Shown: positions 1 to 64,000 of the stretch, piece after piece
Layout of the letters: each line of letters begins with the position of its first letter
Numbering within the stretch: the stretch's first letter is position 1
Notes under the pieces: generated by a model
The model's input: only the letters and a program-made list of their open reading frames with translations
Told to the model about the DNA's origin: nothing
Database searches by the model: none
DNA from: Schmidtea polychroa
Lineage: Eukaryota
Length of the DNA: 64,000 nucleotides
Assembly: GCA_044892525.1 (NCBI GenBank)
Contig: CM097886.1
Coordinates: forward strand, 162,986,312-163,050,311
Reading direction: 5' to 3'
Program-made: the position numbers and the translations under genes

Positions 1-1179
1 TTGGGGCAATCAAACCTTCGTACCTCACTGAATTATTATCAACTCGATTGCTAAGGAAATTAATGAAGTTAATTAATTAAATTAAGGAAGTTAATTACAA
101 TTTTCTCATTGGTGTTGTCAAACGATCTTTGCTCATTCGAGATGTCATAATACATTATTGATCAATAGTAATTGTTCGGAGATTCGGCCAAATGCTGATA
201 TCCCTGAAATATTATGAAATTTTAGGATATAAATGCTTAAAATTTTAATTTATTTACATTATTATATCAAAGTTAACTAAAATCATATATTTATTCAAAA
301 TTTGTTATTTAACATTAATTATAATTACTATAATAAAACAACGAAAATTTAAATAATGTTAAATAACTTTAACAAAACAAAAAGTAATAATGAAATCAAA
401 ATTCCATTACTTTATTTAAATTATTAGTTACCAACTTGTTCTAGTATTTTAACATAATGAATTCAAGTATATTACGGAGTTAGTTTGGTCATTTGAGGAA
501 TATTATAAATTGAAAATTTAAGTAGATTAGAATTATTTACTCTTCATAAGAACTTTTATGATTGTAATGAATCTAAACTTCATATATTAATATTACCCAT
601 AATTTACAAGTGATATTTGGATTATGTTAAAATAGGTTGTAAGTTAACTTAACTAAATTGAAATTTTCTTTTGATCAGGTTATCGTGGGGAATGCATGTT
701 ATCTTTATCATTTCTATTGTTTCAGTTTATTAAGTTTTTTTTTTTTCTAATTAAATTCATTAGTCTCAAAAATTTCTTGAGGTTTGTTTAATAAACTATG
801 GTTAGGTTTCACTTAATTTATATTCAAACATTTTAGATGTGGTGTTGTATGAACAGGCTTTAATAGAGTAATGTATGATTCCTGATGACTTATGATCGTT
901 TGAGGATAGAAAGTTTGTATAGGCATAGTTGAGGAAGTGATTATAATAAGGGACCTGCGTAAATCGGACATACATCTTCTAACGATAGTCCGTGAACCCA
1001 TTAGAGTGCTCGACAATTACAGTGCAAGTAGTGCGCTCACTTTTTGCGAGTACTCACCCTCTTGATACAGTACCAACGTTGATCGTTCAACGGGTATCAA
1101 GCGGTAAACAATGTTGTATTCTGGGTTACGCTGGAAACAGCACTAAAGAACAAAATATTTGATCATCAGTAACCCACCA
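1..1179 (+). mobile_element. 3' part of the 5' LTR of a giant Gypsy-like LTR retroelement
   Basis: 1-1179 recurs at 16048-17226 with a constant offset of 16047 (the same 67-aa ORF at 813 and 16860). It ends in ...GTAACCCACCA and is followed by a PBS. Confidence 0.92.
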
Positions 1180-1187
1180 TACAAATT

Positions 1188-1205
1188 TGGGGGCTCAGCC
1201 GGGAT
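1188..1205 (+). promoter_or_regulatory. Primer-binding site, tRNA-Pro type
   Basis: TGGGGGCTCAGCCGGGAT matches the classical tRNA-Pro PBS TGGGGGCTCGTCCGGGAT at 16/18 positions. It lies 8 nt after the LTR end and is absent after the 3' LTR. Confidence 0.85.
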
Positions 1206-1975
1206 TATAAACTTTCTTGGTAAAGAACCTGTAAGTAGACGGGAATGCATAGCGTTTTTATGATCAGGAAATGAAATGCTTTATGCAAGAGTAAGAAAGA
1301 TTGTTTTCTCAAATAACTAGACATGATGTGTGAATATGCGTGTAAGATCAAAATGAATGTTGAACGTTGTACATGATGAATAAAATGTTTTAAATTATGT
1401 AAATATAGAAAATCGATAAAACTGGGTATGAGAATAATGTATGAGCGTTCCGTGTTGATGGGATAGAATGTTGATGGGTAAGAAATGAAATAAAAATCAA
1501 AAATAATAAAAATTGTAAATATAAACAACTAATACTTTGTAAATATAAGAAAATAATAAAAAATTCAAAAATAGGGAAAAGGGGGGATAGATGATAACGG
1601 TCTATAGAAAAGGGGGATAAAGCATGAAACAGTGAATTGCGAAATAGAAATAGATAGATAATGCAATTAATTAAAAATAGGGGGAAGATGTAAAACTACG
1701 TTAAAGATTAAAGGGGTATATTGAGTATTTGATAAAATGTCTAAAATTATGGACAAGCTGGGATCAAAAGGGTTATGTAGACTAAGATAATAAACTAGAG
1801 GGAACGGATAAGAATGCGCGGAACATCATTTAATGGATTGGGAGCTTAAACTAACAGGGTAAAACAGCTATTGAACTTACATAATTTGAATAAGGAAATA
1901 AATGGGTAGAGGTTAAGCTAATTAAAGGGGAATAAGAACACTTAATAAAATGCTGAATTAATAAAGTATAACTTG

Positions 1976-2468
1976 ATGGAATTAACCGGCTACATTATAA
2001 AGAAACTTGAAAATTCGTAAAACTCACTACAAAGATTGAATTGAAAAGCAGAGCAGTTGGCAAACACTCAAGAAGGGCTGATCTTAAAACCAAGACCAGT
2101 AGATGATGAATTGTGTATAATGACGAGAATTGCTACACCAAATGTGGAATTAACTACTCAAAGAGTATATCAGATTCAGAATTTACGTTTAGATAAGGCC
2201 AAATTTAACATCAAATGGCAAGAATTAAAGATAAAAATTTAAACGGTTGAAGATGCGATAAGAGAGGCGATCGATAATGAATTCAAATGTTGTGTGTGTA
2301 GAAGCAATGAGATAAAAATAATGATGGTACCTTGCGGACATCTATGTTATTGCCAAGATTGTGCATTGAAACTGAAGCGATTGTAATGTATGTGACGCAA
2401 ACATGAGAGAAAGAGTAGTAGTGTACCTCCCTGAGGGAGATGTAGAAAAATTGAAGATGATGAAATGA
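1976..2468 (+). pseudogene. Decayed ORF with a C-terminal C3HC4 RING finger (IAP/MUL1/neuralized-like RING-HC) inside the retroelement
   Basis: Reading through three stops and one frameshift at about 2381 gives ...FKCCVCRSNEIKIMMVPCGHLCYCQDCALKLKR/CNVCDANMRERVVVYL, with all 8 Zn ligands and the typical PCGH motif. Confidence 0.8.
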
Positions 2469-3876
2469 ATTGCAGCCGAGTGTGAGTTAGTAGAATGTTA
2501 GTAAAACTAATTCCATAATAGCAACCGAAAGGTATAAAACATACGTTGAACATAGACATATGAAATACACAAAAGCCGTTAAATAAATAGACAAGCAACA
2601 CACAAATTAAATTGGCGAAAGCCGTGAATTAAATACAGGACTGGCTGGGATCGCATCAAGTGTGAGCTGATCTATAAGATCAGTACGATTACCATTTTTT
2701 TTTCCTGTTTTTTTTTATTTTTGGCATAGAGAGACAGGACCATAAGGGGATGAGAAGCATATCGTCCCTACGATGCTTACCCGGATGGGGAAATCCTGAT
2801 CACCTTGATGAGAAGAGTATAGTAGGGCCCATCGCAAATGTTGGGGAGTTTCTGTCGAGTGACTGATCACCACTTGTGGGAAATGAACCAACGCGATTAT
2901 TACATTTTTTGAATTTGGGAGACAAGGACAAACTAGAAGGTAAATAAAAAGAAAAAGATAAAAAATAAAAATTGAAAAGGTGCACCAAAAGATAAAAATT
3001 TTAATTATCCGAGAGCAGCTGCGGATTTGAAGAAACCGTTTTTGGACTTCAAATTGGAGGATATGAATTTTTCCCTAGCGAGTGATGAGGCACCCGAGTA
3101 CAGCGGCTAACCACCGGACTGTAGTGTCCAGGAGATTATCAGCCAAGGGACTGATGATGCTGGATCACCCAATACAAAAACCCGGATACCCACACCGAGT
3201 ATTGGGTGCATTTTTTTTTGATTGGCTAGCGGGACTTGATACAAAAACCCGGAAGGGTAGCGAGCGAGAGAGACCCAGTTACCTACACCGAGTATTAAGG
3301 AGCCCAGTGAAACGGTTGTGAGATGCGGGTCAACCGGTAAAGGACTCGTACTCAACAGGCAACCAAGATTGGACCAGTTGTGAGGCGGGAGACCGAGAGT
3401 CAACTGCATATCCAATTTCCTTTTATCTTCACTAGTCGGGAGATCTGGTTCATCACTTTTGAGAATCAAGATCGAGGCGATTAGGCATTTCCGTGTTTTT
3501 TAAATCCTGATAGATAGGATGTTTTTTTCTTCGTGATTATTGCTAGCAGGGGTCGGTACAAAACCCGGATGCCCACACCGAGTACCGATAGGCCCAGTGA
3601 AACGGCGATGAGATTAGGGTTACCGGTATTAAACTCTTTTCAATAGGCGGCCAAGAATTGAGCTAGTTGTGAGGCCTCAGCAGATTAATAATTTGAGTAG
3701 GAGGAACCTTAAATTTTTAATTGGTCCGAAAGTCAACTGTCAACTCAATTTAATCGCGGTAGGGACGATAGTAGGTGTAAAAACTGAAGGCGTCTGGGGG
3801 TTGAAGAAACCTCATTTAGGGCATTTGAAACCGATCAGGGACCGAAGACCGCGAATACGGCGTAAAGGTGTAAAAG

Positions 3877-4715
3877 CCCAGGCGTCTAGGAGTCGTAAAA
3901 GACTTCAAAGATTAAAAGTATAATTAAACCGGCCGGAAGCCGATGCCGACGCGGAGGTCTAATAAACCGAAGCGTTGATGGTTGATAGTGAATTATATGG
4001 CGTAATGGTGTAAATACCCAGGCGTCTAGGAGTCGTAAAAGACTTCGGAGATTAAAAGTATAATTAAACCGGCCGGAAGCCGATGCCGACGCGGAGGTCG
4101 AATAAACCGAAGCGTTGATGGTTGATAGTGAATTATATGGCGTAACGGTGTAAGAACCCAGGCGTCTAGGAGTCGTAAAAGACTTCAAAGTTTAAAATAT
4201 GATTAAACCGGCCGGAAGCCGATGCCGACGCGGAGGTCGAATAAACCGAAGCGTTGATGGTTGATAGTGAATTATATGGCGTAATGGTGTTAAAGCCCAG
4301 GCGTCTAGGAGTCGTAAAAGACTTCAAAGATTAAAAGTATAATTAAACCGGCCGGAAGCCGATGCCGACGCGGAGGTCTAATAAACCGAAGCGTTGATGG
4401 TTGATAGTGAATTATATGGCGTAATGGTGTAAATACCCAGGCGTCTAGGAGTCGTAAAAGACTTCGGAGATTAAAAGTATAATTAAACCGGCCGGAAGCC
4501 GATGCCGACGCGGAGGTCGAATAAACCGAAGCGTTGATGGTTGATAGTGAATTATATGGCGTAATGGTGTTAAAGCCCAGGCGTCTAGGAGTCGTAAAAG
4601 ACTTCATGAGATTAAAATGAGTTGATTAAACCGGCCAGAGAGCCGATGGTAATTGAATGAAAATAAATGATTTAAATGAAATAAGAGAGGTGATTAAACC
4701 AGCCAGGGAGCCGAT
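3877..4715. repeat. Tandem array of about 140-bp units with a 419-bp higher-order repeat
   Basis: CCCAGGCGTCTAGG starts at 3877, 4017, 4157, 4296, 4436 and 4576. Units 1/4 and 2/5 share diagnostic variants. Confidence 0.95.
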
Positions 4716-5592
4716 GGTAAATAAATGTAGACGTAGAGGTCGCGCGAACCGAAGCGTCGATGATTAACTATGAACGAAATAAAAGAGATAAACGATTAAG
4801 ATGAAATCGATTAAATTGACATAGATTAAGTGCGACAAAGAGGTAATGATTAAAGGAAAATTATGATAGAGCGCCGGCGCAAGAGAAAATGAAACCAAAT
4901 TTTTGAATGGGGAAAAGCGAATGAGGAGATATTAATTAAGTTACTGATGAGTTTTATATGTATATGACTAATGATATATATTTTTGAATTATATAATTGA
5001 TGTTGTGATTATACGATAGATAATTGATACGACGATATAGATAATTGATACGAGTTATAGATAATTAAAAATGGACTTAAATTCAAAGGGGGGTGAGTAG
5101 CAAAAAGTAAAAGCGTACCATGAATTAGAAAAGGAACAGCGAGAGAAATAATGAGTAAAGAGTAGTATAAAATAAAGAAAATAGGGAAATAAATGAAGGG
5201 TAGGATAAAATGAATAAAATATTATGATATGTACTAGGAGTGTTAATTATTTTAGAATAAGTCAATCAATAAGTCAGAAGGAAGTCAATACAAGCCAAGA
5301 ATTCAAGAGAAATAAAGAGAAATCAAAAATTCAAAAGAAAACAACTAAGGAATCAAGAGAATCAAACGAGGATAGAAGAAAGGTAAACAAAGTCAAATTA
5401 AATAACAAGAGGAAAATTAAAGCGTTGGCCAACGAAACACAGTGAAATTCAAAAGAGATTATTAAAGCAAGAAAAATTGATAATAAAGCCAATCGAACGA
5501 GATCGCAGAGCAAAGGAGGCTCTAGTTTATTAGGAAACGCAGGGAGACAAAGAGCCAAGAGAAACAGAAGAATCAATAAGAAACCAGCGTCA

Positions 5593-8500
5593 GTGAAAAC
5601 ATTATTTGAATCAGACAGCTTAACCAACGAAAGTGAAAACAGCGACGATATTAAAAGAAACGAATTATATCCGGTAACTGATATCAAACCAACAGACAAG
5701 GAAGATAGTAGTTCAGGCATAACAAGTTTGTGTCGAGATATAATGTTAGACGGAAACCAAGTGAACAACCCGAATGGGTCAGAGTCGACATACACACCCG
5801 AAATAAACCATGTCAACGTCAATGTTGGAGAATTTAGAGAAAGATTTCGAGGAGAACCATTCGATGGGAATATTAATGAACTAGAAACGTTTATAAAAGA
5901 ATTCGAGGTATATATTACGATATGTCACTGGCCAGACATAGTCGTACGAGAGCGAATACCATTATATTTAAGAGGAAGTGCACAAGATGTATATTTAGAG
6001 GCAAAGTGTGATACAACAAAACTAAAAACATGGAAATCAATAAAGAATTTTTTAATAAAAACATTCGGTAGCAAAAGGGAAGTAAATCGCAAAATGTTGG
6101 ATTTTCTGCATCGAAAGCAGAAATACAATGAGTCAAACGCACTATATGCAGGTGAATTAAGACGACTGGCAAAAGAAGCATTCGATTCAAATCAAACAGT
6201 TCCGGAAGACAAGATAATAGCCGTATTCGTAGAGGGTATGAAAAGAAAGGACATACGAGCAACAGTGGGTTGCCGAGCGCCAGACACGCTCGAGGAAGCA
6301 TTAAAAATCGCTAATAAATGTGAAAACTACTTGACTCCAGTACAAGTAGCAGCAATGGCAGCAGTACCAATAGCTACAACACCAACAACGACAACCGAAA
6401 TTAATCAAACCAACAATGAAAATCTAGGAATGAATCAATTTATCTCAGAATCGCAACAGTTGTTCAAGGCGCCAAAAACGACAAATCCAGATAACAGAGG
6501 TAATATTCAATTTTACACTAATAATTTCAGGAGCAACGAGAACAATAATCGGAAGTGTAACATATGTCAACGACTAGGACATTGGAGCAACGAGTGTTAT
6601 AAGACAAGGATGTGCCAAAATTGCGGTAAAAGGGGTCACACAGAAAATATATGCCGAGGACCAATGATGTCGATGAGAAGAGGAAGGACTAGAACCTGCT
6701 ACAGTTGCAACCAACTTGGACATGTGGCGAGAGAATGCGCGATGAAGACAAAACATAATCAACCAAGAGCAAACGATCCAAGTCAAAATATACAAATCAA
6801 CATCATGCAGAAAATTGAACAGTTGAAAAAGATGATCCAACGGATACCAGAGGATATCCGGAAACGACCAACAAGAGAACAACAAGACCAGCAACGAATC
6901 GAAGGGCAGAGACCACTAAACGAAAAAGCCAGAGAAATTCAAAAAAGATGGAAAAAGCGAGAAACCAACACCGGAAGAATAAATATGATGAGATTAATGA
7001 ACAAAGGGGAACCGCACACTGCGGAGCAGTGTGTTAACAAGAAAGGGAGCGATATGACCGTAATCAACGAGACAAAAGTGATAAAAGAAAATGGGTCACA
7101 TCAATTGACGGAGCAATTGACAGAACTGAGTAGCGAGGATAAAATAAAAATAATACAAGGGTTCACCAAAGAAGAAAAAGAAAAGAGACGAAGAAGAGAT
7201 GAAACAGGGCACGAACCAAAAAGCAACGAGATTGTTACAAAGAATCGAATTCAGAGGGTATTACTACAAAAAATTGAAGATAGAATTAGAAGAGAAGAAC
7301 CAAAATTAACGGATGAGCAAGTAAAAGAAAAAGTAAAAGACAACTGGTTCAGGAAAAATGAGTGGTTCGAAAAGAAAGAACCAAGTAACAGAGCCAATAT
7401 AAACATGCTGAGACAAATACAGAATGATCAGACGGATCAGGAAGACGGGAAAAGTGCGATGAGTAGCCTGAGAAGTGAATTATCTCAATCAAGTGATGAA
7501 AATAATGAACAAGGAACACCTCAAAATAACGAAGAGGGTGAGAGCGACGATATGGGATCACTGATAGAAAATGACGATGAGGAAATATTCGAGGAAATTT
7601 CCGACATGGTATCGGAAAGAGAACGAAATGAGAGCTATATCAACGAACCAACATACAGAAAATGTATAAAACTGATAACTCAAGCATACCAGTGGGAAGG
7701 AGATATATTAACGGCAACATGGAAAGATTTGGTGACGAAATATAAAGGAAAATTGAAAGAAGTTGATCCAGATCAATACCAAGTAAGTATTCAACACCCT
7801 GAAACTCAGATACAGATTATTGAATTAAAAGTAACAAATACCGATAAACTGTATAATTGGGTACAACAAAAGATGGGAACAAGTCATAAAAATAAACAGC
7901 TATACGACAATGGTTATAAAGTTAAAATGAGCATACATTTAGTAGATATGATGAGATGGCCAAACGAAGTTAATATCTTAATCTTAAAGAAAAACAGAGA
8001 CAGCGAATCAGTAACGGAAATACTGAGGAAAATCCAACAGATATTCAACAATGAAGTGGAACCAGAAATAGAAAAGACTGAACAAAAGATAATGAAGGAA
8101 AATCAAATAATCGTAGTAAAACAAGCAATCGATCAAGCGAAGAAATATATTAACAGATTTAGGGAAAGATGGCCGCAGCTAATGAAACAGTTTGTCAAAG
8201 ACGTACGGGATACTGAGATTATGGGATTTGAATATAAACGAGCAACGGAGTTGATATCAAAATATGGTGAATACGAGAGAATCAGATGTGAACAAGAATT
8301 ACCATGGCCATCCAACAGAAAAGTGACAATAGTAAGAGAATCACTGAAGAATAGTCATTTAAATAAACACGAAGAAATGATCAAAACATCACATGTCGAA
8401 GACGACATTTTTGGAAAAGGCCGGAGTGGAAAAAATGACAAAGACCATAACGACAAAAATGAGGAAGACGACGGGAACCATGAAAGGAACAACATAAATG

Positions 8501-8745
8501 GGAACTCAAACGAACGAGATAATGAAGAAGACAAGGAGTCAGAAGATGACGACGAAGACTTGAAGGATACTGAGGACAACTCAGACCAAAGTGAAGACAA
8601 CCAACATAATGAAACAGAGAACGACAAACGAAAGTCCCCACTGCATAACATAGTAATGCGGAAGAATCTAAACCAGTCACTCCTACTACAAATTATCCTA
8701 ATAATACTAACGTCAATTTACCTAACAGAAACGAAAAATAGGTGA
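5593..8745 (+). CDS. gag: Gag polyprotein (Ty3/Gypsy capsid, three CCHC zinc knuckles, long charged/acidic extension, C-terminal hydrophobic signal-like segment)
   Basis: 1050-aa intact ORF. Capsid-like FDGNINELETFIKEFE...W...LYLRGSAQDVY...TLEEALKIA; knuckles CNICQRLGHWSNEC, CQNCGKRGHTENIC and CYSCNQLGHVAREC. Confidence 0.92.
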   Translation: MKTLFESDSLTNESENSDDIKRNELYPVTDIKPTDKEDSSSGITSLCRDIMLDGNQVNNPNGSESTYTPEINHVNVNVGEFRERFRGEPFDGNINELETFIKEFEVYITICHWPDIVVRERIPLYLRGSAQDVYLEAKCDTTKLKTWKSIKNFLIKTFGSKREVNRKMLDFLHRKQKYNESNALYAGELRRLAKEAFDSNQTVPEDKIIAVFVEGMKRKDIRATVGCRAPDTLEEALKIANKCENYLTPVQVAAMAAVPIATTPTTTTEINQTNNENLGMNQFISESQQLFKAPKTTNPDNRGNIQFYTNNFRSNENNNRKCNICQRLGHWSNECYKTRMCQNCGKRGHTENICRGPMMSMRRGRTRTCYSCNQLGHVARECAMKTKHNQPRANDPSQNIQINIMQKIEQLKKMIQRIPEDIRKRPTREQQDQQRIEGQRPLNEKAREIQKRWKKRETNTGRINMMRLMNKGEPHTAEQCVNKKGSDMTVINETKVIKENGSHQLTEQLTELSSEDKIKIIQGFTKEEKEKRRRRDETGHEPKSNEIVTKNRIQRVLLQKIEDRIRREEPKLTDEQVKEKVKDNWFRKNEWFEKKEPSNRANINMLRQIQNDQTDQEDGKSAMSSLRSELSQSSDENNEQGTPQNNEEGESDDMGSLIENDDEEIFEEISDMVSERERNESYINEPTYRKCIKLITQAYQWEGDILTATWKDLVTKYKGKLKEVDPDQYQVSIQHPETQIQIIELKVTNTDKLYNWVQQKMGTSHKNKQLYDNGYKVKMSIHLVDMMRWPNEVNILILKKNRDSESVTEILRKIQQIFNNEVEPEIEKTEQKIMKENQIIVVKQAIDQAKKYINRFRERWPQLMKQFVKDVRDTEIMGFEYKRATELISKYGEYERIRCEQELPWPSNRKVTIVRESLKNSHLNKHEEMIKTSHVEDDIFGKGRSGKNDKDHNDKNEEDDGNHERNNINGNSNERDNEEDKESEDDDEDLKDTEDNSDQSEDNQHNETENDKRKSPLHNIVMRKNLNQSLLLQIILIILTSIYLTETKNR

Positions 8746-9960
8746 ATTACGAGAGGAAATCTGAAAGAAGGCGAACTATTCATGATAAAAGTCAGCGGCA
8801 ACGACGGAAACGCGGTCGGGATATGCATCCAATTGATGGAAGGAACCGGAGTAAGTTGTGATTTTAGAACGATAACAAAAGGGAGGATTTTCAATAGTCA
8901 AAATGGAGAACCTGAATTATGCGGAGACTACAACATTTGCGAAGACATAACATCAGAAGAAAAAGAATTGGAAAGAGCTAACGAAACCGGAGTACATGTC
9001 GCAATTAAAGCTACAATGGAAGGTATCGAAATAATAGATAAAGGAAATTTGCCAACAACGCAAATATGTTTTAGAGATGACGAAGACATATGTATAACGG
9101 TGGACATGAAACGAGATCGCGAATTTTTTTGGACAAACGTAAAACCAAACACCAACATGGTGGTATGCGCAGGTACCCAGGCAATAGTGGTATGTAAAGC
9201 AGTTAAAACCGCGCAAATAAAAAGCAGGCCAAAAAGTATGGCTAGTAAACGATATCAACCAAGGATCAAACCGGCAATTAAGAAACCCCAGAAACAATCC
9301 CGTACGGGAATGATAAGAGGACAGCACCAAACCAAGAAAAACACAACAGTAATATGGATCAAAGATGAGAGACGAGAAGTACTAGTAAATGTCGAATTCA
9401 ACAAGATAAGAGAAGAAGTAATCACGGTCAGAAACCAAGGTGAAGAACCAATAGTAAGAGTATGTGTACTAAACAGGACAGGAATAGTCGACTGCATAGA
9501 AACACTACTTGACAAAGGTGCAGAAGTTAAAATGACAATAGGAGAAAGAAAGGGACGATACCACATATGCGTTCTTAAAAACGGAAGCGATTTAAGTTCA
9601 TGCCAAGCAATAACCAGACAACGACCACGGATGATAAACATACTATTGACAACCAGAAAACCAAAAGAAGTGGAAAAGCCAAAAGGAAACGAACATCTAA
9701 CGGCAGAAGAAACGAAACAGTTATACCAGATGCTCAAGAAAAATAAAACACAAGAGGCAACTACAACAGAAACTAAAATGATGATAACGACAGGAAAATT
9801 CAACGAGACACTGATAACCGTTAAAATGATGTGGATCGCTAGCGCAATAATGAGTGCAGTGATAACATCAATAATAATCCAATGGATAAGAACCTCCAAA
9901 ATATGTAAACAAAAACCTAAAGGCAGAAAAAGATGGCCACAAGTGGAGAATTCCGAATAG
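8746..9960 (+). CDS. Cys-rich, putative type-I membrane protein (env-like?) in frame with gag
   Basis: Same frame as gag and separated by one TGA (8743-8745); first ATG at 8782. Many Cys, and a TM-like MMWIASAIMSAVITSIIIQWI followed by basic RTSKICKQKPKGRKR. No family recognised. Confidence 0.5.
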   Translation: MTRGNLKEGELFMIKVSGNDGNAVGICIQLMEGTGVSCDFRTITKGRIFNSQNGEPELCGDYNICEDITSEEKELERANETGVHVAIKATMEGIEIIDKGNLPTTQICFRDDEDICITVDMKRDREFFWTNVKPNTNMVVCAGTQAIVVCKAVKTAQIKSRPKSMASKRYQPRIKPAIKKPQKQSRTGMIRGQHQTKKNTTVIWIKDERREVLVNVEFNKIREEVITVRNQGEEPIVRVCVLNRTGIVDCIETLLDKGAEVKMTIGERKGRYHICVLKNGSDLSSCQAITRQRPRMINILLTTRKPKEVEKPKGNEHLTAEETKQLYQMLKKNKTQEATTTETKMMITTGKFNETLITVKMMWIASAIMSAVITSIIIQWIRTSKICKQKPKGRKRWPQVENSE

Positions 9961-11600
9961 GGTATTCCAACAGAAAACCCGAATCCAGAAGAGTACGAAG
10001 CGATTGAAGATCCAAGGTCAAGCAGACTATGGATGCAAGAATTACTCAGAATACAAACCCTAGACGATTGGGTAAACGAATTTGACATATACCGGCTAAC
10101 GGATGAAAGATATGGGGGGATGCGCACATTGCATTCAGGTCCCCTGGCAACAATGGTATAAGAAAGTGATGAGTCGATGTAAATAGTGTGTATATAAACG
10201 TGAGGGTAAAAGTAGTTTAGTAGATTAGTAATATGTTCAAAAAAAAAAAGGTACAAAAAAAAATGGGTAGGATAACTACGTATTATGAATGAATCAGAGA
10301 AACGAGGATCAAGTATATCAAACGAGGATACCACATGTTGTTGAATTGGGAAATCAACCACTAGTAAACATTAATCAGACATAAATAGTAGAAATTGATA
10401 CAAGTACAACGATAAACCAACCAAGTTAGTCAGCAGGATCAATGTGAAGAACACAATGTGAATTAATGACAAATGACAAATCATACCCAAGAATATCGGT
10501 TACGTAATTAGAATGCGTTAATGGAGAGCATCAATAGAAACTCGATATATATAACAAGAATAAAAGAGCAATAACAAATAATCGCACAATTAAAATACAA
10601 TAACAAACAGTTGATAAGCCAAATAAAATGGGAGGCAGGAGAAATCGGGAGATTACACGAAAACCATCAGCATGATGATATAACGAGTTAAGTTGAATGG
10701 ATAACCGGCCTACCAGGAACTGGGGAACCGGACTCAACGAGAGAGGCATAAAAGAAGGGAAAAGTAGCCCTGTAAACAAACAAAATTATAGCCAAAGTAG
10801 AAAATCCGAAATTAAACGCTATCATGGCAGAATGCCGAGGGAAAGTGGAGAGAAGTGGAGGAACAAAACTATTAATTATGAGCTGATAAGAAAATATTAG
10901 GTCAAGTCAGATGAATTCGAGGAGAGACTATTGTGTGTGGACAAAGTGTGTAGAAGATTATTAATAGGACACGTCAAACCCTATGAGGATGTAGATTATG
11001 CCATGGAGGTACTACACGAATTGTAACGAGAAAAGCAGAAATTAAAGAGAGAACCACAGCAAGAATCAGCCACATCCCAGATGACAATAATAATAAAAAT
11101 CTTAGAAGAAATAAAGCAGCGAATAATGATGACTGTCAACGAATGTCCGAGCAACTATGAAACAAAGACGCTCGAAGAAATAAAGGAAAGGGTAAATAAC
11201 GCAGTCAAAGAAAAGACAATTACTCAAGATGAAATAATAAAAACATTGAGAGAGATATAGATGGAAATAATAACAACTATTGACAAAATCCCGATGAACC
11301 ATGAGACAATGACCAAAACTTTAGAAGGAATAAAGAGGAGAATATCAACTACCTTCAACGAAGACTTCGCATACTAAAATGTCCTAATAAAGATGTTCAC
11401 GGAAATCTGGAAAGGAGTAATGACGACAGTAAACAATACCCTACACACTGAATCAAATAACCTCGAAGAGGAACTCAACTCGACTGATACAATCCAACTA
11501 ATGAAAACAGTGAGCACGTTGCGAGAGATATAGAAAGAAGTGACAATCAAAACAAGGTCAGCAGAAAAAAAAAAATTGAATGTAAAGAAAACCCAGAATC
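9961..11600 (+). pseudogene. Degenerate continuation of the retroelement polyprotein
   Basis: The same A-rich codon-like composition continues after the TAG at 9958-9960, with many stops. Helical repeats TLEEIKERV / TLREI / TLEGIKRRI near 11100-11550. No RT, RNase H or integrase motifs seen. Confidence 0.55.
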
Positions 11601-13949
11601 CATAACAGTACTGATCCTGTCAGCAGCGAATCTCATGATAAATAACAATACTGAGCTTGATAGCCCTTAAACCCACTCAAATCCATGAAAGCACCAAAAT
11701 CTCTCAAGTTGAAAGAACAATTCCGAAGCATTCGCATTCTAATAGACGAACCAATACCCAGAGACCAAATCTATCAAATCTATCAAATCTATCTTCTACA
11801 ACCTTCAAAACTAGAACCGTCATCGAGACGAGATCCCGAACAACCGAGTGTTTAAATCCTGATATAAACCGACAATGATCTTGATATAATATGACAACGA
11901 TATTGAGTTGATTGACAATGTTCTTATTATGTGTTGACAATGATCCTGATTCGATTGACAATGATCTGAAAATGATCTAGATGTGATTTAATAATGATCC
12001 TGACATGATACAACAATGATATGATTTGATTATTATTGTGATTTGATGCCAATATTATATATTACTATGATATTATTTGAGCATAACAATTTAATTAAAT
12101 TTTGTGTGGACCGACCTTGGTCTTCTTTCTCTTCATCTGTAAACCAATCTGTAGCATGTAGCTTATCAGTAGAAACTTTTTATGTATGTGGGTATTGAGG
12201 TCACGACCCTGTAGCTCGTGGACCCAATTACATGTAGGCACTTGTAATACAGTGCAACCAATTCTGTCTAATTATATCTTGAACATTGATTAAATTGCGG
12301 GTCGCAATTTTATGGGCCCCCGAGTGTTTTATGTTGGGCTAGAACTGATTTCTAGACCCAAAGTTAGGAATGGGACGAAATGTGTCAGTACACAACACGC
12401 ATACCCAGCATTAAGTTTACTTAAATAAAAATATATAAAACACCAAGTAAACAATGATAATAGAGAGATAATATACCCAAAAATAAAACATCTGAATTAA
12501 AAATAAAATAAAACACGAGCAAGAAGTATTACATGAAAACTTACTCAAATATAACCAAAAGACATAAAACAACAAAAAACAAATTCGAATAAAGGCAATT
12601 AGTAAAAATTAAAAAAGAAAATTAAAGAAAATCTTCATAAAATCTTACGTAAAGAAAATTATATCGATATTTTGAATAAAAATCCAGAACAATTCATAAA
12701 AATGGCGAAATCCATCATGACGGCCAAACGACCCAATAAAATTTATAAAAAATAAATATTTTAGTTTAAAAAATAAATATTTTAGAAAAGAAATCATAAA
12801 AAACAATTTAAAAATAAGAAATAGATTAAATTTAGCATGGAATGTTCTGGAAATGCTGAAATCCATCATGGAGGCAAATTTAATAAAAAATAATTCGAAA
12901 ATAAAATTTCAAAAATAAAAACAAAAATTCTTACTGAAAAATCGCCATTAAAATCGATAAAAATTAAAAATCGAATGTTCGAGAATTAAAATAATTCGAA
13001 TTTGTTTTACTGCATCAATGCACGCATGTATACTTACACGTCAAACAGAGGCTATATAAACTAACACATTTCGTCACTTTTTAAGCAAGCAAAATATGCT
13101 AATGTTTACTCTTATGCCAAATTTTTGATTTTGATTTTTCTGAGATTGTAGGTAAGGACGATTTCATTGTGAATTATAAATTATTATTATTGAAACCTTG
13201 TTTTCATTATTTCTTTTTAACTATAGAAATGTAGGTTTGAGTGAGATCGTCGGTTATCATTGATTTTGGAGCGAGATCCCAGTCAACCCTGCACCTATGC
13301 ACTTTATCATCGATGATTAAACAGCCCACAATGATTGCAGGTCACTGCCTGGCACGCACTTATCAATATTATTTGTTTTTTTTTGTTCAGGTCATTCGGA
13401 GGTCGCACCACTTCATGGTTCTGCCATGGAGTTAAGTCGATGAAATCCTCCGTCTGACTCTACCTATTTATTATAGGTCAGCCGTAAAGGGTTGACTTAC
13501 CACACAACAGTAAGGTTTGTCGTAGTGGTCACAGTGGGGCCGCGAAAGCAAACACTCCTCCCGACTTTCAATGCATGAATAATTTACATAGTTAAAATCT
13601 ACATCCAAAAGCATCACAATACAATACACTAAGGTTAATAAACAGAGTAGATCTCAGACCTAAATCAATCACAACTCTACAATTCACAATTAATGTAGAC
13701 GGTTAAATATCATCAAGAACCCACTCTACCTATACGTTTGTCGAATCTAGATTCATGAATGTCTTAAATAAATTTTTTTAGTAATAGTGTAAAGCAAAGA
13801 TTTTTAAAGATGATTAATTTAGTAGTGATAGTATTCATAAAGGTGTTCGACATGCGTATCAGCAAGACTTGGATTTTAAATTGAATAGACTCTAAACTAA
13901 CTATAAAAATACCAATCGTAAACCCATAAAAGTATAAACTATCCTCTCA

Positions 13950-14800
13950 ATTTCATAAAAATATGAATTATACTTATAGATTCAATTTCTTCAAAATATA
14001 AATTATGATTAGTTATAAAAGTATAAATTATAAATTTAATTTCCTAAGAATATAAATTACAAATCTATATTGACGGTAAAATTATAAATTATAACTCTAA
14101 GTTAATTACAAAAGTATAAATTATAAAATTATATTAGCCTTAGAACATAAACTATAAATTTAACTTAACCTCATAAAAATATAAATTATAAACTTAAAAG
14201 TATAAATTATAAAGTTATATTAGCTTTAAAAATATAAATTATAACCTTAACTTCATAAAAATATAAATTATAAAATTATATTGGCTTTAAAATATAAACC
14301 ATAAATTTAACTTCATAAAAATATAAATTATAAACTTAAAAATATAAATTATAAAATTATATTAGCTTTAGAAATATAAACTATGAATTGAACTTCACCA
14401 AATATAAATTATAAACTTAAAAATATAAATTATAAAATTATATTAGCTTTAAAATATAAACCATAAAATTAGCTTCATAAAAATATAAATTATAAACTTA
14501 AAAATATAAATTATAAAATTATATTAGCTTTAGAAATATAAACTATGAATTGAACTTCACCAAATATAAATTATAAACTTAAAAATATAAATTATAAAAT
14601 TATATTAGCTTTAAAATATAAACCATAAAATTAGCTTCATAAAAATATAAATTATAAACTTAAAAATATAAATTATAAAATTATATTAGCTTTAGAAATA
14701 TAAACTATAAATTGAACTTCACCAAATATAAATTATAAACTTAAAAGTATAAATTATAAAATTATATTAGCTTTAAAATATAAACTATAAATTTAACTTA
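13950..14800. repeat. AT-rich minisatellite inside the LTR (AAATATAAATTATAAA-based units, about 160-bp higher-order period)
   Basis: Many copies of AAAATATAAATTATAAA; the block GAAATATAAACTAT...TTCACCAAATATAA recurs near 14370, 14535 and 14695. Confidence 0.85.
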
Positions 14801-15140
14801 ACTTAGATTGCCTTTAACATCATAGTTGAAAATTTTTCATCAAAGACCCCCCATAAACCATATAGTCATCAACTACCACCTAAATATACTAAATTAGCTT
14901 ATCTTAATATATATTTAACTTATATTATATTTTAAAATATAAATTGAAAATTTTCATAAATGACCCCCCTTCAAATTATGTAGCCATTAACTATTCCTTA
15001 GGTATACTGAATTGTATCATCTTCGTATAGAGTCAAATTATATTTCAAACCAAAAAAAAAAAAAATAATAATTCCATAAATTTTCGTAAATGATCCCCCC
15101 CCCCCCATATGTAGTAATCTTATAAAAATATAAATTTACA

Positions 15141-15275
15141 TTTATTATTATTATTATCGTTATTATTATTATTATTGTTATTATTATTATTATTATTATT
15201 ATTAGCATTGTTACCAGTAACATTATCACTCTTACTATTATTATTACTATTATCATTATTATTATTATATTATTA
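15141..15275. repeat. (ATT)n-rich microsatellite inside the LTR
   Basis: Direct reading; an expanded equivalent lies at about 35790-36360 in the solo LTR. Confidence 0.9.
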
Positions 15276-15789
15276 AAATAATTATCTTTATTTCATAAAA
15301 ATAAAATTATAAAACAAATTATTGATTTTGGGATTCCCCTATCTTTAAATTTAGTTTCAATGGCCCTATCTTCCAATAAAATTACGGAAAATCACTAAAA
15401 TCTATTTTTAGTAACACCCCCCCCCTGAAAACGACATCAATATTATTAATTTAAATTATATCCATATATGTATATATGTGTGGGTGTATATGTATGTGTA
15501 TATATAAGTGGATGTGTGCATGTACATACCGATTTATAAAGCAACCTTATAAAAATACGATAACCTTCCCCTCAAGACCCCTGTTATGTGATGGTCACAA
15601 CCCCCTTAAGGTGATGGAGCGAGGTTAGAGTAGTTTACTGAAGTAATTTAGTAGAATCATTTATTGATTTATTAGAATTATTGGATTTATTTTTAACTAA
15701 ATCAAAAGAGACTAAATTTATTTTTAACTAGATCAAAAAAAAAAGAAAAACAAAGACTAAGTTTATTGATTTCGATCATCAACTTTATT

Positions 15790-16250
15790 CATATAATTGT
15801 TTCTTTGAATCATAGTTATACCAAGGTCCTTCGAGCACGGTTGATGGACCATCCCAATGAAATACATTTCCTGGAGTTGGAAGACTTCTGGGTAATTCCT
15901 TATTTTCTGCTTCGTTCCTTTTGGTTCAATGACTTACATATTGATTTGACGTAATATTGTTGGATGGCCAACTATATTCCTTGCATCTCTTTTTGAGTAG
16001 TCATTGTCAGATAATTCCGCCAGGAAGATTAGTTGGTGGAACTGACCTTGGGGCAATCAAACCTTCGTACCTCACTGAATTATTATCAACTCGATTGCTA
16101 AGGAAATTAATGAAGTTAATTAATTAAATTAAGGAAGTTAATTACAATTTTCTCATTGGTGTTGTCAAACGATCTTTGCTCATTCGAGATGTCATAATAC
16201 ATTATTGATCAATAGTAATTGTTCGGAGATTCGGCCAAATGCTGATATCC
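15790..16250 (-). pseudogene. Putative spliced antisense gene remnant within the LTR U3
   Basis: Minus-strand segments DISIWPNLRTITIDQ*CIMTSRMSKDRLTTPMRK, NRVDNNSVRYEGLIAPRSVPPTN and SLPTPGNVFHWDGPSTVLEGPWYNYDSKKQLYE* are separated by GT...AG blocks of about 50 bp. The first segment resembles a minus-strand segment at about 36850-36990. Confidence 0.45.
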
Positions 16251-17227
16251 CTGAAATATTATGAAATTTTAGGATATAAATGCTTAAAATTTTAATTTAT
16301 TTACATTATTATATCAAAGTTAACTAAAATCATATATTTATTCAAAATTTGTTATTTAACATTAATTATAATTACTATAATAAAACAACGAAAATTTAAA
16401 TAATGTTAAATAACTTTAACAAAACAAAAAGTAATAATGAAATCAAAATTCCATTACTTTATTTAAATTATTAGTTACCAACTTGTTCTAGTATTTTAAC
16501 ATAATGAATTCAAGTATATTACGGAGTTAGTTTGGTCATTTGAGGAATATTATAAATTGAAAATTTAAGTAGATTAGAATTATTTACTCTTCATAAGAAC
16601 TTTTATGATTGTAATGAATCTAAACTTCATATATTAATATTACCCATAATTTACAAGTGATATTTGGATTATGTTAAAATAGGTTGTAAGTTAACTTAAC
16701 TAAATTGAAATTTTCTTTTGATCAGGTTATCGTGGGGAATGCATGTTATCTTTATCATTTCTATTGTTTCAGTTTATTAAGTTTTTTTTTTTTCTAATTA
16801 AATTCATTAGTCTCAAAAATTTCTTGAGGTTTGTTTAATAAACTATGGTTAGGTTTCACTTAATTTATATTCAAACATTTTAGATGTGGTGTTGTATGAA
16901 CAGGCTTTAATAGAGTAATGTATGATTCCTGATGACTTATGATCGTTTGAGGATAGAAAGTTTGTATAGGCATAGTTGAGGAAGTGATTATAATAAGGGA
17001 CCTGCGTAAATCGGACATACATCTTCTAACGATAGTCCGTGAACCCATTAGAGTGCTCGACAATTACAGTGCAAGTAGTGCGCTCACTTTTTGCGAGTAC
17101 TCACCCTCTTGATACAGTACCAACGTTGATCGTTCAACGGGTATCAAGCGGTAAACAATGTTGTATTCTGGGTTACGCTGGAAACAGCACTAAAGAACAA
17201 AATATTTGATCATCAGTAACCCACCAT

Positions 17228-17640
17228 GTATTTCAAGCCAAAAATAGCTCGCAAATTTCTATTGCAGTTGGAATGATAACATAATCTCCAATCGTGTGAC
17301 GCATCTTTGATTTTGCAATTATCTGGACAATCAAGTACGATAATTTAACACTTTTTTCGCTGAGGGTAAAATTAGTTTTTAACACTGCTCTCTGTTCAGT
17401 ATATCCACTGGCTTTGCGTTCAAAATATTCTTTTGATTTGTTTTACTGATCCGGATGTCTTGTAGTAAGATGACGACTCATTTTCGTCGGTTTCATAACT
17501 TCATTTGAGAGGACTTGCAAACAAACCACACACACTGCCAGAATTTCGTCATTTTTCGATAGTACGAAACAATATTTTATATATTTCACATCATATTTTC
17601 GAGTACATTGGGTTTTCTTACAGACATCAATTGAAATGTT
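17228..17640 (-). pseudogene. hAT (ZBED5/Buster-type) transposase N-terminal fragment, truncated at the LTR insertion
   Basis: Minus translation RKYDVKYIKYCFV...CVVCLQVLSNEVMKPTKMSRHLTTRHP...EYFERK...IAKSKMRHTIGDYVIIPTAIEIC. Confidence 0.8.
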
Positions 17641-18648
17641 ATCTTGATCATCACCGCTTTTCTATGCCATTAATATCAGTTTCGTGGCGCGAAGTCAATT
17701 GTTTAAACTTCAGAAAACGATCCATTTTACGGGTTAAATTCTTCTATAATTCTAACGACTCTAACTTTACTCAAAACAATAAAAATATCTCCGAAAAGGT
17801 GCGTAAACTACCGGTGAAATGTAAACTATTATCCTTTTATAGTTTATATACTGCTATGAAATAAACATAAAAAACAGTGCTTAAAATGCAACATGCGATT
17901 GCTGAAGTCATTGCGGGTAATATTTGCACAGCTGGTACACTGACTCACTTTTTAAACTGTGCTACTAGAATAGACCGAGTGTTAATAAACTAGCAATCTA
18001 CAATTCTGCAGTGTGCAGCCGTATAGTCCGCTACTTTAAATTCGTGGTAAACGACGAATTATTTTTTATTTTCTTCTACTTTTTGTACTTTTTCTAGACT
18101 TCATCGTGGCCTACCAGATCCTCTGCCAAGGTCCACCTTTAGGCTGCGGCCCATGAACTGATAACGACTGTTCTATGAACCTAGAAAAAACATCGAGATA
18201 TTAGCAGTCTTGACACACGACAATAGTAAAGAGAAGCGAATAGGTACGAGCCCGGAAGTTTTCTTACAATCGAAACCCACCACTATATTATTGGAATAAA
18301 TACTGTAACTTTAAATATTTTAACTTATTGTTTTCTAACAACCCACTTACAATTTTATCATTACTGAGATTTCCATGTTCAATTTCCAAGCAACTTCGAT
18401 TGTAAAATAAAACTAAAATTTCAAAAAATAATTACAACTTTGATTTCTGTAAAACATGCTATTTAATTTGCCTGTCACATATATTTAATCTTTATTCAAA
18501 TTCATTTTACAATAAATTAGTCGTGATAAAATAATTGTTTTGTTTTTTAAGTTTGAGTTATGTTAAATTAACTTTTTGACATTTTAATTTCAAACTAAAC
18601 AAAGTTTAAATTAATTTTTAAAATACACTATTTTTTTATTTAGATTAA

Positions 18649-21100
18649 ATGATTAAATGTAAATTGCTATCTGGATGTTGCAGAATTTTTAATAACAAAA
18701 GGCTTATATACAGAAAAGTGATTTCTATTGAATCGTCAAAAAATTCTTATATTGTCATACCAGAAATACCTGGAAAATCTAATGTGACCATAGAAAATAA
18801 TTCGTATGATTTATTCTAAATATCAAATCTTATTATTAAGTATAGTTCAAAATTATGTGAAATGTTTATCAATTTTTCGAGATCGATACACGATTTTGAA
18901 ACTGAATTAAGTACCTTAGTTGATAAATTAAGTGAAAGTAACACTAATTTAAATTTTGAAAATTCCATTCTCAAAATGGAAGATATTATTCGCGATACTG
19001 ATTTAAAATTTAGAGTTTTAAAATCTAATTATTATAAGAATGGTTATATTGATATTATTTGTATAATAATAGTCATTTTTCAGATCACCCTATTTCTAAA
19101 TCTATATTCGGTAAGTTATTAAACAAAATGTTAATTGCAAATTTACAAATCAATTCTAATCCCAAAATTTATCAGTTATGCGTAAAATTATTAAAATTGA
19201 ATTTAAACGAACACCAAACAAATTATTTAAATAATATACTTTCCAATGGCAAAATTTATGGAATTGAATTGTCAAGTAATCAACGCTATTTGTTACAAAA
19301 CTCAGTCGACCAGGTATTTGAAAATCAAATTAGTTTTATGAAATCCATAAACCATTCTGTTGAAAATGCAGTGCATTATATCAATAGGAATGATCTGTGT
19401 GAATCCACACCATCCTGGGTATTTTCAAAGTTAAAATGTCCTAAATCTGAAGACTTACTACTGATTGATATTAAAAATAAAGAACATGTTAAGCTATTTT
19501 TAAAGTATTGCAAAGATCATAAGGTAATCATTTGTGGTATTTCTAGTTTAATTTATATCTCTTAAGGTTAGAAATCAAATCTGGTTACTCTTACGACAGG
19601 TTGGAGGTAAAGCACTATTTGATTTTAAGCAATCGAATTACACGAATATTGAAAATATTCGAACCAGTCGTCGAAATATAGCGAAAATACTTGGACAGAA
19701 AAATTATTGCGATGTATTATTTAATTTTAATAAAAGAATGGCAAAATCCTTAGATGAAGTTATGAATGTCCTACAAACAAGTAAAGACTCAATTATGCCA
19801 GATGCAGAATATGAATATAAACACATTTTGGAATATGCCGTAAATGAAAAAGGATTGAAAGGTTCTTAAAGCCGTATTTTACTATTTTTATTAAATTTTC
19901 CAAAGGTCAAATGTTAATGTGCGATTATAATTATGTTTATAATGATTTTACACATCACATTAAAAAATGCCCTTGGACTAAAGTTCGGCGTGGAAATTCC
20001 TTATTAAACTTCCAAACGATTATTGCGAGAATATTTTTCATTATTGGAAAAATTTTTAATATTTCATTTAAAGATTTATCTGAAAACAAAAATGAAATGT
20101 CATTTTCCGTGTCTAAATCAAATAATGAGCAAATACTTGGAAAAATCAATTTCCGACAAAAGGAAAGCAGGTTTACATATTTGAAATACTTTATTTTAAT
20201 TAATTAAAGCAGTTTAGTAATCAAATATTTAATATGGTAAATATTTCTGAACCTCAGTCAATTCGTACTTTTGTTATATTAGTTAATTTATTTAACGAAA
20301 AAATCAATTTCTTTGTAAAAATAATTTCAATTTTGTAATATTGTGTTATTTTTGATAATTTAGGATTGCCTAAAATTGTTAATTACCATCGGGAATGCTT
20401 TAGAATTGATACATAATAATATTGATTTTGAAATCGCAACGCTATATTCTCGCCCTCCCCAAGATGCTCAATTTATTGTTCCATATTTTTTACTACATTT
20501 ATTCGTTTCATCTAAACATATTTTTGCCTATCTATTTTCGGAATTAAGCAAGAAAGAATTGGAAGGTTCTTTAATTTAATTGATTGGATTTAAATTAGAT
20601 TATATTTAGATTTAAATGCCTCTTACATTTCTCCAAGTCATATATTTTTAAATAATGTTGAATTGTTGGAAATTTTGATGCATGCGAATTTTGACTTGGA
20701 GATGTGGATTTCTAAAAGTCCCTGGCGAAAAATTCAAAGTGAAATGTGGTCTTCTTTTTTTACGTCGAACTCGAAATTGAGTTTTCCTTATGAAAAATCA
20801 GATGAATGGCCTTGTTCTGCAAATAACATTTTTGCTGATCATATATGGGGAGGGGCATCTATATACTCATATTTTTGGGTTGAGCATATTCTTAAACTAA
20901 TAATGGTTAATTTTACAACTGCTGGGTTACATGAATGGAATCCTGCGGAATCCATAAATCCTGAAGTATTATTTTAATTTAAAAGCTAAATTAAATATTT
21001 ATAATTTTAGCTCGCTGTGCAATTTATCAAATTTAAAGAACTTTTTATTGAAGATCAATTGACTAACAAATCCAAAACTTTAAATCATTTTCTTAATTAA
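18649..21100 (+). CDS. Oligopeptidase A / peptidase M3A family homologue, multi-exon, probably catalytically inactive
   Basis: Exon translations match M3A landmarks: NIENIRTSRRNIAKILGQKNY...KRMAKSLDEVMNVL, LITIGNAL in place of FHEFGHAL, PQDAQF for DAVE, CSANNIFADHIWGGASIYSYFWVEHI for the HIF...YYSYxW motif, and final exon KFKELFI with stop at 21098-21100. Not all exon boundaries resolved. Confidence 0.75.
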
Positions 21101-21142
21101 ATGTTTTTATAATAAATTGTTACATTTGTTTTAATATTCAAT

Positions 21143-23003
21143 ATGTCCAAAATAAAACATGAAAATGATATAATTTTGTTATCTATAGATGCTAGCTGGA
21201 TACCTTATAATTTTAATTCTGCTTATTTTTCTCGATATTTGTCAGTAGACAACTCGTTAGATTTAATTTTCTATTCTTCGGAAGTTTTAAATATGTTAGA
21301 TGTTAGTTACTTCCTAATTTAAATGTAAAATTATTAAATTAACAGAAATTTATTTGTGCTGAATTCGAAATTTGCTATGAATTGCCAAAAGGGTGGTTTG
21401 AAGTTAGGTCTTGTAGAGGTAGAATGTGCTTTCTAGATACTACTAACAAAGTTTCAACTTGGACTAATCCAACTAACAATTTTATTATCCCATTTGGCTG
21501 GGAACGTATTGATTCTGAAAGTGAAGGAATTTATTATCATCAGTTAAGTATTTATAATTTTTAAATTATTATTGTAAAATTTGTGATTTACAATATTGAA
21601 ATTAACTTGTGGTTAAATTCTAAACTTATCTAAGAAATTATAATAAATTTAGGTGATCAAATCAATTTTTATAAGTTTAATATTTAAATAATTTTTATCT
21701 AAATAAAAGGTGTATCTTGAAGATGATCTGTTGTCGTAGTTAATATTCATCCTTAATTTTAATTCATTGCTGCTTTTAAGTTCTTAGCAGTTCACTTTCC
21801 ATTATAGCGATTTGTCGGAATTCTTGTAAGTTGATTTAGAACGAATTTTTCGGGTTTTTGTATTTCTGTTCTAACTGGAACATCTGATTTTTAATACAAT
21901 AGAACATATATGTTTCTGGTTACTGGTTTGTGTGAATTGATTTCTCATGTGTTTGATATTTTTTTAACTCGTTACATTTCCCCAGATGGTATTATCGAGT
22001 TCTCGGTGATATAGTAAGTAGAAGGGTATCAAATTTTTGAGAATTTATTTCGGCAAAAAATGGAGATTGTCCACGTGTACATTTTTGCTGACGAAAACTT
22101 ATGATTTCTCCGAGAGTATAGAAGAAAATACATTAAAGAAAAATGAAATTAGTTATAAAAATCATAAGTTGATCCACCTGAAAAAAACATAGGTAGATAA
22201 AATCTGATTAGTCAGAAAAATGCACATAAAAGTACCACAATATAAAATGGACCATTTGTATTATATAATGACCAAGTGACTACCAAAACTGACAGATTAC
22301 TATTAGAAGTCTCGTAATAAGACATACGTTATTAACTAAACATAGGGACCAATTGTCTTTCATTAGAAAGGTTCGTGGCTCTCATTAGAGAATAATATAA
22401 ACTATTACTTCCATCTCAGAGAGAAGTTAGAATTCCTCGTCCATAGATTGAATCTCATGGGATTCATCAGTCGTTTGAACAATTTCATATAATTCAATGA
22501 TGCATTTATCTTATTTTTTTTATTTACAATTTAATTTATTTTTTTGTCAAGTATATTTCTAAATCACTGTCAAAGATACAACCCAAATTTGTGGATTCAT
22601 ACTCATTGTAAACGCCCTGAAATCACTGAAAGAAATTTCCTTGCTTATTTCAAAAACATCAAAAATAAAAGTAAGATAATAAATGATTTTTTTTCTGTTT
22701 TTAATTAAAATCCAGATATCGAAATGAATATGCTATTTTTTGCATTCCTAATTTTTAAAAATGACAATAATTTTGTAAGTATATTATTAATACATTTAAC
22801 ATTTATTGATACAATTATTGATCGATAAATATAAATTTTAGACAGAAATTAAATCCATGCTTTACAACGACCTAATTAGTTTGTATGAAGCTCTTGAAAT
22901 GGTTATGTATCTAAAAATTAAAGATATTTTTACAAAATATGAAAAATTGAGAGCGGAAATTTCTCTAAGAATGTTTTTAGAAAGTCCTTCAAAACAAGTT
23001 TAA
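21143..23003 (+). CDS. sav: Salvador-like Hippo pathway scaffold (WW-WW-SARAH)
   Basis: Exons 21143-21301, 21346-21542, 22552-22670, 22716-22774 and 22842-23003 join in frame at GT-AG sites. WW1 LPKGWFEVRSCRGRMCFLDTTNKVSTWTNP; WW2 IPFGWERIDSESEGIYYHHIFLNHCQRYNP; C-terminal DLISLYEALEMVMYLKIKDIFTKYEKLRAEI is in register with the SAV1 SARAH helix. Confidence 0.75.
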
Positions 23004-23782
23004 ATTAATTCATAATTCTGTATTATATGCATGATCAATCCTGATTTATATGAAGATGGAAATAAAATATCTAACGTTTTTCATTTTAATGGATTCGTTT
23101 ATTGTTTCAATAATTTGTAGCTGCTGTTAAGGCTGAGTTTGTGTTGATCATATATTTAAGGAAACAACAAGTTTATGAAGACACAACGCAACATGAATTT
23201 TGCAAATTGCTGCAATGAGTAGGATACAAATTAAATATTTAAAAAATCATATAATGAATACTATTTATGTTGCCTGTTTTAATGCAAATATCTCATCCCA
23301 ACAAGGCAATAAAATTAACGTTGATCCGAAAGGGTGTATGAATATGTTTTGGTGTTTGATATTTTTTGGGAAGTGCTCATTATTATTAGTTATTAGTATT
23401 TAAAAAAATTTTAATCTATAGTTAATTATTATTGTAATTTTTATTATTTTATTATTTTAATTTTTAAATAATTAAGTAATTTTTATTTATTGTTTTAAAT
23501 AACAATTACATAATCTTAATTTCGAACTTTTGTTTCAATCAGTCAAGAATTAATTTTAATATTTGTTTAAATGAATGGCAACAAATAATTGCGCAATGGT
23601 TATGCAATTTCGTGATATAGATTTTTTGTGACCCGTTAGCGTTTTTCGATAAATGTCTGATTTGATTATAAATGTACATATTATAAATTTGTTTAAACTA
23701 AGTGATGTAAGCTAGGAAATTAATTATAAAAAATTATACGCTTCAGATATTATAAATAAAAAGTTATTTTAAATATTATGAA

Positions 23783-24790
23783 ATGGCTATGTTGAAAGGA
23801 AAACGAAAATTTGAAGAAGAAAATCGAATATTCAGTGAAAGTTGGACCAAAAATTACTTTATTTTATATAAAGAAAAACTAACTTGTCTGATCTGTCAAG
23901 AAACTATCGGTGTCATGAAAGAAAATAACATAAAGCGTCATTATACACATATACATGCTGAAAATTATGATCAATTTACAGATCTAATAAGAAATGATAA
24001 AATGATAAAATCGTTGTCGCTCCAGCAAAACTTGTTCACAAGAGTTTCGAATGAGGGGCAGCAGTCACCGAAGCCAGCTATGCTATTTCCAATATTTTAG
24101 TCAAACAATTAAATTGTTTTTCAGGTGGCAATGTTGTAAAAGAGTGCATGGAAACGGCCGTTGGAATAAGAAAGATCTGTTCAGTAACAAGTTTGTCAAG
24201 ATTTACTGTCGCAAGTAGAATTGATGAATTGCTATAAAATATCGAAATATAATTCATCGACTCGATAGAGCGTTTTCAATACTATTCCATATGTCTTGAC
24301 GAATCAGCTGATATATCCGATACTGCCCAATTATCAATTTTTGTCCGTGGTTTTGACGAGGAGTTCAATTGTTTGTTTGACAGAGGAACTACTTGATCTG
24401 GTTTCTATGAAAGGAACAACAACAGCTCAAGATATTCACTGAGCTGAAAAATTCCTTGGATAAGAATCACCTTCCAGTTTCCAAATTAATTGGAATATCC
24501 GCCGAGCAATGCGAGGAGCTCGATTTGGTCTTACAACACTTATTTTGCAAAGTTTAGATGTTGATCATCGAAAAAAGGTTTTTGTATGCCATTGTGTACT
24601 TCATATCGAGAATTTATGTGCAAAACAAATTAATATGAAACATGCTATGGATATTGTTGTGTCAACAGTTAATTTTATTTGATCAAAGGCACTCAACCAT
24701 CACCAATTCAAACAGCTGTTGATCGATATTGATGCTGAATATAGTGATGTTATTTACCATGGAAATGAAAGGAAAAAACTTTACTGAATT
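23783..24790 (+). pseudogene. hAT transposase pseudogene (GTF2IRD2/SPIN/Buster-like)
   Basis: KRKFEEENRIFSESW...CLICQETIGVMKENNIKRHY; later CLDESADISDTAQLSIFVRG, CHCVLHIENLCAK and ALNHHQFKQLL, with frameshifts and stops. Confidence 0.9.
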
Positions 24791-25339
24791 TGAAGATTTG
24801 AAATGGATCTCTAACTTTTCATTTTTAATCGATATCACCGAACATTCCACCGAACACCGAAAGTGTAAAATCAACTAGACTACGGATTTCCTTTCGTGTT
24901 GATTGAAAGCGTGGAGAAAACCCGACAAATCAAAATCAAGTTGATCTAGGTCATTCCCGTGACACTAATGACTGCACACCGGTCGACAGCATTGCCGCAA
25001 ACTACTCTAAGTAAGGACTATTGATCAATCGAGATCATCCACCGTCCGGGTTACGTAATCGTGTGTTAAGCCATTCTTAATGCGTAATAATCAAAGCATC
25101 CATGTAAAATAACTACGCACCTTATGACTGGAATGAGAAACCATTTTTCCTACCAATCGAAATTCAGAATTATTCAACCAAATGTTGGAGGGCTGTTTTA
25201 AAAAATCTAAATTGACTGAGGCCGTTTATGTCTCATAAATTAATGAATAAGCTTTAGCGACCCGATGTACATAAAAATTGTAAAATGCCGATGTTTATAA
25301 AATTAGAAACTTATTCTAATGTATTATACAAAAGATTTT

Positions 25340-26130
25340 TTTTCTTAATCTAACATCAATCAAATTCTGAAAAAAATGCAGGCCACCTATTAGTTTTTCA
25401 TCTGACAGTAAAAGCATGATATAGTTTGTCGATTCTATCTAATCTTGCTTTTGTAGCTTTATAAAACAAAGTTTTATCAGGTTTTCTTTTATTTTCAGTA
25501 TCAACATTCATTGTGTGATGTTTCGTAGATAACAATAAGACACATCTATTTCTTGTGGTACTTACGAAATTATTGACAATGTGTTTCTAAATATGAAACT
25601 TTAGCTTTCAACTTCTCTAGATGGATGTGGAAAAAATGAGGTATGCATGTCTTATTTTTGCGAAGTGTTCCAACAGTAGTTAAACCTTTAGACAACAAAG
25701 AGTTGGCTAGTTTGTAGTTTGTAAAATAGTTATCGAATGTTATGTTTCGATTTGAACGATGAAACGGTATTCATAGTTTTTCAACAACATCTTGGGCTAA
25801 ATTTAATGCTCTCGTGTTACCCTCTTTGCCCAAATATGGAATTTCTTTGAAAGGATAAGCCGTTTCATTTTCAACAATCCACCAAATTTTATTCCATATT
25901 TATCTAGTTTACTGGGTATGCATTGCTTGAAACTTACTCATAAACGAAAAGGAACTAACTATTCATCAATTGTTAAGTTTTGACCTGGAATATAATATTT
26001 GGAGAAATTTTTATTTATGATTTCCCAAACATCCCTAATTGGAGCCAATTTATCATTGGGTCTGCGCACTGACCGAGTCTCCTTGTCATCAAATCTGTGA
26101 AATTTTAAAATTGACTTGAAACGCCGTATA
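25340..26130 (-). pseudogene. piggyBac transposase pseudogene fragment
   Basis: RFDDKETRSVRRPNDKLAPIRDVWEIINKNFSKYYIPGQNLTIDE; downstream PSKLDKYGIK and KTNRWP motifs; disrupted. Confidence 0.85.
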
Positions 26131-26447
26131 GTCACTGGAACGCCTAAGAGCCAAGTTAAGAAGTTCAAGGCCAATTGAGGGACAAAAGATCGTAAGAGTA
26201 GTAGAGTCAGCTCTCCTAGCTGAAAGGGCGAAAGGGAAATAAAAGCGAAGGGACCCAGGTGATCCGATAAGATTTGCTGGGGTGAGGGTAGGTGAACGAA
26301 TGCCTATGGGGGTAGACACGTGCTAACACCCGAGCGACCTGGAATCTAAGCAAATACGGGGGACTGCGAACATTACGTAAGTATACGCGACAATCGGAGT
26401 GGAAATAATTGCAACACGACTCCTATTAAACATTATATTTTTACAAG

Positions 26448-26715
26448 ATTCTTGACCAACCTAACCAGAGTGAAGAAGAATCGCAAGCGGAATCAGTTAC
26501 TCGCCTCCGGACCCGCTTGGTTTGGTATAAAATACATGAGTGGACACGGGGAGGATTAGTCGACCTTGGACCCATCATTCAGACTGAATGCGAGCCAGGA
26601 GCCTGGGTCAAGTCCGAACCAAAGAACAACGAGCTATACCAGGCCAGGCAGGAGGCGGATGTAACAGTAGCCAGGCTTCGCCTTGGAGTCCGGAGATCCG
26701 GTGGAGGAGGTAGAA
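26448..26715 (+). pseudogene. Divergent homologue of LTR-encoded ORF A (N-terminal part)
   Basis: VTRLRTRLVW...GAWVKSEPKNNELYQARQEADVTVARLRL aligns with ITRLRTRYIW...PAWVKTEPENNRLQEARDQAAWDVEAAQIRL of 37477-37857. Confidence 0.75.
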
Positions 26716-26719
26716 ATTA

Positions 26720-29060
26720 CAAAACTTTCTTCGCCTCCTTCCCCTTCAATGACTTCGCAGACTGGAACGAGATTATCATACCAATGACCAATGGCAGGGA
26801 CAGCTGGCTCTTCTTCTCCCTTGATAAACACCGCCAACTAGCAGTGATCATAGAACCAATGAGTGAAGACAGCCTCTTACTACATCACGATATTGCCATC
26901 AACCTATTAGATACTATTCTTAGTCTCCAAAATATCGTCAGTCAAGTCACCCTATCACTAACGAATCTTGAATACTTACGATGCTCGACACCACTTGAAT
27001 CTGTCCAATACGTATGCCACATACTGAAATGCCTTACCTCATACACTCCCATCACCACTCCTGACCTATCCCATATGCTGAAAGATATGAGGCAGATTAT
27101 TTCCACTTTCATCCATAATAAGCTACCTATTAATAAAATGAGAAAAAAACCACATATTCCTCATAAACCTCACTGAACAACTCTCCCAAAACCAAATAGG
27201 CACCCAATCAGCCCTTAACAAGATTGAACGAATTAATGGCAACATCAACCCAGACAGATACAAGACAATAAAACCAGCAGACGCCACACACAAAAAGCTG
27301 AAATCAGAGAATGAGCTCATCTGCATTAAACGAGCCAGATTCCACATGAAACCCAAGGAAGAGATTGGGAAAATCATTGGGGCGGACCTACCTCTACATA
27401 GGCCCACTATGGCCAATATACTTCTTCTCTTCGGGGCTGTACTTATACCCATATCCGACCTAACTGATTTATCACTTCCTTCATTTCCTAAAAGTACATC
27501 TTCTATCCGTTTCGACATTGATGACCTTCGCTCCACTATCGTCTCACTGGACAACACTGCACCAGGCATCGACAAGATCACCTTATCCGACTGGAAAAAG
27601 ATATGCCCCGATATGGAACCCCTTCTTGTTATCTGTAATAACGTACTTTCCACCTCGATATGCCCTCCCAGCTGGAAGACCTTTCGGACCAAACTGATAC
27701 TCAAACATGGGAAACATGAAACGAGCCATGAGGCTCGTTCGTGGCGCCCTATCTCTGTCATGAACACCGTCTACCGTATCTTCTCCTTTGTCCTTAATCA
27801 TAGTATCTTATTCTGGATCAGTCAAGGTCTTCTGCTTACCACTAACCAAAAAGCCATTGGCACCCCAGATGGCTGCGCCGAACATAACCTAACTCTTCAC
27901 CTCATCAAAGACTTCTCTGTCCCAATAAAACGGAACTCCATATCATTTGGCTAGATATCACTGATTCTTTTGGCTCCCTACCCCATGATCTAATCTAGCA
28001 CACTCTGACTCACATGGGCCTTCATCAACAAACCATCGACCTCATCATGGATATGTATTCCAATGTCAACACCATCTTCGAGTGCGAGGGAGTACTGTCC
28101 ACCTCGGTGCCTATTGTCAAAGGAGTAAAGCAAGGTTGCCCACTCTCTATGTCCCTCTTCTGCCTTTCGATTGACTTTATCTTAAGAACTATACTACGCG
28201 AACACCCTTTCTTTCTTCACAAACACAATATAAGCATCATGGCATACGCTGATGACATTGTCCTTATCGCCGACTCCTTCTCCTGCATTACCGCCGCACT
28301 AGCTGAGACTGTGCGACTGGCACAAAAAGTTAATTTTCAGTTTAAACCTTCCAAATCTGGCTATTTCTCGCTCAACACTCTCGACCCCACCCCGTCACAC
28401 TCTATCGCGAAAGATTACCAATTATTGACGACTCAAACCTCTACCGTTACCTCGGCGTCGACTTCGCGCACAAAAATAAGCACAACATCGAGGAAAGACT
28501 TGACAACGCTCTGAAAGACACAAAACTTATCTTCCAATCCTACCTGCGCCTGGGACAGAAGTTAATGTCCTACAAGATTTTTATACACTCCCGCCTCATC
28601 TTCACTTTCCGAAACTGCGAAATCAGACATATGACGCTAGACTCGAAACGTCTTAGGAGAGGGGACGCGCAATATTGGGGTTTTGACCAAAAACTTAAAG
28701 ACATTTTCTCATTTCCTCAGTCTAGCAGAAATAATATTTTGCTTAGAAATTCATGTTTATATAACGGTTGACAAGTAATAAGGTACTCATAATGTTCAAG
28801 AGGTAACTAAACTAATAAATGACCTTTATTTGGCCAGTGATTTTTTTAGTAAAAATAGAAAGATTTTATTTATCAGTTTGCAAATGTGTAATCGTCTTAT
28901 TATCTACCTGTCTGCTATGGAGAGTTGTAAAAGAGATTTTTCAATGTCTCATCCCAAACACGGATCGAGTGTCCACTCTTCAACGACAGAGACTGCACGG
29001 ACGATTTGGCTCAATACATGGACCGCGAGATGGAAGTGCTCACCTTAGTCCAATGAGATT
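26720..29060 (+). mobile_element. Fragmented non-LTR retrotransposon of an RLE-type clade (NeSL/Utopia/R4-like), reverse transcriptase region
   Basis: APGIDKIT, SWRPIS, NQKA...DGCAEH, KGVKQGCPLS, AYADDIVL and YRYLG motifs across ORFs 27346-27954 and 28014-28514 and the following frame; frameshifted. Confidence 0.9.
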
Positions 29061-29229
29061 ACGGAGTACTCCCGTGCAAGCATGGTAGACGAGGTACAAC
29101 GAGGTTAGAGCGAAGCAGTGGGGTAAGTTCCATCGGCGGTGGATGGATGAGGAAGACGAGGTACTCGGTAAACGAAAATTTAGGTTGTTTAAATTTAAAT
29201 AATTTATTTTTAGTGTTTAATTACCTTTC

Positions 29230-29500
29230 ACCGAGAATAATTCTTTCCATTTTTTAATGATAAAGCTATTAGAGGTGATATGGAACGACCGGGAGACCAT
29301 GTTAAAACAAGCGGATAAATTTTGTAACCGAGTGGATGCCATCAACAAGTCCAGAAGCGATGCTGCAACGTTTTGAGCAAATCGATGATCCGCCGGCATA
29401 AGTGGCGCAGAGGCGGCTGGAAATACGGGCAATTTCGAAAGCAAAGGTTTCAGGAACATTAGAACCGGATCGATCAACACCTAGCTGAACAGGTGTTAAC
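29230..29500 (+). pseudogene. Divergent homologue of LTR-encoded ORF B
   Basis: KLLEVIWNDRETMLKQADKFCNRVD, then after a frameshift SPEAM...EIRA, aligns with KLMENLRKDREQAQQQADELRTRVD...SPEAM...EIRA of 38153-38380. Confidence 0.65.
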
Positions 29501-29747
29501 CAAGCCGATCAAACAACGGCAGGATCTGGATACTCCATTGACCTTCAATTCGCCTATTAGTGTCAAATGGAGAATGGTCAAAACTACAACAAGTCGGGCA
29601 AACCCGAACGTCTTTACCAATAGGCTCACATAGAAGCTCAAATCCCCGTGCACTCGACAAGTTCCTAACTAACATATCTAGCTGCCATTTTCGTGTTGTA
29701 TGATAATAAACTTATATGTAGTCGGAAACGACACGAACGAGTAAATA

Positions 29748-30086
29748 GTGGATTACCTGCGACTCACCAAATGTTCCACATGTGAAATACTCGAACATCA
29801 ATCTCGATACTGCAAATCAAAAACACGAGATCGAGAATATTCTGGTGTCTCACTCGATCCAAAAAAGTTTCTTTATACTTTATGGATATCGATTGTTCAA
29901 CAACAATGGTACGAGAAGAGCCGATCACACCATTTCATGAGTATGTTTTTAAACGAATTAAAACAAATCGAAAAACTTTCAATTCCAATTCAACAAAAAT
30001 TTAAGGTCATAAAAATCCCATGTAGTAAAAATTTTTTTCCAGGGTTTATTTATCGGAGATTTAACTTCTTTATCGAAAGTCGGTAG
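29748..30086 (+). pseudogene. Short ORF with one CCHC zinc knuckle, probable retroelement remnant
   Basis: CSTCEILEHQSRYC fits C-x2-C-x4-H-x4-C. Confidence 0.35.
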
Positions 30087-30522
30087 GGAAGAAGAATGTG
30101 TAAATTATGAAGTTACAACAAATGAAGATGACCGACTGAAAACTAGCAGAAAGGCACAATAAATACAATAAACAATGACAAAATGCATAACGCTTTCTCA
30201 ATCAACCGTCACTACTACAAATTTACTAGTAATAGTATAACTTCAACACCAAAGCAACTGAATAAGTATATTTAAAGCATCCACCATTACCCCGATTGCC
30301 CCTTACGAGTTTACAAATAATTTGTCATTGAAATATTTATCTGAAAAACTAAAATCTAATTATAAATCTAAAACAACTGTCCGTTAAATTTTTTCACAAA
30401 ATAATTTTTATTACATAATACAATGAAAAAAAATTTTAAGTACCGAGTTTAATAAATCTAGTGATAAAGGTACATTATCGTTGTTATAACGGTTATTTAA
30501 AAAAATTAAATAGTTAAAATTT

Positions 30523-30762
30523 TTATTTTTTATTAAATATTCCGTAGTCAGCTCTAATTGACATAATATCTTTCTCTTCATTATAAATTTCTTTGAGTTG
30601 ACGATTCAATCTTTCATCTGCTATTGATATTTTTGGTCCAGGGTTGTTTTTATATCTAAATTTATTTTCTAATGTAAAACCAACAAACCCTATAACAGCA
30701 GAAAAAGGCCATACAATATATTGAGCATTGCTTCTTATGAAAACCCAAACAATAGGAAGCAT
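30523..30762 (-). CDS. SMIM12: Small integral membrane protein 12 (UPF0767 family)
   Basis: MLPIVWVFIRSNAQYIVWPFSAVIGFVGFTLE...SIADERLNRQLKE parallels the SMIM12 pattern MWPVFW...[23 protein letters not shown]...SISERREDRKLDE. Confidence 0.8.
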   Translation of the reverse strand: MLPIVWVFIRSNAQYIVWPFSAVIGFVGFTLENKFRYKNNPGPKISIADERLNRQLKEIYNEEKDIMSIRADYGIFNKK

Positions 30763-31457
30763 TCTAATTGAAATTAATTCAATAAAATATATCTTTATAA
30801 ACTATTATTTACTTAATTAAATCAATAATAACAATGGAAATAAATTAAAAATTTTTTTATATATAGGTAAAATTAAATATATGCTTTAAGTGAAATGATT
30901 TATATAAACAATTTACATTAATTTACATTAATTTATATTAATTTATTAAAATGTGATGATATTTTAATGAAAAAATTAACAGTGAATGGATTCAAAATTT
31001 TTAGCAAAGGCAGTGAACCGACCAAACCCTAATACTGGATTTTCGGCCTTATGAAGCTGGTTGGTTACGAGAGGGGAAACATCTTATGCTTATATATGTA
31101 AATATACGTCCTGTCCTGTCTTTGCTCACAATTCACCATTGTTCCCTCAATAAATCATCAAAACTTATTATTTTACAACTAAATGCCCATCGCAAGTGAC
31201 GTTGGTGCTATAGAATAATGGGTGGCAGTCAGCAAAAGACGAGTCTAGTCACAAGGACTTCTAATGGCCTGGCGCATCTTATTTCTTGTCATTCATATCA
31301 TCATTATGTTCATTTCACCTAATCATTTGGCATTACTTGATATCTCAAATTTTTGAATTAAGATTTTTGAGATATTTTTAGTCCCTAAAAATTCATTTAA
31401 TATCTTATATTACTTTTATTTATTTAATTTTTTATTAAATTAATTAATTTAATTATA

Positions 31458-31700
31458 GTGGATCACAGGTAATCAACATTTTACCTTGTCGTGCTGTTTC
31501 CAGCGTAACCCAGGATACAATGGAAATTTGACAACTTGGTACCCGTTAAATGATCAACGTTGGCACTGTATCAAGGATTGGAGCACTAGCAAAAAGTGAG
31601 TATGCTTGGTATACTATAATTGTCCAGTACTCACTTGGCTCCACGGACTGCCGATAGAAGACCTATGCCCGACTTTCGACTGGTCTTTATCCTACTAACC
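31458..31700 (-). mobile_element. Divergent remnant of the LTR 3' end (R/U5), reverse orientation
   Basis: The reverse complement shares GGGTTACGCTGGAAACAGCAC, CAACGTTGATC and the flanking stems with 17010-17200. Confidence 0.8.
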
Positions 31701-32153
31701 ACTTTTCTTGATGGTTTGGCTCTTGTTATCGTCTTCTCTTTAACTAATGATCTAATGAACCATATGTCTAATATAGTGATTGATCATACCGGTATGCGAC
31801 TGAGTGCACAAATATTATTTATTAGTTGGTAAAAATTTGAAACGGTTGTAATAGAACAGCAATTAAATTTTTAATTAGAAAACATTTGTTATAATCAGTA
31901 AAATTACATTTTATTATACTTTAAAATATTAACAAATTTAAATCTGAAATCGAAATATCTTCCGTTGTTTATTGTGCGTTATTTCCGTTGCTTTTTGAAA
32001 AATTAATCTTATATGTATGGAGTTGATTATCAATTTTGGAAATATATGCTCTTTACCGACAAACATGACTGCATTAGAGTAGAAAATAATGTTAGGACAG
32101 ATAGATTCTCAAATTATGCATACGAAACTAGGTGATACAGTCTGTGTGCAAAC

Positions 32154-32653
32154 CAGGGGCGGCTCAAGAGATTTTGTCTAAGTCGAGCGCCCTAGGCAAA
32201 CTTTTATGAAGCGCCTACCCTAAAGAATGTCTACTGAAACATTACGTTTCATTCTATATTACTATATAAGCTAACCCAACCAAAACATTGCCTAACCTAA
32301 TCTGACCAACCTTGACTAATTTGCAAAGTTTGATGAGGCTACCTGATATAGTTTAGGGGACTTGGCCACATTTGTATTTTAAAATTCTACAAAAAAACCA
32401 TTCTTTGATTTTATAATTCTAAGAAATCATACAAATCCTTACGAGACGCAACCAAATTTGAGCTAGAATACATCTAAATTCAATCATTATTTGAAGATCA
32501 ATTTATTATAAAAAAATGTTAAATCATCAAAGGCATATTTTAATAAATATTTTTTTTTTCTATATTCAAGAAATAATTTATAGAAATATTTTTACGCCTT
32601 ACAAAATTGAGCGCCCTGGGCGTCCGCCTACTTTGCCTATATGGAAGAACTAT
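32154..32653. mobile_element. Probable hAT-type MITE
   Basis: GC-rich ends CAGGGGCGGCTC...GCGCCCTAGGCAAAC and GCGCCCTGGGCG...GCCTA... around an AT-rich core; no clear TSD. Confidence 0.5.
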
Positions 32654-33013
32654 GTAAAGATTGAGATTTAAAAACATAATATTTTTATTATAAGAACTTT
32701 TTTTCAAATTGATTTATTTTTCATTGACATTGTATTTATTAAATTTTATTTTTAATTTTTTTAAACAACATTTGTTTTTTTCGGTAATATTCTAATTTAA
32801 CTAGATTTATCCAAAAACTTGTAAATTTCAAACTGTAATAAATTGCCCATATATCATCATTTCAGTAAAGAAAAACAGAATGACTGCCAATCGGCATTTA
32901 ATTTTTTAGAGGAATTTTTACTTCCAATTTTTTGTATTTTTTGATTGAAATTTTTATTATTAACTGCATATTTCATATTTATATATAACAAAAAATAAAA
33001 ACAAATACAAAAA

Positions 33014-33057
<44 letters not shown>

Positions 33058-33074
33058 TTTATATTATTATGCAA

Positions 33075-33542
33075 CAGCGGTTCTTAAGGATTTTTGGTCA
33101 CGACCCAAAATCCTAAAATATTTTTCTAAATGACCCAAAAACTTTTTTTTAAATTAAAAATTTAATATTATTTTTTATTATTAGAAAGATCTTCAAACTT
33201 TTCAATTTTAATAATTTTTTTAAATAGAAAGTTATAATACAGTTTTTTAAATTATGTAAATTTCTGTATTAATTTTTTGAATCGAATATTTTAAACAATA
33301 CTCTTAAGAATAAACAAATTTAATTTTTAAACTTTCTTCTGAATGATCATCAAAAAAGCTATTTTTGGTTAATAGTCATAAGAATTTTCATTTAGAACAA
33401 ATTTTAAGCTAAAGTTCGCTTGAAATGTAAAACATTTTTCAAAAAATATTAAATTTGCCTCAATTTGTCAAATGCTCCGCGACCCAAGAAAAAATGCTCC
33501 ACAACCCAAAAGTGGGTCACGACCCACGTTTAAGAACCGTTG
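33075..33542. mobile_element. hAT MITE
   Basis: TIRs CAGCGGTTCTTAA / TTAAGAACCGTTG; 8-bp TSD TTATGCAA / TTATACAA. Confidence 0.85.
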
Positions 33543-36036
33543 TTATACAACAATAAATAGTATAATAATACTTATGAAACTATACTTATGAAATAATTTA
33601 AATTATCCTTTTCTAGTTCTGATATAAACATATATGGGAAAATATCAATTATGCTACTATAAGTTGCTATTAAAGTCTATTACATCTGGTTTTATAATTT
33701 AGGTTGCGAGTAATTTATTAATATCCTATTAATTATGAATATTTGATGGGTTACAACATACGGTTGATTAAATTATTAAAATGATATGAGATAATTTATC
33801 GACCCAAAGTCCATGTAGAATTTATAGTGAGTATAAATACAAGATATGAGATTATACTGCTATTATATATAATAATAGTTCATAAATTAGAATTAAATTT
33901 AATCTATTCCTTATTTTTAAATTGTATTTTGTATATTGTTGGGCTAGAACTGATTCCTAGACCCAAACTTCTAATTGTGGCTGCAATGTGTAGGTACACA
34001 ACATGCAAAAAGCAAAAAGTATAGTCAAATATTAAAAATACACCAAATAAACAATATTAACTAAAGGAGAAAGCAACAAAAATAATAAACACACAAATTA
34101 AATAAAATTATACCAAAAGCAAGAAGTTATGCAAAATAGAACTCAAAAATAACCAAACAAACATAGAGTTACAAAAAACAAACTCGAAAAACTTAAAAGA
34201 CGATAAAAACAACAAAAAAATTCCAGAAAAACCCAGAACATTCCATAAAAATGGCGACAATCATCACAAAAGCTACCTTGAACAATAAAAGTTAGAAAAA
34301 TAACTAAATTAGTAATAAAAATAAAAATTCGTAAAAAGAAATTCATAAAACATAGGTTAAAATAAAAATAAAATTAAAATTAACATGGAATGTTCTGGAA
34401 CCGTTCCAAATCCATCATGGACGTCAAATTAACGAAAAATAATTAAAAAATAAAAATTTAAAAATAAAAACAAAAATTATGGCACAAAAATTGCCATTAA
34501 AAATAGCAAAATCGCAAAATAGAAAATTCTGGAATAAAAAAGAATTGGAGTTTGTTTTAATGCATCAATACATACACGTGTACAAAATAGGTATATATAC
34601 TGACACGTTTCAGCCACAGAGCATCATTATTTTATGCCAAAAAAATTTCTTTTTGTCAAAAGGATATCAATAGTAAGTATTATTGTGTCAATTTTTTTGT
34701 GTACTATTATTTGTGTATTACTATTATTAACTCATCTATGCTAAAAGAGATTTTTAACGATTTTATATTTTTGATTTTCATTAGATCAACTTTTTGAGCA
34801 ATGTACGAAGGTTCAACGGCGTATTGGTGTTCCTGCGCCGTTGTTCGGTCCTACATTCGATTTTGGAAAATTTCATAGGACATGCCAACATGCATTATCT
34901 ATATTATATTAATCGATATTATACGGTTCTTTTTGTTCGGGTCAGCCGGAGGTCGAACTACTTCATGGTCCTGCCATGGAGTTAGGTCGAGGAAACCCTC
35001 CGCCTGACTCCTTGTATTTATTTAAGGTCAACCGTAAATGGTTGACTCAGCACACAACACTAAGGTTTGTGGAAGTGGTCACAGTTGGGCCATGGAAGCA
35101 ATATTCTTCCCGACCTTTTACGTAACACATATTTAAATTCAACATTTAAAATTAGTACAACACAAAATACACTAAGGTTCTAAATTGAGTAGAACTCATA
35201 CCTAAACTTACACAGTTCTGCAAACACACTAAAGTAGCTGGTCGATTAATAATAAAATTTGGGTTACGCGTGGACATATGCCGAATTGGGTTTGGTAACA
35301 TCATCTCATATTAATTGGAATAGAAACGGGAAAATTATTCGGCCTATGTCCAAGTAGAGCCTGCTAAGGGGTCGACTATGAACTCATTCCCCCGCAGATA
35401 TAGAATTATGAATTATGAAATACAAAATTATAACTCGTAGGATATAAAACTGTAAATTAGAGACTATAATATTAATAGTAGAATATAAAGTCATCAAGGG
35501 TAAAAGAAAAATTATATAACATAAATTCCTAAATCGAAGAATATAAAGTCATGAAATGAAAAATTTGAACTTGTGAAATATGAATTTACAAATTATAAAA
35601 TTAGAAGTTGGAATGGTAAATTAGGAATTATCAGAATATGAATTTATAAAGTGTAATGCATAAAATTGTAACCTATAATCAGTACATAGGACCTGCCCCG
35701 AACTATCAAATATTAATCCTGATATAACCCTCCAACAGGTATGAAAGTAAATTATAACGATGTATAAGTGAATACATTCAACATTATTAGCAGATTTACT
35801 CATATTATTAACATTATTACTCTTATTATTATTGTCATTATTATTATCATTATTATTAACACTATTGTTATTAAGGTAAATTACAACGATTTACAAGTAA
35901 ATATTATCAACATTATTACTCTTATTATTATTGTCGTTATTATTATCATTATTATTATCACTATTGTTATTAAGGTAACTTACAACGATTTACAAGTAAA
36001 TATTATCAACATTATTGGCAGTATTACTCATATTAT

Positions 36037-36269
36037 NNNNNNNNNNNNNNNNNNNNNNNNNNNNNNNNNNNNNNNNNNNNNNNNNNNNNNNNNNNNNNNN
36101 NNNNNNNNNNNNNNNNNNNNNNNNNNNNNNNNNNNNNNNNNNNNNNNNNNNNNNNNNNNNNNNNNNNNNNNNNNNNNNNNNNNNNNNNNNNNNNNNNNNN
36201 NNNNNNNNNNNNNNNNNNNNNNNNNNNNNNNNNNNNNNNNNNNNNNNNNNNNNNNNNNNNNNNNNNNNN
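36037..36269. other. Assembly gap (N run) within an (ATT)-rich repeat
   Basis: Run of N. Confidence 1.
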
Positions 36270-37476
36270 TCATCATTTTTACCATTACTATCGTTATTAT
36301 TACCACCATCACCCTTAATTTCATGGTTATTAATGCAATCATTAATAGTATTATCATTAGTAACATGATCTCAGTACAATAGGTATCCTTATTTGACGAA
36401 AATAAACTTAGAAACTGAATTATTAATTTTGGGATTCCCCTATCGCTAAATTTAGCTGCATTAGCCCTATCTCCCCATAAAAATCACGGAAAATCACCAA
36501 AATCTAATTTTAACAACACCCCCCCCCCCCCCGGAGGACGACGTCAAAGTATTGATTTGAATAATGTAGAGGCACGCACATATACATATGTAAACATGCG
36601 TGGGTGTGTAGTTAGGTAGTACCTATACATACATGGATGTGGGTGGGGACTTAGAGGTCCAAAGAGTAATAAAAATACAATACCCCCGTAGTACCTTGAA
36701 CACAACCCGTTAGAAGAACAAAATAACGACAATATGATTAATTAAATAGTTCGTTAAAATAATGTATTAATTCACCATGAGAATTAAATTTATCTTCAAA
36801 ACAAATCAAAATACAAAGTTCAAGTTAAATTTTATTGATCTGAAATCAAACGATTATAAACCCAATTGTCAAGGAAATCTAAAAATCTTCTCAGCAGTAT
36901 CGTCGAGCTATCTTTATCCATGTGAGGGTCCATAGTGTAGTTTTGATCAGTGCTGACTGACCCGAGAGTTCGGCCGAAAACTGGTATCACTAAAATAATT
37001 ATTAACAAGTTTATGAGAAAATTACTAACTACTTGAATTCATTTCCTCTATTTTGTCAATGTTGACTAAAATTATTTAAAAATCATTGTTTGGCCTTGAG
37101 GACGATTGCTGTGATAAAACAAGGAAAATTTAGAGAATGATCAATAACTTTAAACAACAAAAGGAAAAAGGAATTGTTCATTAAATGGGTACACTAAAAA
37201 ATCTAAAGCAAATTTTAGTTAGATGTATTTATATTAACTATAATAAATTTAGTGGGTAATAAAAATATACTGCTAAATTAAATCGAATTGTGAGGTTAGC
37301 AGTACCGGTACTAATTATAATAAATTTAATAGTTACTTAAAAATTATACTGATAAACAAAATCAAGATTTTAGACTAGTAGCATTAGCATCAATTGCAAC
37401 AACTTTAGTAGTTTGAGCATTATGGATTCTAAACCAGGAATTTCTGACGTCTATTTATAAGTCACATTGATTATGC

Positions 37477-37857
37477 ATGGATCTTAATGGTTATTCTCCA
37501 GACATGTCTCAATCCAACGATAGCAGCAGCATCAAAGAAGACGATCGGCAGACGATCACCCGACTCCGTACTCGGTACATTTGGTGGAGTCAGGGACGGG
37601 ACCTGGATTGCGCAGATCGAGTAATCCGGACGGGCCCCGAAGTAGATGCCCCGGCATGGGTGAAGACGGAGCCGGAGAACAACCGGTTGCAGGAAGCCCG
37701 CGATCAAGCGGCCTGGGACGTAGAAGCCGCTCAGATCCGGCTTAAGAAGATAGAGCTACAAATCAGGGCAGAAAGGGAAGGGGTTCCCTTGGAAGAATTA
37801 GAGGAGGCCGAGGTACCCCCGAGAAGGAGAGGAAGGCCCCGCAAGCATCAATTGTGA
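37477..37857 (+). CDS. LTR-encoded ORF A: small protein with SUMO consensus (VKTE), coiled coil, acidic patch and C-terminal AT-hook
   Basis: Intact 126-aa GC-rich ORF inside the AT-rich LTR, ending PPRRRGRPRKHQL; protein-level homologue at 26448-26715. Confidence 0.7.
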   Translation: MDLNGYSPDMSQSNDSSSIKEDDRQTITRLRTRYIWWSQGRDLDCADRVIRTGPEVDAPAWVKTEPENNRLQEARDQAAWDVEAAQIRLKKIELQIRAEREGVPLEELEEAEVPPRRRGRPRKHQL

Positions 37858-38152
37858 ACAAAGGCCGATAATTGACGTAGTACAATAACTCCTTACTTAG
37901 TGGGTGTGGTTTAATTAATAATCAATCTTGACTAGTGTTTATTGTTGAATAATAATCTCTTATTCATTTGATGTCTTAATTAAAGATTAAAATTGACTGG
38001 GGTTTATCATTAAATGAAGTGTTTTCCTTTTAAATTGAGTTATAAGTAACCAGTATAACAATGTCCTAGCGACACATTACTAGTATTGATTAATTGGTAC
38101 ATTATTCGCTGTTCCAACTCTTTTAGCATGTGTAAAATTAATAACACCTTTT

Positions 38153-38632
38153 ATGTTTTCAGTGTATAAGTTAATGGAGAACCTGCGGAAGGATCGGGAG
38201 CAGGCCCAACAACAAGCAGACGAACTCCGGACCCGAGTAGATAAACTAAAAGGGAAATGTCGGGAGTTCGAGGGGACCTGGTTTAGCCCCGAGGCGATGA
38301 AAAGGAAAACCACCCAGATTCTCCAGCTGCAGACGCAAGCCGCCCAGGATCAAATGGAGATTCGCGCCCTAAAATTGTAGGTGCGGGTGCTCGAAACCGA
38401 ACGGAATGAGCGGTTTGTGCAGGAATCCGCAGCAAGGCAAATCCGGCCGCTGACCGTCGAGCTGGCAGCGATATATCCTCCGGCCGTTGAAAGCAAACCT
38501 AAACGAAAACGGCTAGGACGAAACATCCGTGAAAAATTAAAGAAGGCCAGGCTGGCCGAGTACGAAAGGCAAGTGGACTCATCGCAAACGTCTACGACGG
38601 GACTAATTGGTCCCACTAACAAGCCGAGTTGA
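38153..38632 (+). CDS. LTR-encoded ORF B: coiled-coil protein with NLS-like basic motifs, one in-frame TAG
   Basis: ORFs 38153-38380 and 38381-38632 are contiguous in one frame, split by one TAG. Contains KPKRKRL and REKLKKARL; homologue at 29230-29500. Confidence 0.6.
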
Positions 38633-39025
38633 ACTGTTATTCCGTTTTTTGTAGTGTGTTTTGTATATTTGTAGTATTAAAATAATATTTTTTATTGTTG
38701 TTACAATAATACATATTTTGTAGCGTTAAAATAATGTCTGGTATATTTATGATTGTCTGAGAATCGAGAGGTTGTGCGTAAGGTTGGGAAAACAATCTTG
38801 ATAAGGGACCTGAGGAAATCGGACACAAACCTTCTAACGGTAGTCCGTGAACCCATAGAGTACTCGGCGATTATAGTGCCTCGATGCGCTCACTTTTCGC
38901 GGGTACTCAACCCCTTGGTACAGTACCAACGTTGATTACTTAACGGGTACCAAGCGGAAACTAATGTTGTATTTTGGGTTACGCTGGTAACATAACTTAA
39001 TCATTCGACCACCTGTAACCCACCA

Positions 39026-39472
39026 ATATCTTTTTCTAAAATTTTTACATTTTAAACTAAAATATTTATTTTTTATAAATTTTATTGGGTTGTTTGGCGT
39101 CCATGATGAATTATGGATTGTTCTGGATTTTTATTCAAAATTTTGATATAATTTTCTTTAAGTAAGGTTATATGGAAATTTGTTTTAATTTTCTTTTTAA
39201 TTTTTTTTCTAATCGCCTTTGGTCTTGTTGTTTTTGTTGTTTTATGTCTTTCGGTTATATTTGAGTAAGTTTGATACTTCTTGCTCGTATTTTATTTTAC
39301 TTTTAATTCAGATGTTTTTGTTTTGGTTATATTATCTCTCTATTATCATTGTTTACTTGGTGTTTTTAAGTATATTTATTTAAGTAAACTTAATGCTGGG
39401 TATGCGTGTTGTGTACTGACACAATTCGTCCCCTTCCTAATTTTGGGTTTAGAAATCAGTTCTAGCCCAACA
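39026..39472 (-). mobile_element. Inverted 5'-end fragment of the LTR family; it continues at about 33893-33936 on the other side of the solo LTR
   Basis: Reverse complement of about 12332-12790, ending ...CTAGCCCAACA at 39472. The sequence left of 33933 continues the same alignment. Confidence 0.85.
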
Positions 39473-40568
39473 ATTATATCTTCTCAATATTTATGCTGAG
39501 TTTATTGAGTTTTCGCTTCTATATTTACTCTGAATTTTTTAGAATTTTCGCTTTATCTTTGTTCAGACTTTTCATAGAGTTTTATCTTTGGGTAATCATG
39601 CCCTAATTATACACCGGGTAGGTGTCCATCAGCACATTAGACCCTGGGTTTCTATGTTTATCTTTAATGGATGCTCATTCGGTCACTGTTAGGATCCCTT
39701 CAGTTTGTCTTTCAAGTTGTTGATGATCGATTTTCATTTTTTTAATCTACTTTTTTATTTGTAAATTTTTAAATCTACATGTTATTTGTTTATCAATAAA
39801 AGTTAAAACGAAAAATCCAGAGAGATATAGAAAAGAGAATATAATCGTTAATTCAATAAGCCAGTGACAATCTAGGTAATAAGTAAAAATTGTTAAAGTC
39901 CAAACTTGAGGTAGCAAAGCAACCATATCAATTGTGCGAGATGCCAGCCACTACCAGTAGTTAGTTGGTCGTATAATTTAAGTGTTCATAAAGTGCTATT
40001 CGCCCAGAAGGGTTTCCCGAATACGTTTCAGTTGCATTGATTAATTGGTGTCATTGTAATTGTTATAACCATTTGACGTATTCAATAAAGTTTTATTAGT
40101 TAGGATTCGTATTGTTGTTGATTAAAAGCACACTCGTAATCAGAGAGTAGTCATTGATTTGAAAAAACTACCGACAACGAACTAACCCCAAAATATTTTT
40201 AAAAATTAACTCTGGTTTTATTTATATTTTATTTTCTTTGCTTTGCTTTTCGTTTTATTTAATATTATTCTTCAGATTACATAAAATTGCACAAACAAAT
40301 TTAAAAGTGCAAAATATTTAAATGTGTAACCAATAAAACTCAAAAACTTGTATTTAAAATAATATTAACAAAAAATTATTAAAAATCATATTTGTGAGGA
40401 AAATGTATGACAAGTAGCAGGTTAAAATTTTAAGGCGACTATATTAATTAAAATTGAGGCGGTTCTCAGGTAGAGGTATTAAAAAAAATTATTAATTTTC
40501 AAATTAATTGCTGATAAACTCACATCGTTCAGGCACACAACCAGAAAACTTGTGAAAAGTACGCTAAC

Positions 40569-40838
40569 CAAAGGCGTCTTTAGAAATTTGTCGCCCCTGT
40601 GCTATAAACAATAATGTGCCCCTAAAAGAACAATTTTTACAAAAATATATTATGTTTATTAATAATATCACACATTATTGCATATACATATATTAATATT
40701 ATATATTACATCATTTTATTTCAACGACTAGGATAACAAACGAACAAAAAAAACAATTAAAAATAATTTATGGCTTTTATAAAATTTACGGCGCCCCCTG
40801 TGCTTAGCACAGTTAGCACAATGGAAGAAACGGTGCTG
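40569..40838. mobile_element. hAT-type MITE
   Basis: Perfect 8-bp TSD ACGCTAAC at 40561-40568 and 40839-40846; imperfect TIRs. Confidence 0.8.
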
Positions 40839-41782
40839 ACGCTAACAATCGATTGAAAATTTCAGATATAAATGGATTGAGACAAAAATTTTAAAATAAT
40901 TTCTCATTTGAGATTATTCTTAATAATTTAGAAATTTGATTATTTTAAAATTTTCAGTTAGAACAAACAAAAGTTACACTACTAATAAATGAACAATATA
41001 AACGTTTCTAACCGTATGGAAAAAATATAATGAACAAATCAAAAACAAATAATTTAAATTAAACTTATATTTTCAAAACACAATTTCTATTTCCACTACA
41101 AGAATAAAAAATTGTTTCTTTGAGCAGGCCAGATCATATCTGAAAATATATTTAATTTTTTACTTTACAAAACATGCACAGAAGACGTTCTAAATATTTA
41201 TTTAAAGGTTTTATCTTTAATTAACTCATACTCAAACTATAACCTTTATTTATAGTTGATATTATATTTATTAAAAAATTGACTTTGAATCAATAAATAT
41301 ATCGATGTTTTTTTGATATTCAAAAATATAAAAAATATAAAAAAACATCGATATCTTTACTGATTCATAGTCAATTTTTTAATAAATATAATGTCAATCG
41401 ACAATCAATAGAAGTTCTTATACAGCAGACCCCGATTATAACGCGGGTTTGCGGGAAATGATTTAAACCGCGTTATAAGGTCCGCGTAATAAACGATTAT
41501 TTTAACTTTAGCTTTGGAATGTATTATTTAAGATTTACTATATTAAAATACGATGCACTAAATCCGATTACAATCCAATACATTTTATATAAAAATAGTT
41601 GATTGTTTTTTTTTATTTCACGCTATAACCTTAATTTGATTTATATTCCCCGTGTACCAATTTTCTTAAAAAATTTTAAAATTATTAATAAGACATCTAT
41701 TAGTTTACTGATTAATATAATAACTCTTAACAATTAAAAACGATACATAAAACATCTTCTAATAAGGAAAAATATTTAAATG

Positions 41783-43123
41783 CAGGGGCGGATCCACACC
41801 ATCTAGTAAGAGGGGGGATGATTTTTAGGATTTAGTGTCAACCACAGACAAGCCCAGAAATCGTAAAAATTGTTTACTTTTTTTACTTTGAGACTCATTA
41901 TTATTGGTTATAGCAACAATCTATAATATTTTTTATTATAAACTGATATTAAATTAATAATACACAATTATTTAAAATTTTTAATTTTATAAGTAATTTG
42001 CATTTACTATTGACGATATTTTTAAATAACACAGCATGGTGTTTGAAAACGGAAGTAAATTAGGTCTATTGAGTAATATGAATTTTAATAAAGTTATGCG
42101 GTGCTTATTTTAAATCGGATTTTTGACGTCATTTTATAGTTACATTACATAGATTAAAGCAGTAGAAGAATGATACTCAAATTTGAAGAATAACGAAGAA
42201 TAAAAACCTGGCAAAGAACGCGAATCACAGAAAACATACTAATTGGATTAACCCTACTTAATGTACACAGAGACATTCCAGTAAATGTTAAAATGTAATT
42301 GAGAGTATTGCGAAGTCAGGATATCGTAAACTAGATTTTGTGTGTTATAAATTGTTAAAATAATCAACAAATCAAGGTTTTAAGTACGTTACTAGTCTAA
42401 TAACTGAACTTTCTAGTCTAATGATTGTATTTCATAATTTCAATAATTATAAATTACTTCAAAATATAATTTACAGCAGTGTATATTTACATTAAAATAT
42501 GAACATTTTTGTTTATATTGCATACTTTCATTACAACCCTTTGACCACTGTCGGGACATATATGTCCCAGTCAAATTTAAAAAATATATAGATGCCTTAT
42601 TCTCTGTGCTATTACAACCAACGCTTGTCCCACTCGTGTTAATAGTATTTCCGACTAGTTTCATCTATAATCGTTAAAATACGTTCTTCCGGCTAGCAAA
42701 CGTAACATTTTATTTCATTCGTTGTCACATTTTACAGCATGTGCTTTGTGAAATAGTGGTTATAATACCTACATTATTGTTTATTTTGGGAAGTATTTAT
42801 ATCAAAAGGTAAGCACATTTATTTTTTGTTTATATATTTATATTTTTTTATAAAACTGCATGCAATAATAGTTTTGGCATTACATTTAGTTAGTGGTACA
42901 TACATGTCCCGCACTCAAATTTCAAATTTACAGCATAGGAAAAATTTGAAATCAACATTAAACGTTTTAAACAAGCTATATAGCTGATTTCTATCGTTAA
43001 AGTTCAATAAATTTCATTTTTTAAAATTCGTCGTCAAAGGGATAAAGGGCTGCAAAAGCCAAGTAAAAAATTTATTTCCAAATAATCGTCCCCATCGCCT
43101 CCCCCTTTATGTATCCACCAATG
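41783..43123. mobile_element. Non-autonomous hAT-type element
   Basis: Ends CAGGGGCGGATCCA / TGTATCCACCAATG; perfect 8-bp TSD TTTAAATG on both sides. Confidence 0.8.
42537..43041. mobile_element. piggyBac-like MITE nested in the 41783-43123 element
   Basis: TIRs CCCTTTGAC / GTCAAAGGG and subterminal GGGACATATATGTCCC. The flanks (ACAA/ATAA) are only TTAA-like. Confidence 0.55.
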
Positions 43124-43826
43124 TTTAAATGGGATAATGAATCATGTTATTTACTTAAATAATCAGTAATTTTCCTCTGTTTCTTTCTGATGAAATGTTT
43201 TTCGAGTATTATATATTTTTAGGGACATTCAACTGGATTGTTCTGACACTTTCAACATTTAATATTTTATTTATATTATTTTATTATTTTATTTGTACTT
43301 TTAAAAGTACTTTGTGCAAAATTTTATACGATTCTATAAACTACTTATAAATTATAGAAGAAAATAAATAGAAATTTCAAAGATGAGCAAACAACATTTT
43401 TATACGTAAATATTTATCGAAATATTTCAAGTTGGTGAAACATTCCAAAAGTAAAAGGAAAATGGCTATTCTACAGGAAATGAGAGAGAATTTGTGCAAA
43501 GTTTGAGGAAATTATTGTATTTGTTTTAATATATTAAATTAATACAAGATGTTAACCCTAATTTATTCTTAACTTGACTAGACATAAATAAATATTAACT
43601 GTCAATGTCAAAAATACCATGAAATTTTTCATAATTTAAATTTGATAAAAGTTGATTTAACATATATTCATGCGACCTTGACTATAAATCGTATTTTATC
43701 TAAATTTGATTATATTTATTTTATCTTTTAATTATTAATAATATGATTAATTAAAATAATGATAATAAATAATCATAAATAATAATAAAATTAATTAATT
43801 AATTACAATAAAAATTAATAATTAAC

Positions 43827-44007
43827 NNNNNNNNNNNNNNNNNNNNNNNNNNNNNNNNNNNNNNNNNNNNNNNNNNNNNNNNNNNNNNNNNNNNNNNNNN
43901 NNNNNNNNNNNNNNNNNNNNNNNNNNNNNNNNNNNNNNNNNNNNNNNNNNNNNNNNNNNNNNNNNNNNNNNNNNNNNNNNNNNNNNNNNNNNNNNNNNNN
44001 NNNNNNN
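43827..44007. other. Assembly gap (N run)
   Basis: Run of N. Confidence 1.
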
Positions 44008-44716
44008 AAATGATAATATAAGCCATTTGCTGCAAAGTATATATTGAATGAAATAAAATAATAATTTATAAAAATAATCGTTATCAATTGATATTCAATA
44101 TTTATCCAAAATATATATGTATATTACCAGATTCCAGTATAGTTGAAAAAGGCTTTTCATAATATTGAATATACTCTTTTAAACTTATCAAACAAGAATC
44201 TTGAGATATTTCTGCTAAATAACCAACAATTACTGAAAAGTAATAAATATATAAAAAATATGCAAAAATAATAAATACTTTGTTGAGGAATGAGATCCGG
44301 AACACTGTCGCGTAAATTCTTTAGAACTTCTGATAATTTCAGCTACATTATACACAATAAACTTCAAATAAATTTTTTTAATATTGAATTACGGTTGTTT
44401 ATCAAATTATATTTGTATATAATTTTCTTCGCCATACATATATTTCTAAAAACCATTCACTAAAATTCTATGTACAACCAAATTTTCAGCTGGAGTTTTC
44501 TTATTAGATTTTCATAAAGTTAAATTCATCAAAACTGTACTTCATAATGATCATCTACTCGTGATTAATGCTTTTTTCCTGGAATGTTATCAGTCTCTAA
44601 ACCTACCCAATATATGAATGATGTAAGCTTGAATACTATTTTATAAATATTCTGGTCTTCTACAAAGTTTCTCATCAATGACGTGTCTTTGTCAGAATTT
44701 ATTCTTTGATCTATAC

Positions 44717-45077
44717 CAGCGTTTCCCAAAGTTTTTTCACCGCGACACCCTTTTCGATTTCAAATTTTTGACGGAACCCCATTTACAAAAATCTTAGAAT
44801 TTTAATATCGGGAATGTTAATAATATCATCACAAAAATTTGGGTTAAGTATTCACAAAATTTATCGATAAAAAAAAATACTCATACGATTATTTTCAAAA
44901 ATTGAAAAAATAACTTACCTTTTTATCAAATATTATTAAAACTAATTTTAAATTGGATCGAATAAAATCGAGAATTATTTATTAATCTTTATTTATAAAT
45001 ATTATTTTATAAATTATTTATTTACATAAAGTTCGCGGAACCCCAGGGTTCCGCGGATTCCACTTTGGGAAACACTG
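44717..45077. mobile_element. hAT MITE
   Basis: TIRs CAGCGTTTCCCAAA / TTTGGGAAACACTG; TSD ATCTATAC / GTCTATAC. Confidence 0.85.
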
Positions 45078-45377
45078 GTCTATACAATTTATTATTCGCT
45101 CTTTTTTAAGTATTTAAACCACTTTTTACTCATCTTTCGTTTTGACTGCACACAGGGGAAAACATGTACTGTGCTGGCCTATTATCTAAAAAATACATCC
45201 TCTACATCTTATTGCAAAAGAAAAGGTCATAAAATCCCATTTAGAATCACTTGAAAAAATTATTTCTTTGGTAGTTTTAGTTATATAAAATTCAATCAAT
45301 ACACGTATAGGCTTATCTGTGTCCTGATTTTGAATGGTGCATTACAATAACATAGTAAGCTCCCAAGTAGTCTAGAG

Positions 45378-45789
45378 CAGGGGTCCTCAAACTGTTTTAA
45401 ATAGGGACCCACTAGCCAGAAACCAGAAACTTGGCGACCCAATACAAAATTTTTTCCTTCTTTTGCAATCAACTTTATATTTACCAACTCCAACTAAAAT
45501 ATTTTCCCATTAAACGTATTTTAATTCTTTCAAAATTTTGCTAACAAACCCTTAATTCTTAAAGATAATTATTACAATTAATTATTCGAAATAAAGGAAT
45601 AAATTTATATGGAGCTTTATATGGAGCAAATCGCAAATTAACACTAGTAAACTAATGCTCTCGTTTTGTTTGTAACAGATTAAAAAGTTTGTGACGTAGT
45701 TTGTTTCATTTTTTTACAAATAGCATCCTCGCGACCCACCTGGGAAGTTTTCCACATGTGGGTGGCGACCCATGGTTTGAGAATAGATG
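45378..45789. mobile_element. hAT MITE
   Basis: CAGGGGTCCTCAAAC ... GTTTGAGAATAGATG, flanked by GTCTAGAG / GTCTAGTG. Confidence 0.75.
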
Positions 45790-45797
45790 GTCTAGTG

Positions 45798-45992
45798 CAG
45801 TGGTTCTCAAACTTTTTTGATCACGACCCAAATTTTTGACATTTCATGCCAAAAATTTTATTGCGACCCACATGACAAAGATTAAATAAATTTAAAAGGC
45901 TTAAACTTCCAAAATTTATATTTGTAGATCTTTCCATAAGTCATCGCGACCCACCAAAAATTCTTTCGCAACCCATAGTTTGAGAAACACTG
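45798..45992. mobile_element. hAT MITE
   Basis: TIRs CAGTGGTTCTCAAAC / GTTTGAGAAACACTG, flanked by GTCTAGTG / GTCTAGAG. Confidence 0.85.
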
Positions 45993-46956
45993 GTCTAGAG
46001 GACCGTATGGTACCACTAGGCTATCCTCATTTCGTTAACTATAAAATGACGTCACTGTGTGGGGAGGGGGTGGATCATCAGAAATGTGACCAAAAGTGAC
46101 AGGGTGGGTCAAAAATGGTTATTTTTGGCGTGACGTAATTATGCAATGACCCCCTAAAACTCTATTGAATTCAATCCTTCTGCTCTGTGAATTGTCGAGG
46201 AAATAAAGAGATAAAATAGTAAATGATGAAGACGAATTTCATTTTAAACGGTTATTGTGAATATCACAAAGCTCATTTAGCTAAATAAATTACAAATCTG
46301 GAGAAATAAACTAAGAAAAATCAATATAAACACATAAAAACAGTATTTTATAAATATTCACCAATTCTTCGCAAAATGCATAAGTACCATGAAAATTATA
46401 TATATGAAAATTATATAAAAACAATAAATTTATGTTTAAAATTATTAAAAATTAATTTAAATTTAATTTTAAATCATCGAAAAAAAACAAATATTTGAAA
46501 ATTAATTTGAAAAAAAATTGCTGACAAATTATGAGTAATATATTATTTTAGACATAAACTTGTGTTAATGATGACATTATTCCATAAAATCTAGTGTATT
46601 AAACATTTGTTTCCGGCAATTCCCACAAGCTTGCACAGTATCATTACATATCCAAGTATAATATTATTTTTCTTTTGAAAATTGGTCATCATTTTTAATC
46701 ATTCCTTCAGTTCGCTTAAATTCTTTAGTTGTTGGATTTTTAAACAAATTCCTTAACATACATCTTTTTACTCATTTAAGCACTTCAAAACATAGATGAG
46801 AATTACATATAAAATTGAAAGGGTAATAAAAATAGAAATTCGATTTAGATAATGTAAAATCTCTATTAAAATGTACACGAGCATTATAGTAAATATTTTA
46901 CGGCAACTTATGATCATTTAAGATTATTGGAAATAAATTTTTATTGAAAAAAACAG

Positions 46957-47704
46957 TTACCGAAAAAATTTCTGGGACAAATTCACGTTGATCCTAAAAT
47001 TGAATAATAACAATTTTCTAAAAATAGTTTTATTCACTTTCAAAGGCTCTTTAAAAAGAAATACGCCTAATTTCGTTAACTGATTCATAACATCAATAAC
47101 AACTTTGTAATCAGAATCATTAGATTCGAATAAATTTATATTTGCCGGTTCCATATCCAGTATTTTGGTGTTGTATTGAGCATATAACTTCTGGCTAATA
47201 TTTCTCGATACTATTAGAATTCTATTTTTAGAAAACATAAGTTGCGAATCTTCAACTTCATTAATTTCCATTAAATTAAAAAACTTTAAAACATCTAAAA
47301 TAGAACGATCTGTAGACTAAAATTATATTGCAATATAATGGATCATTTTATATATTACTTCTAAAATATGTATTGCATGATTAGGATACAAAAGAAGCAA
47401 TCCCGTTACTCTGTTGTTATCAACAAATCTGTTAATGAATTTTTCACAAAAATCTTAAAATAAATAAATAAAAATTTAATTAACTAAAATATTACCTGCT
47501 ACTAACTGCCTGGAATCTAAAGATTTATTTGGTGGAAGTTTTGATACTATTGTTATACGATGTATAGACTCTTTCTTGATTTAAAATTAAAAAAAATATT
47601 AATATTCAATAAACACCTTTCCTGAATTGGAATCACGATCAAAAAAGTAATGATAAATTGATTTAGAAAATATTTCTTCATCTTCAATATCTACTATTGA
47701 AGTC
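46957..47704 (-). CDS. Hypothetical multi-exon host gene of unknown function; may extend further left
   Basis: ATG at 47704 gives MTSIVDIEDEEIFSKSIYHYFFDRDSNSGK followed by a GT donor; next exon KIKKESIHRITIVSKLPPNKSLDSRQLVA; ORF 46957-47271. No family recognised. Confidence 0.35.
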
Positions 47705-49840
47705 ATTATTATGTTACTATGATACTTGCTATATTAAATGATTAAAACAATTGATTAATGAAAACTATTTCAAAATAAATTTTATTTAACTTTAATAAAA
47801 TTAATTTAAAACAGTAGGGACTTTGAGTATCTTACTTTTTCGTAAATAAGTATGATAATATAAATTAAAAGTTAACTATACTATTTGTCGCTCCAAATTA
47901 AAAATTTGTTGATCAATAAAAAGTTTTCTCTTTTTGCGTAGCTCCATGGGTACAGTACGTTGAAAGCGCCAAAAATTCAATTACAATAAGATTTTTTTTA
48001 ACAAAACACAGAATAAATATATAAATTTATAGCAAATCGAAAAATTGCACATAAATGTAGGAAATAACTGATTTTTTCAAATTTTATGAGGTATACTTTT
48101 ATATAGTATGCTCAGTATTAATTTGAATAGTGCGCAGTATTTGATTAGACACATTATTTAGATCATAGAAATTCAGTTTGATAAAATTCGTTTAACGACA
48201 AATTTTAAAATAAATTATTTTTCATCGATTATATACACTGTGTATTGGATTCACCAAAGATATCTCCTATTTCTTAGTTTATTTTTAATACAGAAAAGCT
48301 AACAGAAACGATAGAATTTATAATATTTGTCAGCGAAGTTGCGTCTCATAAGTTTCGAATCGACGTAGTTACTATTAAAACAGTGGGTCGCTTTTAATTA
48401 CTTGTATACTCAGCATCAAGAATAATAGATGGTAATAGGTTTTGAAAGTATGTACCAGATGTTGGGAATCTGTGGCTTTATCTTTAAATAAAAATTTAGT
48501 TGAAAAAATTGAGTGATTGAGGATATTAATTAAACGAATATTTAATAGCAAAATAAAGTATGACCTTGATTACTCATCATGTCAATAAAAAGAAAAATAA
48601 ACAAAGTAAATTGAACATTTAGAGTGGAAGCTTGGTTATTTTTTATTTGTGAACGATATAATAGTCTGTTTATTATGTAATACAGTCCAAAATTCTAATC
48701 AAAAATGAAATTTATTTGAAATATAAAGAAATTAAATATGCTATATAAGAAGAAGAACATCATCAAACCGCACTCCAAATATTGAAAGAAGAGAAACTTC
48801 ATCAAATAGTAATTTTGATTACTATTATGCAGAAGAATACTCGTGCAATTGGTTGTACATACAAAATTGAACAAATACTTTGAAAAAAGGAAAGCCATTT
48901 AATGAAAGAGTGTCTTTATGAAAAGGTAAATTGAAAAGATCTAGAAAAAATTGATAAATACAATCACTTATCTCTTTCAAAAAAATAATTATTGAAAGAC
49001 AGCATAAATTACCTCATAATGTAATAAAAAAACTTCGCATCGTAACTCAAAAAAATGTGATTAGGCCTATAAGTCAAGCCCTAAGTTTTCATAATTTTCA
49101 TTAAAACGTATCTATTACCGAAAATATAAAGTTTTCAGAGCCGGCGATGATGTTGATGATATCTACACACTTTATTAGTTTATATGCATACAGTAACATT
49201 CTTGAACTACTACAACTTTTAATAGACTGTACGGTTTAGATTAAGTGGTATTTGGCTCAAAGTTAATTTTCCTATTGTTCATAATCAGATAAGAAACCAG
49301 ATGGTAATATGGATGAAATTGGTAAATAAAAAGTGTATTATATTTAAATATTTTGATTTTACAATATAAAACGTTTATTATATTCTTGTTCAAACTATTT
49401 TGATAACAATATTTATCTATATTCTAATAGAATGATATGCCCAATATGCCCAATTAATCTGATTTGGATGAATTAGAAGACCTCGCAGTTAGTAGTGATA
49501 ATACTAGTGAAACAGAGTGTTGGGTCTTAGGGATGTGTCAATTTGATTTTAAAATGTGTTAGGGGTACTTATAGATGTAGAATTGATTCCTTCCTAAATG
49601 CCTTCATGACTATTGTCTTTATACCATCTGTGTATTCACGGCGACGACCATGTTGGTGCTGTACACAATGGCTGAAAATCCATGAGTAGGTGAGTTCTAT
49701 TACTAAAACTACTCTTATTAGTAGTGTATATAATGGGAACACCGGCTCACCCCCACCTATTTTAGAGGCCACTAGACCTTCAATGCTTAGATTAAATAAA
49801 TTTTTAGATTTGAAGTTGGGTATTTCAACTCTAGACCCCA

Positions 49841-50591
49841 ACCTCTACTTAAGACCACCTCCCTAAAGAGACCACCTCTAGTTAAGACCTCTATTTCTTC
49901 GGAACCAAATTAACACAGTAGTTTACTGGGACAAATAACCCTCCATAATAGGACCACCCCTCTCGTTAAGACCACTTTTCGTAAAAAATATTTTTAGTTT
50001 AAATATTTTTTGTTTAAATATTTTTTTAAAATTAAAATGGGAATAAAAAAACGAGAAAGGAGCTTACATTGAGCGAGAAGATGGATGTTATTAAATCTTC
50101 TGAGCGAGGAGAAGGACAGAGACTTATTGCAAGACGATTTTCTTGTAGTAAAACGCAAGTCCACAATATCATTGTTAACAAAGAAGAAATAAAGGAGCTT
50201 TGGAACAAAAATGCAAATAAAAAACTAAAACGACTAAAAAATCAGCAGTTTAAACTTATCAATGAGTATGTTCTAGAGTGGTATAAAAACAAAGTGCTGC
50301 GAGGCTTTCCTATTAACGGAGAATTGTTGAAAGCATCAGCTAAGAAGATAGCTATTAGTCTAAACAACAATGTGTTTAAAGCTAGTAATGGCTGGTTGGA
50401 GAAATTCCTCAAGAGAAACAATATTACTTTGAGGGTTTTATCAGGTGAATCTGCTTCCGTAGAAGCCAAATCGAAGAGACAAACAACATTAGATGAGTTT
50501 TTATAATAAAATCTTCAATAATAGGACCACCTCTAGTAAAGACCACTTTTGGTCCGGAACCAAGGGTGGTCCTATTAGAGAGGATTCACTG
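49841..50591 (+). mobile_element. Internally deleted Tigger/pogo element retaining the CENP-B-type DNA-binding ORF (50069-50506)
   Basis: HTH-like EGQRLIARRFSCSKTQVHNI, then EWYKNK...GFPINGELLKASAKKIA...FKASNGWLEKFLKRNNI...SGES, fused to the C-terminal KRQTTLDEF. Right end ...GAGAGGATTCACTG followed by TA; repeated GACCAC subterminal motifs. Confidence 0.85.
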
Positions 50592-50830
50592 TATATTAAA
50601 AATATATTAAAAATTATATTAAAAATATTAAAGAATAGTAGGCTTTTATTTGTTACATAAGTTCAAATTATTATATAATAGTTTATTAGCAGTTTGTCTT
50701 TGACGTTTTTTAAGTGTTTCAAAATTAAAGTGTTTAAATTTGATTTTTTTAAACTACATAAAATTAGGAAAACGGGTAATTTATTTTTTGTTTGGCTTTG
50801 ATTATTGATAATAAATAAAAATAAATAAAC

Positions 50831-52649
50831 TAGGGCGGCAATTAAAACATGAAGAGGACCTATGAAAGCGGTACCATCAAAAGGCATAGAAAAAACTTCA
50901 GGAGTCAGCTATTAAAAGTTTAAAACCTATTTCAGATTTTTTCAATACAGATTCATCAAATCAAGCAGAAAGGCCTGCAATAATTCTTAATGAAGATTCC
51001 GCGGTTCAAACTACAGCAAATACAGTTAGAAAAATAGAGGAACTTGATGATAATACCTTTGAAAACATTGAGAGTGTAAGATGATGTAGTTTGTGCAATG
51101 GAATTACATGATGATAGCGTGCAACCTGAAAGTGAAATTGAAGTAAACATACTGAATATTGAAACAATAATGTGTTCCGATATTGGAATGCTAGATAAAA
51201 ATAACCAGGCTCAAATAACAGCATTTATGAAAATTCTATTTTACACAGGGAAATGTATATTTCGTGGGAAAATGCACAAAAAGCTGCTTTGAATAATCGT
51301 GTATTAGATAACTTGTTGGTAAAAGAACTTAAAAACGAAGTCACATATTGGAAAAACCTTTTGGAACGTTTTCTTGATATAATATTTTTTCTATCCGAGA
51401 AAGGACTAGCTTTTTTTTGGATCTAATGAGCGCATTGGAAATCCAAATAATGGTAATTTTCTGGGCTTAGTTGAACTTCTAAGTAAATATGATGCGATAT
51501 TATCAGAACATGTTACAAAAGTTCGCGCATCACAAGAAAAAAAAAGAGATTACAAGTTCATTATCTTTCAAATAAAATTCAAAATGAGTTTATCGACCTA
51601 TGTGGCTCATTTGTTCAAAAGAAATTATCGATGTAATCAATAACGCTCGGTAATTTTCTAGTATTGAGGATGCAACTCGAGAAATTGATATGGAGGCTAA
51701 TTTTGGATCAAAAATAACAAAGCACCGCGTTAGAAGAATAAATAGGAACTTCTCATACGAAGCACAAGATGAACCCATTAAAGATCCAAAAGAAAAATAT
51801 AAAATAAATGTTTTTAATTTTACAATCGATCAGGCAAAAAATGCACTAGAAGCTAGGTTTGAACATGTTAGTAATCATAATAACTATTTTCAATTCTTAT
51901 ACAACATATACGATTAAAATACCATGTCCAAAGAAATGCTATTAAAACACTGTAAGAATTTAGAATATATTTTAACTGACGGTGATTCTGTTGACATAAA
52001 TGGGGTAGAACTAGTTGTGGAAATTTCAGCAGTATCTGCTCTTTTGGGCAAAAAAAGAAAGCCCAAGCATCGTACTGAGTTAAAATTTGCCCCAAATCTT
52101 TCTATTGCTTTAAGAATATTGCTAACGATACCTATTACTATAGCGAGTGACGAAAAGAGTTTCTCTAAATTAAAATTAATTAAGAACTTTTTACGTTCGA
52201 CTACTGCAGAGAATTGTTTTAATGGTTTGGCCATTTAGTCAATTGACCATGAAATTTCTGATCAAATAAATTTAAAAGATGTAATAAAAAAGTTTGCAGA
52301 ACTGAAAATAAGAAAAATAAGTTATTTGTGATTTCAGAGTTAGTTGATGTTACCTTGTATTATTTTCAAAAAAAAATGGCATTTTCGCTGTTTGTGCAAT
52401 AATTCAATTGAATAGCATATGAAAATGTAAAAATTTATTTGGTTTAAAATTTGTGGCTAAATACAGATATTTCTTCATTTCTACTGTTTTGTACTGCTTG
52501 ACAATCAATGTTATGTTATGTTTCCTATTATTAAAATTTATATAATACTATTTGATTTTTATTGAAAAATAGGTACATTTATTTAAAAATAATATATTAA
52601 TATATATTCTAGATGGACAGCAAATAGTCTTTTTGTCCGGGCGGCGTTG
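50831..52649 (+). pseudogene. hAT (Tip100/ZMYM1-like) transposon with pseudogenised transposase
   Basis: NNGNFLGLVELLSKYD and NLSIALRILLTIPITIASDEKSFSKLKLIKNFLRST motifs; many frameshifts. Confidence 0.85.
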
Positions 52650-53236
52650 TCGCCAAATGATCGAAACCGTTTGATCGACTTATTTATCCGAAACCTATTG
52701 GCGTACGTTGGCGGTCTTTGTGCTATGCTACAAGATAGTTTTGGGTAAATAAATTCGCAATATGATGGTAGGAGTACGGTCTTGGAATTCTTAATGGTCA
52801 GAATTCGGGTGGAGCAGAGAGGAAGGTTCTGTTCACCTGTGACCTGGCCAGTGCAAATGGATTGACCCGTGTGGGTAGAAAACCTGGTTAACCGTCAGAT
52901 CGACCAGGCAGAGTAAACCTATGTACGACCCCGCTAGAACATTCCCATTCTAGTTAATTGTAGAATGAAACAAAATCGCGCAGTAATACGATTTTCGAAA
53001 CTAATATTTTGATGACGAGGGTAAGCCCATCACCACATTAACTCTCAATAAATATTACAAGACGGGGTCTAGAAAGTACCGAGTTAATTTATGTGCGAGG
53101 AGAGACAATAGATCAGAGTGAGAGGTCAATAATATTAGTTCGATCCAAGCCAATTCAAAAGCAATCCAACCCATATTGTACAGAACATGTTGTTTACAGT
53201 AGAATATCTTTTATGACAACTGACTATACCTTATGC

Positions 53237-55507
53237 CAGGGGTAGGCAAACTTTTTCTATAAAGGGCCACATAGAAAACTTGATTGTTATCGGGGGCCGC
53301 ATATATATTTTGTCTATTACATTACTTTAGTTACAATTTTTACAACTTATGAAAATATGAATTGATGAGAATAGTCATGTATTTGTCAGTTTATTTTACA
53401 TTCCCACTCTATTACAAATGCACATTACATTTTCAAATAGGAACTAAACGAATTGCAAATTTGGGAATAAGATTTTAATATTCATAATTATTCCAACAAA
53501 AGTTGATTGTTACACGTCATAATAATTATGAAGACAAAGAAATTTAATTTACATACAAGCCGACCACAATGTATAAATATAATTAATGAGAAGTATGTAA
53601 CTGTTCACAATTTTGAATAATTTTCTTGAACTGTGGAATCAGTTTACTGGTTGTGATTCGCATAACTGCATTTAAATTGCAGTCAGTCAACATCGATCTG
53701 TTCTTAGACTTATTTATTTTCATACAAGAAAACGCTTGCTCACAAATGTATGTGGACCCAAATAGTGACAAAAGCTTGGCAGCAAAGTGTTTTAGCTGCG
53801 GAAATACTGCTGCTGGCAAACATCCATAAAACTCCAGCAGAAGAACTGACTTGAACTTCTCCTTCAGGTCATTTTCTGCTTGTAAGTCAAGCAGTTCTAA
53901 CTGTATATCCTCTGGGGCTGAATCAGCTTCTGCACTAAATGGCGAACTGAGGATATTGAAGAGTGGTTCTAGGGTTTTGAAGTCTTGGAACCTCCTTTCA
54001 AACTCCACAACCAAGGCATCCAACTGAGCCTTGTACGTGTCAGCCATTTGACCAGAAATGGTATTCTGATTCAGCAAAAGGAAATGGCAAAACCTGTTTT
54101 CACCAGCTTGCCTGGAGAACAGGGAGAGTTTTGCCTGAAATGATTTAACATGTGCATACATTTCATGTGCAAACAAGCTATTGCCCTGAAGTTTAACATT
54201 CAGCTCATTCAACTTTTCCATAATGTCAATGGCAAATATGAAGTCTGACTTCCACTCTTCGTTAACAATGTTAGTGCCAAAGTCACAAACAACCCCCTTC
54301 ATCTCCAAGAACATAACTATTTCTTCCTTGAGATCCCACACTCGCCTTAATATCTTGCCTAGGCTTAGCCAGCGGACACTGCTGTGGTAGATAACGTCAG
54401 AATGTTCAGTTTCCAAATCTTTAAGCATTGTCTGAAACTGCCTGTGATTAAGTGCCCTGGATCTGATGAGGTTTATCACACTGACAACTGGATCAATAAC
54501 ATGCTTAATATGCAATGCAGCTTTACACAGACTTTCCTGATGGATGACACAGTGGAGAGGTAAAAGTGCATGGTTAGGATGTTTTTCTTTAATTTTATTA
54601 TTCATCAACTTCACCAGACCAACATTTTTTCCAGTCAAAGCTCGCGCTCCATCGGTTGTTACACTTGCCATCTTGTTCCACATCAACCCAGTTCTTTCAA
54701 CACAGTTCTCAACAGAGTTGAATAAATCCTGGCCTGTGGTTGTGTCTTTGAGCAGCTCAACACTAAGTAATTCTTCAGTAAGCTCGAAACGAGTGTTTAT
54801 TCCCCGTACAAATACCAACATTTGGGTTGTGTCCTGTACATCGGTACTTTCGTCCAATGCAAGAGAATAACATAAAAAGTCTTTGCTTGCATCTCGAAGT
54901 TGGTGCATCAAATTGTCACTTATCTTTTCAACACGCCTGACTACGGTTCTCTTTGATAAAGAAATGCTGTCAAATTTTGTTTTCTGTTCTGGACACATAA
55001 TGCTTGCTGCATCTGACAAGCATTCCTTAATGAACTCGCCGCCAGAAAAGGGCTTGTTACGTTTTACAATCTTATGGGACAGCATCAAACTGGTCTCGGT
55101 TGCAGTATCTTGTATTACAGAATGTTTGGTGAGAACAGTTTGCTGCTTCTTTAAATTATTAACCAACTCCTGGCATTTCTTTTTTCTCTCTTCGTTTGTT
55201 AAATTGCGCCCGAAATCCAAATGTCTTGTTTCGTAGTTTCTTTTCAAGTTGTACTCTTTAAGTTGTACTGCGGAAAAGCAGTTTTAATGTTAACTATTAA
55301 TGACCAGTAATTAATAATATTCTGGAGCCATAAAACCGATTTAATATCCATAAATTCGAATCAAAGCAACAAGAAATACATTTCAAATATATAGTCAAAA
55401 CTGCAAGTCTAAGCTCCAAACAAAGAAAATTAATTTCGCATAGGATCGCCACATGTACATGCATACAGGCCGCATGCGGCCCGCGGGCCGTAGTTTGGCC
55501 ACCCCTG
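53237..55507 (-). mobile_element. hAT DNA transposon (Buster/SPIN/Charlie group) with both TIRs
   Basis: TIRs CAGGGGTAGGCAAACT / AGTTTGGCCACCCCTG; perfect 8-bp TSD CCTTATGC at 53229-53236 and 55508-55515. Confidence 0.95.
53583..55247 (-). CDS. hAT transposase, N-terminal BED finger truncated
   Basis: 554-codon open frame with LALDESTD, VTTDGARA, HCVIHQE, VRWLS and FGSTYICEQAFS. The frame begins without ATG, within the BED-finger remnant (KEYNLKRNYETRH). Confidence 0.9.
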   Translation of the reverse strand: MKRNYETRHLDFGRNLTNEERKKKCQELVNNLKKQQTVLTKHSVIQDTATETSLMLSHKIVKRNKPFSGGEFIKECLSDAASIMCPEQKTKFDSISLSKRTVVRRVEKISDNLMHQLRDASKDFLCYSLALDESTDVQDTTQMLVFVRGINTRFELTEELLSVELLKDTTTGQDLFNSVENCVERTGLMWNKMASVTTDGARALTGKNVGLVKLMNNKIKEKHPNHALLPLHCVIHQESLCKAALHIKHVIDPVVSVINLIRSRALNHRQFQTMLKDLETEHSDVIYHSSVRWLSLGKILRRVWDLKEEIVMFLEMKGVVCDFGTNIVNEEWKSDFIFAIDIMEKLNELNVKLQGNSLFAHEMYAHVKSFQAKLSLFSRQAGENRFCHFLLLNQNTISGQMADTYKAQLDALVVEFERRFQDFKTLEPLFNILSSPFSAEADSAPEDIQLELLDLQAENDLKEKFKSVLLLEFYGCLPAAVFPQLKHFAAKLLSLFGSTYICEQAFSCMKINKSKNRSMLTDCNLNAVMRITTSKLIPQFKKIIQNCEQLHTSH

Positions 55508-56634
55508 CCTTATGCTATAATTTCCTTTATTATGTGTATATTGTATTGATTAACTTTTATTGTATATATCTAGAAAACAATCGATAATCCCATGTGCTAT
55601 AGCTCATTTAATAAATTTTATTCTTTAATACAATGTACAAATATGGTTTTGTGATTTATATTGGTGTATTGTTTTATTAAAAATTTATATTTTATTAGAT
55701 ATTTAACATTCTAATAAAAGTGGATTAAATAATAGTAATAGTAATTCACGAGTCAATCAAATATTTCATATAAACACAAGATATGAAAATATGTTAACAC
55801 GCAATTAACTTTTTGTTACGACGCTCTTAACCACCCTTAGCAGAAATATAAAATACATCATGGACAACAGAAAGATAGTCCTTAACCAAAATGAAGATAG
55901 TCATTAGAGCGTCTATTTCAACCAATCAAAATTGTTTAATTACACAAATCACGCACTAACAGAACATGTAATGATCTTTGCTTATTTTTCGCTCCCTTTT
56001 GAAACTGATTTGTTTTTATTAATTTTTACATTCTAATTAATATAACTCTTTGATGACTAGCCAGTTATATAAATTCCGAAGTGTGAGTTTATATCGCGTG
56101 TTACTTGCAAATTTTAAACGGCTCTTATTTCACTTCACTGTCAAAATTGTACTTTATGTACTTTAGGATAATTGCATCTTCCCATTACAAACCGCAAAAA
56201 TGCCTGACATAATCAACCAAGCAATTGGAAAGCGAAATAATTATATTTTGAAAGAGCAATGGATAATAGAATTCCATTTTCAGCCATACTCGCAGATTCA
56301 AAACTTCAGATTCACACATATCACACATATCGCGCGCACACAAACACACACCCACACTATCAACATCTAGAAGACAAAAATGATTTATATAGTTTGCAAT
56401 TTTCATTGCTAGTCGAGCACAAGATCGGAGAGATTAATTACAAGACATTAAAATTTGTCTACTATATTAAAGCACAACAAAATTAACATTTAATGATTTT
56501 TACTAATATTTGGAAAATGAAAGATTCTTAAAAGCAAATTGAACTTTCCAAAATTGCAATGGAAAATTAGGTAATAAAAACCTCTGGAACACATCAATTA
56601 ATTAATATTTTTCAAATAAAATGGTATTTAAAAA

Positions 56635-59395
56635 TCACAACTTCTCATTTCCCCGTTTATCGAGAGAAGATTTAAAAATAAAGTTATCACCACTTTTATC
56701 AAAATTTCTAAGATCCCAAGTAATATGATTATCTTTATGATATTTTGCTTCTTCTCGTTGTTTTTGTTCCAACTTACTTTTGGCATTTGTGGCTGCTTCA
56801 ATATTATGTAATTTTAAATGTTTAGTAACATCTTGCCATAATCTAAATTTTAAAGGATAATAAAATGAGAATAAATAAAACTAGGTTGTTTTTAATAGGA
56901 ACTTTAGAATAAATATAAATATTTTGCTTAACTAGGGGAGGATGATTTTTTTGGAAACATTTTAGACAAACAATAATTTTGTCGGGAACAATGACAATAT
57001 GAGAACAAAGCAACACCTACGAGGATATATAAAACATCATTGTCAGAAAAGCTCAATAAACGAACAAATTGGCATGATGCTAAATCAAACTAAAATGCTA
57101 TGATGTAGACTCAGAATAAAAGGGTATTGATATCATTGTTATTCATTTCTACCTCGGTTAATTTTTGCATAAGAGTCTGAGGATTTTAAAGAACATCGTT
57201 CAAGAAAAGGCTTAAAGATTTAGAATAGAAACGAAATTAATTTAGTCAAAAATTCTTATTTCGTAGAGCAGCCTGCTCTGAGCAGGGGTTCCCAACCTTT
57301 TCATAGTACCGTAAGTGTACGTTGTAAATAATTTGATGGCGTACTGGTAAACTTAATTTTTAATGGGGTATAAAATGCAATGTATATTTGTAATAAAGAC
57401 AAGTAACTAGGGATATGTATATATTTACTGCTCAACATACAAATAAAATATAATTATGCCTTAAAAAATAGTTAGTGAGAAGGTTAGGCTTGTTTATTAT
57501 TAACTAAAGAAAATTCGGGCTCAATGTTTGTCAGTTTAATGCGAAGATTTGATTCAATGTCCAACAAAGCTCTATACTTGGTGTTCATTGCAGACATTAC
57601 AGAAAATCCTAATTCACATACATATGTAGTCGGAAATGGCATTAAAAATTTTAGAAAATTAGAAATTGTAAAATATTAAAACGCATGGGTTATTTTAGTC
57701 ATGTTTTTTTCGCAAAACAGATTTTTGTTTTATATATAGTAAAGTAATTCTCGTACGGGCACTGGTAGGTGTACTTAAGGTTGGGAATACCTGTTGTAGG
57801 GGATGGTTGAATGGTTTCTCTGCGTAATTATATTTTAATATAAAGTATGTGAAATAATTAATAGCAAAATTTTTTTTAGAATTGGTAGAATACATTTTAT
57901 AAGAGCAGTATTATTTTGTGTGCTATCTTTCGTTTTGTTGTCAGACCTCAAGTTGTCCAACAAAAGTTCTTCGTCAGCAGAGCGATTTCCTCCTGCTTCA
58001 TTTCGTCAGTTTTCTTATGCATATGAATGATCAACTGTTCCCTATTGTGTGGTTTGGGTTCCTTAAACACACGGTCTTGTAACATAACTCATACATTCTC
58101 AATTGGAGTTAAATCCATGCATGGGAAATTATTATTCGATCACTCAGCAATCTTACAAATGAATTATTTCTTGCATTGGCGAACATTTCTATTTAAGGTT
58201 CCATTATTTAGCTCTTGCGTACATGAAGTGTAAATGTTTAAAAATGTAGTACCATAGATATTGAACTTTACAGGCCCCTTGTAAATAATTATAAACTTAA
58301 AGCAAACCTTTGTTTGATAGCTGTGTCATGTGGTCCAAAGCAATAACTCTAATCTATTTTCTTTTTAATAACGTCTTAACTTTTGTTTGCGACAAGAATA
58401 ACTAGTTGGCTAAGTTTTGAGTTTTATTAATTGGGCTCTCTAATTTCGTCACTTATTGTCAATTCAAATACTGAGGTACGAGGAGCCGAAATCTCCATAA
58501 ATTTGATTTTTTTTTATTTCAGCTTGACAGACTAACATTTTACTTGGAATTCATTTCCATTTTATGGTTACATTTAATATTATAATTGCTTTGCTCAAAA
58601 TTCTGTGTCTCTATATTAATTTGGCATAACTCCAACATGTTTATAACTCCATTCTCTGGTTGTCGCTGTAGATAAACAATGTGACCAGTAGTCAAGTCGA
58701 TCCATTAGCAGGCGAATTTCAATAAGTGAAACTTTCAATTCGAGCTTTGTTAATGTTAAATTCAATTAATTAATAAAATGTAATTAACATATTTACTTTC
58801 GAGATTCATATTCTAATTGTTCTGATCTAGGTTGAACCATTTTACGTAAAATTGGAATAGCATTTACGTCGATGAATAATTCGGCTTTCTAGTTTAAAAA
58901 AATTCATATATTATTAAAAAAATTTTTTTTTAAATTACGGTTTCATTTGCATATTTAGCAAACATTTTATCATTCCATTCTCCTTCAACAACTAAAAACG
59001 GTTTTTTCTCGTTAGGACTAAAACATTCAGCACGAATTTGATCTTTTTTACCGCCATAAAATGGTTTTGTTTTGAATTCAATTGTTGCACAATAACCAGT
59101 TTTAGAGCAAGTAAGGGAACATTTACCGCCCAATTCTATCCACGGTACACTGAGTATATTTCTGAAGGATTTTAAAAATGAAATTATACATTGAAATTAA
59201 CCTTCCATAGCCAGAAGGGAAAGTAACAACATATTCTTCATCCCAATCCATTAGAGAAATAATAGCATTCCCTATCATTTCTACACCAATACTCAATCCC
59301 AAAAATTTAGATTTCGTCCATAGATGACCATTTATATAAATTCTATTTTTTTTGTGTTCAGCATAAAATGCAGAAATAGGAGGATGATGAGAGAC
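56635..59395 (-). CDS. OSBPL9: Oxysterol-binding protein-related protein, ORP9/10/11 type; 3' exons only
   Basis: Exons 59202-59395 ([13 protein letters not shown]...TFPSGYGR), 58939-59161 ([12 protein letters not shown]...KPFYGGKK...EGEWN), 58797-58888 and 56635-56842 (LWQDVT...[19 protein letters not shown]) join in frame at GT-AG introns of 40, 50 and about 1950 bp. Upstream exons were not found in the window. Confidence 0.9.
57283..57793. mobile_element. hAT MITE in the ORP9 intron
   Basis: TIRs CAGGGGTTCCCAACCTT / AAGGTTGGGAATACCTG; TSD not conserved. Confidence 0.75.
57950..58350 (-). pseudogene. Tc1/mariner transposase C-terminal remnant in the ORP9 intron
   Basis: [16 protein letters not shown] (compare PDLNPIENVW), followed after a frameshift by KPHNREQL. 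Confidence 0.6.
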
Positions 59396-60215
59396 CTATA
59401 AAATTATATCTTTATTGAATGCTAGGAAATAAAGCAAAAATTGATTTAAAATAAATTTTGTAGACAAAATTGAATATGTCCATTGTTTATTGTAAATTAA
59501 ACTATTGTAAAATTAATTTGTTCTATTTTGAGGTTTTAAATTCAATTCACATGAATCTTACAAGAAGTTTGTCAAGAAAGCCGGTTCAAGGAGATGTTTA
59601 TTCAGATTTCCATTTTGAAATTCAGAAAGATTATACAAAATACTTATTATGCAAAATAAAGGGAACATGTAAAATTTGAAGATATAATAATAATGAAATC
59701 TTAATTAGCGATATATTAAATTGATTCAAATTACATTCCAAGAGGATTAGTCAAATATTATTTTCATTATGAAAATTTCGAGATTTTTATCGAAGATTTC
59801 AATTTCTAATACTCGATTAATTATATTTAATTACCCAGATTATAGCTTTGTGTGTAATATTTCATACACATCAATAATACATCATTCTTGTATACTGTTC
59901 GCAAAGCAAATCACAAGATATTTTCAAACACAGACTTTAGCAATCCATCGGGATACAAGGTATCCATCACAAAATTTCGTAGCTTTAATTTACTAATATT
60001 AATATGTTATGGTACCGTAATCATGTATTTTGTTGGGTTATGATATTCAATATAGGATACACCATTTCCAAATTGAATCTGCTATAAGTAGATAAAATAT
60101 GAGTCATATTTGCGTGACATAGTTTAGATAAGTAAGCTGTAATTAAATTGGATGAGTTGAAGAGTGTGCTTAATTACTAACGTGTTTCTGATTGCATGCC
60201 ACTAGTAAATATGTG

Positions 60216-60720
60216 TAAGCATTGAGCACTGTTCACATTTTTGGTTTAGAAATGACTAATGAAGGCATTACAAGTCAATTACAAAACAAATCCAAGGCAT
60301 GGACATGAATATAAATAACAAAGAATCACTTATTGTCTGATAAAACTAGCAGTTAGGATATATACACATTGATCATTGTGGTAACAATTCCAGTATAAGT
60401 ACTCAAGCTAATAGTGAATTTTTAGAAAAAATAACACAGGGAAAGTTCAAAAAAAATTATTGTTCAAAAAAAAATTAAGCATTGAGCACTGTTCACATTT
60501 TTGGTTTAGAAATGACTAATGAAGGCATTACAAGTCAATTACAAAACAAATCCAAGGCATGGACATGAATATAAATAACAAAGAATCACTTATTGTCTGA
60601 TAAAACTAGCAGTTAGGATATATACACATTGATCATTGTGGTAACAATTCCAGTATAAGTACTCAAGCTAATAGTGAATTTTTAGAAAAAATAACACAGG
60701 GAAAGTTCAAAAAAAATTAT
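60216..60720. repeat. Exact tandem duplication, 260-bp period
   Basis: TAAGCATTGAGCACTG...GTTCAAAAAAAATTAT at 60216-60460 and 60476-60720. Confidence 0.9.
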
Positions 60721-62894
60721 AAACTGAAACCGGTTCAACTGATCCATAATTAATAATTATATTTCTTAATCCAATCGACATGAACTCAACGAATCCTACG
60801 AAGCATCGAAAAAATCTACCCCCAACTGATGACAACTTTATAAATTGTGGGTGATAATGCCATTAATAGTGTTTTGCAAAATCTACACCCATTTACAGTG
60901 TACGATCAGTACGATCAAAATGATACATATTCACTGATTTGGCGAAAAGATAGAGCAATAATCGCTTTTGAATTTTGATTGTTTTAATAAATAAATGTAG
61001 TATATAGAATAGTATATAATATATCTGGTTATCTTTATAGACGTATGCTAATTTTATAAAATGTTTCTCCGCAATGATATGTATTTATTATCAATAATAA
61101 CTCTTCAATTAATAATATTTCTTTCCCAGATCATGCAATTGAAGGTAGTAGTGTTTAAATTGAATGCCCCATTTTGGATTGGGTTAAATACATATATAAA
61201 TGTGGAGTTTTTTAATATGACAATAATATCATGATTTCAAAATTATATTAAACATAATAATCAATTATTTTCAAGTGATGATTAAGAAATTTCAATTTTA
61301 GAGTTAATTTTTTGGACATCAATCAACAGTTTGAAGTACAAAAAATATAGTAGTTACAGTTGGAGATAGCGAATATAATTCAATTCAAGATTTAGACAGA
61401 GATTTAAAGTGCAATGAATTTTAAGCAGAATGTATTCACTAAATGTTTCTAAAACTCTTGTTTTAAATATCAATTCAAATAGCAAAAACATACCAACAGG
61501 AGAAATAACAGCCAGGAATAGTAAGGATATATTAAAAACAATATCAAAGTAAAAATTTCAAGTAAAATTATAAGTACGTGAAATTAGCAATATCATTCTG
61601 ATTGCAATTTTATAGTATTAAAAATTTACAGCCGGCACAGAAAAACAACAGGCGGGAAAATACAGAATAATTGCATAGCGTGCAATGGAAATTTACAGAA
61701 CGACACGAAAAAAAAGACTGTGCGATGGGCTGATGCAGGAGACGACAGAGGGGCGACTAAACTCGGTAGCGTCGTTGGTAGGTTAACTTTACTTTTGCAT
61801 CTTTGATGTGTTTATGATTTTTGATTTGATATTTCAATTAAGGTATCAACTTAAAAACATTAAGAAATTTCACTTTAGTCGCTTATGGGTTCCAAGTGCT
61901 CACTTTGCTTTGTTTTATTCCCGTGCGAAGTCTGGTAAGGCAGCCAATTATTTATACTTATCGAAGAATTTATTAGCTTATTTAATTGATCAAGTTATAT
62001 ATTGAAAAGTTATTTTGTTGAAAATAAAACTTAATTGTGTTGGGTCTTGATGATTTTGATATAACTAACTACATTCTTACCGAAAGTACAGAAAAAAGTA
62101 TTCAAAGTTGTATATGAAAATATGAATGGCAAAATGATATTTCGAAAGAAAATAAAAATAAAGAGGATTATGAAGGAGATATGTGTTAGTGATATTTAAG
62201 AAATATTTATAATATTTGGTAAAATAAGAAAATGCAATATCAAACTCATTCATAAGAACAATACTATTAAAAGTAAAGATTTCAGTATTAGAATTTATAA
62301 TTAGGTTTTAAGTATAAAGTAAAATTGTCATTCATGCCACTACGAGAGTAGAAATTAGGAATTGTTTTGATATTAAATTGTAGGCAGCATATAAGATAAC
62401 TAATTTTTTATAACGTGCATAAATAATAGTTGTAATCATTTTATCTATTTCTTACATAAGTAAGAATCGGGAAAAGTCACTAATTGTTTGTTTGCATTAA
62501 TAATTTCAAAATTTCCCAACTTTATCCCCGAATTTATCAGCCGACATTTGCTTTTTTCTTGATTAAATTTGATTAATTTAGTTTAGGATTTGATTAGGCA
62601 TGCTACCCATACAGAGGTAAAAACATTCTCTGCCTACGCGAGAGTAGGCTGAAAGGATTTAGTTTTTCTCCAATCGATTTAATTATTTTTTTTCAGGTAC
62701 ACACCAACACATTCTCTGCCTACCCGAGAGCTCTGATTCGGTAACATCAGTTTACACGTTTAATGAAATTACAAGTCTGAGCTTTATTATCAATTTTTAT
62801 CACTTAATTTAGGGAATATTTGTAACCTTTCCAAATGATATTTTTGGATATTATTAATTCTAACCAAATATATTTTTAATTGATATAATTATCA

Positions 62895-64000
62895 GAATTA
62901 TAATTTACTTTTTGATTTCGGTTTGGAGCAGTCGTATGCCACCAATGAATTCGTTGTGTTTATTATTCCCAATAACACAATAATAGAGATCATCAACCAT
63001 GGAAATGCGAGTTTCCCTTTTTCCTTACTGTCTCTGTTTTATGGCTCTCCGTCTTTTGTATCAGATATCCCCATCTGCCATTGTTTGCAATCCACTTCAT
63101 CAAATATTTATTCGTCATTTCAGTGGCTTTCTTTATTAATGATTTTGAATTGCAGTTTCCAAACAACCATAAATATCTCCAACATTATATAGACTACCAC
63201 TGTCAATATGACATCTCGATCCAACGCGGTTCGTGTTAGGTCCTCAATTACTGCTTCTTCACAAAATTCCTTTTCTTCATAATTTCTTTTAATTATCGAC
63301 GGTAATCTCCTTTTTAATTCCGTTGCTAATCTCTTTACAACTCCTTCCTCCTCCTCCGAAGTATCATCTAACACATACAATTCCGTAACTAAACTTTTTA
63401 ATACTCGCTCCGTTTCGCTTGATTCATCTAAACTCAAAGATTCAGTTTCCGCATCATTTTGTCGTTTCCGACATATCGCAATGTCATTATCCGTTTCAAC
63501 GAAGTTCTCTTCACTTTTCGTTTCATTTATACTCGGTAATACCTGTCATCGGTGCTCATTTCCTCGATATCCCTTTACTCTTCATTTTCCGATCCCATTT
63601 CCTCATTTTCCATTATTTCTAATCTCTGCAAATCATTAATTTCTTGATCAATTTCTCCTGGGTCATCTACAACTTCAGTTTTAATCTCTACATTATCATT
63701 ATCTGTTTCCTCATACGGAGGCCAAAGTGGTATTATTACTGCATCTCTTTCCCTTTCATCACCTTGCTTTGTTGCGTACAAATTATTAATACAATTTGGG
63801 TTACATCCGTAATTCAACAAATATTCGTCATCATCTAATTCTCGTCCTTTGAACGTCAACACGATAATTCCTTCATTACCTAATATCTCCGCTGCTTCTT
63901 TGTCGTATTTTCTTTGCTTTTACACTCCAATGTTCCTGATAATATTCAATCCTTTGATCCGCAATATTCAACGCTATTTATCAAAGACTTCGCACTATTG
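62895..64000 (-). pseudogene. Decayed retroelement-like polyprotein: ubiquitin-like segment, acidic linker, signal peptide followed by AYDC
   Basis: A-rich coding strand like the 5.6-10 kb ORFs. ...IIVLTFKGRELDDDEYLLNYGCNPNCINNL...; further on, in the frame of 63120-63437 and through stops, WLMISIIVLLGIINTTNSLVAYDCSKPK. Runs off the window edge. Confidence 0.6.

Follow-up and report, generated by a model that had tools for sequence, protein, structure and literature searches.

About 100 young, enzyme-less copies of a giant LTR retroelement populate the genome of the planarian Schmidtea polychroa. Our main reading, to which we give a probability of roughly 0.85, is that a Burro1-like giant Gypsy element of the same genome gave rise to them through two large deletions, and that they likely move by being packaged with the protease (PR), reverse transcriptase (RT) and integrase (IN) of Burro. 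One copy lies at the start of the stretch analysed here, 64,000 nucleotides of contig CM097886.1 (assembly GCA_044892525.1; hereafter the window). Feature positions are those of the window, and all features lie on the forward strand.

The window opens within the 5' LTR of this copy, whose 3' part occupies positions 1..1179. Extension upstream placed the LTR start 3,718 bases before the window (contig coordinate 162982594), preceded by TGTA, and gave a complete 5' LTR of 4,897 bp. The 3' LTR (12332..17226; 4,895 bp), which contains 81-bp tandem repeats at 14114-14799 and an ATT microsatellite, is followed by the second TGTA of a 4-bp target-site duplication (TSD; 17227..17230). The two LTRs are direct repeats with TG...CA ends, and their alignment over 4,898 bases contained no mismatches and two 1-nt gaps. 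With a total length of 20,944 bp, the element is thus the recently inserted, ~21-kb giant element with near-identical ~4.9-kb LTRs that had been predicted from the window alone.

The primer binding site (PBS; 1188..1206) begins 8 nt past the LTR end and corresponds to CCA plus the 3' end of the tRNA-Pro(TGG) genes in the same genome, confirming the tRNA-Pro assignment made earlier. It is identical in Burro. Other LTR families use this PBS too (18/20 sampled sites), and therefore the PBS alone cannot point to Burro specifically. No classical polypurine tract precedes the 3' LTR; the tract at 12291..12331 is not rich in purines and includes an 8-bp hairpin. Its last 40 nt are identical to those of Burro. 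Since the same tract was found, without differences, at the four autonomous Burro loci compared, the missing polypurine tract is a trait of the lineage.

Pfam searches of the window ORFs, and of two unbroken ORFs from sister copies, returned only Retrotrans_gag and zf-CCHC above the cut-off. When the MATH-to-ankyrin part of the Burro polyprotein was compared with the whole element by tblastn (E up to 10), a single match was obtained, at the left breakpoint described below; PR, RT, RNase H (RH) and IN had no match anywhere in the element at the same threshold. Across 60 family loci, the sole tblastn match to Burro PR-RT-RH-IN fell in one flank, outside the element. These searches bear out the presence of gag without pol, and the degenerate RT/IN remnants that would have contradicted it were not detected by tblastn. 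Env-like, MATH, ankyrin and BIR/IAP domains are likewise missing from the element, having been removed by the two deletions.

The parent type was located in the same genome by a search for BIR domains, whereas a Pfam RVT_1 search yielded 150 short-ORF elements and missed it. It is an autonomous element of 34-38 kb. Burro1/GYPSM1 of Schmidtea mediterranea is described in the cited text as a giant Gypsy-like LTR retrotransposon of >30 kb, with MATH, an Env-like fusion protein, PR-RT-RH-IN, ankyrin and a BIR-RING ORF (PMC6431247). The S. polychroa element has this domain set, and we name it Burro1-like on the basis of domain architecture, not of the published sequence. Its LTR pairs are 99.1-99.98% identical, and a 4-bp TSD was present at 2/2 insertions checked.

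In blastn and tblastn comparisons the window copy was colinear with all five BIR-bearing Burro loci. Protein identity is 67-75% upstream of the first deletion junction and 54-69% downstream; DNA identity is 68-84% outside a leader island and the element ends, and the LTR ends are identical. Deletion 1 (junction at 8298..8359) lacks ~9.7 kb of Burro with the frame kept. By Pfam annotation of Burro, it lost MATH, Env, protease, RT, RNase H, integrase and ankyrin. Deletion 2 took ~6 kb out of the 3' region, with the IAP ORF, TRAF and other ORFs. Its junction, near 11002-11031, lies in a decayed fusion (10781..11900) between the head of the TRAF ORF and the tail of a 341-aa ORF, both from Burro. 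Judged by this colinearity, an autonomous Burro1-like element gave rise to the present one by deletion. We also considered two loci from other env-bearing families as parents and rejected them, as they had no similarity to the interior or the ORF.

Is the window copy representative? We counted 108 exact 3' tags of the family, compared to 276 for Burro. All 100 family tags followed cross the deletion-1 junction: 98 run into it, and the other two loci are colinear across it. The distance from gag to the 3' tag was 6.2-6.9 kb in 72/74 pairs. Among sisters with both ends located, 18/18 carry a 4-bp TSD (L009 and L011 were omitted, having no 3' end within the fetched span), and 17/18 have LTR pairs only 0-0.31% apart; the length of 18 copies ranges from 20.3 to 22.4 kb. 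These are recent, integrase-type insertions, with TSDs of the same length as in Burro. Other pol-less copies, which the original prediction proposed to look for, thus exist, and the whole family has lost both env-pol and the IAP/TRAF region. It is therefore extremely improbable that this is a single, uniquely deleted copy, or that collapse during assembly produced the identical LTRs. The absence of LTR mismatches, and nothing else, speaks for either view. Against them stand the two LTR indels and flanking TSD of the window copy, a junction shared by every tagged copy, 18 separate insertions elsewhere that have TSDs of their own and near-identical LTR pairs, and a contig from an independent public run that spans the junction (run X5, 8211-9590). 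Two further candidates were set aside: a locus with an odd LTR start (L116) is an old fragment without interior, and two family LTRs spaced by 45.3 kb, which suggested a long element, result from segmental duplication of a solo LTR.

The coding capacity of the family resides in one ORF of ~1,572 codons (5446..10161), in which Gag and a linker are joined in frame to the C-terminus of the Burro polyprotein. It encodes a retrotransposon gag (capsid) domain identified by Pfam (PF03732; 5959..6243) and three CCHC zinc knuckles of the nucleocapsid type, recognized by sequence and Pfam (6553..6741). In the window copy this frame spans 1,099 codons from stop to stop, its first in-frame ATG being codon 100, and is interrupted by premature stops at 8743-8745 and 9958-9960. 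What had been taken for an intact 1050-aa Gag is a truncated piece of the family frame. A 99.4% identical sister at another locus carries both same stops; the truncated lineage has therefore transposed.

Selection on the frame was assessed at two depths. Relative to Burro, dN/dS was 0.07-0.28 at a dS of 0.83-1.09, a value to which the Burro branch and the period preceding pol loss also contribute. Within the family, the N/S ratio of shared variants in the first 1,075 codons was ~0.47, compared to 0.59 for singletons (Fisher p 0.56) and to 1.02 for shared variants in the C-terminal membrane module (p 0.14), in a sample of 20 sisters selected for long frames. Constraint on the frame within the family is weak.

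These data bear on whether the family could be a passive passenger acting only in cis, similar to a LARD, which would use Burro Gag and enzymes while its own ORF has not yet decayed or is weakly useful. LARDs are elements with a long non-coding interior. In contrast, the interior here is coding, with a full-length frame of 1,565-1,580 codons in 52/88 genomic matches. The remaining 36 matches have shorter frames, as a passenger would allow, and the same applies to within-family N/S ratios not clearly under the singleton background, to the transposition of a lineage with two stops, and to a first ATG that varies between copies (codon 11 in 6/20, codon 92 or 100 in the others). However, the frame stayed open across an in-frame deletion of 9.7 kb while neighbouring Burro relics (RING and TRAF/341-aa) acquired shared stops and frameshifts, and the stops of the window lineage spare both capsid and knuckles. 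We consider the passenger unlikely, though a serious competitor; that the element supplies its own capsid is plausible.

Other coding remnants of the interior are inherited. A relic of the Burro RING-finger ORF (2001..2451) is broken by in-frame stops and frameshifts. The ORF has ~160 codons in Burro and is open in 4/4 leaders. None of the RING, TRAF and 341-aa relics is still functional, and relic stops are common to 8/8 sisters. The membrane-protein module at the C-terminus of the fusion ORF (8660..9960) consists of a hydrophobic stretch, a Cys-rich beta region and a second hydrophobic stretch (~9810-9890). Among family copies its shared-variant N/S ratio reveals no apparent constraint, and the module, which is inherited, is likely dispensable in cis. 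Structure prediction was poor for the whole module (pLDDT 40.6), but the second half alone gave a fold at pLDDT 75, and the second half of the Cys-rich beta region is predicted to form an Ig-like sandwich. Structural matches were generic Ig-like (best Z 9.2, rmsd 2.5, 77 aligned), Foldseek found none at E<=0.001 for the second half, and no homologues of the module appeared in near or longer length classes. Of three weak matches in the representative set, the two scanned with Pfam were ankyrin proteins and were judged to be chance; a Methyltransf_FA assignment (Atlas score 0.78) fell under the threshold.

In the LTRs, an AT-rich segment (15882..16781) is present in 10/21 family LTRs, in the part that encodes two small ORFs in Burro. 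Both ORFs are missing in 21/21 family LTRs, and the LTRs of this element contain no conserved ORF. Burro is the source of the RING ORF, of the membrane domain and of the ORF remnants near the 3' end, and the extra genes once suggested for this element (RING, membrane protein, LTR ORFs) proved to be broken, unconstrained and lost, respectively. A search of positions 1-18000 with Rfam produced one sub-threshold match, over a dinucleotide repeat.

Two observations point to sequence exchange with Burro. First, a leader island (3101..3850) is 96-98% identical to Burro (range 95.7-98.3%), compared to 73-75% and 80-82% in its flanks, and within it 9/20 sisters are nearer to BurC than to the window copy. 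The folding energy of the island is not unusual (z -1.7). We regard it as a candidate shared packaging or dimerisation region, or else an exchanged tract. It is followed by a tandem array of ~140-bp units (3855..4713), of which Burro has fewer. Second, one locus (L017, at 80.595-80.616 Mb of the same contig) is a chimera with a 5' LTR 97% identical to Burro and an interior and 3' LTR of family type; a palindrome retains its empty site, with a single TTGT, in the opposite arm. Such a chimera is likely the outcome expected from a mixed particle. No further chimera of this kind was present among the 40 best matches, no Burro-type 3' LTR was found at 40/40 family 3' tags checked, and the last 300 nt of the family LTRs do not group with those of Burro.

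The helper need not be Burro1 itself: pol might have been lost recently from an extinct or unseen autonomous sister of Burro, with that sister or another family acting as helper. The dS of ~0.9 to Burro, as opposed to 0.02-0.04 among family copies, describes a long branch on which pol loss is undatable, and the genome searches score best candidates only, both of which leave room for such a sister. However, 100/100 family-type tags lead to the junction, the insertions are so young that a helper must exist now, and the island and the chimera link the family to present-day Burro. We therefore judge another helper to be quite improbable. As predicted, then, this is a non-autonomous, gag-bearing lineage of giant LTR elements with an autonomous partner, and the partner is the Burro1-like element of the same genome.

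With Burro as helper, RNA would be made from the 5' LTR. The Gag-fusion protein would be translated and, as we moderately favour, promote the entry of its own RNA into particles containing Burro Gag-Pol as well. Burro protease would cut at the retained IN(M/I)(M/L) motifs, Burro RT would prime on tRNA-Pro, and Burro integrase would insert the copy. Template switching in mixed particles would keep the island alike and would have made the chimera. More tentatively, the family may be a long-lived, defective-interfering satellite of Burro1, with its capsid under selection, its packaging signal renewed by recombination with the helper and the IAP gene discarded. It would then be a cheater on a retrovirus-like element that is itself a mutualist, and might even move between cells in the Env-bearing particles of Burro.

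Burro1 is reported to aid planarian stem cells via its IAP gene (Lee et al. 2026, as cited in PMC13465017). A family that likely uses Burro enzymes without carrying this gene would offer a system of host, helper and cheater that can be tested in a regeneration model. The family also maps, by natural deletion, the dispensable parts of a 35-kb element: env, pol, TRAF, IAP, the LTR ORFs and RING can be lost, while the ends, PBS, pre-LTR tract, 750-bp leader island and Gag are retained, which points to a packaging signal. A practical consequence is that the family would be caught as well by any Burro1 RNAi, probe or read count aimed at the leader or at the ends of the LTRs. In the literature searched we found no description of a Burro family lacking pol; Grohme 2018, Lee 2026, Du 2010 and Jiang 2002 may already list it.

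Like Burro1, the family has a Gag with Retrotrans_gag and three CCHC knuckles, and shares its colinear order and ends. Unlike its Burro partner, it measures 21 kb instead of 34-38 kb and has no Env, PR, RT, RH, IN, MATH, ankyrin, IAP or LTR ORFs. The mouse IAP 1delta1 element, according to a review, arose by an in-frame internal deletion that created a Gag fusion ORF; it is non-autonomous, needs proteins in trans, still yields new insertions, and its fusion protein is reported to act in cis (PMC6466679). The family resembles it, by that account, in the in-frame deletion, the Gag fusion, non-autonomy and recent insertions. However, IAP 1delta1 lost 1.9 kb and has a gag-pol fusion, whereas here 9.7 kb and 6 kb were lost with all of pol, Gag is fused to a membrane module, and divergence of the family from its helper at synonymous sites is deep. 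Plant TR-GAG elements are described as enzyme-less LTR-PBS elements of <4 kb that have one Gag ORF and show signs of activity (PMC4350172). On that description the family shares the LTR-PBS structure, the single Gag ORF, the lack of pol and the signs of activity, but its copies are several-fold longer, reside in an animal, encode a 1,572-codon fusion and have an identified helper. Dasheng/RIRE2, SNRE and BARE-2 are named as non-autonomous partners in plants (PMC4079214); LTR swapping appears in the title of the soybean paper. They, too, are amplified non-autonomous families, each paired with an autonomous one; in contrast, the LTRs here are 68-84% like those of the helper save at the ends, with one chimera and no swapped-LTR lineage. 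As in such partnerships, the family is multi-copy, recent and enzyme-less, and has cis ends in common with a coexisting autonomous family. In conclusion, plants and mice already provide examples of the principle, a non-autonomous partner with gag only, and what is new here is the size, the host and the helper.

The window starts at position 162,986,312 of host contig G000:C2 (genome size 781 Mb), and 8 kb of upstream DNA was added to locate the start of the 5' LTR. Alignment of the LTRs showed that the 5' LTR begins 3,718 bases upstream of the window and ends at position 1179, with the 3' LTR at 12332-17226. The original prediction of no visible LTR difference held over the full length, with 0 mismatches and two single-base gaps in 4,898 aligned bases. 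The LTRs have TG...CA termini, and the 20,944-bp element is surrounded by a TGTA target site duplication (TSD). The proposed tRNA-Pro primer binding site (PBS) was confirmed at 1188-1206, which equals CCA plus the 3' end of the host genome's tRNA-Pro(TGG) genes. These genes (L149-L152, G000:C1 ~130.9 Mb) lie in a 475-bp tandem array. The tRNA-end motif has 2,164 exact matches across the genome, and of 20 sampled sites with this PBS (L129-L148), 18 lie in LTR families whose ends differ and whose interiors vary. A polypurine tract is absent from 12291-12331; an 8-bp hairpin is present there together with a GGGCCCCCGAG tract, and Burro, the giant Gypsy element proposed as parent, has the identical sequence. 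Consistent with the reported lack of pol motifs in the interior, Pfam matches above cut-off in the window ORFs comprised a gag domain and zinc knuckles, and nothing else.

A BIR search led to a high-copy 392-aa ORF, and five loci carrying it were fetched. Their ORFs encode gag knuckles, MATH, an Env-like fusion domain, protease, RT, RNase H, integrase and ankyrin, followed by TRAF and BIR-RING ORFs (Pfam). This set matches the Burro1/GYPSM1 architecture described in PMC6431247; the loci are Burro1-like by domain architecture, the comparison with published Burro being by description, not sequence. Two of the loci are complete, with lengths of 34.4 and 38.2 kb. The element aligns colinearly with the BIR-bearing loci. 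Up to codon ~950, the family ORF is 67-75% identical to Burro; ~9.7 kb of Burro, the env-pol part of the polyprotein, is then absent with the frame preserved, and the last 610 codons are 54-69% identical to the Burro polyprotein C-terminus. Through a second deletion of ~6 kb, the IAP gene is lost and the TRAF head is fused with an ORF further downstream. Both elements have the same LTR ends, the same PBS and the same 40 nt directly ahead of the 3' LTR. Two loci of other env-bearing families were rejected as parent, showing no likeness to the element interior. One such family (L083-L084, G000:C1 ~110.16 Mb) has a 3,334-codon ORF unrelated in sequence to the element.

A gag search returned 88 matches (95-100% identity); 52 of them lie in frames of 1,565-1,580 codons, and no match has a longer frame. 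Twenty plus-strand sister copies were picked for long frames; all 20 have a single ORF followed ~2.2 kb further on by the 3' LTR. In the 18 with both ends inside the fetched span, lengths were 20.3-22.4 kb, all had a 4-bp TSD, and LTR pairs diverged by 0-0.31% in 17. Counts independent of the long-frame choice agree with the sister counts. Among the 100 of 108 3' tags that were listed, 74 of the 88 gag matches found a partner, at 6.2-6.9 kb in 72 pairs. The tag immediately upstream of the first deletion occurs 100 times; 98 occurrences run on into the junction and the remaining two loci are colinear across it, contrary to the possibility, raised earlier, of a deletion unique to the window copy. 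A tblastn search of 60 family loci with Burro PR-RT-RH-IN gave one match, in a flank outside the element. Same-direction copies 16.0-16.4 kb apart (gag search; G000:C1:199.55 Mb, C1:85.87 Mb, C2:16.29 Mb and C2:77.92 Mb) have the spacing of tandem elements with one LTR in common.

The extra genes originally predicted (RING, membrane protein, LTR ORFs) proved to be inherited Burro relics or the Burro C-terminus, with the LTR ORFs absent. The RING ORF is open in 4/4 Burro leaders and broken in the window copy and in all four sisters giving a motif match (six examined); none of 20 sisters has RING in frame over at least 60 codons. The TRAF/341-aa scrap has stops in common across 8/8 sisters. The membrane module is Burro's own polyprotein C-terminus; its second half is a predicted Ig-like beta-sandwich (pLDDT 75) with generic structural matches only. 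Two conserved small ORFs inside Burro LTRs are absent from 21/21 family LTRs and 4/4 family solo LTRs. In the window (15882-16781) and sister LTRs their place is taken by AT-rich segments that are interchangeable and unrelated to one another. Ten of 21 family LTRs carry the window type, three have a second type in full and five have part of it. The Burro proteins (110-150 aa; L061, L053 and others; window 37477-38626) share 62-96% identity between LTR types and are possible regulators of the element. One ends in a basic, AT-hook-like PRKRGRP tail; Pfam gave no match for the one of the two searched. A solo LTR of another Burro-type subfamily at 33937-39025 (77-83% identical to Burro LTRs, TSD ATAT) holds both ORFs (37477-37857 and ~38153-38626), which may be the predicted 'LTR ORFs'. 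Further Burro-lineage LTR fragments lie at 31475-31700, 39032-39472 and 26463-26669, two on the minus strand.

The Gag described as intact is a truncated fusion ORF, its ~1,572-codon frame being stopped at codons 1100 and 1505. In the family, the long frame is still open while neighboring relics have decayed, which argues for Gag use. Against Burro, the capsid, knuckles and linker gave dN/dS values of 0.07-0.13 and the membrane module values of 0.26-0.28 (dS 0.83-1.09 over both); these values also cover the Burro branch and the period before pol loss. Within the family, shared variants in the first 1,075 codons had an N/S ratio of ~0.47, compared with 0.59 for singletons overall (p 0.56), and those in the membrane module had 1.02 (p 0.14 versus the first 1,075 codons), a weak selection signal. 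Because a 99.4% identical sister at a separate locus has both stops of the window copy, the membrane module is likely dispensable in cis. Capsid and knuckles remain intact despite the two stops. IN(M/I)(M/L)-type motifs, putative Burro protease sites, are retained at four homologous places.

Two traces bear on a helper. At 3131-3850, the family is 95.7-98.3% identical to Burro copies, versus 73-75% at 1991-2700 and 80-82% at 5701-6400, and 9/20 sisters are nearer to one Burro copy (BurC) than to the window copy. This pattern would follow either from exchange or from a packaging signal under very strong constraint; the folding energy of the stretch is unremarkable (z -1.7). One sister combines a 5' LTR 97% identical to Burro's with a family-type interior and 3' LTR. 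This chimera is bordered by TTGT at both sides, and its empty site with a single TTGT is preserved in the opposite arm of the surrounding large palindrome (L127/L037/L095/L128, G000:C2 ~80.59-80.62 Mb; arms 100% identical over 3,313 bp). In the standard model of reverse transcription, plus-strand transfer between co-packaged Burro and family genomes would yield exactly this arrangement. Later gene conversion of the whole 5' LTR is an alternative. The chimera is the single case found, and none of 40 family 3' tags checked had a swapped 3' LTR.

The best explanation, at a probability of roughly 85%, is an enzyme-less family derived by two large deletions from a Burro1-like element and likely packaged with Burro enzymes. 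A literature search returned no description of a pol-less Burro family; the main Burro papers and supplements lay outside it, so the family may already carry a name there. The element is a non-autonomous Burro derivative, differing from autonomous Burro in lacking the enzymes. It resembles in its working the plant TR-GAGs described in PMC4350172, but falls outside their size. The Dasheng/SNRE partners of plants work similarly (PMC4079214), as does mouse IAP 1delta1, an in-frame Gag fusion that depends on functions in trans, according to PMC6466679.

Follow-up and report, generated by a model that had tools for sequence, protein, structure and literature searches.

The window, a stretch of 64,000 nucleotides of the Schmidtea polychroa genome, contains most of an LTR element about 20.9 kb long (Table 1). 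The 5′ LTR of this element reaches back 3,718 bases beyond the first letter of the window, and this upstream part is 99.95% identical to the 3′ LTR. The LTRs have TG...CA ends and are accompanied by a 4-base target duplication (TGTA). Given that the two LTRs are 99.95 to 100% identical, the element was inserted recently. The LTR is followed by a primer-binding site (PBS), which by its likeness may be of the tRNA-Pro type, then by the broken remains of a RING gene, here called ORF0, a non-coding leader and an open gag frame. The identity of the leader to an autonomous element exceeds that of ORF0 (73 to 76%) and gag (about 80%) in the same comparison, and the leader is likely to act as a packaging or dimerisation signal.

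Table 1. Features of the LTR element within the window
Feature	Position in window	Strand	Basis
5′ LTR, 3′ end part	1..1179	+	no mismatch to 16048-17226
Primer-binding site	1188..1205	+	motif at equivalent place in autonomous elements
Broken ORF0: helical N-terminal part and C-terminal IAP-type RING-HC	1976..2435	+	PF13920 and homology
Highly conserved non-coding leader	2931..3930	+	92-98% identical to an autonomous element
Tandem array in leader, units of about 140 bases	3855..4713	+	repeat family D3
Open gag frame, first ATG at 5743	5446..8745	+	Pfam Retrotrans_gag, zf-CCHC
Rest of polyprotein C-terminus, interrupted by stops in the window copy	8746..10161	+	homology
Remnants of 3′ accessory genes	10289..11848	+	homology
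3′ LTR, 4,895 bases	12332..17226	+	LTR comparison
TATA-like box (13053-13060) and GTAAG donor-like site (13152-13156) in 3′ LTR	13053..13156	+	LTR alignment

The gag frame is fused to the C-terminal part of the polyprotein over a large internal deletion near 8298-8335. In a comparison with a full element, 5458-8298 corresponds to polyprotein residues 6-967 and 8335-10158 to residues 4184-4791, while residues from about 968 to 4183, and with them PR, RT, RH and IN, are absent. A second deletion has removed most of a TRAF-like gene and an entire BIR-RING IAP gene; DNA matches to relatives end at 11002 and restart at 11596.

The RING gene lies between the PBS and gag, where the preliminary description of this DNA had placed it. 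Its start codon is the ATG at 1976, and its RING occupies about 2288-2397. All eight ligands of the C3HC4 set that had been reported are present, six of them in the open stretch 2243-2383 and two in the next frame past a frameshift near 2381, with the last two ligands and the tail out of frame. Against the profile zf-C3HC4_3 (PF13920), for which the curated cut-off is 27 bits, the natural sequence of 2246-2383, which is unbroken, reaches 39.1 bits (E 6.5e-10); because this stretch alone scores so high, the likeness to a RING is not due to chance. The same profile also recognizes intact and diverged relatives of the gene (below). Over residues 1-160, the window copy is 59 to 65% identical to intact ORF0. 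Relative to an intact copy, it has indels of 1 and 11 bases near 2010-2018, has lost bases in frame at two points near 2274-2284 and shifts frame within the RING near 2381; stops stand at 2042-2044 and 2240-2242. The stops noted in the preliminary description are therefore real, but its single frameshift is an undercount. Intact relatives stop at the position equivalent to 2433-2435, and the frame of the window copy continues to 2468. With two frameshifted regions and two stops, the window copy of ORF0 is a dead gene, an ordinary pseudogene, and the window element moved recently without a working ORF0.

The same damage is found throughout the family of the window element. Searching with the RING fragment yielded, among 150 scored matches, 115 of at least 80% identity, and the longest open frame in these had 113 codons (counts made by eye). 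No intact ORF0 was present among the 115 close matches or among 53 aligned family copies, which were picked from two match searches and represent 29 distinct sequences. The early frameshift and a stop at codon 27 occur in all 53 aligned copies, the RING frameshift in 52, and a stop at codon 93 in 38. ORF0 thus died a single time, before the window family spread. Among 20 family copies, the junction of the first (pol) deletion is whole in 12, split in one, longer in one and beyond reach in six, and five of the 20 keep a continuous gag-fusion frame of 1,572 codons. The copy with the longer junction (L243) has about 820 extra bases at the pol deletion and the same ORF0 breaks, and represents an earlier stage of that deletion. 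Three pairs of family copies lie on the same strand 16 to 17 kb apart (in G000, C1:85878366 and 85894776; C1:199556471 and 199572487; C2:115531932 and 115549013), a spacing expected for tandem elements with a shared LTR.

Weaker matches to the RING fragment led to an open frame of 160 codons just ahead of gag, 655 to 797 bases after the PBS, and this is the intact ORF0. It is free of stops in 143 of the 150 best matches of what we call the near lineage (a sample that favours intact copies) and in 144 of the 150 best matches of one diverged lineage. ORF0 is intact in hundreds of giant Burro-type gypsy elements of the Schmidtea polychroa genome. The suggestion that the family carries, or once carried, a RING accessory gene upstream of gag is thereby borne out by the profile match and by hundreds of other elements; the window's own family carried ORF0 only formerly, and its autonomous relatives keep the gene intact.

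Five near-lineage elements examined over 40 kb are about 31 to 34 kb long (element D, 34.2 kb). Their polyprotein comprises Gag, MATH, a viral fusion-glycoprotein domain, PR, RT, RH, IN and ankyrin repeats (Pfam, element C), and polyprotein frames of autonomous elements have 4,791 and 4,732 codons. Downstream of it lie a TRAF-like gene, a 392-residue BIR-RING gene and further ORFs. The TRAF-like gene is present in all ten autonomous elements examined. By eye, it begins with a TRAF-type N-terminal RING in which Cys replaces His, followed by zinc fingers and MATH (L101:5377-6837; L287), and a full element can therefore encode three RING proteins. The LTRs of autonomous elements also hold open frames of 156 to 264 codons (L091:5123-6488, L285:3440-4231 and the matching 3′ LTRs); the two tested had no Pfam match. 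Likewise, BCL2-like, SUMO-like and dUTPase-like motifs gave no Pfam match at E 0.01 in element C.

Burro/GYPSM1 elements are described as giant gypsy-like LTR retrotransposons of planarians (PMC6431247). The autonomous relatives share with them a size of about 30 to 34 kb and a polyprotein of about 4,700 to 4,800 residues, with Gag, CCHC knuckles, MATH and a mononegavirus-like fusion protein between gag and protease, then PR-RT-RH-IN and ankyrin repeats, and accessory ORFs with TRAF/MATH and BIR. Their total length is near or above 30 kb, their LTRs are long, and Gag, MATH, Env, PR, RT, RH, IN and ANK form a single polyprotein. By this architecture, rather than by comparison with a Burro reference sequence, we would assign them to the Burro group. 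The window element differs as a 20.9-kb derivative lacking MATH, env, pol and IAP. The passage on Burro/GYPSM1 in that account names no stand-alone RING gene between the PBS and gag, and the "AIR1 RING" and the upstream MATH ORF of D. tigrina mentioned there are things other than ORF0.

To see how widespread ORF0 is, we used a 16-base core of the PBS as a key, which had 1,074 exact matches in the genome (control, 0), and inspected the first 40 sites in list order, all at one end of contig C1. Twenty-three of these sites have an intact ORF0 (11 of the near lineage and 12 diverged), four have the broken form, and 13 lack both ORF0 and gag within 6 kb. Every one of the 26 gag-bearing sites also carries ORF0 or its remnant. 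The 13 sites without either gene (L247, L254, L256, L261, L266, L271, L274, L275, L278, L279, L281, L282 and L283) are probably another large non-autonomous family; twelve of them share one LTR end.

The diverged ORF0 genes form two further lineages. Their products have 154 to 161 residues, are 25 to 28% identical to those of the near lineage, with which they align almost without gaps, and accompany gag genes that are 41 to 43% identical. All three diverged ORF0 proteins tested pass the PF13920 cut-off (34.5 to 43.2 bits, against 45.1 bits for intact near-lineage ORF0). Five diverged elements analysed in full are 29.8 to 30.6 kb long and have near-identical LTRs, a polyprotein and a TRAF-like gene; the BIR-RING IAP gene is absent from all five, and ORF0 is kept in all five. 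ORF0 is therefore more widespread than the BIR-RING gene, the published B-IAP, and is likely to be the older of the two. A public gene model, P0005, contains a gap-free relative 34% identical to ORF0 that is apparently joined to a Burro-like gag. In a RING tree of 96 rows and 60 columns, built without hits above P0090 and without the diverged lineages, P0005 groups with ORF0 (support 100/91). This tree, of the kind proposed in the preliminary description, did not resolve the donor of the ORF0 RING.

The dN/dS comparison, also proposed in the preliminary description, reveals purifying selection on ORF0 in the autonomous relatives. Between subfamilies of the near lineage, dN/dS is 0.08 to 0.15 at dS of 0.3 to 0.9 (ten copies), with similar values in the helices (0.09) and the RING (0.11). 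Within diverged lineages, dN is 0.06 to 0.11 at dS of 0.4 to 1.25 (dN/dS 0.06 to 0.3). The window copy compared with intact copies still gives 0.09 to 0.16 at dS of 0.9 to 1.7, which indicates that the gene was retained over most of the history of its lineage. The 39 distinct intact frames contain 107 synonymous and 98 non-synonymous variants, against 44 and 129 in the broken family (Fisher P = 1.2e-7); the intact set spans older splits, and single subfamilies still give 0.17 to 0.19. Against expectation, pN/pS within the broken family did not differ significantly between ORF0 (0.62 to 0.72) and gag (0.53; P = 0.23 to 1.0). In the autonomous elements, ORF0 is a protein-coding gene, and purifying selection maintains it in three deep lineages.

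The intact product has 160 residues, with helices followed by a C-terminal IAP-type RING and no BIR. A predicted model has three helices (residues 2-41, 46-57 and 65-110) and the RING, with pLDDT of 88 to 95 over the RING and 53 to 88 over the helices (pTM 0.38); the underlying alignment contained 19 unrelated RING rows, and a fold from the single sequence had a pLDDT of 41. By sequence and fold, the nearest solved RINGs are those of cIAP2, cIAP1, XIAP and IDOL. A search among longer proteins returned mostly IAPs, with a profile that was itself loaded with IAP-type RINGs. The N-terminal helices have no relative in Pfam, Atlas or the protein collections beyond P0001, P0002, P0152 and P0005, no nucleic-acid-binding domain was detected in ORF0, and BIR had no match on ORF0 of any lineage. 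ORF0 thus has an IAP-type RING, yet it is not an IAP.

Every lineage examined retains the zinc ligands and an aromatic tail residue and lacks two residues that are common on the E2-ubiquitin face; the second zinc loop is thereby unusual. All eight ligands and the tail Tyr are conserved in nine of nine full-length aligned proteins, and the Tyr lies three or four residues from the end in 39/39 near-lineage and 12/12 diverged proteins. At the linchpin position, 38 of 39 near-lineage proteins have Asp, and the diverged lineages have Val, Thr, Ala or Lys; the usual Pro after the seventh ligand occurs in none of the 39 and none of the 12. Among 144 other RING matches, Arg occupies the linchpin in 86 and Asp in 11, and the Pro is present in 103. 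The element's own BIR-RING keeps both residues in a canonical C-P-x-C-R, as do other C-terminal RINGs of the IAP-type class in the genome. The first-loop hydrophobic position is Ala in one lineage and in P0005. In RNF38, E2-ubiquitin binding is reported to become 9 to 44 times weaker when the linchpin Arg is replaced (27.7-fold with Asp), and most variants without the Arg to have minimal activity, with Lys among the best substitutes; XIAP is an active ligase without the Arg (PMC12326332). In our RING comparison, the XIAP residue is Tyr. ORF0 therefore lacks the cationic linchpin of active RING ligases, which is not strictly required, and has their aromatic C-terminal tail. In IAPs and MDM2, such a tail drives RING dimerisation and dimer-dependent activation. 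ORF0, which the preliminary description took for a ubiquitin ligase, may be one; given that no lineage has the Pro or an Arg linchpin, its activity is more likely to be weak than strong, and it may instead be a decoy.

How ORF0 might be expressed can be read from its surroundings. Twenty-six ATGs lie between the PBS and ORF0, which makes scanning from the full-length RNA unlikely. A TATA-like box followed about 60 to 100 bases on by GTAAG is aligned in all five near-lineage LTRs, and a donor-like site near the TATA box is seen in only three of five diverged elements. An acceptor-like TTAG immediately precedes the ORF0 ATG in 40/40 near-lineage contexts, and a T-rich tract with AG two bases before the ATG is found in 12/12 diverged copies; as a background, 66 of 676 ATGs come immediately after AG. 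The acceptor-like signal is lost in 43 of 53 broken-family copies. These signals suggest that ORF0 would be made from its own spliced mRNA, with the 5′ copy of the LTR providing start and first exon. Contigs of four presumed-RNA runs, compared over a stretch without the proposed donor, contained no GT-AG joint at ORF0. BURRO1 is reported to be transcribed upon smedwi-2 depletion (PMC8532177).

ORF0 type agrees with LTR type in 39 of 39 assignable copies, and the 5′ module seems to have been exchanged between subfamilies. Elements A, B, D and E (L091-L094, L095-L098, L174-L177 and L178-L181) are mosaic, with dS of 0.75 to 0.85 in ORF0 and 0.07 to 0.39 in body genes, and their LTRs cannot be aligned past the first 720 bases.

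We propose, with about even confidence for and against, that ORF0 is a core accessory gene of Burro elements whose RING dimer works in trans as a low-activity ligase on host TRAF/IAP-type signalling; catalytic activity and target are the least certain parts of this reading. The protein would be translated from an mRNA spliced from the LTR donor to the acceptor just before the ATG. Its aromatic tail would drive RING dimerisation as in IAPs and MDM2, and its N-terminal helices would replace BIR domains in the choice of partner or substrate, so that, acting in trans, it could modify death or defence signalling of the TRAF/IAP type. The window family, which keeps LTRs, PBS, leader and often gag, would borrow pol from helper elements. 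The same helpers could provide ORF0 protein, and a non-autonomous family may therefore lose ORF0 and yet spread: a product that acts on the cell, and not on its own RNA, can be borrowed like pol.

An appreciable possibility, though short of probable, is that the RING of ORF0 has little or no catalytic activity and that ORF0 uses its tail to bind host ligases with IAP-type RINGs, which it tunes, sequesters or destabilises as an MDMX-like partner or decoy. The missing Arg linchpin and Pro in every lineage and the first-loop Ala in one, together with the retained ligands and aromatic tail, fit such a role, and the genome contains other C-terminal RINGs of the IAP type that have the canonical C-P-x-C-R. 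However, XIAP is a ligase without the Arg (PMC12326332), Asp is also found at the linchpin of 11 of the 144 other RING matches, one lineage has the Lys that ranks among the best RNF38 substitutes, and the element's own IAP is no general partner, being absent from all five diverged elements. A farther-reaching version, which we consider doubtful, would make ORF0 the most ancient and most widely shared of the Burro genes for host control. With the TRAF-like protein it would form a ubiquitin module of TRAF/IAP style encoded by the retroelement and expressed, as in complex retroviruses, from spliced mRNAs, and it would act as a decoy partner of host IAP ligases; B-IAP would have been added later in one lineage, and ORF0 would be a second Burro gene shaping stem-cell survival. 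The idea that ORF0 is a duplicate of the BIR-RING gene, or needs it as a partner, was rejected, given their low identity and separate branches and the absence of the partner from all five diverged elements.

ORF0 could instead serve the element's own cycle: for the budding or turnover of particles, it would ubiquitinate or escort products that contain Gag or Env. It is more widely shared than the IAP gene and invariably adjoins gag, the polyprotein has a fusion-glycoprotein domain, and the family that lost env lost ORF0 too. We nevertheless think this role unlikely, as the broken family still inserts anew, with the full gag frame kept in five of 20 copies, and as ORF0 types follow LTR type rather than gag type, which argues against tight co-adaptation with Gag. 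We consider it very unlikely that ORF0 regulates, in an LTR-matched manner, how its element is transcribed or spliced. The agreement of ORF0 and LTR types, and the high ORF0 dS between the mosaic elements with similar body genes, would be expected of such a regulator, but most of the LTR (R-U5), the PBS and ORF0 would lie together at the 5′ end of the RNA, and plain linkage explains the match; moreover, the window family is active with an LTR type of its own and without ORF0, and ORF0 shows no nucleic-acid-binding domain. A one-off capture of a host RING fragment without function for the element, to which the broken state of the window copy and its family might point, has practically no chance of being right and is refuted by the intact ORF0 under purifying selection in three lineages 25 to 28% identical and by the gag-joined relative P0005.

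The proposed trans-acting ligase has its closest solved comparison in the C-terminal dimeric RING ligases cIAP1, cIAP2, XIAP and IDOL (PDB 3eb5, 6hpr, 4ic2 and 2yho). ORF0 shares their RING-HC spacing, pre-RING helix, terminal position and aromatic tail. Unlike them, it has no BIR, UBA, CARD or FERM and no Pro or Arg in the second zinc loop, and its approximately 105 helical residues have no known relative outside Burro-type elements. Baculoviruses, iridoviruses and giant viruses carry small RING proteins and IAPs, and short coil-plus-RING proteins of invertebrate viruses match the RING of the model; these matches are limited to the RING. Among non-autonomous elements, the TR-GAG elements of plants are gag-only LTR elements that have LTRs, a PBS and gag, lack pol and are mobile. 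The window element differs from them in being an animal element of 21 kb that arose by internal deletions of a giant gypsy element and retains a dead accessory gene.

The Burro1 BIR-RING gene (B-IAP; Lee et al. 2026 Dev Cell) is reported to protect stem cells from apoptosis (PMC13465017). The near-lineage elements have a gene of this kind, with 392 residues, 3′ of the polyprotein. ORF0 shares with B-IAP an IAP-type RING borne by the element, but it is a separate 5′ gene without BIR, on a separate branch of the tree. It is 39% identical to the element's BIR-RING over 44 RING residues only, lacks the canonical C-P-x-C-R, and occurs in lineages without a BIR-RING gene. The Burro group and its apoptosis- and ubiquitin-related domains are already published, and the conserved BIR-less RING accessory gene is an addition. 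In the literature searched, we found no description of a stand-alone RING gene before gag, and the word "RING" is absent from PMC5408684; Grohme et al. 2018, Lee et al. 2026, supplements and Repbase, which lay outside that search, may show ORF0.

Burro elements reportedly aid planarian regeneration through the BIR-RING gene. A second, BIR-less RING gene, under selection across deeper lineages and even in elements without the IAP, implies that Burro reaches further into the ubiquitin signalling of the host than that one gene, and has probably done so for longer, and knock-downs of whole Burro transcripts may affect more than B-IAP. ORF0 is a small, expressible protein, and the window family is a natural loss-of-function family, which makes both suitable for direct tests.

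Elsewhere in the window, 33934-39037 is probably a solo LTR from a related subfamily, and LTR fragments in inverted orientation lie at 31491-31660 and 39231-39474. By eye, broken frames at 26430-28511 (+) resemble a non-LTR reverse transcriptase element, and at 53586-55283 (−) a frame of 566 codons resembles a DNA transposase.

Follow-up and report, generated by a model that had tools for sequence, protein, structure and literature searches.

LTRs are ordinarily non-coding, and MMTV-type sag of betaretroviral LTRs was found mostly in solo LTRs (490/527), with a family dN/dS of 0.29 and no evident selection after insertion (PMC4667437). Giant gypsy-like elements of the Burro/GYPSM1 type, known from planarians, have been described as exceeding 30 kb, with multi-kb LTRs, Gag CCHC, MATH, Env between gag and pol, PR-RT-RH-IN, and ankyrin and BIR/RING frames, and in all these features the family analyzed here resembles them (PMC6431247). 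The published layout also matches the internal domains of a full-length element found here (PMC6431247).

Here, we analyzed a 64-kb stretch of DNA (the window), in which an earlier note, made from the letters alone, had described a gene for a small nuclear protein, ORF A, inside a solo LTR. A second frame in the same LTR, ORF B, had been missed. We tentatively read the two as an LTR-driven pair of nuclear chromatin or transcription regulators that would act on the transcription of the element itself.

The solo LTR and its parent element

The solo LTR was delimited at 33937..39025 on the forward strand (5,089 bp, of which 233 bases read N). It starts with TG and ends with CA, and identical bases on both sides form a 4-bp TSD without strand (left 33933..33936, right 39026-39029), so the TSD-bounded solo LTR of the earlier note was found as described. 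It contains neither a primer site nor an internal region, and the same LTR type flanks full-length elements. The solo LTR was inserted in an older LTR of the opposite strand, the 5′ part of which occupies 39026..39473 (reverse strand) and the remainder of which extends from 33936 to ~31454; both of these parts align in order with the element 1 LTR (1..17226, forward strand). Element 1 is young and non-autonomous, having Gag without Pol, LTRs that are 99.96% identical, and a 4-bp TSD, and its 4.9-kb LTRs keep the TATA block described below and lack both ORF A and ORF B. Element 1 (also L031:6283-10000) further showed a decayed RING frame in its leader (~2050-2400) and a 140-base tandem repeat (3855-4650). 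Nesting of LTR in LTR recurs: a second LTR promoter block, oriented opposite to element 1, lies just before it (L031, reverse, near 5079), besides the solo LTR in its opposite-strand host (window 33936/39026).

An old, truncated ORF A homologue of a distant subfamily was found at 26454..26690 (forward strand), with an ORF B remnant at 29269-29434 and an RT-bearing non-LTR insertion in between. This homologue is 40% identical to ORF A (E 1e-9, over query residues 20-87) and lacks the AT-hook, being cut by the insertion. The RT-bearing insertion in the old LTR remnant lies at 26700-28700, and hAT-like transposase remnants were also noted in the window (23783-24850 and 51914-55085).

The genome, 781 Mb in four large contigs, was then searched with ORF A. 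At least 150 matches were obtained (150 scored out of 2,230 candidates), each of at least 79% identity; 13 of the scored matches had an internal stop and 28 came from a single tandem array. Of four paired loci that were read, two proved to be larger duplications; the other two are full-length elements in which each LTR carries ORF A and a primer site follows the 5′ LTR. Together with the genome-wide matches, these elements indicated that the gene belongs to the element family, as the earlier note had supposed, and is not a one-off insertion. The two full-length elements measure ~40 and 39 kb, with LTRs of 5.6 and 5.4 kb, and the first contains a nested 3.9-kb LTR. Pfam analysis of 11 open segments of one of them identified Gag CCHC knuckles, MATH, TRAF, BIR/RING and ankyrin domains, and a viral fusion glycoprotein (Env-like) that precedes PR-RT-RH-IN. 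In both elements, the leader that separates the primer site from gag also contains a 160-codon RING-finger frame (L032:6695-7174, L037:6728-7207). By size, LTR length and domain layout, the parent of the solo LTR is thus assigned to the Burro/GYPSM1 type, and its host is accordingly taken to be a planarian.

In 20 further regions, 11 LTRs were delimited. Ten of these are solo LTRs bounded by 4-bp TSDs, and the remaining one is a 5′ LTR followed by a primer site; the TSD sequences vary freely. The search with the 26.5-kb homologue uncovered two more subfamilies, of ~70% and ~45% identity, both also residing in TSD-bounded LTRs. One solo LTR of the distant subfamily (2,057 bp, TSD-bounded, L109:5024-7080) kept remnants of A and B and had lost the TATA/leader region. 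In a tandem array at G000:C2:173.74-173.81 Mb (L145), a 418-base unit, 98% alike between repeats, corresponds to the ORF A acceptor plus codons 1-108 without the hook, and 19 units were counted in 8 kb.

Reading frames A and B

The frame at 37477-37857 is open for 126 codons and is GC-rich (56% GC versus 35% for the LTR), as the earlier note had claimed. That note had also taken it as an intact copy of a single-exon, 126-aa protein, and both points had to be given up. Five codons are missing from the conserved core at ~37584, the sole such case in 59 copies, and just 10 of 29 close copies have the first ATG, at 37477. The ATG at 37504 is the start that is conserved, and it forms part of an acceptor-plus-start signal, YAG-NN-ATG (37499..37506, forward strand), which was found in 50 of the 59 copies and in three subfamilies, and the sequence before this acceptor is unalignable between subfamilies. 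The contrast between the conserved YAG-NN-ATG and the unconserved first ATG suggests that splicing likely produces ORF A as an exon of ~121 codons. As redefined, ORF A spans 37504..37857 (forward strand), with 117 codons here and 119-122 in the other open copies.

The gene that the earlier note had assumed shows coding constraint. Counting methods applied to 32 open copies gave a dN/dS of 0.19 over 496 pairs, which are not independent, with a clear contrast between frames; the 32 had been picked from 59 as stop-free, 117-122 codons long, and having the start and part of the hook. The shifted forward frames gave 1.1 and 1.3, and the reverse frames gave 1.2, 0.35 and 1.8, the 0.35 belonging to the frame that shares third positions with ORF A. 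Pooled pN/pS was 0.29 (bootstrap 0.22-0.37) and fell to 0.18 in the long helix. A third-position excess was also observed, and start and stop are kept across 45% identity. By these sequence comparisons, ORF A is a constrained, LTR-resident gene of the element family.

ORF B occupies 38163..38632 on the forward strand, after a conserved branch point and an acceptor at 38160-38162. As for ORF A, two bases separate the acceptor from the frame, and other subfamilies have L, F or I in place of the Met within the exon. Its dN/dS was 0.11 (25 open copies), and the shifted forward frames of A and B together gave 1.1-1.9. The copy in the window has a premature stop at 38378-38380.

Variants private to single copies behaved differently from shared ones. 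In 39 frame-intact copies of ORF A, private variants had a pN/pS of 0.55 and included six stops, whereas shared variants had 0.24 and no stops; for ORF B (36 copies), the corresponding values were 0.55 with eight stops and 0.18 with none. The constraint on shared variants against the near-neutrality of private ones indicated that selection acts in replicating lineages and that inserted copies decay, a pattern also reported for sag (PMC4667437). This bears on the proposal of the earlier note that solo LTRs are mobile gene cassettes, which we do not retain, as private variants are near-neutral and hold all the stops. A solo LTR has neither a primer site nor internal genes and cannot move by itself. 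Most inactivating changes occur in one copy only, so that solo LTRs resemble relics in decay. The window copy is decaying: its A core is short by five codons, its B is stopped and its leader is out of phase. One full-length element carries an identical ORF A stop in both LTRs, which, together with the young element 1 that lacks A and B, indicated that both genes are dispensable in cis.

Predicted proteins and their relatives

The ORF A protein comprises, in order, an acidic N-terminus, a Trp-rich core, VKxEP, a long amphipathic helix of 36 residues (7 of 10 heptad positions hydrophobic), and a C-terminal AT-hook-like motif; its model is weak (pLDDT 68, pTM 0.35) and all helical. The core motif VKTEP, a candidate proline-flanked SUMO site of the form psi-K-x-E, lies at 37660..37674 (forward strand). 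V, K, E and P are present in 39 of 39 copies of two subfamilies, and over all 59 copies K is found in 54 and E in 57. VKTE (37660-37671) and its counterpart VKSE in the 26.6-kb homologue (26607-26618) were both found where the earlier note had seen them. The best-conserved block is wider than the one given in that note, AWVK[TS]EP.NN.L..AR, and x is not restricted to T or S, being T in 26 of the 59 copies, V in 17, Q in 10, and another residue in six. The motif fits the SUMO/synergy-control definition (psi-K-x-E, Pro or Gly flanks, x free), and proline-flanked psi-K-x-E occurs in the synergy-control motifs of transcription factors (PMC3554661). When a natural copy was shuffled 200,000 times, chance produced psi-K-x-E in 9.6% of the shuffles, [VI]KxEP in 0.35% and [RK]GRP[RK] in 0.14%, indicating that the bare SUMO consensus is weak by itself and that its conservation is what counts. 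The candidate lysine sits at the end of a four-residue helix in a low-confidence part of the model (pLDDT about 57-66), and a structural role would explain the conserved W, V, K, E and P as well as SUMO.

If SUMO is attached, ORF A might be a self-limiting repressor, made early from every LTR and dampening LTR activity, thereby controlling copy number or latency. SUMO in proline-flanked motifs restrains activation (PMC3554661), and with solo LTRs in the thousands (2,230 candidates), the dose would rise and fall with the number of copies. Near-neutral private and constrained shared variants point to a benefit during replication, which such a repressor fits less simply, and we regard it as unlikely.

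The motif RRRGRPRK, with which the ORF ends as the earlier note had read, lies at 37822..37845 (forward strand) and is AT-hook-like and a possible nuclear localization signal. It has the lowest pN/pS of the protein (0.09, in copies that had been selected for part of the motif), and an AT-hook-like motif is also present in the 45%-identical subfamily; across 39 copies, the core is G in 38, R in 39 and P in 37. Concerning the AT-hook that had been claimed, the GRP core flanked by K/R and P (PPRRRGRPRK) stands, whereas the Pfam AT_hook profile PF02178 scores 13.6 bits, below its 17.4 cut-off; 14 of 24 aligned members match that profile at E<=1, the best at E 0.0055. The AT-hook is defined as a GRP core with flanking K/R/P, which the ORF A motif fits (PMC11354804). 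RRRGRPRK may nonetheless be a mere localization signal or bind RNA. Two further likenesses were also considered. A chromodomain, a three-stranded sheet plus helix suggested by W..EP.N.L, was rejected because the model is all helical and a Chromo Pfam hit is absent, and a Myb reading was not supported.

That the basic motif merely localizes the protein is part of another explanation, in which A and B are effectors directed at the host, like the BIR/RING and TRAF/MATH cargo of the element. The internal region does encode several host-modulating domains, and the LTR-borne sag of MMTV acts on the host and not on the LTR (PMC4667437). However, no host homologue was found, and the exact G-R-P core, needless for a plain localization signal, is kept; we consider this explanation improbable.

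The ORF B protein is predicted to form a long coiled coil and to have an EGTWFSP motif and a basic C-terminal helix, and its model (pLDDT 81) is all helical. Co-folding of A and B gave a score of 0.49, whereas the best of three controls gave 0.00; contacts agreed by at least 54% between runs, and partner pLDDT was at least 61. In calibration, 51 of 78 solved pairs and 2 of 108 mismatched pairs reached the mark, but at <=0.60 it was reached by 5 of the 78 solved pairs and by all 4 passing mismatches. The modeling thus lends weak support to pairing of A with B in a complex.

A distant relative of ORF B was found in a sister family. A 3,908-bp solo LTR (L033:1572-5479), nested in one full-length element, encodes a 247-codon homologue (hhalign probability 95.7, E 1e-8, 24% identity) that shares EGTWFSP and the basic helix with ORF B and adds an acidic-hydrophobic C-terminal tail reminiscent of activation domains. 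The weak tblastn hit of B within a full-length element, considered as an internal paralogue, proved to be this nested sister-family LTR. The sister family, which has a polyprotein frame of 4,345 codons, is very young, its LTR having 22 identical matches among 150 scored (6,579 candidates). A 29.8-kb sister element (G000:C2:126528965-126558762) has LTRs that are 99.9% identical and matches the A-bearing family in domain order. Its RT region is 90% identical to that of the A-bearing family, whereas the LTRs differ strongly, indicating that the LTR genes diverge far faster than RT. ORF A was not detected in the sister family. LTR-borne B is therefore common to the two families by sequence, A is not universal, and perhaps not every lineage needs it.

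These nested insertions bear on a further alternative, that A is an adaptor of the LEDGF type, holding viral cDNA or the integration complex on chromatin, or guides target choice. LEDGF is reportedly tethered to chromatin by AT-hooks together with a localization signal, a precedent for such a role, and the solo LTR and the sister-family LTR were each inserted in other elements of their own group. However, in a genome rich in repeats, two such nestings are no proof of targeting, nothing ties A to integrase or the particle, and the TSD sequences vary freely. We hold such tethering to be quite unlikely.

Relatives outside this genome were sought widely. No homologue of ORF A was found among 41 near-length candidates and 7,999 longer ones scored, nor of ORF B among 8,000 scored. 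Viral and metagenome contigs yielded 32 and 234 pattern matches, respectively, none of which was confirmed. The lone profile hit among 1.84 billion proteins (E 4.7e-5) was an ankyrin-repeat protein and was discarded, having an hhalign probability of 0.3. The Atlas gave zero usable hits for A and only leads below 0.9 for B. The best PDB sequence match had E 0.017; a fold search with the pLDDT-68 model of ORF A gave zero PDB or viral-library matches at E<=0.001, and a Pfam scan gave zero Sag-type family hits at E<=1. The collections searched may simply contain few planarian proteins.

The absence of homologue and fold, the low Atlas recognition and the damage to the window copy would suit a chance or relic GC-rich stretch without protein function. 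At the family level, this view is refuted by a dN/dS of 0.19 solely in the ORF A frame, the third-position excess, and the conserved start and stop, and we give it very little credence.

Expression signals, possible roles and known systems

A conserved TATA-box block, a predicted promoter, was identified at 34590..34604 (forward strand), ~655 bases into the LTR, and occupies the same position in 10 of 16 LTRs under a strict pattern. It is followed by ATGCCAA and then by a GT(A/G)AG donor, all near LTR bases 655-740. The predicted leader exon spans 34624..34672 (forward strand), with a conserved ATG at 34634, the donor GT at 34673 and A as its last base. This last base is A in 12 of 12 A/B-bearing LTRs with the donor, and the length from ATG to donor is 1 mod 3 in 10 of the 12, across five lengths; the 12 share ancestry and are not 12 independent events. 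The leader frame is stopped in 3 of the 12, and in the window copy it is out of phase. In the LTR of element 1, the last leader base is G and the phase is another. A candidate poly(A) signal of exon A lies at 38013..38018 (forward strand), reading AATGAA here and AATAAA at the aligned place in other subfamilies; among 34 copies, this hexamer, ~150 bases past the ORF A stop, is AATGAA in 21 and AATAAA in 8. The position of the TATA block at +655 suggests that the A/B genes lie downstream of a start site, and one leader is likely spliced to exon A or exon B as alternative last exons. The acceptor upstream of gag has a phase without a direct match to this leader.

RNA was analyzed as contigs of four runs; the joints of run X1 were left out as of unclear content, and its depth profile, which is like that of X3, is uninformative about expression. 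The contigs of the four runs contained zero leader-A or leader-B junctions and gave zero start sites or strands for A/B. Run X7 contained one contig of an ORF A relative, and run X2 contained two of ORF B relatives. A loose end at 38163 in run X2, considered as a splice into exon B, turned out to be genomic sequence of another subfamily. A genome search for intron-less copies gave none for B and one hit for A, which has the normal intron and is false.

On the reverse strand, a spliced and polyadenylated RNA was observed at 36819..37109, with a 43-nt GT-AG intron (37032-36990). Contigs of X2 and X7, runs that come from two studies, lack this intron, whereas those of X3 do not show its removal; X2 also showed a 19-nt untemplated tail at 36819. 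The intron is kept across subfamilies, and the RNA runs away from ORF A. This antisense RNA indicated that LTRs of the solo-LTR family are transcribed and spliced internally. It is likely non-coding and could be a regulatory RNA or a piRNA precursor. A peptide read from it was rejected, having a dN/dS of 1.0 (15 close pairs), stops or shifts in the others, and presence in just 13 of the 59 loci.

Were transcription to start near +690, the genomic RNA would begin with introns and poly(A) signals, which makes the following our main rival reading: that A, B or both are Rev- or CERV-like and bind element RNA, so that the unspliced genome keeps its LTR introns, passes the poly(A) signals and leaves the nucleus. 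If the TATA block at +655 is the main promoter, the genomic RNA would open with ~4.3 kb holding the donor, two acceptors and candidate poly(A) signals, all of which would have to be bypassed. CERV is itself a spliced, nuclear, lineage-specific accessory protein that a gypsy element requires to export its genome (PMC10309623). Stem-loop RNA can be bound by AT-hooks (PMC11354804), and B has a basic helix. A hairpin-rich non-coding block at 34940..35120 (forward strand), a candidate RNA element, is conserved at 78-91% identity across subfamilies and is present in all of them, including one without the ORFs. Its predicted folds reach -62 to -70 kcal/mol in four LTRs, energies taken without a shuffle control. 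However, these structures differ among the four LTRs, an Rfam scan of the block gave zero matches at E<=1, and sequence likeness of A or B to Rev- or CERV-like proteins was not found. We rate an RNA-export role as a serious but rather doubtful candidate.

We now return to the regulator pair, the reading we tentatively prefer. The TATA promoter of the LTR itself would drive the short leader, which would be spliced to A or to B. The final A of the leader would give ORF A a purine at -3 and would complete the ATG of ORF B across the junction. ORF A would bind AT-rich LTR DNA through its hook and so be tethered to chromatin, would pair with B through the helices, and would be tuned by SUMO at VKxEP. 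Together, A and B would favor transcription of the element, acting in trans; selection would operate during element replication, and solo LTRs would keep the genes as passengers and then decay. Activation and repression are not separable from sequence.

A bolder form of the regulator-pair reading, which we hold to be rather less probable, is that the LTR is a complete early gene unit and that A-B acts as a switch, tethered by the AT-hook and tuned by SUMO, to activate the giant genome and oppose its silencing. If so, thousands of solo LTRs would supply the switch in trans, and the LTR would be the first LTR-contained regulatory circuit in a gypsy-like element. More broadly, a known family of giant elements keeps two constrained orphan genes lying wholly in its LTR, in three subfamilies, and a sister family has a distant relative of B. 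The LTR genes account for part of the 4-6 kb LTR length, and they are two concrete candidates for factors by which the planarian elements of highest activity control their own expression or respond to PIWI silencing (PMC6884822, PMC8532177). Planarian annotations may likewise contain many small "genes" that are LTR exons.

We did not find genes inside the LTRs of Burro or other gypsy elements described in the literature searched; the primary Burro reports and supplements, outside this search, may annotate them. The Burro/GYPSM1 description compared here gives polyprotein domains plus internal accessory ORFs and names no LTR gene, the comparison being one of layout (PMC6431247). Conserved additional ORFs of plant LTR retrotransposons are likewise family-wide extra frames of obscure origin (PMC7264820). 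HMGA-type AT-hook proteins have the same GRP core with K/R and P, whereas ORF A has one hook instead of three, placed on a helical domain (PMC11354804). CERV of C. elegans Cer1 resembles the genes described here as a lineage-specific, spliced gypsy accessory gene with a nuclear product and zipper-like and basic motifs, and differs in its 517 aa, its exons in common with gag, its position between the LTRs, and the lack of detected sequence likeness (PMC10309623). MMTV sag is also a gene within the LTR that is kept in solo LTRs. However, Sag is one host-directed membrane protein whose gene lies mostly in U3 (PMC4667437), whereas the present LTR carries two small predicted nuclear proteins, likely encoded by alternative last exons, in an invertebrate gypsy-like element. 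Thus, the element class and LTR-borne retroviral genes such as sag are known, and what appears new, judged from sequence, is the presence of two constrained orphan genes inside a Burro-type LTR.
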